A stretch of DNA of 64,000 nucleotides, from assembly GCF_964355755.1 (NCBI RefSeq), contig NC_092672.1, positions 3,534,001 through 3,598,000 of the forward strand. Direction: 5' to 3'. The notes beneath the pieces are model-generated. The model had not been told where the DNA came from. It made no database searches and saw only the letters and a program-made list of their open reading frames with translations. Below, piece after piece: positions 1 through 64,000 of the stretch (position 1 is its first letter; the number at the start of each line of letters is the position of its first letter). Origin of the DNA: Antedon mediterranea. Its lineage: Eukaryota; Animalia; Echinodermata. The translations under genes were made by a program, and so were the position numbers.

Positions 1-2110
1 TGTTGGGTTCTGTTTGATAAAAAGCTAATTAACCACGGTACAATTTCAGGTCTACAACCAAGTGTTACTAATTTAGAAACTGCTATTGTGTGGTCAACAC
101 AATCGAATGCTTTACTAAAGTCAGTTAAAACTAACTGACCAACAGATTTGGGAATGTTACTACCTTCATAGAACACATTTAGTAGATCAACCAAATTATG
201 GGTTGTAGAAAAGTGTTTACGGCAACCATATTGGTTGTTATCAAGATTTTTCTCGATATCTGTTAAGAGCCATTTTTTAATGAAGCCCTCAGCTACCTTA
301 GCTAGGATACATGTAAGTGAGATTGGTCGAAATTTGTCAACCCTAGTACAACCATTTTCTTTGGGAACCGGAGTAACAATAGCATCCTTCCACATAGTTG
401 GGACATGACCCTCACTGAGGGAGGCATTTAAGATATTAGTCATAGGGATGCTTAGTTCACATGCAAAATCTCTTATTAATCTGTTAGGCACATTATCAGG
501 GCCCGGGGACTTATTTACTTTAACTTTTCTTAATTGATTGTACATTTCCCATTCTTTTACATTAGGGGGTTTATTAGCAGGTAAATACGTAGGGAGCTTA
601 CATAAATCAATACTAGGTCTGCTTTGGGAAGTTATAGCAAAATGGTTGTTTACAAAATTACTTATACCATGATAGTCATCCTGCGGAATATCCTCAACAC
701 TAATAAGTGGTTGGGGTTTAGTTTTATTAGCTAACATCTGCACGTCTTGGTGCCATTTATGGGGATTAGTGACTTTTAAGTTTAATAAACGTTCATTGTA
801 AAAGTTCATTTTGTCTTTCTTGATCACTTTTTGTACCTTATTCCTATAGAATTTCCATTCCAGTGATTTACCATGATTAGTAAAAGCGTGTTGACGTTTC
901 ATTATAAGATCCTTTGCTTGTTGTGAAATCCATGGCTTATCAGTTGGATGTATCTTAATGGATTTAACCGGGAAGAAAGTGTTCATAGCAGAAGTCAATG
1001 ACAAATAAAATGATTGCGTTTTCTGTTCAGTAGTACTCGCGTTAATAACCTCGTTCCAGTCATGGGTAGTTATCCAACGGCCAAATTCTTCAACACTTTT
1101 CGCTTTCATTGGTCTGATTACACGCTTTTCGATTTTGTTGCTATTCGTCCTTGTAGTTGCTGACAACAGAACACAATTATGATCGCTAGCACCCATCGGC
1201 GACACAATTCGGGGATCGCAATAATACTGCTTCAGATTGGTGGCTATAATATCTAGTATTGCATCCCCTCGCGTTGGTTCTTTCACAATTTGTTTTAGGT
1301 TATGTGCACGGCATAGCGGGGCTAGGTCAGTTCTGTTCAGGTCCCCCATAATAATGAAGCCAGCGTCTGGGTGTTTAAGTTTAAGACTGTCAAGAGATTT
1401 AATAATATGATCCAAAAGTAGTTGTTGGTCAGAAGAATTAGGTGGAATATATATTCCACAAACTATAATAGAGGATACAGCTCTAGGAAGCCTCTTCGGT
1501 CTTATAAAAACCCAAACACACTCTAGCTCTTCGGGTACAACTATTTCATGTATTCTTCGCGACAGAAATTCAGAATTAACATATACAGCCACTCCACCAC
1601 CCTTCCTATGCGTTCTATGATAGGTATAAATATTGAAGTTGTTAATCATCAGTGCATCATCTGTTATTTGCGGTGTTTGCCAAGTCTCTGTGACAACTGC
1701 TAAATCAATACAATTTTGAAGTAGAAGGGTTTCTAGTTCGTCCACACGGTAGATTAACGAACGCGGGTTAGTCAGGAAAATCGATGGGAGTGATGGCTGT
1801 AACATTGTATAGTTGACTTTACGAAGTGAATTAGGGAATAAACTACTTAGAAAACGCCCTCGCTTGTTGTCTATATAATCAGAAGCACGATAATAGTGGG
1901 AATTTTTCTACGTATATTTACACCACCTCTTCTACCTCTACTTTTACGATAGATGCCAAGATTATTCAGCTTAGTGAGGGTTCCCTTAGGTAGGTATTGC
2001 ACCTTATTACGACGTTTAATGAAGGCTGATCCAATATAAAATAGCTCATGTCTGGAATAACGAGTCATTTTGGCTTGCTCAGTGGCTTGTGTATCATTCC
2101 AAGATAAGAA
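1..2110 (-). mobile_element. Non-LTR retrotransposon (CR1 group: CR1/L2/Crack/Rex-Babar-like), APE endonuclease plus start of the RT domain; runs off the left window edge
   Basis: Minus-strand frame from ATG 1805 reads LPSIFLTNPRSL..VVTETW..GGGVAVYV..IMGDLN..PTRGDAILD..SDHNCV (APE motifs), then KSPGPD..PVPK..FRPISLT..QYG..LTDFSKAFDCVDH (RT N-terminal motifs). Upstream ORF 1871-2209 has the YSR..RGRRGG motif typical of CR1-group ORF2 N-termini. The ORF track lists no stop-terminated ORF in 1-1805, consistent with an open frame leaving the window. Confidence 0.9.
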
Positions 2111-5100
2111 ATAAACAATAAAACTATTGTTTAGTAAATTAATTATTGTAGGAATTGGTGGATTTTTAAATCTTTCGGTTCTCTGTTTGTATTGTTGATA
2201 TTTGATCATGACATTGTACGAAGAATACTACGGATAGTCAGTAAGATTATCACGCCTTACTTTTAGCAAAGGTAAATTAAAAAATTCTAACCCTTTGTTT
2301 TTCTTTTCAAGATGGATTATTGCTAATGCATAAAAGGTTATTCAATGTTTATTTTATTTTTTTACCGTAAAAGGTAAATTTACCATGATTTAATTTAATA
2401 AAACATAATTATCTATATCAAGGCATTCTCAATATACGAACATAGGTTGAAAACCAAATAACAATAAACATAAGTTTTACAGTTTTCCGTCACCTGTTAT
2501 TATATTGCATATTAATTATAATTAATATCATCAAACAAACCGTAACATTTTCAAAGAGCAAAACAATAAATACGTTCTGTGGCGGGCGGATAACCAAACT
2601 CGTCCCAAGTGACGAGTTTCAATCTAGATTGCTACAAAGTGGCAAATATAAAATGTTTTAGATCAATAGAATGGTCATTGCGAACTGGGATATAGATACA
2701 ACTTTACACGACTGCAATCTGCGCTAAAAAAGCTTGAACCTGAAGGAAAGCAATTGATTTTGAAGGATGAAAAAAAATAACATTCTCAAAACCATTCACA
2801 GAATGAATCGTGCCCTAAAATGTAAGTAGTCGCATATCAGGAAAAAAATAGTATACCATCTGTCCGTAATTGAATTTAAAAGCAGGTTTAGGAAATCTTA
2901 AAAAATGGAAAATGTAATGGTTTCATCAAAAGATAGTTTAAGTGGTATACGTCCAATGGATGGACGCTATCTATTGTATGAAGACGATGACCTCTCTCCG
3001 AGACCAGACTGTAAAGAAGATTTTTAAAATTACCGAACAAAGCATTCGGCCGTCATAAAGAAATGTGTCAAAATGGTTTATACGTCCAATGGATGGATGC
3101 CATCTACTGAATGATGATGACCTCTTCGAGACCAGATTGTAAAGATTATGGTTGAAATTACCGAACATAGCATTGGTATAAAAAACCAACAAAATGCCAT
3201 TCAAGCAGTTGAATTACGTCCATTTATTTAAAAAGTATAGATATATGTAATCTGCCTTGGGTATCAGAAAAGGCAAGAAATAGATACATTTTGAAACAAC
3301 ATTTTTATAATTGGTATTTAAGATTAGTAGAAGATAAGAGAAGGCTTCAATTTCAATTAGATTAACAATTAGACAAATAAATTTATGTTTCAAACTTTGT
3401 TTGTACAAGACGTTCATTGTTAAAGTTACATTTTTTAAGTTTCAAAATCTATGCAATTGTAAATGAACAGATTTGTTTTTAAATAAGAACATTGCAAACT
3501 ATTATATCTTTTAAGAGTTGTATTAAAGATATAAAAAAACAAAATGTCTTTCTCAGTGGCCTACTGTATCAATGGTTGAATATCCTTTTGATTATGCGAA
3601 AAAAAAAATTGGTAGTTTCTTTAATACAAAACTCGATAACACCCGCCTTAGACAGCGGTGAACTACTGAATTGGTTAATAATACCTTTAATCAAATCTAA
3701 TAATAATTTTAATTACTAATTTTTTACTCCAAGACACAACGCGGTGAACTGCTAAATTTTAAATGATGATGATGAGAATAGTTTCTCGAAACATGTCACA
3801 TTTTAAGGCAGTTTGCCTATTCATTAAATGAGTATATGCAGCATTTGATCTTAAATCCTCTTCAGTTTCACTTTTAAATAAATAATTAGCAATGTTTTAA
3901 TCAAAATATACTTTGAGATTTGTAATGAGAAACAAAATTCCACTACCTTTTCTAACATGCAACAGTGCATCAAAGTTCCTCAAAAATGTTTTTTATACTA
4001 AAGCTCCTTTTTGACAGTTTTCCAATCTGTTTGCTTTGTATTTAAATGTCCAAACTGAATCCAAATTTCCAATGTTCTTATTACTGTACACCATATATAC
4101 AGTCTTGAACAGCTCTTCTCAGGTTATAGTAAATTGGATTGCATAATGTTCAACATCAAAACCATGTTCTTGTTTACAGAAATAATTCACCAGGCAATTG
4201 CTCACAGGTCAAAATAGAAAATCATTCTATTTATTTTGTGTTGCTTGTATAATAATGTTCCTATTCTTTTCTCCCCCATTTTCCATTGTTTAATCTGAAT
4301 CAAAATGTTCTTTTTACAACATGTTCCATGTTATTTTTAACATTCCAAAACAAAACAGTTCCTCTTGCACAACAGTCAAGTAAGGCACAGCCTCTTCTCA
4401 TCAAAACATCAGAGAATAGTCAGCAATATCTTCTTGTTGACGAAATAAATTTCTTTTTGTGGACGTTAATTCTCGTATGTTGTAGTTAAGGTCACTGAAG
4501 TGTGCAGTATCTTGAAAATATCCAAGTTCATACAGTCAAATTAATGTCCGACTTATTGAACAGGAAAATAAGTTGCATTTTAAAGTCTACGATATTGATG
4601 AATTGTTTTCTGCTTGAGTTTGGTCCAAAAAAAAAATGATTTGGTAGTTTGATAAGCCTCTCTTTACAAATCTCTGTATTTGTATTGGAAACCTGCTAAT
4701 CGAGACACGATTCCAATAAAATGGTACATTTTATTGCTGACTATCTCATATTGCTTAATTTTATGGAACGCGATGAACTGCTGAAATTGTTCACAAATAC
4801 AGTAGCGTAGGTGGATTTTGATTATTTTGTTAATAATAAATTTAATTTGAAATTACAATTATTTTATTTACACAGTATTAGTAGCTGGCCTACAGTTTGT
4901 ACTGTAATATTAAGAAACAAAGTTTGAAACTTTATTGTCAATTGAAATAAATACAATAATGCATAAACGAGATGAAAGACTGAAGGCACTTGACTTGAGA
5001 AAGTTGTTGTAAGGTTGTCAATACAAAAAAATAGCTGACGAAGTAGGATAAAGATTGAAAATACTTTTAGACAGCACCAATATGGTGATAAGGGTACCAA

Positions 5101-5639
5101 TAATGATATAAGGGTGCAAATTAAAATAGATACAAATAATGCATCAACACAGTAAACAAGGATTTTGTTCAATAGTATCTATTTTCCGTTTTAATACAGA
5201 TTGATGGCAGAAGCCAACAGTTGCAATACTTTTGGGGTGTTTGACGAAGGACGATGACAAAGGTGGACGAAAGCTAAGACGTTCTAGATGCACCAGATAA
5301 ATATAAAAATGTAATTGTTAGAGGGCGTTATACAAGGGTAAGTAGGATAGTATATAATGATGATAATAGGGATAATAATTTAATAATAAAAAAGTATTAA
5401 TAGTAATGATAATGAAGATCAAATAATACTAATGTTTTGTCTGTCAATAATGTTCGTCAATATTGTAACCTGAATCATGAACTACTATAGAAAAAATGAC
5501 ACAGAAACTATGCGAAACAACTTGTGTGATTTAGTCTCACTGAATCGTCTCACTAGCAAGAAACTCGCACAATGTACAATGTGACACACCAACAATGTAA
5601 TGAATAATCACCTCATAATCTGAAACCGCTACAAATATA

Positions 5640-6231
5640 TCACAAATTCAATATAAACCATATCAATTTCTACTGTAGAAGCTATTGCATTAAGGGGTCT
5701 TTTGAAGGCCAATTATAGTCTAGGTAGAATACCCTAATGCATTCAGATAGATCGATCCCAGGTTGTTGAAGTTACCGATGAAACAGATATATCACTTTTC
5801 AATTATTACTTTCTTTTTTCAAACCTGTTGTAGATCTAAGTATCCCCACAACCATTGACCACACAGATAACGAAACCTGGACTATTATAAAATGGGATGG
5901 GAAGACCTCAGAAAAGGACACCCATATCCCACCCACAGATTTCCAGGGACAAAAACAATTTCTCTTAGAACATGGGGAAACCCTGAACGATCTTAGGCTA
6001 GATTCCATCCCCTCCAACACCAAAGAAGTAATGGTAAAACTTCGGTTACGACCGTTTTCGGGACGGGTGCCAATCCCTTTAAATGAGGTCGACTTTGAGA
6101 CTTGGCCTCAACTACTCCAACAACTTTTAAAGGATGATAGCTTATCACAGGCTGAACAAAAAGAGCATCTTAAGTCAAGGTCTCTTTCCTCCAGCACTTA
6201 TTATCCTCAAAAGAATGGAAGAAGGATATGA
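5640..6231 (+). pseudogene. Degenerate Ty3/gypsy gag fragment of the PNMA (paraneoplastic Ma antigen)-like type
   Basis: KLRLRPFSGRVPIPLNEVDFETW matches the LRxFSG..P..E..FE.W capsid motif of PNMA-like Gag. The frame is broken by stops and frameshifts, and no LTRs were seen. Confidence 0.55.
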
Positions 6232-7219
6232 CAAGGTATATGATTACCTGATCAATTGTATTTATCTAGAGGGATGTTCCAAAGATGAGAAAAGGAAGAT
6301 CATAAGGAAATGAAATTGCTTAAAAAATGAAACATACAATTGAAAAAAAGGAAATATTGTATTAAGAGCTCAAATCAAAAAATTAAAAAAACTAGTGTCT
6401 CTTTTAAATACTTTGTAATAATACTCCTTGTTGTGAATGATTAAGGCAAGACACTAGCCTAAATTAAGCCTTATACATTCCAACTGTTAGACGTATTCGC
6501 CGGCAGGATTGCCTGCCCTTTTCGATACATTAAAAACAATCTCATTTGCCAACTGATACGTAGCCCTAGACCAGTTTTATTTTAAAATGTATAGCTTTTA
6601 TTTTATATAGAAAAAATGTCCCCATTTACATAAAAGGGGGAATCCCGGATTTGTTGGTTTTAGCGGTAGCGCTTGCATGGCACGCGTGCAGCTCAATAGA
6701 GAGTAGAGGACTACGCCGCCGTTTCCGCAGCAAAAACAAAATATCAGTTAATTTTTCAACCAATAACATTTTATTGACAAATTGATCAAATATTTAGAAC
6801 AAATTAACCGTGCATTTCACCAATAAATGCATTAAATGTAGACGCATTCCGTCCGTGGTCACGATCGTCTGTTCCCCTCTCAATAATTATCAGCATTTTC
6901 AATCTTCATATTATGCATGGTATATAAAAATTGCCTTTATCCTTTCCTGCATTTTCAGGAATTCCTCTAATTACGATATTGTTACGTCTACTTCTATTTT
7001 CTAAGTCATCTATTTTTTGTTGCATTTTGCAGTAATCTTGTTTCCATAATGTGTTATCTAGTTTTACCTTGATTTCTTCTACTCTGTTTCCATATTATTA
7101 ACTTCCATTTCAAGATCTTAATAGCGCTATTATGATCAGTGTTATTTTCCTGAGCTCTGCCAGACCCTGATCATCTGTATCAAGTCGAGTATGTACACTT
7201 GATAGACTACCTTTAAATA

Positions 7220-8385
7220 GTAGTAAATAACTATCTATTAACATTATAGGGGGTGTAATATATTACGGACTGTCTATAATATTAGGTACCCCTGTGACAG
7301 ATGGCACCCCTTATAATATAACAGTAAATAACTATCTATTAACATTATAGTGGGTGTAATATATTACGGACTGTCTAGAATATTAGGTACCGTACCCCGT
7401 GACAGATGGCACCCCCTATAATATAACAGGATAATAACTATCTATTATAGGGGGTGCAATATATTATGGACTGTCTAGAATATTAGGTACTCCCGTGACA
7501 GATTGCATCCCCTATAATATAACAGTAAATAACTATCTATTATAGGGGGTGCAATATATTACGGACTGTCTAGAATATTAGGTACCCCCGTGACAGATTG
7601 CACCCCCTATAATATAACAGGATAATAACTATCTATTATAGGGGGTGCAATATATTACGGACTGTCTAGAATATTAGGTACCCCCGTGACAGATTGCACC
7701 TCTATAATATAACAGTAAATAATTATCTATTATAGGGGGTGCAATATATTACGGACTGTCTAGAATATTAGGTACCCCGTGACAGATTGCACCTCTATAA
7801 TATAACAGTAAATAATTATCTATTATAGGGGGTGCAATATATTACGGACTGTCTAGAATATTAGTTACTCCCGTGACAGATGGCACCCCCTATAATGTCA
7901 CAGGATAATAACTATATATTATAGGGAGTGCAATATATTACGGACTGTCTAGAATATTAGTTACTCCCGTGACAGATTGCACCCCCTATGATATAACAGG
8001 ATAATAACTATCTATTATAGGGGGTGCAATATTATTACGGACTGTCTAGAATATTAGGTACCCCGTGACGGATTGCACCCCCTATAATATAACAGTAAAT
8101 AACTATCTATTAGGGGGTGCAATATATTATGGACTGTTTAGAATATTAGGTACCCCGTGACAGATGGCACCCCCTATAATGTAACAGGATAATAATTATC
8201 TATTATAGGGGGTGCAATATATTATGGACTGTTTAGAGGTACCCCCGTGACAGATAGCACCCCCCATAATATAACAGGATAGTAACTATCTATTATAGGG
8301 GGTGCAATATATTATGGACTGTTTAGAGGTACCCCGTGACAGATTGCACCCCCTATAATATAACAGGATAATAACTATCTATTTT
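7220..8385. repeat. Minisatellite, ~95-101 bp unit, ~12 copies; each unit carries an internal inverted repeat
   Basis: TTA(C/T)GGACTGT recurs at 7263, 7364, 7464, 7559 and onward. Units contain ATTATAGGGGGTGCAAT and its reverse complement ATTGCACCCCCTATAAT. Confidence 0.95.
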
Positions 8386-10295
8386 GACCCATCTGGCATC
8401 TAGCATTTATGCTAGGCACAATTTTAGAAAATCTAGCATATTCTGGGAGTGTTGACAAAGTGCGAGGTATGCGAGGTACGCCAAATACTAATTGTGCGAG
8501 GCATCATTATATCATTTCGAAAAGTGCGAGGAATGCATAGCATATAGTTTACAATTTCAAAAAGGTGCGAGGCATATCTTAACGTGCTATTATGCTACAT
8601 TATAGGCCTAATAATCAATTATTCTCAATAGTCTAAATCTAATCTAAATAGATTCGTGTATGTTGTTTATTTTTTATGTAACGATTGTTTATTTTTGTCA
8701 TTCAAGTCATATCGTGTCAAATTTTACTTTTACAAAAGTGACCAAACTGTTCAAAAGTTGTGCATCCGTATGCGTCATATTTAAAAAATTTGAACAACTC
8801 TTCAACTTTCGATAAACCGTAATTGTTATAGCGACACTCATATAATGACTGCCATGCTTGTTGGCATTTCGAGCGTGTTCACTTTACAATTAATGTAACA
8901 TGTCTCTCGAACATAGCAGAGTGAAAATAATATATTGTCACACCCCCGCGCCTCGATCCGGTAGACCTAAGATGGAAAATCTCTCTTTGCTATTTAACAG
9001 GTAGCGGAACGATTCTGCCCTGAGAGGATTCGGCCTTGTGGCGATTCCCCTCCTATAGCACGTGGTTTCAGCAGCAACGCACATACTTCTCTCTGAGCGG
9101 CGTGCCAAAGATATTTTTGACATTTCATTCTCTAGAAAGTCAACACGTGTACCTCTCTCGCAAATAAAGTGAACAGCGATGGCCAAGACAAGTTCAATAA
9201 CTCATGGCGGTGAATAAAAGGTAGCCTACCGTAACTGATATGCCGGTCAAATAACATGCCGCAAAGAAAAAAATTGCAAGAGAATTCTGAAGCGCGTGTG
9301 AAAAAGACTTACGTCGGCCGACAATCGTAATACTAGGCCTAAAATTAAACTTTAGCTAATATGCTTAGCCCTAAACCTAGAGGCCTATGTAGAAAATAAT
9401 TTAATCAATTTTGATATAATAATAATTGATGTAATATTAATAATGATACACTATTCCTGTTTTAGTAGGCTAGGTATATTACGAATGATTTTTATTTATT
9501 GTTGTCCATGTACGTACTAATAAACCTGGCGCTAGTTTCCTTCGCTTATATTTTGACTCCAAATTTGATAACTTTATCGTGTGAATACCACACCTTACTG
9601 GCGTGTTTCTCGCACACTGTTCGCGAATTTCACTTATTCAATGTTCAATATTTTTCTTTCTATTGAGCACCAAAAAGAGCAACAATAATAGAGGACTCAT
9701 TGGAATGCGTCAATTTTTCATGTATTGGTGAAAAATTAATTTCAATATATTTTTTAATTTGTCAATAAAAATGCTGTAATATGTTACTGCTGATACGTTG
9801 TTCGGTTTTCAAAGAATAATAATCGATCCTAAATATTATCCTAGATCCTAGATATTATGATGAATTGATCTATTTTATTCTTTAAAAGGTTAATGAAATC
9901 GTGTACAGTATCAACAGTAACATTTTTCCTTAATGACAGTGACAAAATCTATTAAAATTAGGCCTATACGTGATTTTCAACAAATAATGCGTTAAATATA
10001 TGGATTCCACTCATTGAGTTAGCCCTCTAATTAATTTTGCACTTTGTTGGCGTTCTATAGAAACCAAAAAATTTAACGGATTTATTGTTACTTTTATGTG
10101 ATTTTTCTTCATTAAAGTAGGCCTACTAATTCTAAGGTGTGGTATTCAGGATAAAGTTGGTTAACAAATTTTGAGTTAAAATACAAGGCAGGTGCAAAAA
10201 GGAACTAGCGGGCCTAGGCTACTTCAATTTCGGTGATTTCCTGCCTCTCAATTTTGGGAAATTATAAAAATAATGATGCCTTGCATACTCTGATG

Positions 10296-12385
10296 GGGTA
10301 GTAACAAAGTGCGAGGCAGCGAGGCACGCGAGGCAGGGAAGGCATGCGAGGCAGGGAAGGCATGCGAGGCAAGTCAGAAATTTATGCGAGGCATCGTTTT
10401 ACCATCATCAAAAAATGCGAGGCATCATTTTATCATTTCTCAAAATTGCAAGGCAGGTTATCACCGAAATTGAAGTAGCCTAGGCCCGCTAGCTAGGCTA
10501 GTTTCCTTTTGCACCTGCCTTGTATTTTAACCAACTTTATCCTGAATACCACAACTTAGAATTAGTAGGCCTACTTTAATGAAGAAAAATCACATAAAAG
10601 TAACAATAAATCCATTAAATTGGTGATTTTACAGACGTTGTTTTTCTCGCATTTCGCACACTCAATGTTCAATATTTTGGTTTCTATGGAACGCCAAAAG
10701 AGCAAAATTAATTAGAGGGCTAAAAACTCTGTGGAATCCATTTATATTTAACGCATTATTTGGTGAAAATCAAGTACAATTTCAGTAGATTTTGTCACTG
10801 TCAGTAAGGAAAAATGTTACTGTTGATAATGTACACGGTTTCGTTAACCTTTTAAAGAATAAAATAGAAAAATTCATCATAATATCCTTAGTAGGATGTC
10901 CTAGGTCTAGACTAGGTAGTGATGTTGATTTAGGATCGATTATTATTCTTTGAAAACAGAACAGTATCAGCAGTAACATATTACAGCATTTTTATTGACA
11001 AATTAACAAATATATTGAAATAAAACGTGTTTTTCACCAATAAATGCATGACAAATTGACGCATCCCACTGAGTTTTAGTCCTCTATTATCGTTGCTCTT
11101 CTGGCGCTCCATAGAAACAAAAATATTGAACATTGAATAAGTGAAATTCGCGAACAGTGTGCGAGAAACACGCCTGTAAAATCATTAATTTAAGGATTTA
11201 TTTGTTACTTTTTATGTGATTCTTCCATTAAAGTACTCATGAGGTATACTTCTAAGGTGTGGTATTCACACGATAAAGTTAGTTATCAAATTTGGAGTAA
11301 AAATACAAGCGAAGGAAACTAGCCTAACCTAGGTTTATTAGTACGTACATGGACAACAATAAATAAAAATCGTTCGTAATATACATAGCTTACTAAAACA
11401 GGAATAGTGTATCATTATTAAATATTACACCAATTATTATTATATCAAAATTGATTAAATTATTTTCTACATAGGCCTCTTATCTAGGTTAGGGCTAAGC
11501 ATATTATTAGCTAAAGTTTAATTTTAGGCCTAGTATTACAATTGTCGGACGTAAGTCTTTTTTCACACGCGCTCCAGAATTCTGTCGCAATATTTTTCTT
11601 TGCGGCATGCTATTGGATCGCCATATCAGTTACCTTTTATTCACCGCCAGTTATTGAACTTGTCCTGGCAATCGCTGTTCACCTTATTTGCGAGAGAGGT
11701 ACACGTGTTGTTCCTAGAGAATGGAATGTCAAAAATGTCTTTGGCACGCCGCTTAGAGAGAAATCTGTGCGTTGCTGCTGAAACCACGTGCTATAGAAGG
11801 GGAATGCGCCACAATCCTCTGAGCTGAGGGCTGAATCATTCCGCTACCTGCTAAATAGTAAAGAGGGATTTTCCATCTCTCGGGTCTACCGGATCTAGGC
11901 GCAGGGGTGTGACAAAATATTATTATCACTCTGCTATGTTCGAGAGACATGTGAGTGAAACGCTCGAAATGCCAACAAACATTGCAGTCATTTGATGAGT
12001 GTGTCGCTATAACAATTATTGTTTATCGAAAGTTGAAGACTGTCGTTCAGATTTTTGAACCGTAGTTTGGGCACTTTTGTAAAAGTAAAATTTGACACGA
12101 TATATGACTTGAATGAAAAAACAATCGTTACATAAAAATAAACAACATGATGAGTGTATACACGAATCTATTTAGATACGCTTGTATCGATTGATTATTA
12201 GGCCTATAATATAGCATAATAGCACGTTAAGATATGCCTCGCACCTTTTTGAAATTGTAAACTATATGCCCCGCATGCCTCGCACTTTTGGAAATGATAA
12301 AATGATGCCTCGCACAAATATTTGGCATGCTACGCATGCCTCGCTTGCCTCGCGTGCCTCGCTGCCTCGCACTTTGTCAACACTC
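10296..12385 (-). mobile_element. Non-autonomous TIR DNA transposon (GRG termini, possibly Sola2-like) inserted in the opposite orientation
   Basis: Left end GGGTAGTAACAAAGTGCGAGGCAGCGAGGCACGCGAGGCA; reverse complement of the right end GAGTGTTGACAAAGTGCGAGGCAGCGAGGCACGCGAGGCA. Subterminal GCGAGGCA repeats are present. No clear TSD was found, so the superfamily is tentative. Confidence 0.7.
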
Positions 12386-12414
12386 TATTTGATGATGGTA
12401 AAACGATGCCTCAC

Positions 12415-12907
12415 TGTAACTGCAGCCTACTTATAGGAGGCCCTCTAAAGTTCAAATAGATAAAAAGTGATAAGAGAGAATAAGACATTTTTTATGACAT
12501 AAAGTTTAGAGATAATCATTGTTCAAAGTATCTTTACCATAGGCTCCAATAAGGCTACAAGGTATTTACACATGGTTATTCATGTGATTGTAATTATAAC
12601 TTATGACTTGTATTTTTAATTAGTTGAGTTTTACTTCATTGCTGAAAGCTAGCCCTCTAGGCTTTAGGGTATCATGTTCCCCAGCCCCATGAGTCAGACC
12701 TGTGCTTGTCTGCCTGTACGATGATGATATGATTAGGCCTACATTGTAATGCTAATCTTTGTTTTATTATAGTTTTCATGGTGTTTATTCAAGTTGCTAA
12801 TGATATTGTAATTTGTAGAGATACAAGAGATAGTTCAGAGAATAAATCAAGGAACATCAGTATCTACAAAATTTGTAATTTATTTATGATGGACGCCTAC
12901 GGTAACA
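12415..12907 (+). repeat. 5' LTR of the BEL/Pao element
   Basis: TGTAACTGCAGCC...GCCTACGGTAACA; direct repeat of 15930-16422; AATAAA at 12841. Confidence 0.95.
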
Positions 12908-15900
12908 GTGAAAACTTAGCTGATGAAAACTCAATGAATCTAAGAGAACAGAGTGAGAGACGCCCTACAGCTAAGGCCCTGTCAATTAGCATTGCTACTG
13001 AAGTAAAACTGTTGAGTCAAACTCAGAGAAAGGCTCAAGAAGCATCAAGTGAACTAGAAGATGTTCCAAGCGACGAATTTGAGATACAAACTGCATTATG
13101 CAAAGCTAAAGCTTCATTAAAGGAATATAGTGATGCTTGGTGCGTATTGAATAAATTGTATGCACAAGATAGAGATGGTATTCATCGCGAAGATCACCTG
13201 GAGAATGAGAACATATATCTCACCATTGCCAACTCCATCCAAGCTAGTATAACAAGTGTTATGGATAAGGCACATGCATTAGCCCTTGAGTGTCAAGCCT
13301 CAAAATCTGCAGCATCAAAGAGTTCATGTCGATCTATTGTTAGCATTAAAGCTCAAGCCGTGGCGAATGTTGCTGCAGCCAACAAAACTGCTCAATTTGT
13401 TGAAAAAATGGCTAAACAGAAAGCAGACCTTACAGCAAAGGAAGCTGAAATGGAAATTAAGAAAGCAGAAGCAAGGCTTGAAGAAATAAGGCGGGAAGCA
13501 CAGCAAAGAACAGAACATGCCAAAGCTGAAGCAGAGTTCAAAGTTTTAGAGGCTAAACAAGCTGCAGCTGTAGAGAATGCACGAGTTGATGCAATTCAAC
13601 AGGAAATTCAGAACGGATATCGAGAAATTATGACCACACCACACCAAACCTCAAATGATCATGCACTAAGGTTTCGCAACCTAACCAAACCTCAACCTCT
13701 AATGACACAGACACAAGCAACAACAGCCCAACCGACAATGCCTCAAAATCAATCTAGCAGTACCACAGACTTAAACGCTTTAGCAGAAGCCTTTTCTTCA
13801 GCCTTCAGTATGAACCGCATACCAGCACCAGAGCCACCAATATTCGATGGCGATCCTCTTAAGTACTATGATTGGAACGCATCCTTTAGATGTTTAATCG
13901 AAAATAAAGGAATTTCTAAGGCAGACAGAATTCACTACCTTAAGAGATACATAGGAGGCCCAGCAAAGGAAGTTGTCAGTGGATACTTTCTGCTACAAGG
14001 TGAACATGCTTATGAAAACGCTAAAGCAGTTTTAGAAAAAAGATATGGAAATCCATTTATAGTTTCCGAAGCATTTAGAGACAAATTAGACAGCTGGCCA
14101 AGGATTCAAGCAAGAGATTACAATGGCCTTAGGCGACTCTCTGACTTTCTGAACCAATGCAACATAGCAATGAAGGAAATGAAAGGCTTGGAAGTTCTTA
14201 ATGACAGCAGAGAAAACCGGAAAATTCTTCAAAAATTACCAGATTGGTTAGTGAATAGATGGCGAAGAAACGCAGTGAGCGCTATGCAAATCAAGGGTAG
14301 TTATCCAACATTCAATGACCTTTCCACATTTTTGACGACCGAAGCTGAAATTGTTTGCGATCCTGTTACCTTAATACCAGAAAATGAAACAAAATTCACA
14401 GAAAAAAGTTCAAGATATCGAAACCAATCTCAAACGCTAGCCACCAGTATCAGTGGAATGCCATCATGCTTCATGTGTAAAATGAATAACCATCACCTAA
14501 GTGACTGCAGAGCGTTTGCCAGAAAACCTGAAACCGAAAAACAGCAATACATCAAGCAAAATGGTCTATGCTTCAGCTGCTTACAACATGGCCATGTGTC
14601 AAGGAACTGTAACCAGAAAAGTATTTGTAAAATTTGCCAAAGGAGACATCCAACAAGTCTCCATGTAAAGGAGAGAGATTCAGCTCACGAGATGACTGAA
14701 GCAAAAATGCAGGTTATCAAGTTACAAGAGACTGTCACTAAGAAAGAGACACTATTGCAGGATTTAGCCACAAAGTATGCTAAGAAAAATGATGAGTTAG
14801 CAGAAATTAAAGAAGAAAGAGATCTGGCTAAAAGGAAATCAGATGACGAACTTGCTTATATGAACAAACAATTTCAACAGGCTGTAGCGTCTAATCCACC
14901 TAACATTAGTGAACAATTGGCTTTACTACATGCAGAACTTGATGAGACTTATGGACAACAAATTGTTATGATTAAGTCACAGCTGCAGGAAAGACACCAG
15001 AATGAAATGCAAGAATTGCAAAAGAAATGTGAAGAAGATGCTGAAACTAATAACAAAATTAGAGATGCATTAGAACAGAATTTAAAGGAACTCCAAGACC
15101 AATTAGATGAGAAAGAGATGGACTTAGAGGCTTGTCAGAACATCCAAAAAGACTTCGAAGATCAAGTTGCACTTCTTAATAATCACAACAAGGAACTAAC
15201 AGAGAAAATGGAGAAAGAAGAAGATGTAACTTTGCAACTTCATCGAGAGCTTGATGAAGCTAACCAAGAAATGCAGAAGAAAACTTCAGAGTTAGATGAA
15301 AGAGTTACCCAGTTTATTGATGAAAAAGAAAGATTGGAAAATGAATATCGGAAAAGGTTTGAAGATGAAAGTGCCCATCAAGAAGATATCCATCGCATTG
15401 TATTAAACCAACAGCGTTCTGAAGTTGTTGCTGAAATTGATCGCAAAATGAAACCCAAAGTAGAAGAAGTTGAAGACCATTTCAAGGTTCAATTCTGTAC
15501 TGAAAAATCGGACAAAGAGAACGAATTTGTTCAAGAATTCAAGAACATTCGACAGCAGTTAGCAGAATCTCATGCAGAAGAGATTGAAGCTGTTACAAAG
15601 AAAATCACAGATGAATTAACTGAAAAGCATAACATTATGCTAGAGGAGGAAACGAAAAAGCTCTTCAAAGGAATAAATGATATATCTGAAGAGAAGGTAT
15701 CGACGGAGCAGAATCGGAATAAAGATTGGATTGAAAATCAAGAAAAAGAATTAAAGGAACAAATTGTAAATATAAAAGTCGAGCTTCAACAAGTGAACGA
15801 AAAGAATTCAAAAATACAAACTGTTAACTTATTCTTTATATTGTTAATATACTTCCAGTTTTGCATTACTTGTGTTTATTCTGGCAAGGGTGGGAGTTAA
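12778..15900 (+). CDS. BEL/Pao Gag (DUF1759-like capsid plus three Zn knuckles) fused in frame to an AKAP9/pericentrin-like coiled-coil segment; true start probably ATG 12934
   Basis: PEPPIFDGDPLKYYDW..F..LIE..R.HYLKRY..A...LE.RYG is the BEL Gag core. The knuckles are CFMCKMNNHHLSDC, CFSCLQHGHVSRNC and CKICQRRHPTSLH. About 410 aa of E/K/Q-rich heptads follow, including LHAELDETYGQQIVMIKSQL. No protease, RT, RNase H or integrase motifs are present. Confidence 0.9.
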   Translation: MVFIQVANDIVICRDTRDSSENKSRNISIYKICNLFMMDAYGNSENLADENSMNLREQSERRPTAKALSISIATEVKLLSQTQRKAQEASSELEDVPSDEFEIQTALCKAKASLKEYSDAWCVLNKLYAQDRDGIHREDHLENENIYLTIANSIQASITSVMDKAHALALECQASKSAASKSSCRSIVSIKAQAVANVAAANKTAQFVEKMAKQKADLTAKEAEMEIKKAEARLEEIRREAQQRTEHAKAEAEFKVLEAKQAAAVENARVDAIQQEIQNGYREIMTTPHQTSNDHALRFRNLTKPQPLMTQTQATTAQPTMPQNQSSSTTDLNALAEAFSSAFSMNRIPAPEPPIFDGDPLKYYDWNASFRCLIENKGISKADRIHYLKRYIGGPAKEVVSGYFLLQGEHAYENAKAVLEKRYGNPFIVSEAFRDKLDSWPRIQARDYNGLRRLSDFLNQCNIAMKEMKGLEVLNDSRENRKILQKLPDWLVNRWRRNAVSAMQIKGSYPTFNDLSTFLTTEAEIVCDPVTLIPENETKFTEKSSRYRNQSQTLATSISGMPSCFMCKMNNHHLSDCRAFARKPETEKQQYIKQNGLCFSCLQHGHVSRNCNQKSICKICQRRHPTSLHVKERDSAHEMTEAKMQVIKLQETVTKKETLLQDLATKYAKKNDELAEIKEERDLAKRKSDDELAYMNKQFQQAVASNPPNISEQLALLHAELDETYGQQIVMIKSQLQERHQNEMQELQKKCEEDAETNNKIRDALEQNLKELQDQLDEKEMDLEACQNIQKDFEDQVALLNNHNKELTEKMEKEEDVTLQLHRELDEANQEMQKKTSELDERVTQFIDEKERLENEYRKRFEDESAHQEDIHRIVLNQQRSEVVAEIDRKMKPKVEEVEDHFKVQFCTEKSDKENEFVQEFKNIRQQLAESHAEEIEAVTKKITDELTEKHNIMLEEETKKLFKGINDISEEKVSTEQNRNKDWIENQEKELKEQIVNIKVELQQVNEKNSKIQTVNLFFILLIYFQFCITCVYSGKGGS

Positions 15901-15929
15901 GGTTAAATCATAGATGATTTGGGTGGGAG

Positions 15930-16422
15930 TATAACTGCAGCCTACTTATAGGAGGCCCTCTAAAGTTCAAATAGATAAAAAGTGATAAGAGAGAATAAGA
16001 CATTTTTTATGACATAAAGTTTAGAGATAATCATTGTTCAAAGTATCTTTACCATAGGCTCCAATAAGGCTACAAGGTATTTACACATGGTTATTCATGT
16101 GATTGTAATTATAACTTATGACTTGTATTTTTAATTAGTTGAGTTTTACTTCATTGCTGAAAGCTAGCCCTCTAGGCTTTAGGGTATCATGTTCCCCAGC
16201 CCCATGAGTCAGACCTGTGCTTGTCTGCCTGTACGATGATGATATGATTAGGCCTACATTGTAATGCTAATCTTTGTTTTATTATAGTTTTCACGGTGTT
16301 TATTCAAGTTGCTAATGATACTGTAATTTGTAGAGATACAAGAGATAGTTCAGAGAATAAATAAAGGAACATCAGTATCTACAAAATTTGTAATTTATTT
16401 ATGATGGACGCCTACGGAAACA
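15930..16422 (+). repeat. 3' LTR of the BEL/Pao element
   Basis: TATAACTGCAGCC...GCCTACGGAAACA followed by the TSD CTCAC. Confidence 0.95.
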
Positions 16423-16962
16423 CTCACATACATTTCTGACTTGCCTTCCCAGCCTCGCGTGCCTCAATCAATGTATGATCAATGTATTTGGACCTTCTCA
16501 TAATGCATTGGTGCATGTGGAATAAGGTAGTCAGGATGATGTGAGGAATTGTTTATTGATGATTTGTGAATTCTTATATTTATATAAAGTACAAGTACAA
16601 GTACAAGTTCTGAAAAGAACTGACGTGAGTTTCTTACCGTTTCGATCAATATTATGCTTTGATTGTCCCGTCCATAGATATCATGATCGTCCTTAGGAGT
16701 GAGGAGTAGTGTTTTCTGATTCTCCTGAGGACTATCAAAGTATAAATTTATTTGATTGAAACGTCGAGAAACTTAACAATTCATTCATTTTAGAACTATA
16801 TATATACGCGTGGTGTATGTACTGCAAACTTTATATAATATTTGATTTCGTCATGAAAACCTTTAAACAACTCTCATATTCTTCCATTTTCTTTCTTTGT
16901 CAAGTCGGCATTCATCATTTTATACCTTTTACATATTTGATATTGTTTTTATGCTAAAACAG

Positions 16963-19900
16963 GCATCTTTGCACCGTCCTCATGATGACTCAGCATTATC
17001 GCATCTTTACACCGTCCTCATGATGACTCAGCATTATCGCATCTTTGCACCATCCTCATGATGACTCAGCATTATCGCATCTTTGCACCGTCCTCATGAT
17101 GACTCAGGATTATCACATCTTTGCACCGTCCTCATGATGACTCAGCATTATCGCATCTTTACACCATCCTCATGATGACTCAGCATTATCACATCTTTGC
17201 ACCGTCATCATGATGACTCAGCATTATCGCATCTTTGTACCGTCCTCATGATGACTCAGCATTATCGCCTCTTTGCACCGTCCTCATGATGACTCAGCAT
17301 TATCACATCTTTGCACCGTCCTCATGATGACTCAGCATTATCACATCTCTGCACCGTCCTCATGATGACTCAGCATTATCACATCTTTGCACCGTCCTCA
17401 TGATGACTCAGCCATATCGCATCTTTGCACCGTCCTCATGATGACTCAGCATTATCGCATCTTTGCACCGTCCTCATGATGACTCAGCATTATCACATCT
17501 TTGCACCGTCCTCATGATGACTCAGCATTATCGCATCTTTGTACCGTCCTCATGATGACTCAGCATTATCGCATCTTTGCACCGTCCTCATGATGACTCA
17601 GCATTATCACATCTTTGCACCGTCCTCATGATGACTCAGCATTATCACATCTTTGCACCGTCCTCATGATGACTCAGCATTATCACATCTTTGCACCGTC
17701 CTCATGATGACTCAGCATTATCACATCTTTACCGTCCTCATATGATGACTCAGCATTATCACATCTTTGAACCGTCCTCATGATGACTCAGCATTATCAC
17801 ATCTTTGCACCGTCCTCATGATGACTCAGCATTATCACATCTTTGCACCGTCCTCATGATGACTCAGCATTATCACATCTTTGCACCGTCCTCATGATGA
17901 CTCAGCATTATCGCATCTTTGCACCGTCCTCATGATGACTCAGCATTATCGCATATTTGCATCGTCCTCATGATGACTCAGCATTATCACATCTTTGTAC
18001 CGTCCTCGTGATGACTCAGCATTATCACATCTTTGTACCGTCCTCGTGATGACTCAGCATTATCACATCTTTGCACCGTCCTCATGATGACTCAGCATTA
18101 TCGCATATTTGCATCGTCCTCATGATGACTCAGCATTATCACATCTTTGCACCGTCCTCATGATGACTCAGCATTATCACATCTTTGCACCGTCCTCATG
18201 ATGACTCAGCATTATCACATCTTTGCACCGTCCTCATGATGACTCAGCATTATCACATCTTTGCAACGTCCTCATGATGACTCAGCATTATCTCATCTTT
18301 GCACCGTCCTCATGATGACTCAGCATTATCATATCTTTGCACCGTCCTCATGATGACTCAGCATTATTGCATCTTTGCACCGTCCTCCTATGATGACTCA
18401 GCATTATCACATCTTTGTACCGTCCTCATGATGACTCAGCATTATCACATCTTTGCACCGTCCTCATATGATGACTCAGCATTATCACATCTTTGCACCG
18501 TCCTCATGATGACTCAGCATTATCACATCTTTGCACCGTCCTCATGATGACTCAGCATTATCACATCTTTACCGTCCTCATGATGACTCAGCATTATCGC
18601 ATCTTTGCACCGTCCTCATGATGACTCAGCATTATCACATCTTTGCACCGTCCTCATGATGACTCAGCATTATCACATCTTTACCGTCCTCATATGATGA
18701 CTCAGCATTATCACATCTTTGTACCGTCCTCATGATGACTCAGCATTATCACATCTTTGCAACGTCCTCATGATGACTCAGCATTATCGCATATTTGTAC
18801 CGTCCTCATGATGACTCAGCATTATCGCATCTTTACACCGTCCTCATGATGACTCAGCATTATCACATCTTTGTACCGTCCTCATGATGACTCAGCATTA
18901 TCGCATCTTTGCACCGTCCTCATATGATGACTCAGCATTATCGCATCTTTGCACCTTCCTCATGATGACTCAGCATTATCACATCTTTGCACCGTCCTCA
19001 TATGATGACTCAGCATTATCACATCTTTGCACCGTCCTCATGATGACTCAGCATTATCACATCTTTGCACCGTCCTCATGATGACTCAGCATTATCACAT
19101 CTTTTAACCGTCCTCATGATGACTCACCATTATTGCATCTTTTCACCGTCCTCATGATGACTCAGCATTATCACATCTTTGCACCGTCCTCATGATGACT
19201 CAGCATTATCACATCTTTACCGTCCTCATATGATGACTCAGCATTATCACATCTTTGTACCGTCCTCGTGATGACTCAGCATTATCACATCTTTGCACCG
19301 TCCTCATGATGACTCAGCATTATCGCATATTTGCATCGTCCTCATGATGACTCAGCATTATCACATCTTTGCACCGTCCTCATGATGACTCAGCATTATC
19401 ACATCTTTGCACCGTCCTCATGATGACTCAGCATTATCACATCTTTGCACCGTCCTCATGATGACTCAGCATTATCACATCTTTGCACCTTCCTCATGAT
19501 GACTCAGCATTATCACATCTTTGCAACGTCCTCATGATGACTCAGCATTATCACATCTTTGCACCGTCCTCATGATGACTCAGCATTATCACATCTTTGC
19601 ACCGTCCTCATGATGACTCAGCATTATCACATCTTGGCAACGTCCTCATGATGACTCAGCATTATCACATCTTTGCACCGTCCTCATGATGACTCAGCAT
19701 TATCACATCTTTGCACCGTCCTCATGATGACTCAGCATTATCGCATCTTTGCACCGTCCTCATGATGACTCAGCATTATCGCATATTTGTACCGTCCTCA
19801 TGATGACTCAGCATTATCGCATCTTTACACCGTCCTCATGATGACTCAGCATTATCACATCTTTGTACCGTCCTCATGATGACTCAGCATTATCGCATCT

Positions 19901-21432
19901 TTGCACCGTCCTCATGATGACTCGGCATTATCACATCTTTACCGTCCTCATGATGACTCAGCATTATCGCATCTTTGCACCGTCCTCATGATGACTCAGC
20001 ATTATCACATCTTTGCACCGTCCTCATGATGACTCAGCATTATCACATCTTTACCGTCCTCATATGATGACTCAGCATTATCACATCTTTGTACCGTCCT
20101 CATGATGACTCAGCATTATCACATCTTTGCACCGTCCTCATGATGACTCAGCATTATCACATCTTTGCACCGTCCTCATGATGACTCAGCATTATCACAT
20201 CTTTGCACCGTTCCTCATGTTGACTCAGCATTATCACATCTTTGCACCGTCCTCATGATGACTCAGCATTATCACATCTTTGCACCGTCCTCATGATGAC
20301 TCAGCATTATCGCATCTTTGCACCGTCCTCATGATGACTCAGCATTATCGCATCTTTGCACAGTCCTCATGATGACTCAGCATTATCGCATCTTTGCACC
20401 GTCCTCATATGATGACTCAGCATTATCGCATCTTTGCACCGTCCTCATGATGACTCAGCATTATCGCATCTTTGCACCGTCCTCATGATGACTCAGCATT
20501 ATCGCATCTTTGCACCGTCCTCATGATGACTCAGCATTATCGCATCTTTGCACCGTCCTCGTGATGACTCAGCATTATCACATCTTTGCACCGTCCTCAT
20601 GATGACTCAGCATTATCACATCTTTGCACCGTCCTCATGATGACTCAGCATTATCACATATTTGCACCGTCCTCATGATGACACAGCATCATATCTTTGT
20701 ACCATCCGCGTGATGACTCAGCATTATCACATCTTTGCACCGTCCTCATGATGACACAGCATCATATCTTTGTACCGTCCTCGTGATGACTCAGCATTAT
20801 CGCATCTTTGCACCGTCCTCATGATGACTCAGCATTATCACATCTTTGCACCGTCTTCATGATGACTCAGCATTATCACATCTTTGTACCGTCCTCATGA
20901 TGATTCAGCATTATCACATCTTTACACCGTCCTCATGATGACTCAGCATTATCACATCTTTGCACCGTCCTCATGATGACTCAGCATTATCACATCTTTG
21001 CACCGTCCTCATGATGACTCAGCATTATCACATCTTTACACCGTCCTCAGGATGACTCAGCATTATCACATCTTTACACCGTCCTCATGATGACTCAGCA
21101 TTATCACATCTTTGCACCGTCCTCATATGATGACTCAGCAGTATCACATCTTTGTACCGTACTCATGATGACTCAGCATTATCACATCTTTGCACCGTCC
21201 TCATGATGACTCAGCATTATCACATCTTTGCAACTTCCTCATGATGACTCAGCATTATCGCATCTTTGTACCGTCCTCATGATGACTCAGCATTATCACA
21301 TCTTTGCACCGTCCTCATGATGACTCAGCATTATCACATCTTTGCAACGTCCTCATGATGACTCAGCATTATCGCATCTTTACACCGTCCTCATGATGAC
21401 TCAGCATTATCGCATCTTTGCACCGTCCTCAT
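16963..21432. repeat. 38-bp tandem satellite, ~117 copies; nearly every unit contains ATGACTCAGCA
   Basis: Unit ATCTTTGCACCGTCCTCATGATGACTCAGCATTATC(A/G)C. Period of 38 checked at 17581/17619. Units abut with no unique spacers. Confidence 0.98.
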
Positions 21433-24400
21433 TAGTCCAGTCAATCTAGTGATATTTAGAGGTAAACCCACCACAAATTGCAATAGTAACGAAACATTAA
21501 TTTTTTCATTCCAAATGTAGTTTATAATGACATATTAAAAGTCACCAAAAATTGAAGCATTGGAACACATTATTTTTTACGTAATCTCAACAACTATATA
21601 GTGATTTTATTTCATAAATATTTTGGGGTAGGGGGTAACATTTATGCCCATAACTTGTGGTTTTATAATCCAATCTCAATAATCTTGATATCAATGTGTA
21701 GAATATATATTTTTTTCTAATATGCAATTTACAAAAACAAAATACAACATTTATTTATATAACTAGAGGTCAAAAGGTTATTGACCTTTTACAAAAACTC
21801 ATTTTTTTCCTTAAAAAAATAATTAACTGTAATATTGTGCCATAATTGTATATGCATTTAATCAAAATTGTGTTTTATCTGTACCTATCGATATATAAAA
21901 TAGCAAACATGATGTTAACTAGAAGAATTTTAAAAGTAATGATGTACTATTCTTATTGAAATTGATTCTTGATCAAATGTAATGTAAACAATTTTGGGGT
22001 AGGGGGTAGCGTTTATGCCTATAATCCATTGTTTTATAATCATATCTAAATAGCTTTAGTACCAATGTGTAGAGTATATATATCCTACTAATAATATACA
22101 TTAAAAAAACAATTAATAAAAGTTATACGTAACTAGAGGTCAAAAGGTCATTGACCTTTTACAAAAACTCAAATGTTCTTAAAATAGCGTAAAACTAAAT
22201 TATGTTTACCTGTATATATATTATATTTATATTTTGGAAGTATTTGGTGCAAATAATGTTTTTCTTGTACCTATTGTATCGTCATGAAATAGGAAAAATG
22301 ATACTAGCTAGAAGAAAATTGAAATTCATTAGCGGTATGTACTATTGATGATTAATGAGTCTTGATAATTTGGAATCAACTCATGATTTACTATAGATAG
22401 ATTTTTGATAATTTTAGTATCAACGAATGTACGTAATGAGAAGTATTTTCTCCTCTCTTGTATATTATATACACGGATGACTGTCGGAGCAAACAGGACA
22501 ATCTTTTCAAATTTGCTGACGACACTGTCTTGCTGTCTCTCCTTCAAAATTCACAGGACGGTCATGGTTCCGCATTAGATGGTTTTATCCAATTTTGTGG
22601 AAACGCCTACTTGGAACTCAATGTCACCAAAACCAAGGAGATAATTGTAGATTTTAGGAAGGAGAAAGGACGCAGCCCTCTGGTATCCCCCACAAATGAC
22701 GAACCAGCGATATTGTCCATTCCTTTAAATACCTAGGTACTATATTTGAGGACAATCTCAGCTGGGAATTAAATACAGAGACAATAGTAAAGAAAGGACA
22801 CCAGAGACTTTATCTGTTAAGGAAGCTGAACCATTTTAATGTCAATAAAGTAATTCTCATGGTTTTTTATAATTCCTTTATTGAGAACGTTTTAACTTTT
22901 TTTCTTTATATGCTGGTTTTTTAGTCTTAGGGTCAAAGAGAGAAACTCACTACAAAGTTGTTAACTTAAGTTCTAAATTAATAGGTTGTCAACTTCGTAG
23001 CTTGTCTTCCTTCTGTGACATGCAAACTCTAGAAAAAAAGTAGAGCTATTCTAAAAAATGTTAACCATGCCTTGTTCGGTGATTTCGAGCTCATGCCTCA
23101 TGGGCGTCGCTTTCAATGCCCGGCATGTAGAACAAACTGGAAAAGAAATTCGTTTTTGCCAGTTGCCATCCGACTCTTAAATTCTTGAACTTTGACTCTT
23201 GTTATATTGTACTGTATATTGTGATATTTTTGTATATTTTGTAAGATCATTTTAATCCAGACCTTTTTATTTGAATTGCTCCGTGTGGGATGATATTGTT
23301 TAATCCTTCAAATAGAAAAGCACTCACAACTTATATGTCATCAGTATCACTTTCTTGTTCGGGTATTAGTACAGTGCAATGCCATTGCATTCACCACATG
23401 TAGTTCTAGTTACCCCTGAATGCTTCAAGGAGATACTCAGGCTCTGGCTTTAAGTCTGTGTGTAGAGGAACCATGTTTCCATCATCTGATCTTCCATCCC
23501 CAATCCTCGGTACACATATCAACCCCACTCCATTGCTAAAAGATAACTTGAACCTGATGTTAAGTACCTTGGTTGTGGTACGATTTTGAAGTTGGCGATA
23601 TGCGAGGTTGTACTTGTAGATGGGATGGAGTCAAAGGCATTCCACGTTGTCCAGGTAGTCCATTGTACAGACGCACTAAACCATTTTCTCTAGCAACCAC
23701 TGTGTCATCCTTTGTAGCTTGTTTGCATTTGAAGACTACAGCATAATGTCAGAAATAAGTGCAATGACAAGCTTTTTTTAGAGCCACTTGTTTTCCAATT
23801 CCGAAAACTCTGGATGTTGTGTCACCAGTATCGCATGAGCAAACAGAAGGTTATCACAGATGTCTCTCAAATGTACTGTTTGAACCAGTTTGATAGTCCA
23901 GCATCTCAGCTCCAGTCTAAAGAATATCACAAGATGTTTTAAATGCTTGACTGCAGAGGAGCACTAGTAGATCCGTGTCATCGGATAATGACAGCTGTTT
24001 TCCTGTTTGCTGATTCAATGGTTTTTTGTACTTCTATCCGAAAGAACATCTGCATCAGCAGCTGCATTCAATCATTGCCATGTTGTTCAAATACTAGTTA
24101 CGAAGATTTATAATTTGTTGTTTGTTACAGAAAGTGATCCTATTTTGTGGAACATGTCACTGGTAAAATGTACAGGGACACTACCACCTGACCCGCCTTA
24201 CCATGTGCGCCGTCTTTGGTGGACGAGCCGCTTTCATAATTATCAAAGACTATGCAGAGCAATATTTTTTACAGATCTCTACACTATTCCATATGAATGC
24301 TGTGCAGTAGAGCACTACCATCTAAAATGTAGGCCTACTGGACATCATTCAGTGAGTTGGATGTATTAGACTTTTCAGAAGAAGTTGTTTCCACGTGGCA

Positions 24401-25521
24401 TCATGTTGGTTTATTAGCTGCAAGTATTGTAAGTTGGTAGTTTCAAAAAGTGGTGGTGGATAACAAAGTCACCTCGAGTCTCCTCTGGAACTGTAGGATT
24501 GATGCATACATATGACTTTATTGCCAGGATCTTGAATACATTGGAAGACTTTCTGGCCAAAATATTCAATGCTTAATACCACATTGCTAATATTCCGAGT
24601 CACCTGCAGTAACTCCCGTGTCAATGGTATGAAGTCTCTGAGTCGTAACCAAATGGATTTTTCAATTGCCATTGTGTTCCTGACGTGTGGCCATAAGGTC
24701 TTATGTTGGCCGCTGCTGCTCTGGAGTAACGCCCTGATACTATTACAAGGCATTACATACATTTCAGCGCAGATTTGGTCTGGATGTACGCATTCCTATA
24801 TTTTCTTGTCAAACCTCTTGTTTTCTTTGAGGCTTCTCATAGAAACTTTTTCAATCACCTGCAGGTCTGTTGACAATCCAGCCAAGATGGTCCGAACGTC
24901 ATACAACATGGAGGTCATTGTCAAACTGCTGTTGAATATCTTTGTATTTCTACTGGTTAAAAAATAAAAAATACATTCCAATATAAATACTGTAACCATG
25001 GCAACACAAATGCCAACTGGAAAAAAAAGGAATGTAGATCATCCAGAAGCAACAGGAACGGAGATGTCACTCATCTGCATCTTGAACTGGTCATGTGTAT
25101 CGCGTTGGACTGAAATGTTCACCTCAGGGAATCCCTGTGTGTATACCATTGTTGTTTACAGCGAAAACAACATTTTTAACCAAAATTGACACATTATGTT
25201 GTGTTTTTCTGCAAAATTGACATTCTAAATAAAATGTTATGACTATAAGTTTGATATCACTGAATAGGAAATTTAATAAGCTTTCGGATGACATAAATCC
25301 CACTTGTATATAATGTATTTTAAATGGTTAAATATATGTAATTAATGGGGCATATTAATTTTGACTTAAAATGACCTTTATTGACCTCTGACCCCTTGAC
25401 CCAATGCTTGGATTTTCGGTGACTTTTAGTATGTCGTTCTACAAATTATATCGAATTCAAAAATACTAGCTTTGTTACTATTGCAATTTGTGGTGGGTAT
25501 ATCATTAGATTGACTGGACTA
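21433..25521 (-). mobile_element. Degenerate Academ (AcademX-type) DNA transposon
   Basis: Imperfect TIRs of ~130 bp starting TAGTCCAGTCAATCTA. 3-bp TSD CAT at 21430-21432 and 25522-25524. Frameshifted minus-strand relics include QHKDL, ADADVL, DDTDLLVLL, LLFAHAIL/GDTTSRVFGIGK (XPG-like H3TH), PEDWGW and CGEC (Cys-rich end). TAG termini, a 3-bp TSD and an XPG plus Cys finger are AcademX traits. Confidence 0.8.
22445..23290 (+). mobile_element. 5'-truncated Rex1/Babar-like LINE fragment (RT C-terminus) nested in the Academ element
   Basis: SPLLYIIYTDDC..KFADDT..LELNVTKTKEIIVDFR, then FKYLG..IVKKGHQRLYLLRKL..FYNSFIE and MPHGRR..NSFLPVAIRLLN across frameshifts. The end coordinates are approximate. 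Confidence 0.85.
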
Positions 25522-25770
25522 CATGATGACTCAGCATTATCGCATCGTCACTGCGCCAACAATATTACAAAACAATTGTTGTTGAATTGTATTTAAACTC
25601 TGGGTAGAAAAAAATAAACGAATTGGGTTATATTTTGATATCGACATAGTGATAAAAAATTAAATTGATAAAATAAATTATTTAAAAAAAACTGGTACAG
25701 TCTCATTGTCCGTTGAAGGCGCTCTTTGTTTTTTTATTTAAAAAACGAGTAGAGAGCAGGTGGATGGTTT

Positions 25771-26356
25771 GGTAACGGGACGATTCGGCCCTGAGACGAT
25801 TCGGCCCGGGACGATTCGGCCCTGGGACGATTCGGCCCGGGACAATTCGGCCCGGGACGATTTGGCCCTGAGACGATTCGGCACACTTAAATTTATCGGC
25901 TTTGATATGCATTTTATAAGCACAAAATAAGCTTTTTCTCCAAACTTTATTTCCAGAGAGACTATATGGGGTAGTACTACTAGAGATAAAGATGCAATAA
26001 AGCAAACATTTTGAAAAAATTGTCGAAAATTATCAATTTTTTTACGCCCTCTATTGGCCGCTTGGCGAATGCACGAAATAAACAAGGTTTTCGAAGTAAT
26101 AAATTGAATATAAAATTACGTTTTTTTAGTAATTTATTATATATATTATATCAAAATCGTCAATATCAATAAAATATTTAAACACCTTTAAAAACTTGAT
26201 AAATAACCAAAAAAATGAATATGAATTTGGTCTAAAGTGAGACGTTTCGGCCAACAAAGTGGGATGTTTCGGCCCAAATTTGGCCGAATCGTCCCACCAA
26301 AAGTGGGCCGAATAGTCCCGGGCCGAATCGTCTCAGGGCCAAATCGTCCCTGAACC
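25771..26356. mobile_element. MITE with 8-bp TSD and 15/16-bp internal subrepeats (Merlin- or Mutator-like termini)
   Basis: TIRs GGTAACGGGACGATTCGGCCCTGAGACG and (reverse complement) GGTTCAGGGACGATTTGGCCCTGAGACG. TSD GATGGTTT at 25763-25770 and 26357-26364. An empty site is present in the paralog at ~53066-53080. Confidence 0.9.
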
Positions 26357-26523
26357 GATGGTTTGGTATCAATTCACACAGCGCGGCCTTTATGAATAAT
26401 ATAAAATGTTATGCCTTGGCTAGCCTGTTCTTCTAAGAGCCACAAAACTTAGGTAAGCTGGTTGTTTATAGTTTTTTCTGTTTTGGTATTACGCTAGGAC
26501 TACTGGTGGTGCCTGCCTGGCAC

Positions 26524-27005
26524 GGGTGTTTCGAAACTAGAGACCCGAGACCAGAGACTAGAGACCCGAGACCCTATACGAAAAGGGAGACCCCACTATA
26601 CGAAAAGGGAGACCCCACTATACAACAATGGAGATCCAAATATACGAAAAGGGAGACCCAAATATACAAAAAAGGGGAAACCCAAATATACGAAAAGGGA
26701 GACCCAAATATACGAAAAGGAAGACCCAAATATACGAAAAGGAAGACCCCAAATATACGAAAAGGAAGACCCCAAATATACGAAAAGGAAGACCCAAATA
26801 TACGAAAAGGGAGACCCAAATATACGAAAAGGAAGACCCCAAATATACGAAAAGGAAGACCCCAAATATACGAAAAGGAAGACCCAAATATACGAAAAGG
26901 AAGACCCAAATATACGAAAAGGAAGACCCCAAATATACGAAAAGGAAGACCCCAAATATACGAAAAGGAAGACCCCAAATATACGAAAAGGGAGACCCAA
27001 ATGTT
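26524..27005. repeat. 22-23 bp minisatellite (GACCC(C)AAATATACGAAAAGG(G/A)A), ~19 copies, at the end of an inserted element starting GGGTGTTTCGAAACT
   Basis: Tandem units run 26570-27001. Homology with copy B stops abruptly at CTGGCAC (26523 vs 53225). Confidence 0.85.
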
Positions 27006-27449
27006 CGATAACTTAACAATTTACTTTCTGGTTATCTGCTCGTGGCGTTATTGTCAGAACGGTTTCTGCCATTTTGGTGTATCGCTTTTCACAAAAACTT
27101 ACGAATTTTGCGTATTTTATCAAAATGAGAATTTTGAATTTATGAGAATAGGTTGGGAGCTTACTTATAGTTTGAGCATATGAGGTTTTAATTTGTCTTG
27201 AATATCGTTTTTTAATATATTCAGTTCTTTTGTTAGAACGCAATCAAGTTTAAACTACCGGTATGTTATGTCCGACAGCCAATTCAGGCCCGTAGCCAGG
27301 GTGGATATTTTATGGTTCGGGTGAAAGTATTTATTCTTTCGTTACTATCATCATTATATCATTACCATTAAAATTATAATTTTACATTGTTTCATTATCC
27401 ACATAAGTGTACATTGATTCATTGTATTGATTGAAAACAAAATTTAGTG

Positions 27450-27850
27450 GAAGATAGTGGAGAGAGCAGCTGCAAAGAGGAAGCTGGAGAAGATGGTCAT
27501 TCATCAAGGTCAGTTTTGTCTTTCACACCTCCTTAAAAACCCTCCTGGGGTGTTTATTCATATGTTAAATTAATCATATTGTTTTACTTCTACAGTAGGC
27601 CTAGTATGCAAACTTCTAGGCATTGATTGTTCTCATTCATTTGAAAAATTCATTATCCTATTTTGTTTTTAGGTAAATTAAAAGGTAGTAAAACTATGGT
27701 GAGAGACTCAAAAGCTGTGATGGATCCCATGGAACTACTAAAAGTTTTACGCTCCACTGATCATTCCAGTAAAGGAGAATGAAGCGTTTAAGGTTCTGGA
27801 ATCCTGCGATGAGAATGTCATGGAGTTAAAGATCTCAGCGAGAGAATGAT
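27450..27850 (+). pseudogene. HELLS: HELLS/LSH 3' pseudogene fragment, copy A (partial exon, intron, last exon with internal deletion)
   Basis: [19 protein letters not shown] followed by a GT..AG intron, then GKLKGSKTMVRDSKAVMDPMELLK. About 110 bp present in copy B (54552-54662) are missing at ~27765. Confidence 0.85.
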
Positions 27851-28073
27851 AACTAACCTGTCTTCAACAATCTATTGTAAGTTTGATCTCTGCATATTCA
27901 TTAAATTTTCCATCAAGATATCTACATCAAATCCATGGCTCCTGGCTTTAAATTTACTACAGTACTGGGTTCACATACTGTGTATAGCCAATATTGCACA
28001 AATTGAAATCTGGGATCGTTAATGGTATTTATGACATTTATTTCTATGCAAGTAGTTACTGTTGTTTTCTGCA

Positions 28074-28952
28074 CAGCACAGTGTTCAGGTTTAAACTATT
28101 GTTAACACCAAGTGTTATTACAAGTCAGCACAGTGTTCAGGTTTAAACTATTGTTAACACCAAGTGTTATTACAAGTCTGCACAGTGTTCAGGTTTAAAC
28201 TATTGTTAACACCAAGTGTTATTACAAGTCAGCACAGTGTTCAGGTTTAAACTATTGTTAACACCAAGTGTTATTACAAGTCAGCACAGTGTTCAGGTTT
28301 AAACTATTGTTAACACCAAGTGTTATTACAAGTCAGCACAGTGTTCAGGTTTAAACTATTGTTAACACCAAGTGTTATTACAAGTCAGCACAGTGTTCAG
28401 GTTTAAACTATTGTTAACAACAAGTGTTATTACAAGTCAGCACAGTGTTCAGGTTTAAACTATTGTTAACACCAAGTGTTATTACAAGTCAGCACAGTGT
28501 TCAGGTTTAAACTATTTTTAACACCAAGTGTTATTACAAGTCAGCACAGTGTTCAGGTTTAAACTATTGTTAACACCAAGTGTTATTACAAGTCAGCACA
28601 GTGTTCAGGTTTAAACTATTGTTAACACCAAGTGTTATTACAAGTCAACACAGTGTTCAGGTTTAAACTATTGTTAACACCAAGTGTTGTTACAAGTCAG
28701 CACAGTGTTCAGGTTTAAACTATTGTTAACACCAAGTGTTATTACAAGTCAGCACAGTGTTCAGGTTTAAACTATTGTTAACAACAAGTGTTATTACAAG
28801 TCAGCACAGTGTTCAGGTTTAAACTATTGTTAACACCAAGTGTTATTACAAGTCAGCACAGTGTTCAGGTTTAAACTATTGTTAACATCAAGTGTTATTA
28901 CAAGTCAGCACAGTGTTCAGGTTTAAACTATTGTTAACACCAAGTGTTATTA
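28074..28952. repeat. 52-bp tandem repeat, ~17 copies
   Basis: Unit CAGCACAGTGTTCAGGTTTAAACTATTGTTAACACCAAGTGTTATTACAAGT; period checked at 28081/28133. Confidence 0.97.
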
Positions 28953-29891
28953 CTCTTACAACATAAAGAAAATCAAAGACTGTACACAAATATATCTTAT
29001 GTAAAACTTTTAATATAATACAAATAGTGATAACAAAAATCCATAACTTATCAACTTTAAATGTATTTTATACAGAATTATATTTCACTATTTCTACATC
29101 ATATAGAAAAAATATTTCAACATCAATATATTTAAAAACACACCAATGAAATATATAATGTCTTCATTGTTTGATTTTTGTCATTTTTAGTTTTACAAAT
29201 TCTACTACAACTTTGTTCTGCTGTTGTTACTGTGCAAAGACATCTCATAATGTGTTTATTTGTTAATATAATTTCTAATTACGTTTTCATTTAATAAAAC
29301 TGCTTTTGATAACAAATTACGTTTCATCATTATCTTCATGTTATGTTTTGTAGTTTCAAGTTGTACCACTTTACTTTTAGTATTTAACCAGCCAACCTAA
29401 TTATAAAGAGTTGTATTAATTACATTTAAAATAATATTATCACATAATTACTTTAAAACACGCACAACCAAATCTATACAATATATCAAGTAAAAAACAT
29501 TGCATTATTATAAAAGAATAATTTTCATTAAATATGTCAGCACAGCTTATAAAGATTATAATGAATAAGAAACAAACATTCTTGTTTATCTGCATGCTAC
29601 AGCTGTTAATAATGATTACTTCCGTTGCTAGTGTGCCGCGTGCGGAAGTACGCGCGCGCGCTCCGTCGATGAAGGTAAGTATGTCAAAATAAATTTTATG
29701 TTTTAGATTATCATATTGATTTATTCTACTATACGATTTTTATATAAAAGGTCAATTTTTTATATTGAATACAAATTTAATGTTTGAAATGCAATTATTT
29801 GCGATATTAAAAATTAACACCTGCTTGCTGCGAGATTTAAAAATGTGTTTGTTATATAGTAGAAGTAACATACGTTATCAGTGAAAACTAA

Positions 29892-31837
29892 CTAATGATA
29901 AAAATTAATATTTCTCTTTGAACACTCTTCAGCCACGTGTTCGATGACTTTAGCTGATAGATTGCAATCCCTCATGTAAAGCCTCCACAGCTTAGGAGAC
30001 GTAATGAGAAATGAAGACAATGAATTAACATCAATGTTGTCAAGGTTGTTACGAGAGATATCCAGATATTCTAATTCTAATTGAACTTGATTGAGAGAAC
30101 ATTCTGATACAAAGTCATTAAATACATCACGTGATAGATTCCGAATCCAAACATATTCACATTTATCTACAATGCCTAAAATGTGTGCAATAACTCTTCC
30201 CTTTCGCTCCAATGTCATCTTACTAAAAAAGTCACCGATACTATAATCATAATATTGCATACAATACAATTGCATAATTAGACGTATGAAATGCCCATCA
30301 CATTGCACACCTGGACTAATGTAATCAATAAACATTCTTATGGAGGTAGATATATTATTTATTTCTAAATCTTTGCTTGTCATGTGATTAATTAATTCAT
30401 TAACCACAGCATCTTCGTGTTCTTTTTTAACAAAGTTAAAATTTCTCGGCAGATAGCGATATGTTGACAAACTATTTGTAACCCAGTGCTTTAGGAAACC
30501 GCCGGCTTTATCACCAAGGAAACCAATTGCAAACTCTCTCGCTCTGTATAAATGCCTCCTCTCTCCTATAACCTCCCACTCATCATCATCCAATGGTGTA
30601 AGTAATGTTCGTACATCTGAGCACCACTCATTCTCCATACCTTCACTTTCACATAATTTGCACAAGTAAAATCCCACCAATGACTCTACTATCAACTTGT
30701 GAGGAGGCATAAAAATAATTTCAAAATTCGATTTTAAAATCGGTGCTACTTCATAAACAAATCCAAGTTTTACGGACATGTCAACTAAATCTTTATTCGA
30801 ATGTTTATCATTCAAATCTTTCATGTTTATTGAAAGTCGATTTACTTTCAAGCTATCATACATACATTTTCCCAACAAAATCATAGCATTTACAAACTTT
30901 GCTGGTGTGTCTTCAAATTTAGAAAGCTTTGCGAATTGTTCTTGTTTGTTGAACTGATTCAAAATACTTCGAAATATTTCTTTAAAAAGTTCACCTTTAT
31001 CTGTAGGAAGGCTTTGACTGTCTTCCCACAGCAAACAGATTGAAAAAAGCAGCATTGGATTTTTGCACATTGCATACGCTTCAGGATGTTTTTTCTCAGC
31101 CCAATAAGTGTCAATATCCAATTCGTTTCGAAGGGATTTTCCCAATTCTAGTTTTCCAAAATGTTTGTCAATGTACTTTCCTATGCTCTCGTTATTAAAT
31201 CCCCTAACTCTTACATGTACGTTACTCTCTTTTACAAATTCGTCTATGTTTTCTGATCGTGAAGTAAGTATCACAGCACTGTTTTCTAAGTTGTTCTTTT
31301 TGAACAGACTTATTACGCTTTGATTATTAAATCTCAATTCGTCTAATCCGTCTAAGAAAAATACCAATTTATCGTCATGGGTTATTAGAAAATCTTGAAT
31401 TAACTCTGAATTTCGTGGAAGTTTTGTGTGCCTGCTAAATTCTTTCATATCAGTTTGCTTTACAATTAGATCAATGATGTCATCATCTTTGTCTAAATCC
31501 CGTACACTTAAAAGAAATACAATTTTACCTTTAAATGATTTCATTAATTGAGTAGCCGTAGCCCAGTTGTATGACAAATGCCTTAATATGGAAGTTTTAC
31601 CTATCCCACCCTCGCCATCAATAAGAGCTCTACATCCAGGTGTGAGTACATCAACCACATCTGGTAATGTTGCTGGTTTGTAGCCTTCATTCTGGTCACC
31701 TTCTTTCAGTAGTTCGATATCGGTAAACATCTGTGAAATGTCAACTTTGTATCTACCACGCATTGTTTCTGGTGTAAATTTACTGGCCTGGAAACACAAT
31801 TTCTTTTGTCTTTGAAGCAGATATTCTTTAATTTTTT
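29892..31837 (-). CDS. NLR gene A, last exon: NACHT NTPase, winged-helix/HD2 region and 2-3 LRRs (spliced gene 35142-29892, ~882 aa)
   Basis: Walker A GEGGIGKT, Walker B FFLDGLDE, sensor-1 ILTSR, VRGF, NPMLL and PHKLIVE motifs. LRRs LEYLDISRNNL and LWRLYMRDCNL. The AG acceptor at 31839-31838 gives a phase-1 in-frame join. Confidence 0.92.
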
Positions 31838-31917
31838 CTGATGAGAAAAAAAATAAGAAAATATGCCAAGAAAGATATTTGATTTAAGTTAATTTTAATT
31901 AATAAAGGCCTACAATT

Positions 31918-32510
31918 TCTTCCGTGAGCGGCCACCTCCATTGACGACCGCACTTTCAAAGCATGTTTGTTCTTCCTATCTAATTAGTGCAGTTGGTACC
32001 TCTCGTAAGCGGTCACCTACCGTAAACGGCCGCGGCCACTGTTTTTTTTACTAAAAATGAATTTTTTGTATGGCAAATTACCTCCCGTACACGACCACCC
32101 GAAAATTTCGTATTTACTTTTGACAAAAATACAATTTTGATACTTATATATTGTGCGCTATATATTATTAGCTTTATTTCAAAGCGGATTTAAAAACATT
32201 TCTGTGAAGAACATTCTTGTGTTTTTTAGATGAGATGAGAAAACTACACAGATTTTGACCGACCATTTTCATAATTATGATAAAAGCTTTTAAAATTTGT
32301 TTGAAAATCATAAATAATACTAAACCACCTGATAATAAACAATAAAATACAATTAATAGTTGGAGAATTTAGAGGCTCGTTGCGTTAAGAACGCCGAAAA
32401 TATCGTGCATAGTCATAATACGTGATTTTAGCCTTCTATCTGCAGAACCTAGAATTGTAAGCGGTCACCTCCCGTAAGCGTCTTCTTTTCCTGGTCCCGA
32501 GACTGTAATG
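31918..32510. mobile_element. Degenerate MITE-like relic in the NLR intron (also at ~58520-59095)
   Basis: GC-richer repeated motif AGCGG(T/C)CACCT(C/A)CCGTAA, of the kind seen in Tc1/mariner-pogo MITE subtermini. It is shared by both duplicates. Boundaries are approximate. Confidence 0.35.
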
Positions 32511-33457
32511 CAAATTGTGTATAAATTAAAGCCGAAGTACACTCAAGTAAATTATATAGAGGGCAAAAAACTATATTCAATAAAAAACGAAGAAAACTGA
32601 AACAACTGGATCCGCACCGATATTGTAGCCGTTAAGTAGCAATCCACCGCTTATATAGTAAACCTCATATGTCGGGCGTGCTGCTGGTGTTGATTTTGTA
32701 TTTACTACATAAGCTGTGTTTCTACATTAGCTGGAGGTAAAGCGGATATTTTACATTTACGGTTTCACGACATTAGCGGTTATGTGACGCATGAATTAAT
32801 TTTGTTTGTAGGTGAATTAAAAGCTAAATTGTAGTATAAGAAATTAAAGATTTTTCAGGTATATAGTATACAGTATTCAGTATTCAGTAATCCAACTTTT
32901 GCTTATACGACAGCAATAACAAATAATATTAACATATATTATATGCATTTAAGTTATTAGGTTAAAAGGCCATTTGTTACAGAGGACGTTTATGATTGAA
33001 ACTAAACTCACAATTATCTACGTCATAATTACATTCATTAATGATCATCCACAATATTGTATGCCACAAATAGATAAATTAATACTGTACAGTAAAGAGA
33101 TTATAGAGGGCGGCAAACAAAATATATCATTAATCAGAACGAAACTTGATTGTAACTACTACAGAGTACACCAGCATGAAATAGTACGGTGAATTACTAT
33201 TTTCGAATTTGATTAGAAACTTTTTTTATAGAGACATTTATTTTCAAATTAATTATGATTAAATGAGCAAAATTAAAGTAAGACAATGTGATTTTGTTTG
33301 GTAAACATTTCTTCAAACATAAATTATATCTATCTAAACCCATTAAACTCAGTTTTACTTAATATACTTTCTAAATAGGAAATTTATTTTTTTCTGATAT
33401 TAATTTTTTAAATACCATATTATTATGTAATGCGTTCATATAACTAAAGTAACTCAC

Positions 33458-33589
33458 TTGAATCTGATTTTTTCAAGCCCAATCTTTCGCGAGTGATAAC
33501 AAACCAAGATTTTCTGTTTCCTCGTGAGGCAGAGTCTTTATATTCTCTTCGCTTTCCTTGTTCTTCTTGAGTCGTCGACACTTCCTCAT
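33458..33589 (-). CDS. NLR gene A linker exon (132 nt, phase 1-1)
   Basis: AG acceptor at 33591-33590 and GTGAGT donor at 33457. Reads DEEVSTTQEEQGKRREYKDSASRGNRKSWFVITRERLGLKKSDS and is conserved in copy B. Confidence 0.8.
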
Positions 33590-34245
33590 CTGTTTAAGGA
33601 AAAATAACTAATTCTATCTTTTCTGAATATATTTTATTTGGAAAACATTATTAATATTATTACAATGCTGATTAACAATTTTAAGCATTGTTTTTACCAA
33701 ATTAATATGAATGTAATCATGTTAACTATTTATTTAGGTTTGTTCACGGCTAGATAATATCATGTTGTTAATGCATAAGAATGTTTTATTGTTACAGAAA
33801 CTTCGTTTTTCCATTGATTGTAGTATAGGCGGAATTATAGAGGGCGGCAAACACAATTTTTAATCTATCAGGGGTTATCTAAATATGCTCAACAGAGGGC
33901 AGCAAACAGAAAAATAAACATTTTCAGAGCCGTACACCGTGTAGTGGCGATTGTCTTGAAATACTAATAAAACATAAATATTTACTCTGAAAATCTAACT
34001 TTTTAGTAGACCTATTTTTATTTGTATTCAATAAACAAACTTTGCAATGCGGATTAGAATTAAGCTTATTGGATCTCAAAGAATAATATTATGTGTAAAA
34101 CGGTCTTACTTATTATGGTGTTAACAATTCGTTTTTTAAACAATGAAGCTTCCTAATTATTATATCCTTCTACATACATGTGGTCAGGATTGGAATTAAA
34201 CATCAAAAAGGATTTTGTTTAAATATTATTCTGAAAGCAACAAAC

Positions 34246-34305
34246 CTGTTTCTGATGTACCCTCTTTTCGAATTCCTTGTTCTTCATTACTTGTTGCCAC
34301 TTGCC
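34246..34305 (-). CDS. NLR gene A linker micro-exon (60 nt, phase 1-1)
   Basis: AACAG acceptor and GTTTG donor. Reads GQVATSNEEQGIRKEGTSET and is homologous to the three micro-exons of copy B. Confidence 0.75.
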
Positions 34306-34631
34306 CTGTTTAAATAATAAAATAATAATAACAACAACAAATGAAAAGACAATTATTCTACCTAAAAATCTACCGATTGTTTGGGAGCAAAATACGGTAC
34401 ATTTTTAGTAAACTATCCTGTTTCTGATTTAACCTCTTAATAGGCCTATTGTGTACTGTATAATTATGTAAATCAAATATTTAAAAACCCGTTTTATAAT
34501 AATTTGTTTAATGAACTTCGTTATAAATTAGGCCTACAGTTAAATACACATTTCAAAATTACGTATTTAGGTTCCATTTAAATCAAATGATCTCAAGTAA
34601 GTGTTTTATGCATAATAATGTGGTGATCTAC

Positions 34632-35142
34632 CTTTTAGAAAACTTTGTGCATGTTGGTTTATAAGCTTTGCAAAAGTGTCACGGTCGTCTTGAGATTTCA
34701 AGCGTCCGGCTTTCTCAATGTGATATACAACATCCCATATATTCTTATAGTTGTAGGCACTCAGTTTGTAGAAACCAATAACCGTCATCAAATCGTCGTT
34801 GTCAGTGTTAGTTAGCACATTAAACATTGCTCTGCGATATGCTGTTAATCCTACACCTGCTGTATCGCTACTTTGGATAGTGTTCTTATATGTGTCTATG
34901 CGTTTTGTTGCTGGGGCCATCATGGTTACTTCAGCAATGTCCGACAACAGCTTCACATCAGTTTTGGAAATCAATCCACGGTCAGTCAGTTGATTAAATA
35001 AATCTAGGACTGATTTTACATCAAGAGTTCCAATGGGTATAATACCAAATAGAAGCATTCTCAGCCATCGCAGGTTTACACCAGAATAGTATTCACTAAG
35101 TTCTCTCAGAAATGTTTGGAATTCTACATCTTTTTCATCCAT
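34632..35142 (-). CDS. NLR gene A first coding exon: tandem death-effector-domain (DED)-like module
   Basis: F..FL.ELS..L..LRMLL..IP...L...SVLDLF.QL..RGLIS..DV.LL is a DED pattern. A second repeat reads YRRAMF..L..DDL..IWDV..IEK.G.L. The acceptor TTTACAG lies 7 nt upstream of the ATG and the donor AAG|GTAGAT at 34631 is phase 1. Confidence 0.85.
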
Positions 35143-35329
35143 TTTGATTCTGTAAAGAATAATAATAATAAATTTAATTTTGTCGAATTTTTCTTATTGA
35201 TTTTAGCAACTTTGACAGAAATATTGATTAAGTAAATAGTAAAGCAAAACATACATATTATTAGTAGACAAAGAAAGATAAAAACATAAACAATTAAGTC
35301 GGTGTTTCTCACTTACAAAATAGAAACAA

Positions 35330-35980
35330 ATCTAGATCACTTACATTAACTATGAACAATGTTTCCACTGATGACGTCAGGCCTTAACAGTTTAATGTTC
35401 TTTCACTTTAAAGTTCCATCTGTTATAATGTTCCCTTAAGTTGCAACAGCTATGTTCCCTTTACATCAGATCTGTGATTGTGAACAATTCACATTAGTTT
35501 ACCAGTGAGTGGTGCAGGACTGAATTGTTTTCTCACTTTAAAGCAGAGTCGGCTAACTATTAAAAGCCGGATCAACTTAATCGTGATCACCTTAAGGATT
35601 TTGTCTAAGTTCAATGATGAGCGACATGAAATGAACAAACAACAACGTTTTCAAGTCCTATTTCATGAGTAGGCCGTAGAAGCTAACACCACAATAATAA
35701 TATAAGAATTCTAGGTTCTTGATTTTAATATTTCATCATAAAGGAAGTACCGGCTTCCTTTGTGCATTCATGCATGGCGTGATTTTGAATAATTTGTCAC
35801 TCAAAAAAACACATGATTTGTTAGTTCATAACTTCGTAATAACAGTTTACCATTATATAGCCACCACCAGGTAGGCTTGCTTCATCAACGTCTATGAATG
35901 GATGACTAGTTGGGAGCAGGAACGCTAGTAGATCAAACCCAGTACCGTTTTTGATTGCGATCATGCGGGAAATTACCTCA
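35330..35980 (-). promoter_or_regulatory. Putative 5' UTR exon/promoter region of NLR gene A with CRE, IRF-like and kB-like motifs
   Basis: GTAAGT donor-like sites near 35315 and 35344; TGACGTCA at 35372-35379; AAAGTGAAAG on the minus strand at 35400-35409; GGGAAATTACC at 35967-35977. These are motif matches only. Confidence 0.3.
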
Positions 35981-36323
35981 CGACGCTAAATTTAATAGTT
36001 TATGTAAATGTTTGTCCTTTTTTTAATGTCACTTTTCTACACATGTACGGAACAAATTGTATTTTGTTGGCCTATTATAAAGTGCTATAACTTAAATTAA
36101 ATGCTTAAACAGACACACTGTGTAGGCGCGGATGCTGAAACCTCTGAACATTTCGTCATGTCAAAGGTCAAATGAACAACAATAATGTACGATTTTGATT
36201 CAAGCACACAACAACTTATCGTACACTATCAACATAAATATGTATATCTTTAGCATCGAGTGACTAACAGACAGACTACTGTGGGTAGTCGTCGAGTGCA
36301 GCTTGTTGTTGTAGTGCGTCAAT

Positions 36324-36831
36324 AGGGAGGTTTCGCAACCTTACGAATACGATAACGAAAACGGATACGTCATACATTTGTGAAACTTTTGAGCTGATCC
36401 CCATTTCATATCCGTAAAGCGTATTCGTGTTGACGAATATCACCAGTCATATTCGTAACTACAAAACGAGTATAGTTTTTGATCTATTTTTGCACATTTT
36501 GCATTTGAATCAGGAATGATTCATGATTATAATATAATTATAGATTTATTGAAAGTAATTTACTAAAGTAATTTACTAAAATGCCAAATCAATTTTGATA
36601 AATAGCAGTTTTTAAAGTCCTCACTCGCTTTGATGTTACGGTAGGCCTAGGCAGCCAAGCACCAAGCAACACGTACCTTCGCTTCACTCAAATTTACCGC
36701 AGTCATATTTTGGACGTGCCTCAATATTTCGTTGCCATGCGAAACAGATTTGTGTATGGCTTACGAAAACAATACGTGTGCGTGACGTATCCGTTTTCGT
36801 TATCGTATTCGTAGCGTTGCGAAACCTCCCT
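36324..36831. mobile_element. MITE with ~50-bp TIRs and 3-bp AAT TSD (PIF/Harbinger-ISL2EU group-like)
   Basis: AGGGAGGTTTCGCAAC.TACGAATACGATAACGAAAACGGATACGTCA, with its inverted copy ending at 36831. AAT flanks at 36321-36323 and 36832-36834. Confidence 0.85.
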
Positions 36832-36990
36832 AATATCCTTGCATTTCGACTGTTACAACATTCTACGCAGATTTTGAAGCAGGAAACATTGATCAAAGAT
36901 GTACTCATTCTTGCTGAAAACATCGATATTTTAGGTAAAAATGATGAATTTCGATTCTCTAACATTTTGATTCAAAAACTACATCGTAAA

Positions 36991-37023
36991 ATGATGATGA
37001 TGATGATGATGACGATGATGATA

Positions 37024-37064
<41 letters not shown>

Positions 37065-37097
37065 AATGACGATGATAATGATGATGATGATGATGAT
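36991..37097. repeat. (ATG)n microsatellite, ~35 units
   Basis: Direct reading. The paralogous position (~47028-47040) has only about 4 units. Confidence 0.97.
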
Positions 37098-37289
37098 ACA
37101 CATGGATATCAACAATGCATAATTTGTGTTTCCACGAAAGAGTGACGAGATTGCAAAGTAAAGAGTGGATACTGACGTCACATTATGTTTTTTAGAAACT
37201 TCAGTAAATGAAGGACCTTTAAACATGATTTGTGGCAGTTGTACAGTGTATTATTTTGATATTAAAGTTTTTATTAAAGTCAAATGATC

Positions 37290-40200
37290 TATGCTTGCAA
37301 TCTGTATCATAGTCTACACATTGTATTCGCTGTGTAATCATAATATGATATGTGATTGCAATCTGTATCATAGTCTACATTGTATTCGCTGTGTAATCAT
37401 AATATGATATGTGATTGCAATCTGTATCATAGTCTACATTGTATTCGCTGTGTAATCATAATATGATATGTGATTGCAATCTGTATCATAGTCTACATTG
37501 TATTCGCTGTGTAATCATAATATGATATGTGATTGCAATCTGTATCATAGTCTACATTGTATTTCGCTGTGTAATCATAATATGATATGTGATTGCAATC
37601 TGTATCATAGTCTACATTGTATTCGCTGTGTAATCATAATACGATCTATGATTGCAATCTGTATCATAGTCTACATTGTATTCGCTGTGTAATCATAATA
37701 TGATATGTGATAGCAATCTGTATCATAGTCTACATTGTATTCGCTGTGTAATCATAATATGATATGTGATAGCAATCTGTATCATAGTCCACATTGTATT
37801 CGCTGTGTAATCATAATATGATATGTGATTGCAATCTGTATCATAGTCTACATTGTATTCGCTGTGTAATCATAATATGATCTATGATTGCAATCTGTAT
37901 CGATAGTCTACATTGTATTCGCTGTGTAATCATAATATGATATGTGATTGCAATCTGTATCATAGTCTACATTGTATTCGCTGTGTAATCATAATATGAT
38001 ATGTGATTGCAATCTGTATCGATAGTCTACATTGTATTCGCTGTGTAATCATAATATGATATGTGATTGCAATCTGTATCATAGTCCACATTGTATTCGC
38101 TGTGTAATCATAATATGATATGTGATTGCAATCTGTATCATAGTCTACATTGTATTCGCTGTGTAATCATAATATGATATGTGATAGCAATCTGTATCAT
38201 AGTCTACATTGTATTCGCTGTGTAATCATAATATGATATGTGATTGCAATCTGTATCATAGTCTACATTGTATTCGCTGTGTAATCATAATATGATATGT
38301 GATAGCAATCTGTATCATAGTCCACATTGTATTCGCTGTGTAATCATAATATGATCTATGATTGCAATCTGTATCATAGTCTACATTGTATTCGCTGTGT
38401 AATCATAATATGATATGTGATAGCAATCTGTATCATAGTCTACATTGTATTCGCTGTGTAATCATAATATGATATGTGATTGCAATCTGTATCATAGTCT
38501 ACATTGTATTCGCTGTGTAATCATAATATGATATGTGATAGCAATCTGTATCATAGTCTACATTGTATTCGCTGTGTAATCATAATATGATATGTGATAG
38601 CAATCTGTATCATAGTCTACATTGTATTCGCTGTGTAATCATAATATGATATGTGATTGCAATCTGTATCATAGTCCACATTGTATTCGCTGTGTAATCA
38701 TAATATGATATGTGATTGCAATCTGTATCATAGTCTACATTGTATTCGCTGTGTAATCATAATATGATATGTGATTGCAATCTGTATCATAGTCTACATT
38801 GTATTCGCTGTGTAATCATAATATGATATGTGATTGCAATCTGTATCATAGTCTACATTGTATTCGCTGTGTAATCATAATATGATATGTGATTGCAATC
38901 TGTATCATAGTCCACATTGTATTCGCTGTGTAATCATAATATGATATGTGATTGCAATCTGTATCATAGTCTACATTGTATTCGCTGTGTAATCATAATA
39001 TGATATGTGATAGCAATCTGTATCATAGTCTACATTGTATTCGCTGTGTAATCATAAAATGATATGTGATAGCAATCTGTATCATAGTCTACATTGTATT
39101 CGCTGTGTAATCATAATATGATATGTGATTGCAATCTGTATCATAGTCTACATTGTATTCGCTGTGTAATCATAATATGATATGTGATTGCAATCTGTAT
39201 CATAGTCCACATTGTATTCGCTGTGTAATCATAATATGATATGTGATTGCAATCTGTATCATAGTCTACATTGTATTCGCTGTGTAATCATAATATGATA
39301 TGTGATTGCAATCTGTATCATAGTCTACATTGTATTCGCTGTGTAATCATAATATGATATGTGATTGCAATCTGTATCATAGTCTACATTGTATTCGCTG
39401 TGTAATCATAATATGATATGTGATAGCAATCTGTATCATAGTCTACATTGTATTCGCTGTGTAATCATAATATGATATGTGATTGCAATCTGTATCATAG
39501 TCTACATTGTATTCGCTGTGTAATCATAATATGATATGTGATAGCAATCTGTATCATAGTCTACATTGTATTCGCTGTGTAATCATAATATGATATGTGA
39601 TAGCAATCTGTATCATAGTCTACATTGTATTCGCTGTGTAATCATAATATGATATGTGATTGCAATCTGTATCATAGTCCACATTGTATTCGCTGTGTAA
39701 TCATAATATGATATGTGATAGCAATCTGTATCATAGTCTACATTGTATTCGCTGTGTAATCATAATATGATATGTGATTGCAATCTGTATCATAGTCTAC
39801 ATTGTATTCGCTGTGTAATCATAATATGATATGTGATTGCAATCTGTATCATAGTCTACATTGTATTCGCTGTGTAATCATAATATGATATGTGATTGCA
39901 ATCTGTATCATAGTCTACATTGTATTCGCTGTGTAATCATAATATGATATGTGATAGCAATCTGTATCATAGTCCACATTGTAATCGCTGTGTAATCATA
40001 ATATGATATGTGATAGCAATCTGTATCATAGTCTACATTGTATTCGCTGTGTAATCATAATATGATATGTGATTGCAATCTGTATCATAGTCTACATTGT
40101 ATTCGCTGTGTAATCATAATATGATATGTGATTGCAATCTGTATCATAGTCTACATTGTATTCGCTGTGTAATCATAATATGATATGTGATTGCAATCTG

Positions 40201-43200
40201 TATCATAGTCTACATTGTATTCGCTGTGTAATCATAATATGATATGTGATAGCAATCTGTATCATAGTCTACATTGTATTCGCTGTGTAATCATAATATG
40301 ATATGTGATAGCAATCTGTATCATAGTCTACATTGTATTCGCTGTGTAATCATAATATGATATGTGATTGCAATCTGTATCATAGTCTACATTGTATTCG
40401 CTGTGTAATCATAATATGATATGTGATTGCAATCTGTATCATAGTCTACATTGTATTCGCTGTGTAATCATAATATGATATGTGATAGCAATCTGTATCA
40501 TAGTCTACATTGTATTCGCTGTGTAATCATAATATGATATGTGATAGCAATCTGTATCATAGTCCACATTGTATTCGCTGTGTAATCATAATATGATATG
40601 TGATTGCAATCTGTATCATAGTCTACATTGTATTCGCTGTGTAATCATAATATGATATGTGATAGCAATCTGTATCATAGTCTACATTGTAATCGCTGTG
40701 TAATCATAATATGATATGTGATTGCAATCTGTATCATAGTCTACATTGTATTCGCTGTGTAATCATAATATGATATGTGATTGCAATCTGTATCATAGTC
40801 CACATTGTAATCGCTGTGTAATCATAATATGATATGTGATAGCAATCTGTATCATAGTCTACATTGTATTCGCTGTGTAATCATAATATGATATGTGATT
40901 GCAATCTGTATCATAGTCTACATTGTATTCGCTGTGTAATCATAATATGATATGTGATAGCAATCTGTATCATAGTCTACATTGTATTCGCTGTGTAATC
41001 ATAATATGATATGTGATAGCAATCTGTATCATAGTCCACATTGTATTCGCTGTGTAATCATAATATGATATGTGATAGCAATCTGTATCATAGTCTACAT
41101 TGTATTCGCTGTGTAATCATAATATGATATGTGATTGCAATCTGTATCATAGTCTACATTGTATTCGCTGTGTAATCATAATATGATATGTGATAGCAAT
41201 CTGTATCATAGTCTACATTGTATTCGCTGTGTAATCATAATATGATATGTGATAGCAATCTGTATCATAGTCCACATTGTATTCGCTGTGTAATCATAAT
41301 ATGATATGTGATTGCAATCTGTATCATAGTCCACATTGTAATCGCTGTGTAATCATAATATGATATGTGATAGCAATCTGTATCATAGTCTACATTGTAT
41401 TCGCTGTGTAATCATAATATGATATGTGATTGCAATCTGTATCATAGTCTACATTGTATTCGCTGTGTAATCATAATATGATATGTGATAGCAATCTGTA
41501 TCATAGTCTACATTGTATTCGCTGTGTAATCATAATATGATATATGATTGCAATCTGTATCATAGTCTACATTGTATTCGCTGTGTAATCATAATATGAT
41601 ATGTGATTGCAATCTGTATCATAGTCTACATTGTATTCGCTGTGTAATCATAATATGATATGTGATTGCAATCTGTATCATAGTCTACATTGTATTCGCT
41701 GTGTAATCATAATATGATCTATGATTGCAATCTGTATCATAGTCTACATTGTATTCGCTGTGTAATCATAATATGATATGTGATTGCAATCTGTATCATA
41801 GTCTACATTGTATTCGCTGTGTAATCATAATATGATATGTGATTGCAATCTGTATCATAGTCCACATTGTATTCGCTGTGTAATCATAATATGATATGTG
41901 ATTGCAATCTGTATCATAGTCTACATTGTATTCGCTGTGTAATCATAATATGATCTATGATTGCAATCTGTATCATAGTCTACATTGTATTCGCTGTGTA
42001 ATCATAATATGATATGTGATTGCAATCTGTATCATAGTCTACATTGTATTCGCTGTGTAATCATAATATGATATGTGATTGCAATCTGTATCATAGTCCA
42101 CATTGTATTCGCTGTGTAATCATAATATGATATGTGATTGCAATCTGTATCATAGTCCACATTGTATTCGCTGTGTAATCATAATATGATATGTGATTGC
42201 AATCTGTATCATAGTCTACATTGTATTCGCTGTGTAATCATAATATGATATGTGATTGCAATCTGTATCATAGTCCACATTGTATTCGCTGTGTAATCAT
42301 AATATGATATGTGATTGCAATCTGTATCATAGTCTACATTGTATTCGCTGTGTAATCATAATATGATATGTGATTGCAATCTGTATCATAGTCTACATTG
42401 TATTCGCTGTGTAATCATAATATGATATGTGATTGCAATCTGTATCATAGTCTACATTGTATTCGCTGTGTAATCATAATATGATATGTGATAGCAATCT
42501 GTATCATAGTCTACATTGTATTCGCTGTGTAATCATAATATGATATGTGATAGCAATCTGTATCATAGTCCACATTGTATTCGCTGTGTAATCATAATAT
42601 GATATGTGATTGCAATCTGTATCATAGTCTACATTGTATTCGCTGTGTAATCATAATATGATATGTGATTGCAATCTGTATCATAGTCCACATTGTATTC
42701 GCTGTGTAATCATAATATGATATGTGATAGCAATCTGTATCATAGTCTACATTGTATTCGCTGTGTAATCATAATATGATATATGATTGCAATCTGTATC
42801 ATAGTCCACATTGTATTCGCTGTGTAATCATAATATGATATATGATTGCAATCTGTATCATAGTCTACATTGTATTCGCTGTGTAATCATAATATGATAT
42901 GTGATTGCAATCTGTATCATAGTCTACATTGTAATCGCTGTGTAATCATAATATGATATGTGATTGCAATCTGTATCATAGTCCACATTGTAATCGCTGT
43001 GTAATCATAATATGATATGTGATTGCAATCTGTATCATAGTCCACATTGTATTCGCTGTGTAATCATAATATGATATGTGATTGCAATCTGTATCATAGT
43101 CTACATTGTAATCGCTGTGTAATCATAATATGATATGTGATAGCAATCTGTATCATAGTCTACATTGTATTCGCTGTGTAATCATAATATGATATATGAT

Positions 43201-45600
43201 TGCAATCTGTATCATAGTCTACATTGTATTCGCTGTGTAATCATAATATGATATGTGATAGCAATCTGTATCATAGTCCACATTGTAATCGCTGTGTAAT
43301 CATAATATGATATGTGATAGCAATCTGTATCATAGTCTACATTGTATTCGCTGTGTAATCATAATATGATATGTGATTGCAATCTGTATCATAGTCTACA
43401 TTGTATTCGCTGTGTAATCATAAAATGATATGTGATAGCAATCTGTATCATAGTCTACATTGTATTCGCTGTGTAATCATAATATGATATGTGATAGCAA
43501 TCTGTATCATAGTCTACATTGTATTCGCTGTGTAATCATAATATGATATGTGATTGCAATCTGTATCATAGTCTACATTGTATTCGCTGTGTAATCATAA
43601 TATGATATGTGATAGCAATCTGTATCATAGTCCACATTGTAATCGCTGTGTAATCATAATATGATATGTGATAGCAATCTGTATCATAGTCTACATTGTA
43701 TTCGCTGTGTAATCATAATATGATATGTGATTGCAATCTGTATCATAGTCTACATTGTATTCGCTGTGTAATCATAATATGATATGTGATTGCAATCTGT
43801 ATCATAGTCTACATTGTATTCGCTGTGTAATCATAATATGATATGTGATTGCAATCTGTATCATAGTCTACATTGTATTCGCTGTGTAATCATAATATGA
43901 TATGTGATAGCAATCTGTATCATAGTCTACATTGTATTCGCTGTGTAATCATAATATGATATGTGATAGCAATCTGTATCATAGTCTACATTGTATTCGC
44001 TGTGTAATCATAATATGATATGTGATTGCAATCTGTATCATAGTCTACATTGTATTCGCTGTGTAATCATAATATGATATGTGATTGCAATCTGTATCAT
44101 AGTCTACATTGTATTCGCTGTGTAATCATAATATGATATGTGATAGCAATCTGTATCATAGTCTACATTGTATTCGCTGTGTAATCATAATATGATATGT
44201 GATAGCAATCTGTATCATAGTCCACATTGTATTCGCTGTGTAATCATAATATGATATGTGATTGCAATCTGTATCATAGTCTACATTGTATTCGCTGTGT
44301 AATCATAATATGATATGTGATAGCAATCTGTATCATAGTCTACATTGTAATCGCTGTGTAATCATAATATGATATGTGATTGCAATCTGTATCATAGTCT
44401 ACATTGTATTCGCTGTGTAATCATAATATGATATGTGATTGCAATCTGTATCATAGTCCACATTGTAATCGCTGTGTAATCATAATATGATATGTGATAG
44501 CAATCTGTATCATAGTCTACATTGTATTCGCTGTGTAATCATAATATGATATGTGATTGCAATCTGTATCATAGTCTACATTGTATTCGCTGTGTAATCA
44601 TAATATGATATGTGATAGCAATCTGTATCATAGTCTACATTGTATTCGCTGTGTAATCATAATATGATATGTGATAGCAATCTGTATCATAGTCCACATT
44701 GTATTCGCTGTGTAATCATAATATGATATGTGATAGCAATCTGTATCATAGTCTACATTGTATTCGCTGTGTAATCATAATATGATATGTGATTGCAATC
44801 TGTATCATAGTCTACATTGTATTCGCTGTGTAATCATAATATGATATGTGATAGCAATCTGTATCATAGTCTACATTGTATTCGCTGTGTAATCATAATA
44901 TGATATGTGATAGCAATCTGTATCATAGTCCACATTGTATTCGCTGTGTAATCATAATATGATATGTGATTGCAATCTGTATCATAGTCCACATTGTAAT
45001 CGCTGTGTAATCATAATATGATATGTGATAGCAATCTGTATCATAGTCTACATTGTATTCGCTGTGTAATCATAATATGATATGTGATTGCAATCTGTAT
45101 CATAGTCTACATTGTATTCGCTGTGTAATCATAATATGATATGTGATAGCAATCTGTATCATAGTCTACATTGTATTCGCTGTGTAATCATAATATGATA
45201 TATGATTGCAATCTGTATCATAGTCTACATTGTATTCGCTGTGTAATCATAATATGATATGTGATTGCAATCTGTATCATAGTCTACATTGTATTCGCTG
45301 TGTAATCATAATATGATATGTGATTGCAATCTGTATCATAGTCTACATTGTATTCGCTGTGTAATCATAATATGATATGTGATAGCAATCTGTATCATAG
45401 TCTACATTGTATTCGCTGTGTAATCATAATATGATATATGATTGCAATCTGTATCATAGTCTACATTGTATTCGCTGTGTAATCATAATATGATATGTGA
45501 TAGCAATCTGTATCATAGTCTACATTGTATTCGCTGTGTAATCATAATATGATATGTGATTGCAATCTGTATCATAGTCTACATTGTATTTCGCTGTGTG
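37290..45600. repeat. 59-bp tandem satellite, ~141 copies
   Basis: Unit TGA(T)(T/A)GCAATCTGTATCATAGTC(T/C)ACATTGTATTCGCTGTGTAATCATAATATGATATG; period checked at 37321/37380. Confidence 0.98.
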
Positions 45601-45992
45601 AATCGTTATTGAGTTGTTTTTCTTCTCGTTACGTCACAATGTGTTCTTGTTACGAGCACGCTATAAGGAAGTTATCAAAACGATCTCCCTTCCGATCTCT
45701 TTCCTTATAAATCCAAACTGGCAGAATGTTGTCTTTTTGGTGAAGGAAATAAAACTAATATTTAAAAGAAAAATGAAACAAATTCCAAGATCAGAACTTC
45801 AGATTATTATTACATCTCACGCATAGAGGCCTATCATAACATAAGAAAGTTAAGCACAATATTATCTTATAGCCATCTTGTTTATAATAGATAACATTTC
45901 TCAACTTAATTGTTTTCTGATTTACTTGTTTACAACAGTGTTTATAAGAATAAATGTGCAATAAAATATTCTATTTATCAATATTTTCCTAA

Positions 45993-46131
45993 AGCTCTGT
46001 CCACACTATCAAACTAGTTTGACAAAAAAATGGTGATGTGCCCAAATATGGAAGTGATATGACATCATCGTGTCCATATATGGGCACATCACATTTGTTG
46101 TCACATACAATTTGATAGTGTAGACAGAGCT
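45993..46131. mobile_element. 139-bp Tourist/PIF-Harbinger-like MITE
   Basis: TIR AGCTCTGTC(C/T)ACACTATCAAA. TAA TSD at 45990-45992 and 46132-46134. Empty site TTTTC-TAA-GAAGCA in the paralog at ~47695-47708. Confidence 0.9.
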
Positions 46132-46596
46132 TAAGAAGCAGAGCATTACAGACTACTGAGGATCAATGATCAGGTTTCATGTGTAAATCCACCTCTTTGT
46201 TTACCTCACAATTGTTTTTGCAAAGAACGTTACACAGAATCGATGGAATAGAAAAAAGAACCAAACATCTATCCCATTAGTATTGACGTAACGTTTTGCC
46301 TCCCCACAGTGTTGTCTGCCTATAAGCGAGGTACAAATTGTTTCCTATACATTAGAAAGGCATTCTGCAACTGACTTAGTATTTTGCGGCATAGGCCTAC
46401 ATACCTTGACCCTTTAAAAAAAACATTTATGTTGCAGTCGCTTCATTTTTCAAACTTGTTATATAATAATATTACTCATGCATCATAAAGGCCAATTTAC
46501 ACAGACGGTAACGATAATGAAAATATAGCATCTATGTTATTCCTTATGACCGTTTACACACAACGCGGAGCGGACGGACGGTTTCCGCGCGCTCAT

Positions 46597-46737
46597 GATA
46601 GATACAGATTCTACGTGGGACAAGCTACGCGGTATTCCGCTCAGGATAGATACAGATTCTACGTGGGACAAGCTACGCGGTATTCCGCTCAGGATAAATA
46701 CAGATTCTACGTGGGACAAGCTACGCGGTATTCCGCT
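46597..46737. repeat. 48-bp tandem repeat, 3 copies
   Basis: GATAGATACAGATTCTACGTGGGACAAGCTACGCGGTATTCCGCTCAG repeated three times. Confidence 0.95.
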
Positions 46738-46979
46738 TACCGTCTGTGTTGGCCTTTATTGTTTTGTCAATACACATTACTCTTTTCGATTGGCGTGCCA
46801 TACATTACCCATGTAGAGAATGCACCTTGAAGAAAATAGTAATCCAAGTTCTCAAGTTCACTTTTATGTTCTTAATTGAATATATACTATGTATTTATCA
46901 ACATTAATGTTTCTCGTTATGAGTAGGGATTTAGACAACATTTATGGAAAAACGTTGATATTATAGTAAAGTTTATTTT

Positions 46980-47745
46980 CGGTAAAATGGTGAATTTAAT
47001 CTAATATTTCGATTAAACACTATTACATGATGATGATGACGCACGCGCACATGTATTAATAATAGCATAATTTGTGTTTCCACGAAAAAAGAATGTTTAG
47101 GCCTAAATAGAGGGCGTCAATCTTGAATAAGGCAGGTCAAAGCTTGCGTCTACGGTCCGTTTTAAGTGTAAACATGCAACGCATTAAGATGAAACATCCA
47201 CGCCTTAATAACCTAGATTTGAACATTAGTAGGCCTACAGAGCTTGATGATTTAGATTTTGACGAGATTGCGAAAGTATTAAAAGAGTGAGCACTGACGT
47301 CACATTAGGTTTTAAAAACTTCAATAATGGAGGACCTTTTAAACACATGCATTTGTGGAAGTTGTATAAACATTGTTTTAATTGTGTTAATTATAATAAT
47401 ATTAACGTTTTATTAAAGTCAAAATTATATGAGATTTCAATCTGTATCATTATTGCATTATTTCGCTGTGTAACCGTTATTGAGTTGTTTTTCTTCTCGT
47501 TATACGCCACAATAGGTTCTTGTTACCATCGCGATATGAGGAAGTTATCAAAACGATCTCTTTTCCGATCTCTTTCCTTATAAACCATAACCGGCAGAAT
47601 GTTGTCTTTCTGGTGAAGCAAATAGATCTAATATTACCTATATTTGTCTATAAGAATCAATGTGCAATAATCATTACGGTTCTATTTATCAATATTTTCT
47701 AAGAAGCAAAACATACCGGGCCTGTAACTATGTTGAGGATCATGC
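46980..47745. repeat. Local diverged duplicate of ~36930-37300 plus 45590-46180, lacking the satellite and the MITE
   Basis: Shared blocks TAATTTGTGTTTCCACGAAA (37121/47069), ACTGACGTCACATTA, TTTTATTAAAGTCAAA, CGTTATTGAGTTGTTTT, and GGAAGTTATCAAAACGATCTC..TCCGATCTCTTTCCTTATAAA. Confidence 0.85.
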
Positions 47746-47760
47746 GATGGTCATTGCATT

Positions 47761-48110
47761 TTGGTTGTACTCGCGCACAGTGATAATGAATAGGATATGA
47801 TTAAAACCAGTGAGAAGCTTACCACTGTGCGCTATTATACCCATGTTGGTTGTACACGCGCACAGTGATAATGAATAGGATACGATTAAAATCAGTGAGA
47901 AGCTTACCACTGTGTGCTACTATACCCATGTTGGTTGTACACGCACAGTGATAATGAATAGGATACGATTAAAATCAGTGAGAAGCTTACCACTGTGTGC
48001 TACTATACCCATCTTGGTTGGACTCGCGCACATGGATTAATGAATAGGATACGAATAAAATCAGTGAGAAGTTTAGCACTGTGCGCTAATTAATACCAAT
48101 CTTGGTTTAA
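47761..48110. repeat. ~85-bp tandem repeat, 4 copies
   Basis: TTGGTTGTAC..GCACAGTGATAATGAATAGGATA.GATTAAAA.CAGTGAGAAGCTTACCACTGTG recurs at 47761, 47846, 47931 and ~48014. Confidence 0.93.
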
Positions 48111-48599
48111 TACTATAGCGAACAGTAAAATGAATATGTCTGAATCCACCCCTTTCTTTACTCTACCTAGAACAATTGATCGATGGAGTATAGATTCCAC
48201 ACGAAAAATAACGCGAAATAATAACACGCGAAAACAAATAATGTTACTACGCGAAAAAATTAATAATTATTATAGCAATTTTGTTTCTTCTCATGCCTAT
48301 TGATTTTGAATATCACAATACGTTTTATTTGGCATCTGATTTGACTCTGGATCCTCCCTAAACAAAATACTTACCTTTTAGTTCGAGTGTCAATCATTTT
48401 ATATTTTATTATGTTGCCGCATACAAAATGTTGTATTTTTGTTTAAATTAATTGAAGCTGAAGTTTTCAAGATTTTTCAAGAGCATTTATTTTTACAAGA
48501 TTGACAATATAAAAATACTGAACATTGTGATTATGATTAAAACATTTAAAAATAATTGATTAGGTTTAATTAAATTGTTTATTAATGGTAACATGATTG

Positions 48600-49118
48600 C
48601 ATCAACATGCGCATAACATATTACTGTGCGTCACTCTTGGGTCATCATCAACATGAGTATAACATATTACTGTACGTCACTCTTGGGTCATCATCAACAT
48701 GAGTATAACATATTACTGTGCGTCACTCTTGGGTCATCATCAACATGAGTATAACATATTACTGTGCGTCACTCTTGGGTTATCATCAACATGAGTATAA
48801 CATATTACTGTACGTCACTCTTGGGTCATCATCAACATGAGTATAACATATTACTGTACGTCACTCTTGGGTCATCATCAACATGAGTATAACATATTAC
48901 TGTACGTCACTCTTGGGTCATCATCAACATGAGTATAACATATTACTGTGCGTCACTCCTGGGTCATCATCAACATGAGTATAACATATTACTGTACGTC
49001 ACTCTTGGGTCATCATCAACATGAGTATAACATATTACTGTGCGTCACTCTTGGGTTATCATCAATATAGTACTGACATATTACTGTGCGTCACGCTTGG
49101 GTTATCATCAATATAGTA
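48600..49118. repeat. 46-bp tandem repeat, ~11 copies
   Basis: Unit CATCAACATGAGTATAACATATTACTGT(A/G)CGTCACTCTTGGGTCAT. Confidence 0.96.
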
Positions 49119-49914
49119 CCGTACTGCATAATAATTTAATGATGAAAATATCGAATTTTTAACATTTGAAATTAAAATTTGGTCCTTTTTAAATTCTGTT
49201 CGATGTTACCATAACAACTCGTGCATGTAGAGAATATAACGAAAACACACATGATCCTCGATTTAAATGTATAATATCAATATATATTTGACAAGAATGA
49301 CATTTGTACATCAGTTAAACTCAGGAATTACAGTATCGTAACAATTAAAAAAATAAAAATCTCTCAATTAATGAGAGATAGGCCTAGGCTACTGTCTATA
49401 AATTTATAGTAGAAAATAACGATGACCAGGTTGATCGACATTGCAGTAGTAACAATATCAAAGAGAAGACAATAATTCAATGTTTATTAAAAAAATAATT
49501 AAAATGAGAAAGTTGGACAGTCAAAATACTGAAGACATTTTCCGATTATTATACGATGATATACTACCAATATACTACTATAATCTTTTGTCTGAATGTG
49601 GAACCATTCGGCCATATTGATTTAGTTTGCAACTTGCATTTAAAAATCAAGATAATTTTGGCTATTTTCATTTTTAAACTATGAACATATTGTTATTTGA
49701 GAGACATGTTTTAAACTACTTATTATTTCTACATAATTTTATATCCACTAAAAGTGGGCCGATTCATCTCAGGGCCCGGAATCGTCCTGGACAGGATGCA
49801 GACAGCAGATAAGAGCTCAACGCACTAATATTTCAAGCTGTAAAATGTCTCATTAGCAAGTTAGTATAAACAAAATTAAATTTGTTTTGTTTCTTAACCC
49901 GGACTTATTGAGTG

Positions 49915-50027
49915 AGTGAGTTACCGAGCGGTTAAGACAGTCATAACGTCAGCAAAGCTTCGAGGCGGCTCCCTTGCTCTAGTTCTGGCGGTAGAACGAG
50001 TCTTCTCGGATAAGGACTATAAACCGG
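49915..50027 (+). mobile_element. Truncated tRNA-derived SINE-like fragment
   Basis: A-box-like TTACCGAGCGGTTAAG, and GTCTTCTCGGATAAGGACTATAAACCG resembling the conserved central (Deu/Nin-type) SINE domain as recalled from memory. No B box was seen. Confidence 0.4.
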
Positions 50028-53000
50028 AATGGAAGTGAACAAAAGCATCACATGGAGCATTGTGATTGATTTACATTTTAAGTATTACAAGTATTTTAAA
50101 AATGTATTTAAAAATGTAGAAACTTTAACAGAATATACAACTGTATCTACTGTATCTGCATTTGTTTGGGCAGAAAAAACCATTTTTAAATGTATTTAAA
50201 ATTTGTAAATGTCAAGATGCCATTAAATAATAATACATCAATTCAAGTAATAATATTTTCATTTTCAAACTACGAAAAAATTGCTATCTTAAGGTTATAT
50301 TTGAAAGTACTTATTGTTTCAGATGTATAAAAATCAAATTGATAATTTTGGCTATTTTTATTTTAAAACAATGAAAATATTGTTATTTGAGAGACATTTT
50401 AAACTAATTATTTCTACATAATGTTATGAATGAATTTAATTTAACAAGTTATATCCACTTATATGTATATACTGTAGATGATAAAGCATTGAGACAATAA
50501 ACATCCATATGTTTATTTTTAAGTATCTTTATTTCAGAAAGAAAGAAGTATGTATAAAAATGAACTATAAAAACAGAATTGTAAATAAGCAAAAATGTAC
50601 ATATCGGTGGTACACTGTGTGATCCGGTTAAGAGTTTTTTAAACATCATTTTTTGTTTGTTTCCATAGAGATAATGCATTTTTAGTTGCTATAGCCTAGA
50701 TACAGACATAGGTTCTCAACATATGAGATCATACAAAAACCAAACATAATATATATATATACTATACGGAATCAACTCTCTCAAAATTGTATTCCCAGAA
50801 TTATGTTCTTTTTATGTAAACAACTCCCATCATAAAACCAGATATAGACTGCATGTATTCATTAGAATCTAGTATAGCTGCTGTTTATCAAAATTCATGT
50901 TACATCATGCAACACCCCGATAAAACATTTTGAATGTCTTTCAAGGTATTTTATATTAAAATGTTTGGTCCGTAACTAATACATACAAATATCCAAAAAT
51001 CAAACAAATTCTGTCTATTTTTTTATTAAACATCTGGAGTTGATAAATCGATTATTTACATATTGTTTGATAAACATTAGTACAGCAAGTTTTGCATCGT
51101 CTTGAAATTTCAAATTTACTGTTCCAATATCTTACCGCAAATGGTTGCTTTACTTCCTCCATATATTACGCAATATTTTTGTAATTATCATGAATTTTTA
51201 GAATATAATTATGCATGTTAAATTGTAAAATAAAATCAAAATTTCTTGATGATTTATAATATATCAATATTTGTTTTAGATATGTATATATCTATATATG
51301 TCTATTGCACTATGCAAATTATAATAGCATGAATGTTGTTTCATTTTTTAGCTGTTTAGCATTTTAGGTTTAGGTGAGGGGATTATAAAAAACCATGAAA
51401 TGTTAATATAAACACACAAAACGAATCCAAATGAGTGTCGTGTTTCCGCTAAACATCAAATATCAACGAAAAATACACCCAAAATGTTTGTGTCTGAGGG
51501 CATCATCTAATTTCAACTACTTTTGGTGTTGAGTCCGTAATCATTGTTATTATTCCAATACTTCACATCTTAATATCTTCTTCATTATTAGAATGTTTTA
51601 ATCTGACTGATTGACAGAAGTCTGTCCCGCTCATGCACGTTGTCACTTTCTGAGGCGCACCCTAAATCCAGTATTGCTTTCATTTTGTAGCTTACATATT
51701 TCAAAGTAAAGGAATACTCCGTGTGTAACAAAATCAATGGCCGTAAATAGTTCCGAATTGTATAGTTGACAATTTAAAAAAAAAAACAAACAATTTGTCA
51801 GAGGCCGGGAAGCGATTTTTTATTTCGTACATAAGTTTGGGCCCCTTATGTGAAAGATAGCCAAACTACTTAAGTTCATAAATACAGTATAACTAAACCT
51901 AACCCTCTATAATCTCTCTCTCACTAAAGTAAAAGGAACTTGCTCATCGGATTCGAACCCCATACATCGACAAGTCCGACAGAAAACCTTTGTATTAGCG
52001 AATTGTTAGCTCATTTCTAACGTAGCTTAGGAAAAATGATTAATGAATATTCATGTTAATTTTGTGACGTCTCATGAGGGGTCCCCAAATTATGTAAGAA
52101 AAGAAATATCGTGGCCGGGAAAAGTACGCTTTTATTATAATTAATAATCATGCCATGTGAATTATTATTAAGGAAGACAAACCGTGCGGAGCACAGGTTT
52201 CTGGTAGACCACACTTTAATTACTCTGAAGTAGCAAGTACGTAACAAATCTCCCATACAAAAAAATTGCAAAATATCAAAACCAGTGAAATAAAAATAAA
52301 AATGTTAATGAATAAACTTAATTCGTGTTTCCGCATCAATGTGTTTTTCATTCGATTTTTTTTGTCCACTTTTTTTTTATCTCTTCGAAAAACACCCAAA
52401 ATAATATAGTTTGGCATTTTTATACTTCCGTTATATGTTTGCGCGTATCATCTAATTTACACAGCACAATTTTTCTTTAGCGTCTTTTATTTTCCAGTAA
52501 AAAGTAAAGTCAAAGTTCTATATCCACTCTACTATTGCTATAATTGTTTAGCCTACATTATTATATTGAAGTGAAGGAATAGTGTATAACAAACCAATAG
52601 CCGTAAATACAGTAGTTCCTAATTTTATTCGTGACACAATTTGTTTTTATTTTAATAATTTAAGTGCGCTAATTCTTTGATTTTGTCATGAAAACCTTCA
52701 AACAATTCTTATATTCTTCCATTTTCTTTCTTTGTCAAGTCGGCATTCATCATTTTATACCCACCTTTTACATATTTGATATTGTTTTTATGCTAAAACT
52801 GGCATCTTTGCACCGTCCTCATGATGACTCAGCATTATCGCATCGTTACTACGCCGACAATATTACAAAACAATTATTGTTGTATTGTATTTAAATTCTG
52901 GATAGAAAAAAAAACGAATTTGGTTATATTTTGACATCGACATAGTGATGAAAAATTAAATTGATAAAATAAATTATTTTTCAAAAACTGGTGGTACGGT

Positions 53001-53414
53001 CTCATTGTCCGTTGAAGGCGCTCTTTGGTTTTTTTATTTAAAACGAGTAGAGAGCAGGAGGTGGGTATGGTTTTGGTATCAATTCACACAGCGCGGCCTT
53101 TATGAATAATATAAAAGGTGTAGGCCTAACCTGTTCTTAAGAGACACAAAACTTAGGTAAGCTGGGTGTTTATAGTTTTTTTCTGTTTTGGTATTACGCT
53201 AGGCCTACTGGTGCCTGCCTGGCACCTAACTAACGTGACAATTATCACACACAGCCAGCCAGCAGGGTGTACCGGCATTTATTCGGTGTATGTACCACTC
53301 TTTTCTCCCCTAGCCCAAACAACAACTCTGGAGAGTCGGAGGAGGGAAGTATCTAGTTTAGAGTCTACTACTAGGCCTAGGCCTAATTAACGTGACCTCA
53401 ATGTCTGATCAGAA

Positions 53415-54749
53415 TTGTCTTCATCTTCTCACAGCAGGATGGCAGTGAGTGACATACGTGAAGATTATAGCTGCTACACACAAACAATGGAGTTATTAAA
53501 TACCTCCACCACGACCATGTAGGTCTCTACCTCCATGTACAGAGACAGAACTACTGTCGTCTAGATGGCTGTTGACAGGTATAAGCACTCATGGATACAG
53601 AGTAAAGAAACAGCTAACTTTTGCCAATTTGTAAATGTAAATTATAGTTAATGCACAATTATAAATGGCCAGTTAATATAGACATTTCATTCATTCTGAT
53701 TTTATCAGCAACTAGGTCTACTGCATGCTGTATTAATTATTACGTTTCTGGTTTTTTTTTTAAGAATGAGTGCAAGAATGTTTTTACTGATAGACAACAT
53801 CAACTTGACAACAGCTGACACAGTCACTATATGAGACATTGATTGGGTAAGTTAAATAAATAATTACTACATTTTATTACAGCGTGATCAATAATCTGCC
53901 ATACAATTTACACACAGAGTGCAATATGCTTTTTTGCTGCGCACTTTTTGCACTCAAGTGCATAATAGAGTGACAAAATAAAGAGCGCACACATGACTCA
54001 TTTCAGCGCGTCTGATTGGCTACATCCTTGAACCCATGTTATAATAATTAGTCACAAGCTTGTGGTGTAATGTTTGTTTTAGTGTAGTGACTTTCAATAC
54101 ATTGTAAAGTAGCATTTATAGCTGTATTATAGAATCCACAGTCAGATCTACAAGCCCAAGATTGATGCCAGAGAATTGGTCAAGAAAAGCCAGTGATTGT
54201 CTACAGGTTAGTGACCATTAACACCATGGACCAGAAGATAGTGGAGAGAGCAGCTGCAAAGAGGAAGCTGGAGAAGATGATCATTCATCAAGGTCAGTTT
54301 TGTCTTTCACACCTCCCTAAAACCTAAAAACCCTCCTGAACAATAAACGCCCGGGGTGTTTATTCATATAAATACGTTAAATTAATCATATTGTTTTATA
54401 TACTTCTACTGCAGTATGCATTGATTGTTTTCATTCATTTCATTATCTTATTTTCTTTTTAGGTAAATTCAAAGGCAGTAAAACTATGGTGAGAGACTCA
54501 AAAGCTGTGATGGATCCCATGGAACTACTGAAAGTGTTACGCTCCACTGATTGCTCTGGCATTATCAAAAACTGTAAAGAACAAGTCATCAGTGACGCAG
54601 ATCTTGAGCTCCTATTGGATCACAGCGACCTTGTTGGGAATAACGTGGGAAAGAAATTGAAACCAGTAAAGGAGAATGAAGCGTTTAAGGTTCTGGAATC
54701 CTGCGATGAGAATGTCATGGAGTTAAAGATCTCAGCTAGAGAAGGATAA
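53415..54749 (+). pseudogene. HELLS: HELLS/LSH (SNF2 helicase) unprocessed 3' pseudogene fragment, copy B, ~4 exons
   Basis: Exon relics VFIFSQ..NYCRLDG and INLTTADTVTI*DIDW|gtaagt. Exon 54133-54292 reads [52 protein letters not shown], with TGA at 54163-54165 in place of the conserved Arg. The last exon 54463-54749 has VISDADLELLLDHSDL. These match the HELLS C-terminus. Confidence 0.92.
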
Positions 54750-54944
54750 CTAACCTGTCTCAACAATCTATTGCTTTTCATTATATTCTCCATCAAGATA
54801 TCCACATCAAATCCATGGCTCCTGGCTTTAAATTTACTACAGTACTGGGTTCACATACCCAATATTGCACAAATTGAAATCTGGGATTGTTAATGGTATT
54901 TATGACATTTATTTCTATGCAAGTAGTTACTGTTATTTTCTGCA

Positions 54945-55460
54945 CAGCACAGTGTTCAGGTTTAAACTATTGTTAACACCAAGTGTTATTACAAGTCAGC
55001 ACAGTGTTCAGGTTTAAACTATTGTTAACACCAAGTGTTATTGCAAGTCAGCACAGTGTTCAGGTTTAAACTATTGTTAACACCAAGTGTTATTACAAGT
55101 CAGCACAGTGTTCAGGTTTAAACTATTGTTAACATCAAGTGTTATTACAAGTCAGCACAGTGTTCAGGTTTAAACTATTGTTAACACCAAGTGTTATTAC
55201 AAGTCAGCACAGTGTTCAGGTTTAAACTATTGTTAACATCAAGTGTTATTACAAGTCAGCACAGTGTTCAGGTTTAAACTATTGTTAACACCAAGTGTTA
55301 TTACAAGTCAGCACAGTGTTCAGGTTTAAACTATTGTTAACACCAAGTGTTATTACAAGTCTGCACAGTGTTCAGGTTTAAACTATTGTTAACACCAAGT
55401 GTTATTACAAGTCAGCACAGTGTTCAGGTTTAAACTATTGTTAACACCAAGTGTTATTAC
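54945..55460. repeat. 52-bp tandem repeat, ~10 copies (paralog of 28074-28952)
   Basis: Same unit and same flanks as in copy A. Confidence 0.97.
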
Positions 55461-56433
55461 TCTTACAACATAAAGAAAATCAAAGACTGTACACAAATAT
55501 ATCTGAAAATTAAGTAGAACTTTTAATTATTCCAATCTATATATTTTCACCCTTAAATTTATTTTATACATAATTATATTTCACTATTTCTACATCATAA
55601 CATAACAAATAAGTCTACATCAAAAAATATATTTAAAAACACAGCAATGAAACTAATCATTGATATCAAACTATATTATATAATGTCTTCATTGTTTTAT
55701 TTTTGTTATTTTTAGTTTTACAAATTCTACTACAACTTTGTTCTGTTGTTGTTACTGTGCCAAAGACATCTCATAATGCGTTTATTTGTTAATATAATTT
55801 CTAATTACGTTTTCATTTAATAAAACTGCTTTTGATAACAAATTACGTTTCATCATTACACATTATGTTAATGTTATGTTTTGTAGTTTCAAGTTGTACC
55901 ACTTTACTTTTAGTATTTAACCATCCAACCTAATTATAAAAGAATTGTATTAATTACATTTGATATAATATTATCACATAATTACTTTAAAACACGCACA
56001 ACCAATTCTATACAATATATCAAGTAAAAAACATTGCATTATTATAAAAGAATAATTTTCAATAAATATGGCAGCACAGCTTATAAAGATTATAATGAAT
56101 AAGAAACAAACATTCTTGTTTATCTGCATGCTACAGCTGTTAATAATTATTACTTGCGTTGCTAGTGTGCCGCGTGCGGAAGTACGCGCGCGCGCGCTCC
56201 ATCGATGAAGGTAAAATGTCAAAATAAAATGTTTAAAAACATTTTATGTTTTAGATTATCATATTGATTTAATCTACTATACAATTTATATATAAAAGTT
56301 CGTTTTTATATTGAATACAAATTTAATGTTAGAAATGCAATTATTTGCGATATTAAAAATTGACACCTGCTTGCTGCGAGATTTAAAAATGTGTTTGTTA
56401 TATAGTAGAAGTAACATACGTTATCAGTGAAAA

Positions 56434-58442
56434 CTAATAAAGATGATCAAATGTAATATTTCTTATTGAACACTTTTCAGACACGTGACGAATGTCGTCA
56501 GCTGATAGATTGCAATCAATCATGTTAAGGTACCACAGCTTAGGACACATAATGAGAAATGAAGACAATGAATTAACATCAATGTTGTGAAGGTTACTAC
56601 GAGAGATAAGGAGAGTACGTAATGCTAATTGAACTTGTTTGAGAGAACATTCTGATACAAAGTCATGAAATACATCACGTGATAGATTCTTAATCCAAAC
56701 AACGACACATTTATCTTGAATGCCTAAAATGTGTGCAATAACTCTTCCCTTTCGCTCCAATGCCATCTTACTACAAAAGGCATAGACACTATCATCATCA
56801 TATTGCATACAATACAATTGCATAATTAGACGTATGAAATGCCCGTCACATTGTACACCTGGACTAATGTAATCAATAAACATTCTTATGGAGGTAGATA
56901 TATCATCCAAATGATTATTTATTTCTAAATCTTTGCTTGTCATGTAATTAATTAATTCATTTACCACAGCATCTTTATGTTGTTTTTTAACAAAGTTTAA
57001 ATTTCTCGGCAGATTGCGATATGTTGACAAACGATCTGTAACCCAATGCTTGAGGAAACCGCCAGCTTTATCACCAAGGAAACCAATTGCAAACTCTCTC
57101 GCTCTGTATAAATGCTTACTCTCTCGTATCACCTCCCACTCATCATCATCCAATGGTGTAAGTAATTTTCGTACATCTGAGCACTCATTCTCCATACCTT
57201 CACTTTCACATAATTTGCACAAGTAAAATCCTACCAATGACTCTACTATTAATTTGTGAGGAGGCATATAAATGTTATCAAATTTAGATTTTGAAATTGG
57301 CGCTTCTTCGTAAACGAACCCGATTTTTAAGGCCATATCAACCATATCTTTGTTCGAATGTTCAGTCAAATCCGTTTTGTTTATTGAAAGTTGGTTTACT
57401 TTTAAGCTATCATACATAAATTTCCCTAATAAAATCATAGCATTTACATACTTCACTGGTGTTTTATCAAATTCAGAAATCTTTGTTATTTTTTCTCGTT
57501 TGTTGAACTGATTCAAAATACTACGAAAGAGTTCTTTGAAGAGGTCAGTTTTATTTTCGGGGAGACTTTGATTATCTTCCCACAATATACAGAGTGAAAG
57601 AAGTAGCATCGGGTTTTTGCACATTGCATACGCTTCAGGATGTTTTAGCTCTCGCTCTCTTCTAATAAGCTGGATAAAAGACGTAGGCCTAACTGTTTCA
57701 AGATGCGTGTCAATATCTAATTCCTTTTTAAGGGATTTTCCCAATTCTGGTTTTTCAAAATAATCAAAATGTTTGTCAATGTATTTTCCTATGCTCTCGT
57801 CATTAAATCCCCTAACCCTTACATGTACGTTACTCTCTTTTACAAATTCGTATATGTTTTCTGATCGTGAAGTAAGTATCACTGTACTTTTCTCTAAATA
57901 CTCATTTCTGAACAGACTAATTACGCTTGGATTATTAAATCTCAATTCATCTAACCCATCTAACAACAACACTAGGTTGTCTTTATGGGTCTTTAGAACA
58001 TTTTGAAATGACACTTTTTTAATAATTTGTGTACACCTACTGAAATCTTTCATATCAATTTCCTTTACAATCATATCCAAGATGTCGTCATCTTGTTCTA
58101 AATCTCTTAAACTTAAAAGAAATACAATTTTACCTTTAAATACTTTTGATTGCCCAGTAGCCCAATTGTATGATAAATGCCTTAATATGGTAGATTTACC
58201 TATCCCACCCTCGCCATCTATAAGAGCTCTACATCCAGGTGTGGAGCTGATAACATCTACCACTTCTGTTAATGTTATTTGCTTGCTTCCTTGATTGTTT
58301 TCAGTTTCCTTCAGTAGTTCCATATCGGTAAACATCTGTGAAATGTCAACTGTGTATCTACCATGCATTGTTGCTGGTGTAAATCTACTGGCCTGGCTAC
58401 ACAATTTCTTTTGTCTTTGAAGCAGGTATTCTTTAAATTTTT
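56434..58442 (-). CDS. NLR gene B, last exon: NACHT NTPase, winged-helix/HD2 region and 2-3 LRRs
   Basis: GEGGIGKS, LLLDGLDE, ILTSR, NPMLL and PHKLIVE motifs. LRRs LRTLLISRSNL and LWYLNMIDCNL. The acceptor at 58444-58443 is in frame (phase 1). Confidence 0.92.
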
Positions 58443-59995
58443 CTAATGAATATAAGATAAATAATAAGAAAATATGTCAAGAAAGATATTTGATTTAAGT
58501 TAATTTTAATTTAGAAGGCCTACAATTTCCTCCGTTAACGGTCGCACTTTCAAAGCCCGTTTGTTCTTCCTATTTAATTAGTGCATTTTGGTACCTCCCG
58601 TAAACGGCCGCGGCCACTGTTTTTTTACTAAAAATGAATTTTTTTTTGTATGGTAATTTACCTCCCGTACACGGCCACCCGAAAATTCCTATTTACTTTT
58701 GACAAAAATACAATTTTGATAATTATATATTGTGCCCTATATATTATTATTAGCTTTATTTCAAAGCGGTTTATAAAAACATTTTGTGAAGAACATTCCT
58801 GTGTTTTTTAGATGAGATGAGAAAACTACACAGATTTTGACCGACCATTTTCATATGATAAAAGCTTTTAAAATTTGTCTAAAAATCATAAATAATACTA
58901 AACCACCTGATTATAAACAATAAATTACAATTAATAGCTGGATAATTTACAGACTCGTTGCGTTAAGAACGCCGACAAATATCGTGCATAGCCATAATAC
59001 GTGATTTTGGCCTTCTATCCGCGGCAGAACCTCTTGTTAGCGGTCACCTCCCGTAAGCGGCCTGTTTTCCCGGCCCCCGGAGGTTCAACTGTAATACATT
59101 GGGTAGTGGTTAAATTGAAGCCGAAGTACACCCAAGTAAATTATATAGAGGGCGAAAAACTCAATAATTATATTCAATCAAAAAGGAAGAAAACTGAAAC
59201 GACTGGATCCGAACCGATATTGTAGCCGTTATGTACCGTAGCAATCCACCGATTATAGTAAACTTCATATGTCGGTGTAAAGCGAATATTCTACATTAAC
59301 GGTTTCACGACATTAGCGGTTGTGTGACGCATGAATTAATTTTTTTTTGTAGGTGAATTAAAAGTTAAAGATTTTTCAGATATATCAGTATTACAACTTT
59401 TGCTTATACGACAGCAATAACAAATAATATTAACATATATATTCATTTAAGTTATTAGGTTAAAAGGCCATTTGTTACGGTGGACGTTTATGATTGAAAC
59501 TAAACTCACAATTATCTACGTCATAATTACATTCATTAATGATCATCCACAATATTGTATGCCAAATGACATACAATTCAGCATTATAGGCCCTAAAACT
59601 AACTGTGCAGTAAAAGGGATTATAGAGGGCGGCAAACAAAATATATCATTAATCAGAACGAAACTTTAAAATGTGTTTGAGTTAATATGATTGTAACTAC
59701 AGTACATCAGCATGAAATAGTACGGTCAATTACTATTTTTGAATTTGATTACAAAATTGTTTTATGGAGACATTTTATTTTCAAATTAATTATGATTAAA
59801 TGAGCAAAATTAAAGTAAGACAATGTGATTTTGTTTGGTAAACATTTCTTCAAACATAAATTATATATCTATCTAAACCCATCAAACTAAGTTTTACTTA
59901 ATATACTTTCTAAATAAGAAATTTATTTTTTTGTGATATTAATTTTTTAAATACTATATTATTATTAATGCGTACATATAACTTAAGAAACTCAC

Positions 59996-60127
59996 TTGAG
60001 TCTGATTTTTTCAAGCCCAATCTTTCGAGAACGATAACAAACCAAGATTTTCTGTTTCCTCGTGAGGCAGAGTCTTTATATTCTCTTCGCTTTCCTTGTT
60101 CTTCTTGAGTCGTCGACACTTCCTCAT
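59996..60127 (-). CDS. NLR gene B linker exon (132 nt, phase 1-1)
   Basis: Near-identical to 33458-33589 with the same splice sites. Confidence 0.8.
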
Positions 60128-60454
60128 CTGTTTAAGGAAAAATAACTAATTCTATCTTTTCTGAATATATTTTTTTTGGAAAACATTATTAATATTATTA
60201 CATTGCCGATTATCAATTGATCCATTAGGCATTATTTTTACTAAATTAAACTATTTATGTTTTTTCAGAGCTAGATAATATGATTGTTGTTAATGCATAA
60301 GAAATTTCGTTTTTCCATTGATTGTAGTATAGGCGGAATTATAGAGGGCGGCAAACACAACTTTTAATCCATCAGGGGTTGTCTAAATATGCTCAACAGA
60401 GGGCAGCAAACAGAAAAATAAACATTTTCAAACATAACACCGTGCGGAGTGTTA

Positions 60455-62768
60455 TAGTCCAGATCCCTATGTATTTTCGTGTGCAGATCATGGGGAAAGT
60501 GTAAACATTGTATTTTATGAATATTTCAATCATGCTGGTTATAAAAACCCATGTTGTCAAATTTCTAAAATTCATCTTTGACCTCTGACCTCAATTTGAA
60601 TGTTTTGACCCATTGAAAACAAAATGATCATATCTTTGCAACGCTTAGATTAAATGAAATAATTTTAGTGTCAAATTATTTGGGAGATGCATATTAATAT
60701 TCGTTCTAATGAAAAAGTTTGTCCAAAAATGGCTGGAAGTATGATTTTTGGCATATTTGACCTTTGACCTACATATCATATAACTCCGTAACTAATAGTT
60801 GGACAAACTTTAAATAGGGCTCAAATTAATCTGAAGGTATATGTTTCTATTCAGTCTAATAAGAACTTTTAAAAGAAAATAACCCGAAATATTTTTATTG
60901 ACCTTTGACCTGTACTGGTAGTACATATTTCTATAATCTCAAAAACTATTGGCCGTAAAATGGTTGTTTTTGTGAAATGGTTCGAACAATTTACATTTAT
61001 ATGTTTATAATAACAACATTTTATAGACATGTTAAAGAATTTTATTTATGATCACTAACTTTGTAATTTATTAACATCACTAGCATTTGTTATAATATTA
61101 AAATGTGTCATATTTGCTGATTTTACGCACTTCACATGAATTTATCAGAAAATATGTGTATTTAATATAATGTTGTTTTTTTTTATATAAAGACAATTTA
61201 ATTATCTATCAAATAAGACTATTTTCAAATTATTATGGCTAAAACTTAATTAGATACAGGCAAAAAAGTGTATTTTTACTTATGTGAACAGCGCCCTCAA
61301 TCTTCATTTTTTCCCAAAAAATACCACATTTTTATGTGGTTTCATAAACTTAGCTGGTTGTAACTTTTTAAAAGATTTGTTGTCAGTGACGTGTAACTTA
61401 CATACACCTTCTACCATATACTAAGTAAGTTTCTGAGATAAAATGAAAACAATATTTTTATAGCTTGATATTTTTCCTGAGGTTATTACATGGTGCATGC
61501 TAAAAATATTTTGATTTTGTGCTAAAAATCCATCTTTTTGGTCCAGTACAAACAATCTTGTACAGCCATTCTTACACAAACAGCATATTTTATTGGAAAG
61601 ATAATCATAATATCTATCCAATAAAATATGAATTTTGTGTATTATATCTGCTAGATAGCTTTTATTAAACCAAAAAGATGGACTTTTAGCTCAAAATTAA
61701 AATTTTTTTTTTGTGTGTATCATGTAATAACCTCAACAAAAATATCAAGCTATCGGAATATTTTTCTCATTTTTTTCAGAAACTGACCTAGTACGTTATA
61801 AAAGAGGTATGTAAATTAGAGGTTACTTTAAAAAGTCTTTAAAACAAAGTTATAACCTGTTTAGTTCAGGAAAACACATAAAAATGTGGTATTTTTTGGG
61901 AAAAAATGAAGATTGAGGGCGCTGTTCACATAAGTAAAAATACACTTTTTTGCCTGTATCTAATTAAGTTTTAGCCATAATAATTTGAAAATAGTCTTAT
62001 TTGATAGACAATTAAATTTTCTTTATATAAAAAAAAAAAACTTTATATTAAATAGACATAATTCTGATAAATTCATGTGAAGTGCTTAAAATCAGCAAAT
62101 ATAACACATTTTAATATTATAACAAATGCTAGTGATGTTAATAAATTATAAAGTTAGTGATCATAAATAGAATTCTTTTACATTTCTATAAAATGTTGTT
62201 ATTATACAACATATAAATGTAAATTGTTCAAACCATTTCACAAAAACAACCACTTTACGGCCAATAGTTTTTGAGATTATAGAAATATGTACTACCAGTA
62301 CAGGTCAAAGGTCAATAAAAATATTTCGGGTCATTTTCTTGTAAAAGTTCTTATTAGACTGAATAGAAACATATACGTTCAGATTAATTTGAGCCCTATT
62401 TAAAGTTTGTCCAACTATTAGTTACGGAGTTATATGATATGTAGGTCAAAGGTCAAATATGCCAAAAATCATACTTCCAGCCATTTTTGGACAAACTTTT
62501 CCATTAGAACGAATATTAATATGCATCTCCCAAATAATTTGACACTAAAATTATTTAATGTAATCTTAGCGTTGCAAAGATATGGTCATTTTGTTTTCAA
62601 TGGGTCAAAACATTCAAATTGAGGTCAGAGGTCAAAGATGAATTTTAGAAATTTGACAACATGGGTTTTTATAATCAGCATGATTCAAATATTCATAAAA
62701 CACAATGTTTACACTTTCCCCATGATCTGCACACGAAGGCACTTTTTTTGACATAGGGATCTGGACTA
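60455..62768. mobile_element. 2.3-kb non-autonomous foldback DNA transposon (Academ-like TAG termini, 3-bp TSD) in an NLR B intron
   Basis: TAGTCCAGATCCCTATGT ... ACATAGGGATCTGGACTA. TTA TSD at 60452-60454 and 62769-62771. The arms (~60455-61345 and ~61870-62768) are near-perfect inverted repeats, with weaker symmetry continuing toward the centre. It is absent in copy A (~33945). Confidence 0.92.
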
Positions 62769-63029
62769 TTAGTGTATTAAATTACTAATACAACATAAAT
62801 ATTTACTCTGAAAATCTAACTTTTTAGTAGACCTATTTTTATTTGTATTCAGAGATTCTCAAAGAATAATAATATGTGTAATATGAGTCTTACTTATTAT
62901 GAAGTTAACAAAATTTTTTTTTTTTTAAATAATGAAGCTTCCTAATTATTATTTCGTCCTACATGTGGTCAGGATTGGAATTAAATATCAAACAAGATTT
63001 TGTTTAAATATTATTCTGAAGCAACTAAC

Positions 63030-63445
63030 CTGTTTCTGATTTACCCTCTTTTCGAATTCCTTGTTTTTCATTACTACTGGTTGCCGCTTGCCCTGTTTAA
63101 ATAATAAAATAATAAGAATAAGAACAAAAAAAAAATAAAAATACTTACTTATTCTACCTTAAAAAAACTACCGATTGAGAGCAAAATTATACTTATTAGT
63201 AACTAACCTGTTTCTGATTTAACTCCTTTTCGCATTGCTTGTTCATCATTACTACTGGTTGCCACTTGACCTGTTTTAAGAATCAAATAATAAGAAAAAA
63301 AATTAGAAATCAATTATTATCATTCTACCTAAAAAACTAGCGATTGAGAGCAAAATTATACCGTACATTATTAGTAACTAACCTGTTTCTGATTTAACTT
63401 CTTTTGGCATTCCTTGTTCTTCATTACTACTGGTTGCCACGTGAC
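63030..63445 (-). CDS. NLR gene B: three tandem 63-nt phase 1-1 linker micro-exons (63383-63445, 63208-63270, 63030-63092)
   Basis: Each is flanked by AACAG and GTTAGT. Peptides: GHVATSSNEEQGMPKEVKSET, GQVATSSNDEQAMRKGVKSET and GQAATSSNEKQGIRKEGKSET. The exon-plus-intron unit repeats every ~176 bp. Confidence 0.8.
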
Positions 63446-63693
63446 CTGTTTAATAAATGACAGTATAAAACCTGAATTTATGCTACAATGATATTCTATA
63501 CTAAAAATATCAATTATTGCATTAATTCAACACAAATATTTTTCATTGTATATACAAATAATAATAATTAACATAACAAAACAACAGTTTTAACATGCAC
63601 CTTCAGTCGGCGGACATGGATTTAATGTTGTCAGACTGTTTTTTAATTTTTTTTACCAAATTAATGTTTTTTAGGCTTTTCGCACTAACATAC

Positions 63694-64000
63694 CTTCAGT
63701 CAGAGATGTTACTCTTGCTTCCAGTCCAACTTGTCTTAAATTGTTAATGAATTCTTCAATTTTTTCTTCACAGATTATTTTTCTCTGTTCCAAATCCAGA
63801 ATCATACTCCAGGCATCTTTATAATTCTTTAACGCACTACCATTGTACAATGCATCAATTCTGTCCACATCAGCCTGTCTAAGTCCATTTCCGAAAGCTA
63901 CAATTTGTATTCGATATCGAGTGAACTTAGTAATTTCTTGGTTTTCAAGAAAAGAATGTTTGAGAAGAGCGATGACACCAAACTGTTCAGTTACTTTTAT
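63694..64000 (-). CDS. NLR gene B N-terminal DED-like exon (partial, continues beyond the window)
   Basis: Open frame IKVTEQFGV...KFTRYRIQIVAFGNGLRQADVDRIDALY..NYKDAWSMILDLEQRKII..FINNL, ending at the donor GAAG|GTATGT (phase 1). It has a DED-like pattern only distantly similar to the second repeat of gene A. Confidence 0.75.

Follow-up and report, generated by a model that had tools for sequence, protein, structure and literature searches.

Introduction

The 64,000-nt stretch of Antedon mediterranea DNA analysed here (NC_092672.1, positions 3,534,001 to 3,598,000, forward strand; hereafter the window) contains a short LTR element whose one long reading frame opens as Gag and continues as a coiled coil. 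The questions that it raises are where the coiled coil came from, how it was joined in frame to gag, and whether the element keeps it for a purpose. A preliminary description, made from the sequence letters, had proposed that a young BEL/Pao element captured a piece of an AKAP9/pericentrin-like host transcript in place of pol. We compared the window with contigs of five of ten public runs (X1, X5, X6, X8 and X10; X2-X4, X7 and X9 were left out). On balance we favour a pol-less BEL/Pao element carrying a Gag-AKAP9-like fusion that arose by template switching, is copied by a helper, and retains the coiled coil as weakly constrained cargo.

Results

A BEL/Pao element without pol

DUF1759 is a Gag domain linked to the BEL/Pao superfamily, in which target duplications measure 5 bp. 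The element is bounded by an LTR pair whose outer ends read TG...CA, and is flanked by a 5-bp target duplication, as BEL/Pao elements are (Table 1). The LTRs, described earlier as differing at about five places, do so at exactly 5 positions in 493 bp (LTR positions 2, 365, 392, 434 and 489; 1.0%), the first being the second base of the 3' LTR; the 5' LTR has a single AATAAA, at LTR position 427. The reported CTCAC lies at both flanks, and we take the duplication to be real because an empty paralogous site on the minus strand of the window (10365-10415) has the 5-mer once, with one mismatch, and contigs of organism B join 12410 directly to 16423. Of the proposed polypurine tract, a G-rich tract before the 3' LTR stands, but it is only partly purine. 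No primer-binding site was recognised by eye after the 5' LTR, the window has no tRNA genes, and an Rfam search of 8000-20000 returned no match.

The uninterrupted ORF reported before was recovered as a single stop-free frame at 12733-15900, in which the first ATG (12886) falls within the final 22 nt of the 5' LTR, the stop codon is 15898-15900 and the product is 1,004 aa long, its last 27 residues deriving from the element's own 3' end. Behind 15837 the window copy falls 13 nt short of the main contigs of runs X1 and X5, which gives it other last codons than RefSeq proteins P0001-P0003. The ORF matches DUF1759 (Pfam, E 1.4e-13, 51.5 bits against a cut-off of 25.4), and three Cys-His knuckles in Gag (aa 528-541, 562-575 and 581-593) follow the triple box of BEL/Pao Gag, CX2CX3-4HX4C, CX2CX2-4HX4-5C and CX2-4CX3HX4H (PMC554778). 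As the preliminary description held, no protease, reverse transcriptase, RNase H or integrase family is found in the ORF at E<=0.1 (Pfam). The enzymes that follow Gag in autonomous members are thus missing, and we class the element as a non-autonomous BEL/Pao derivative.

Table 1. Features of the chimeric element (positions in the window; aa, residues of the ORF)
Feature	Position	Strand	Basis
Left target-site duplication, 5 bp (CTCAC)	12410..12414	.	Flank comparison; once at empty paralogous site
5' LTR, 493 bp, TG...CA	12415..12907	+	Pairwise LTR comparison
BEL/Pao gag	12886..14677	+	Pfam match and Cys-His box
Gag parts: N-terminal helical part; DUF1759, ~aa 320-463; triple Cys-His box, aa 528-593			
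5' switch zone, up to 16 nt imperfect overlap	14678..14693	+	Host contig match from 14678; sibling contig to 14693
Host-derived coding segment of 380 codons (aa 598-977)	14678..15816	+	Host contigs, BLASTP
18-nt in-frame loss against host gene of organisms A and B	15032..15033	+	Contig alignment
387-nt (129-codon) in-frame loss against host gene	15744..15751	+	Two aligned pieces, 8-nt overlap
3' switch zone, 6 nt common to host gene and sibling element	15811..15816	+	Contig alignment
Element-derived 3' end: hydrophobic ORF tail and G-rich tract	15817..15929	+	Contig alignment
3' LTR, 493 bp	15930..16422	+	Pairwise LTR comparison
Right target-site duplication, 5 bp (CTCAC)	16423..16427	.	Flank comparison

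Origin of the coiled coil

Two figures of the preliminary description need correction: Gag was said to end near 14665, and element sequence in fact reaches 14677, with overlap to 14693; the coiled coil was put at about 410 aa, and the host part has 380 codons. Its proposed derivation from an AKAP9/pericentrin-like host gene, which started from a stretch (~14926-14997) said to resemble an N-terminal AKAP9/AKAP450 motif, is borne out by donor contigs in organism B and by BLASTP to PACT-bearing proteins. The contigs of organism B (a single one per run over 14560-15925, one record each in X8 and X10) match only 14678-15816, and the same frame stays open past both junctions. The cargo lies in the donor's strand and frame, and the donor region is the N-terminal coiled coil. 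The BLASTP search suggested earlier was significant: a starfish AKAP9-like protein matched over its aa 256-539 at 105 bits (E 1e-27) and an acorn-worm one scored 66.6 bits, both proteins having a PACT domain; the reversed query gave at most 28.9 bits and 60 heptad-block shuffles at most 42.4 bits. The cargo starts at ~aa 260 of both proteins, and we regard its origin as captured host sequence as nearly certain.

Searches among proteins of 672-2,000, 1,758-5,000 and 3,396-5,000 aa did not return the donor protein, and a PDB sequence search gave no match. An AKAP9-fragment cluster in the ESM Atlas (second, 0.93) was set aside for low recognition, a second query having given generic coiled coils with CENPF first. 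AlphaFold, run on four near-identical rows, gave a pLDDT of 48 and long helices over aa 601-1000 only.

Mode of capture

The claim that the coiled coil stands in the place of pol agrees with a sibling element, found on a 4,339-bp contig of run X1 which touches 14650-14693 and 15811-15879, and which has ~4.2 kb between the same two junctions against 1.1 kb in the chimera. These ~4.2 kb are likely pol; presumably the sibling sequence resembles an integrase end. A loose end before 15811 in run X5 gives an open peptide with a stop five codons later, and two loose ends of run X1, at 15737 and 15772, were put down to a 36-nt match by chance.

The switch-point overlaps are 6 nt at the 3' junction and up to 16 nt, imperfect, at the 5' junction; they fit the median of 6 bp that Tan et al. 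2016 give for LTR-mediated retrocopies (PMC5131818). The chimera also shares with those retrocopies the replacement, rather than interruption, of internal ORFs and the short similarity at the switch points. We consider capture by template switch very probable, and the template would have been an mRNA.

Copies and movement

The same fusion, with the same junction, is present in three RefSeq proteins of Antedon mediterranea, 96% identical, on scaffolds of 31.7, 36.2 and 28.6 Mb, so the element is multicopy and not a one-off. Contigs over the 5' and 3' junctions occur in both runs X1 and X5; the fused form is absent from the contigs of organism B, and run X6 gave only scattered low-depth pieces. 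In metagenome scans with gag and cargo patterns, none of 36 and none of 182 pattern hits were confirmed.

Against the hosts the cargo shows at least 22 listed differences in 723 nt (~3%), of which 17 are common to the main element contigs; these counts come from 40 of 76 rows, spanning 14721-15401. Since the LTRs are 1.0% apart and the cargo is ~3% from its donor, the copy likely moved in trans after capture. We hold such movement, which had been suggested before and which this age gap bears out, to be highly probable, and retroposition to dispersed sites is indicated by the three scaffolds, by the separate target duplication of the window copy and by its LTRs, which are younger than the cargo.

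Constraint on the captured piece

The two cargo deletions, 18 and 387 nt, both keep the frame. The 17 shared changes comprise 7 synonymous and 10 non-synonymous ones, which corresponds to an omega of 0.34-0.53 (P 0.03-0.15, depending on the assumed transition bias) and speaks against mere cargo. So do two in-frame losses and no stop, with a chance probability of 0.03-0.05, although that figure is inflated, the finding having been chosen for its open frame. In favour of cargo, omega is 0.5-0.8 with 5 private or polymorphic changes added, against 0.19-0.30 for B-only sites, and overlaps inside the cargo are in phase in 56% of cases (40 of 71 8-mer pairs). The dN/dS comparison proposed earlier thus shows a lean towards synonymous changes, but a borderline one, and amino-acid constraint on the cargo is likewise borderline.

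Discussion

Cargo or signal

In the account that we prefer, and hold to be somewhat better than an even bet, reverse transcriptase would have switched onto a host AKAP9/pericentrin-like mRNA and back at short overlaps, so that 380 host codons ended up fused in frame to gag, replacing the sibling's ~4.2 kb; the enzymes of the longer sibling would then copy the pol-less chimera in trans. The fusion is assumed to be translated and to package its own RNA, and the frame most likely stays open because the RNA gains from translation to near its end, or else through in-phase overlaps and chance, with at most weak selection on cargo residues. We think it reasonably probable that the cargo has no specific job.

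It is possible, if unlikely, that the coiled coil steers the nascent fusion and the element RNA to the Golgi or the microtubule-organising centre and is kept by selection on the element, which could gain in assembly, in meeting helper Pol or in reaching the germline. The first coiled coil of human AKAP450 (aa 159-463) forms dimers, binds GM130 and targets the cis-Golgi (PMC3105543), AKAP9 mRNA is found at the Golgi in a translation-dependent manner (bioRxiv 2020.05.20.106989), and PCNT mRNA reaches centrosomes on polysomes, a role being proposed for the N-terminal half (PMC5976437). The cargo's overlap with the Golgi region is, however, one of position only (starfish aa ~260-540 against human aa 159-463). 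The cargo keeps the best-conserved block of the AKAP9-like protein, both losses falling after it, but includes neither the PACT domain nor the first 260 residues. The lean of the shared changes towards synonymous ones would fit retention by selection, which is nonetheless borderline. In both runs, depth is higher on contigs of the chimera than on those of the sibling (60-100 against 47 and 57-72 against 9), but the depth of a contig does not measure copy number, and helpers are often outnumbered by non-autonomous elements in any case (PMC5131818). The specific proposal that AKAP9's addressing coil, fused to Gag, serves the element to bring its RNA to the microtubule-organising centre, and that this explains both the open frame and the outnumbered helper, is in our analysis doubtful; a tolerated captured piece is more likely than one kept for its destination.

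A host benefit or restriction seems improbable. Here the fusion would enter particles together with sibling Gag-Pol and, by its long coiled coil and hydrophobic tail, spoil or tether them, or else its RNA would give rise to small RNAs against AKAP9. The protein has a hydrophobic end in all four copies (4/4; best 19-residue hydropathy 2.1-2.4), and LTR retrocopies that silence a parent gene exist, Pxyfem being one (PMC9674220). The tail, however, differs between copies and is hydrophobic in all three frames (1.68-2.09), which makes it a by-product of T-rich DNA, and the idea of a tail anchor was set aside as likely incidental. Moreover, young LTRs, several loci, run-varying depth and no fused form in organism B are more in keeping with a mobile parasite than with a host gene that has become fixed.

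Other origins of the chimera

The donor piece is colinear and intron-free on host contigs (from runs of unrecorded type), and the exon-junction check proposed for mRNA capture is for this reason uninformative; it also makes DNA-level recombination an alternative, in which a genomic element copy took up a host exon by break repair or ectopic recombination and then retrotransposed. The single 1,597-codon frame found on a contig of a sea-urchin relative (P0009), which starts just before the captured start, is consistent with one giant exon. We nevertheless give this origin a very low probability, since the same strand, the replaced internal region and the short overlaps at both ends form the template-switch pattern set out by Tan et al. 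(PMC5131818). That the chimera is an assembly artefact, or an ordinary element-borne extra ORF, hardly deserves credence, given junction contigs in X1 and X5, three RefSeq proteins with the fusion, and a record of another study (X5 record 10) which spans 12878-14707 and runs 30 nt beyond 14677, just below the bridging threshold of 31 letters.

Relation to known elements

In acute transforming retroviruses, pol gives way to host coding sequence that continues the gag frame, and the virus depends on a helper. The comparison drawn earlier is fair, although those viruses are infectious, vertebrate and selected by cell growth, whereas the chimera is an invertebrate germline element with a structural cargo that has no known effect.

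That LTR elements, those of BEL/Pao among them, take up pieces of mRNA and then spread is already described in Tan et al. 2016 for animal LTR-mediated retrocopies (PMC5131818), including those of Pao BATUMI, Drosophila BEL and mosquito BEL18_AG. In these retrocopies, as in our chimera, internal ORFs are replaced by a partial host coding piece between both LTRs with short switch overlaps, often in the parent's frame, and non-autonomous spread follows. The chimera differs from what is described there in having an apparently whole Gag in frame with the cargo, open despite ~3% divergence and two deletions; of the older LTR retrocopies in that paper, 14 of 21 had a loss-of-function change. Neither AKAP nor the word 'fusion' is named in the consulted sections and nine supplement files. 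As cited in the same paper, maize Bs1 is a non-autonomous LTR element with transduced host exons and one to five copies sharing switch points (PMC5131818); unlike the chimera, it belongs to a plant and drew on three donor genes, one of which is out of frame. The TR-GAG elements of plants, on the portion of their report consulted, resemble it as pol-less LTR elements below ~4 kb with a single Gag ORF that are still active, but have a Copia/Gypsy Gag, with no captured host domain described there (PMC4350172). Pxyfem of Plutella likewise combines a multicopy partial gene copy with LTR gag pieces and a short overlap, but its silencing RNAs come from degenerate W-linked copies with no open fusion frame (PMC9674220).

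A search by title or abstract start, with subscription journals and Repbase outside its scope, found no Gag-AKAP9 or crinoid case. A multicopy Gag-scaffold fusion kept open looks new, the mechanism being known. Even on the plain reading the event is unusually complete, since public data show the chimera, the donor, the sibling and the two switch points, together with a related organism that lacks the fusion. It is thus directly testable here whether an element retains a captured host domain to its own benefit, a question raised by LTR-mediated retrocopies. If addressing were true, a retrotransposon would have acquired a host trafficking signal at a single stroke, and expression of the piece could also upset microtubule nucleation at the Golgi, as human N-terminal fragments do (PMC3105543). 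The fusion copies are currently carried as host genes in the RefSeq annotation.

Structure of the element and its insertion site

The pol-less BEL/Pao element appears to carry, fused in frame to its Gag, a coding part (the cargo) captured from a host AKAP9-like gene (the donor). Its two LTRs, of 493 bp each, differ by 5 mismatches (1.0%), and a 5-bp target-site duplication lies on either side. The insertion target is a repeat, an empty version of which is found within the same window (minus strand, 10365-10415, with the 5-mer present once), and a contig from organism B, a related host, joins 12410 directly to 16423, which is a second empty site. No further copies of the LTR or internal part were found elsewhere in the window. 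The insertion point is also the right end of a long palindrome, a high-depth repeat centred at ~10350, with many inverted arms of 60-130 nt that are mostly 90-98% complementary.

A single open frame runs from 12733 to 15900, with its earliest ATG at 12886 and a product of 1,004 aa. A Pfam search of this ORF matched DUF1759 and gave no pol domain, and the three Gag knuckles match Pao-type patterns in the text available from PMC554778. The start ATGs (12886-12907) lie within the 5′ LTR end and the frame crosses the expected position of the primer-binding site; the RefSeq models of two proteins with the same fusion, P0001 and P0002, begin in the same LTR-end region. Separately, a contig of depth 120 from run X1 (organism A) joins 12559 to 16286, with a possible GT..AG cut and unknown sequence between, and this joint may reflect merely the two LTR copies.

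Feature coordinates, as window positions
Feature	Position	Strand	Remarks
Tandem array, 96 nt unit	7243-8383
Palindrome	8489-12397
BEL/Pao-type element, whole	12415-16422	+	LTR pair included, duplication outside
Cargo	14678-15816	+	380 codons
Tandem array, 38 nt unit	16964-21432
Tandem array, 22 nt unit	26575-27002
52-nt tandem unit	28074-28953
NACHT-domain or related frame	29892-31883	-
NACHT-domain or related frame	34606-35193	-
Tandem array, 59 nt unit	37284-45604		~141 copies, 97% match
122-codon frame	54381-54749	+
52-nt tandem unit	54945-55460
NACHT-domain or related frame	56434-58476	-
Second palindrome	60476-62737

Origin of the cargo

A search of the cargo among 1.84 billion representatives returned 4 matches. 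One was the element itself, and the others were a sea-cucumber protein labelled as putative AKAP9 (E 5.5e-12), one sea-urchin protein and one unnamed protein. Using a profile of the cargo and one matched protein, we found two AKAP9-like proteins of 3,396-5,000 aa, from starfish and acorn worm, both with a PACT domain at the C-terminal end. The cargo aligns with aa 256-539 of the starfish protein (105 bits) and aa 253-416 of the acorn-worm protein (66.6 bits), where aa 590-684 form another aligned block. Control queries reached at most 28.9 bits when reversed and 42.4 bits when heptad-shuffled.

Contig comparison covered 5 of the 10 public runs containing the stretch or part of it. Across 14560-15925, organism B has one contig only in each of runs X8 and X10. 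This donor contig aligns over 14678-15751, where there are 63 differences and a single 18-nt gap, and after an extra 387 nt the match resumes at 15744-15816. Past the cargo on either side it stays open in the frame of the fusion, and the peptide encoded upstream is similar to the part of the starfish protein directly before the aligned start. Organism A also has the donor gene (X1 record 5, 4,948 bp, depth 12.8), and its low-depth contigs in run X5 have the same letters as the organism B donor. The fused form was not seen in organism B contigs, which do not cover 12568-13402 or the sequence immediately before 14678, and a contig gap by itself proves nothing; organism B does contain parts of a related element, with diverged gag and LTR sequence (X8, at 14071-14407 and 15982-16422).

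A sibling element and the probable switch points

In X1, one contig (4,339 bp, depth 46.8) has ends matching 14650-14693 and 15811-15879, that is, at both junctions, and therefore a sibling element has ~4.2 kb (1,400 codons) where the present one has 1.1 kb. This stretch would be pol. A loose end in X5 before 15811 encodes an open nine-residue peptide, which we take to resemble the end of BEL integrase, and its frame reaches a stop five codons inside the shared part. At the 3′ switch, the proposed point of template change, host and sibling have 6 nt in common, and at the 5′ switch they have at most 16 nt.

The capture mechanism and element class are already known, and the original description of maize Bs1 may include a gag fusion. 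We found no description, among titles and abstracts of the open-licence literature, of a Gag-AKAP9 fusion that is open and multicopy and for which both donor and sibling are visible. The available text of Tan et al. describes replaced internal ORFs, overlaps at 25 of 29 junctions (median 6 bp), Pao and BEL cases, and some copies that spread afterwards, and nine files of their supplement yielded no Gag-AKAP9 fusion (PMC5131818).

Copies, age and selection

With the C-terminal part as query, one cluster was obtained at E<=0.001 among 7,990 candidates, consisting of three Antedon mediterranea RefSeq proteins on scaffolds of 31.7, 36.2 and 28.6 Mb. Each is 96% identical to the window protein and has an identical junction; one is without the first 125 residues, and all share a C-terminal tail unlike that of the window protein. 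Variable columns are evenly distributed (21/597 in Gag, 14/380 in the cargo). These matches make Antedon the likely source of the window. The three RefSeq gene models are chosen for open frames and therefore provide no test of selection. The window protein itself is absent from the protein collection searched, and it may be allelic to one of these three.

Host-element differences refer to 40 of 76 rows, spanning 723 nt of the cargo. Among the rows listed, both hosts agree against the main element contigs at at least 17 sites, the window copy has private or polymorphic changes at at least 5 further sites, and at least 18 occur in organism B only, some where X5 has no separate host contig. Since the LTRs are only 1.0% apart and cargo and host differ more, the cargo is older than this insertion. 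A cargo that predates an insertion with its own target duplication, in an element with no pol, suggests movement in trans. Contig depths for chimera, sibling and host are 60-100, 47 and 13 in X1, and 57-72, 9 and 28-35 in X5; these ratios suggest that the chimera is more abundant than the sibling, depth not being copy number and the run types being unrecorded.

Of the 17 shared cargo changes among the listed rows, 7 are synonymous (omega 0.34-0.53, P 0.03-0.15, adjacent changes within one codon being scored singly), which speaks for selection. So does the chance of 0.03-0.05 that two losses would both be in frame and that an estimated 35 substitutions would create no stop. Against selection, adding the 5 other listed changes, all non-synonymous, gives omega 0.5-0.8 (P 0.11-0.38), and listed sites found in organism B only give omega 0.19-0.30, a non-significant difference (Fisher P 0.20). 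In-frame losses are also favoured without selection because 40 of 71 pairs of repeated 8-mers within the cargo are in phase, and the choice of the element for study by its open frame also counts against selection. It may be that the frame is kept open for RNA stability rather than for protein.

Proposed mechanism and function

We propose that a particle likely took up host AKAP9-like mRNA, that reverse transcriptase likely changed onto it 4-10 codons past the third knuckle and returned near the pol end, and that 18 and 387 nt of cargo were likely lost in later copying. The chimera would produce its own Gag, extended by the long helical tail that a low-confidence model predicts, and by analogy would use the sibling's enzymes, a reliance on borrowed enzymes that we liken to that of plant TR-GAG elements (PMC4350172, in the portion available).

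The cargo itself probably has no specific job. That it acts as an address label for the fusion seems unlikely. The idea does have specific grounds: according to the portions available, human AKAP450 aa 159-463 dimerises and targets the Golgi via GM130 (PMC3105543), and AKAP9 mRNA (bioRxiv 2020.05.20.106989) and PCNT mRNA (PMC5976437) show translation-dependent localisation, but the cargo corresponds to the addressing parts of human AKAP450 and PCNT by position only.

Other features of the window

There are two frames with a NACHT domain (663 and 680 codons) and one death-effector-like frame that falls below the cut-off, and together they are likely to be an NLR-like immune gene cluster. Each NACHT frame has the same 52-nt tandem unit ~1 kb away from its low-coordinate end, which suggests a duplicated gene block. 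The second palindrome has arms of 530, 145 and 218 nt that are 94-98% complementary. The 122-codon frame, for which Pfam gave no match, looks like the C-terminal part of a HELLS/LSH-like helicase.

Follow-up and report, generated by a model that had tools for sequence, protein, structure and literature searches.

Surveys of invertebrate NLRs describe, in the portions of text available, effector types that are independent of NACHT phylogeny, with death-fold heads swapped in lineage-specific expansions (PMC3879445; PMC2858798). In zebrafish, NLR-B30.2 genes combine one large NACHT exon with short N-terminal peptide repeats, each encoded by a single exon, and have undergone exon shuffling between members as well as partial gene conversion (bioRxiv 10.1101/027151). 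DED-NACHT genes are known from amphioxus, where death-fold domains are promiscuous, and from sea urchin (PMC2575513), DED-bearing NLRs also from sea cucumber (PMC8913654), and fungal NLRs have variable heads (PMC4986451). Exons shuffled in lancelets show a bias towards phase 1-1 (PMC4284660), and in the lophotrochozoan RLRs sibling paralogs have gained a single-exon DED and other heads (PMC8998645). Each of these sources was available in part, and our comparisons refer to that part. We found no publication on crinoid NLRs or on the cluster described here in the literature searched, which covered few subscription journals and did not extend to supplements.

Here we describe a 64,000-nt stretch of AT-rich animal DNA (the window) that contains two NACHT genes, A and B, both on the minus strand and with satellites between them (Table 1). 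Their closest database relatives are from the feather star Antedon mediterranea, followed by Anneissia japonica. Database models P0007 and P0040 correspond to gene B and P0046 to exons 1-3 of gene A; for the other family members, of which only a part is sampled, automatic protein models are the sole source. Pfam detects NACHT in both genes over the curated cut-off (E 4.7e-19 for A and 8.6e-20 for B), along with one weak LRR_1 match under the cut-off in A (E 0.0069) and none in B. Paralogs of the two genes carry several copies of the same terminal LRR unit.

The surroundings are rich in repeats. A non-LTR element ORF with endonuclease/reverse transcriptase occupies positions 1-1907 and is truncated by the window start, and a DUF1759 ORF of 1055 aa lies between 491-nt direct repeats of 99% identity (12417-16422), likely a young LTR retrotransposon. 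Satellites with units of 38 nt (117 copies) and 59 nt (141 copies) occur, with arrays at 16964-21432, 37284-45604, 28074-28953 and 54945-55460, and a 52-nt array found downstream of A and of B belongs to the duplicated unit. A short plus-strand segment downstream of B (54381-54749) is coding-like and has a partial homolog downstream of A (27450-27761); neither has a Pfam match. An intron of B contains, without a counterpart in A, a 2.3-kb near-perfect foldback element (60454-62769) with 19-nt terminal inverted repeats and 530-nt arms that are 98% identical.

Table 1. Coordinates of gene A and gene B features in the window.
Feature	Position	Strand	Remarks
Gene A NACHT exon	29892..31837	(-)	ends in a single LRR unit; frame open; mosaic of several paralog types
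Gene A linker-donor read-through to in-frame stop	33444..33457	(-)	translation equals P0046
Gene A linker exon	33458..33589	(-)	132 nt; phase 1-1; 97% identical to that of B
Gene A intact micro-exon	34246..34305	(-)	60 nt; phase 1-1; 20-aa linker repeat; in model P0046
Gene A micro-exon 3′ remnant	34418..34438	(-)	21 nt; donor reads GA, not GT; start of homology to B
Gene A intron part without homology to B	34439..34631	(-)	193 nt; taken to have arrived with the A-type head
Gene A head exon	34632..35149	(-)	A-type tandem DED; ATG at 35142; phase-1 donor; equals P0046 residues 1-170
Gene B NACHT exon	56434..58442	(-)	one terminal LRR unit
Gene B linker exon	59996..60127	(-)	
Gene B micro-exons	63030..63445	(-)	three, 63 nt each: 63383-63445, 63208-63270, 63030-63092
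Gene B head exon, 3′ part	63694..64000	(-)	B-type tandem DED cut by window end; matches P0040 residues 69-171

A preliminary description of this DNA had proposed that the two paralogs are colinear and alike through their introns up to position 34438, and the alignment agrees, with nucleotide identities of 86-97% by segment. Homology runs from ~27450 to 34438 in A and across 54234-63403 in B, apart from a 2.3-kb insertion in B, at 93.6% identity in the 3′ flank, 86.3% in the NACHT exon, 91.9% in the following intron, 97.0% in the linker exon and 91.1% in the next intron. We also confirmed the proposed position of its end: homology stops at 34438, within the 3′ remnant of a micro-exon (34418-34438), and the remnant is followed by GA at 34417-16 where the equivalent site in B has GT. 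The intron behind the remnant is homologous to the introns between B's micro-exons. Gene A has one intact 60-nt micro-exon plus the remnant, gene B has three of 63 nt, and the count varies from 1 to 4 between loci. On the far side of the junction, no alignment between A 34441-37280 and B 63441-64000 was better than E 0.016, the value of a 43-nt AT-rich A/B match near 35172 that we rejected as chance.

Short-read contigs bear on how this junction arose. A 305-nt contig covers 34350-34654 with 0 differences in runs X1 and X4, which derive from one sample that is possibly the window's own, so the junction was not created by the assembly. A second, diverged contig over 34394-34499, with 4 substitutions and 8 gap letters, indicates that the junction is inherited and present in at least one further copy, and hence not unique to A. 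From a third organism comes a contig with the end of an A-type exon (the class of A's head, see below) and the homologous intron (34540-34730). Many X4/X5 contigs match solely the last 60-90 nt of the intron beside the A-type donor (34540-34631), and one 4098-nt X5 contig matches 34542-34665 with unlike sequence beyond; these contigs suggest more copies of the A-type exon in other contexts.

The head exons upstream of the junction fall into two classes, which we call A-type and B-type. They had been described as barely alignable, and this holds: BLASTP between the two exons gave a best E of 0.022, and A's head is 19% identical to the full B head (P0040) over 161 columns. B's exon, termed DED-like in the preliminary description, is cut by the window end; B's head is also a tandem DED, of which the in-window portion is the second half. 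For A's head, the fold check that the preliminary description had called for returned a predicted tandem DED with a pLDDT of 84, and this model matches the caspase-8/cFLIP tandem DED over its full length (TM about 0.73, best E 2.8e-4). The top Atlas matches of A's head are DED clusters (0.91-0.92). Its Pfam DED match, at E 7e-7, lies under the curated cut-off, and a PDB sequence search with it gave 0 matches.

In a head tree, which leaves out A-like modules scoring below 105 bits and 12 sequences that are isoforms or near-duplicates, the two classes split with full support. A-type heads are 88-90% identical at three loci (A, P0004/5 and P0035) and form one clade; P0004/5 is modelled with NACHT and P0035 without. 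Nearest to this clade, with support of 99/99, are the first modules of P0036, which has four DEDs and is 59% identical, and of P0049, in which A-type and B-type modules sit on a distant NACHT. B-type heads, by comparison, are carried by all close NLRs with a modelled head except A and P0004/5, by 7/7 Anneissia NLRs with a recognisable head, and by the outgroup bodies for which a DED head is modelled (P0003, P0015, P0018 and P0043). Their identity values span 56-90%, on bodies that are similarly old. In P0039, an isoform at the B locus, the linker and NACHT of B itself are preceded by a second B-type head (90% identical), an arrangement suggestive of alternative first exons for a single body. 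The related NACHT bodies P0011 and P0014 bear another N-terminus, a candidate third head class that has no Pfam match and resembles TIR by eye.

The bodies tell a different history from the heads. Both a 34-row quick tree and a 12-row careful tree place the bodies of A and P0004 among B-headed ones, inside the clade that these form, and an AU test on the 12 rows rejected the two as a clade of their own (p 0.0019). The 34-row tree is a quick search that omits P0033 and P0034 (short) and the isoforms P0005, P0007 and P0039. We set aside a second AU test (p 8e-35) that includes the outlier P0092, maybe not a NACHT, and P0024 was dropped because it had no P-loop match. Comparison of DED and NACHT trees, recommended in the preliminary description, therefore reveals incongruence. 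Its central proposal, that heads were exchanged on a common body, is upheld by these conflicting trees and by the P0004/P0005 model, in which an A-type head is followed by a NACHT body. Because the bodies recombine, the body trees violate the assumptions of the model.

This recombination is apparent along A's body, where the nearest relative is P0004 over residues 1-100 (82-88% identity, versus 66-80% for 6 others), P0008 over residues 101-175 (92-94%) and P0001 over residues 251-375 (86-94%). Mosaicism of the NACHT exon was significant in 33/75 triplet tests after Bonferroni correction, and A-B dS along this exon varies from 0.09 to 0.67 by segment. A's linker exon, by contrast with its likeness to that of B, is less similar to P0004's. 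From its sequence, the NACHT exon of A appears to be coding and under selection, with an open frame, a dN/dS of 0.47, and internal gaps in multiples of 3 in 8/8 cases as against 8/37 in the introns; a ninth gap, of 2 nt, is located at the stop codon. In the C-terminal/LRR segment at 29895-30245, an A-B dN/dS of 2.1 (45 non-synonymous and 6 synonymous differences) gives a hint of diversifying selection.

Exon phase allows a closer look at the head boundaries. The three coding junctions of A are all GT-AG and phase 1, and its four exons yield an open frame of 882 aa. The head holds the ATG, 7 nt past a likely acceptor, which makes it the first coding exon with phase 1 at the 3′ end only; those 7 nt would correspond to phase 2. 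The earlier statement that all junctions are phase 1 is thus correct downstream of the head and incorrect at its 5′ side, and the symmetrical phase-1 cassettes built on it do not describe A's head, which agrees with symmetric 1-1 shuffling at the 3′ boundary and departs from it at the 5′ boundary. A G-starting codon directly follows the head in 11/12 A-type and 12/12 B-type proteins (background 0.28), in a count where the rows are related, one alignment (P0003) is doubtful and phase is inferred from protein. The phase-1 3′ boundary appears to be conserved across architectures; such conservation would keep grafts viable and is no proof of a dedicated mechanism.

Both head classes also occur outside the NLRs. 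A B-type head that is 88% identical to gene B's is found on the ROCO protein P0042, encoded on a different contig, and another (61%) on a fibrinogen-domain protein. P0042 has a further, distant tandem DED near its C-terminus. A's head gave 66 library matches, and among the 28 scanned for partner domains, A-like modules accompany kinase, MAM, TRIM-NHL, COR/ZU5, GVIN-type GTPase, ubiquitin, TPR and a distant NACHT; 18/18 matches checked by name belong to the same species. The ROCO-type protein P0047 contains four long repeats with an A-like tandem DED in each. Algal ROCO genes have reportedly undergone exon shuffling (PMC11378527). With heads on ROCO, fibrinogen, kinase and other bodies, the tandem-DED exon is a promiscuous module of this genome, and its shuffling is not specific to NLRs.

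The DNA junction, the two head classes, the tree conflict and the NACHT-exon mosaic are best explained, with a probability of roughly 0.6, by a one-time 5′ graft of A's head from a four-DED lineage, followed by scrambling with B-headed neighbours through ectopic recombination or gene conversion. The B-type would be the ancestral head of this NLR clade, and a gene carrying both A-type and B-type modules would have supplied its first exon, attached at the first micro-exon or immediately ahead of it. The graft presumably worked because death-fold exons end in phase 1 and micro-exons offer in-frame, skippable landing sites. We infer that duplication then spread the chimera to three or more loci (A, P0004/5 and P0035), and later exchanges would have swapped body parts, so that genes sharing a head no longer share bodies. 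The succession of likeness from P0004 to P0008 to P0001 along A's body is as expected from one graft and later exchanges. At 59% identity, P0036 is the closest candidate donor, which implies that the actual donor is another gene. Since P0035 keeps four intact micro-exons after its A-type head, the remnant in A may mark where a later deletion ended rather than where the graft was joined.

Loss could produce a similar arrangement if an A-type exon once lay upstream of a B-type exon and a deletion then took out the latter along with the 5′ portion of the first micro-exon. The relatives of A's head in P0036 and P0049 do hold both modules in that order, and a deletion would account for the non-homologous intron that adjoins the micro-exon 3′ end. 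This route nevertheless takes two steps, no close B-headed NLR model has an A-type module upstream, the body of P0049 is distant, and tblastn of the window found no B-type remnant in A's region; we consider it unlikely. Somewhat less credible again is a dedicated modular system, in which heads are swapped repeatedly in the form of phase-1 cassettes and crossovers concentrate in the micro-exon array. The junction does fall in a micro-exon of an array whose number varies, the 3′ phase is apparently conserved, B-type heads diverge widely on similarly old bodies, and P0039 provides the model of a second B-type head at the B locus. However, the head of A, as the first coding exon, is no 1-1 cassette, and the junction is common to another copy, pointing to a single event. 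A crossover in a micro-exon would also depend on homology between the partners and ought to keep the exon whole, whereas in A a remnant adjoins non-homologous DNA. Nor are breakpoints confined to cassette borders, as dedicated exchange implies: they fall inside the single NACHT exon as well, which does not support a system aimed at exon borders. Very improbable, finally, is an assembly chimera. Many near-identical paralogs and long satellites make misjoins plausible, but the exact contig over the junction was recovered in two runs of one sample, a diverged copy has the junction too, and the independent models P0004/5 and P0035 contain the same head-linker join.

A further question is which product gene A makes. 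Tandem DEDs act in caspase-8/FLIP assemblies, and short FLIP proteins act as decoys; by analogy, the new head would be predicted to link an unchanged sensor with different DED partners, and a short form might serve as a decoy. P0046, the sole database model of gene A, is such a DED-only form, with 238 residues from exons 1-3 and a read-through of the linker donor to a stop before the NACHT exon. AATAAA begins at 33388 and 33242, about 56 and 200 nt past this stop, and P0035 is likewise modelled without NACHT, leaving 1 of 3 close A-headed loci modelled with it. No protein containing A's NACHT exon is among 34 database matches. In run X8, presumed to be RNA, contigs join micro-exon to linker exon and B-type head to micro-exon; no splice of the A-type head or from linker to NACHT is among the X8 matches listed, which is not evidence of absence. 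Gene A may therefore be made mainly as a DED-only short form. A stronger version, in which gene A acts mainly as a DED-only decoy or adaptor and its NACHT exon is seldom or never joined, seems to us doubtful, although it is the least remote of the alternatives considered. A's linker donor and NACHT acceptor have canonical sequences, and the orthologous junction is spliced in the model of B; A's NACHT frame is intact, with frame-keeping indels; AATAAA is frequent in such AT-rich introns, and the models are automatic predictions. The preliminary description had named DED exons unspliced to NACHT exons as a finding that would count against it, and this is partly what P0046 represents, whereas the P0004/P0005 model has the join. 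The DED-only reading is compatible with the graft history.

More broadly, a pool of mobile tandem-DED first exons might still be grafted onto NLR, ROCO, fibrinogen-domain and kinase bodies via micro-exon landing pads, with a splice switch between sensor and DED-only decoy in the grafted NLRs. We regard this extension as improbable, to about the same degree as the loss route. If true, a mobile-head pool combined with a splice switch would constitute a combinatorial wiring system for death-fold signalling.

Returning to the single graft followed by local exchange, the head tree is incongruent with the NACHT tree, as in the known N-terminal shuffling of NLRs, and the locus is a well-resolved new case of that published process. 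Since the general process is already in print, it is a good example for the specialist and no surprise. Its value lies in a junction visible in DNA, a likely donor lineage that can be named, and a swap between classes that Pfam labels alike. The cluster also allows micro-exon arrays to be tested as breakpoint magnets, and a change of head to be related to downstream partners.

Compared with described systems, the locus differs in several respects, as far as the available parts of the sources go. The invertebrate surveys argue N-terminal shuffling from domain labels on trees (PMC3879445; PMC2858798), whereas here both heads are tandem DEDs at 19% identity and the junction itself can be read. 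A Pfam-level survey would miss the A/B swap because both heads have the same fold, and surveys based on domain names would undercount head exchange generally because the two classes are labelled alike. In zebrafish NLR-B30.2 genes, the C-terminal B30.2 is the variable module that is stressed and conversion homogenises NACHT within groups (bioRxiv 10.1101/027151); in the feather star, a whole tandem-DED head comes from outside the clade and the NACHT exon is a patchwork. Unlike the symmetric internal exons of lancelets (PMC4284660), A's head is a first exon with phase 1 solely at its 3′ end. The RLR grafts concern another sensor family, and their gains are mostly assigned to exonization (PMC8998645). 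Lastly, the predicted fold of A's head matches the caspase-8/cFLIP tandem DED over its full length, yet identity is 17-18% and gene A is without a caspase domain.
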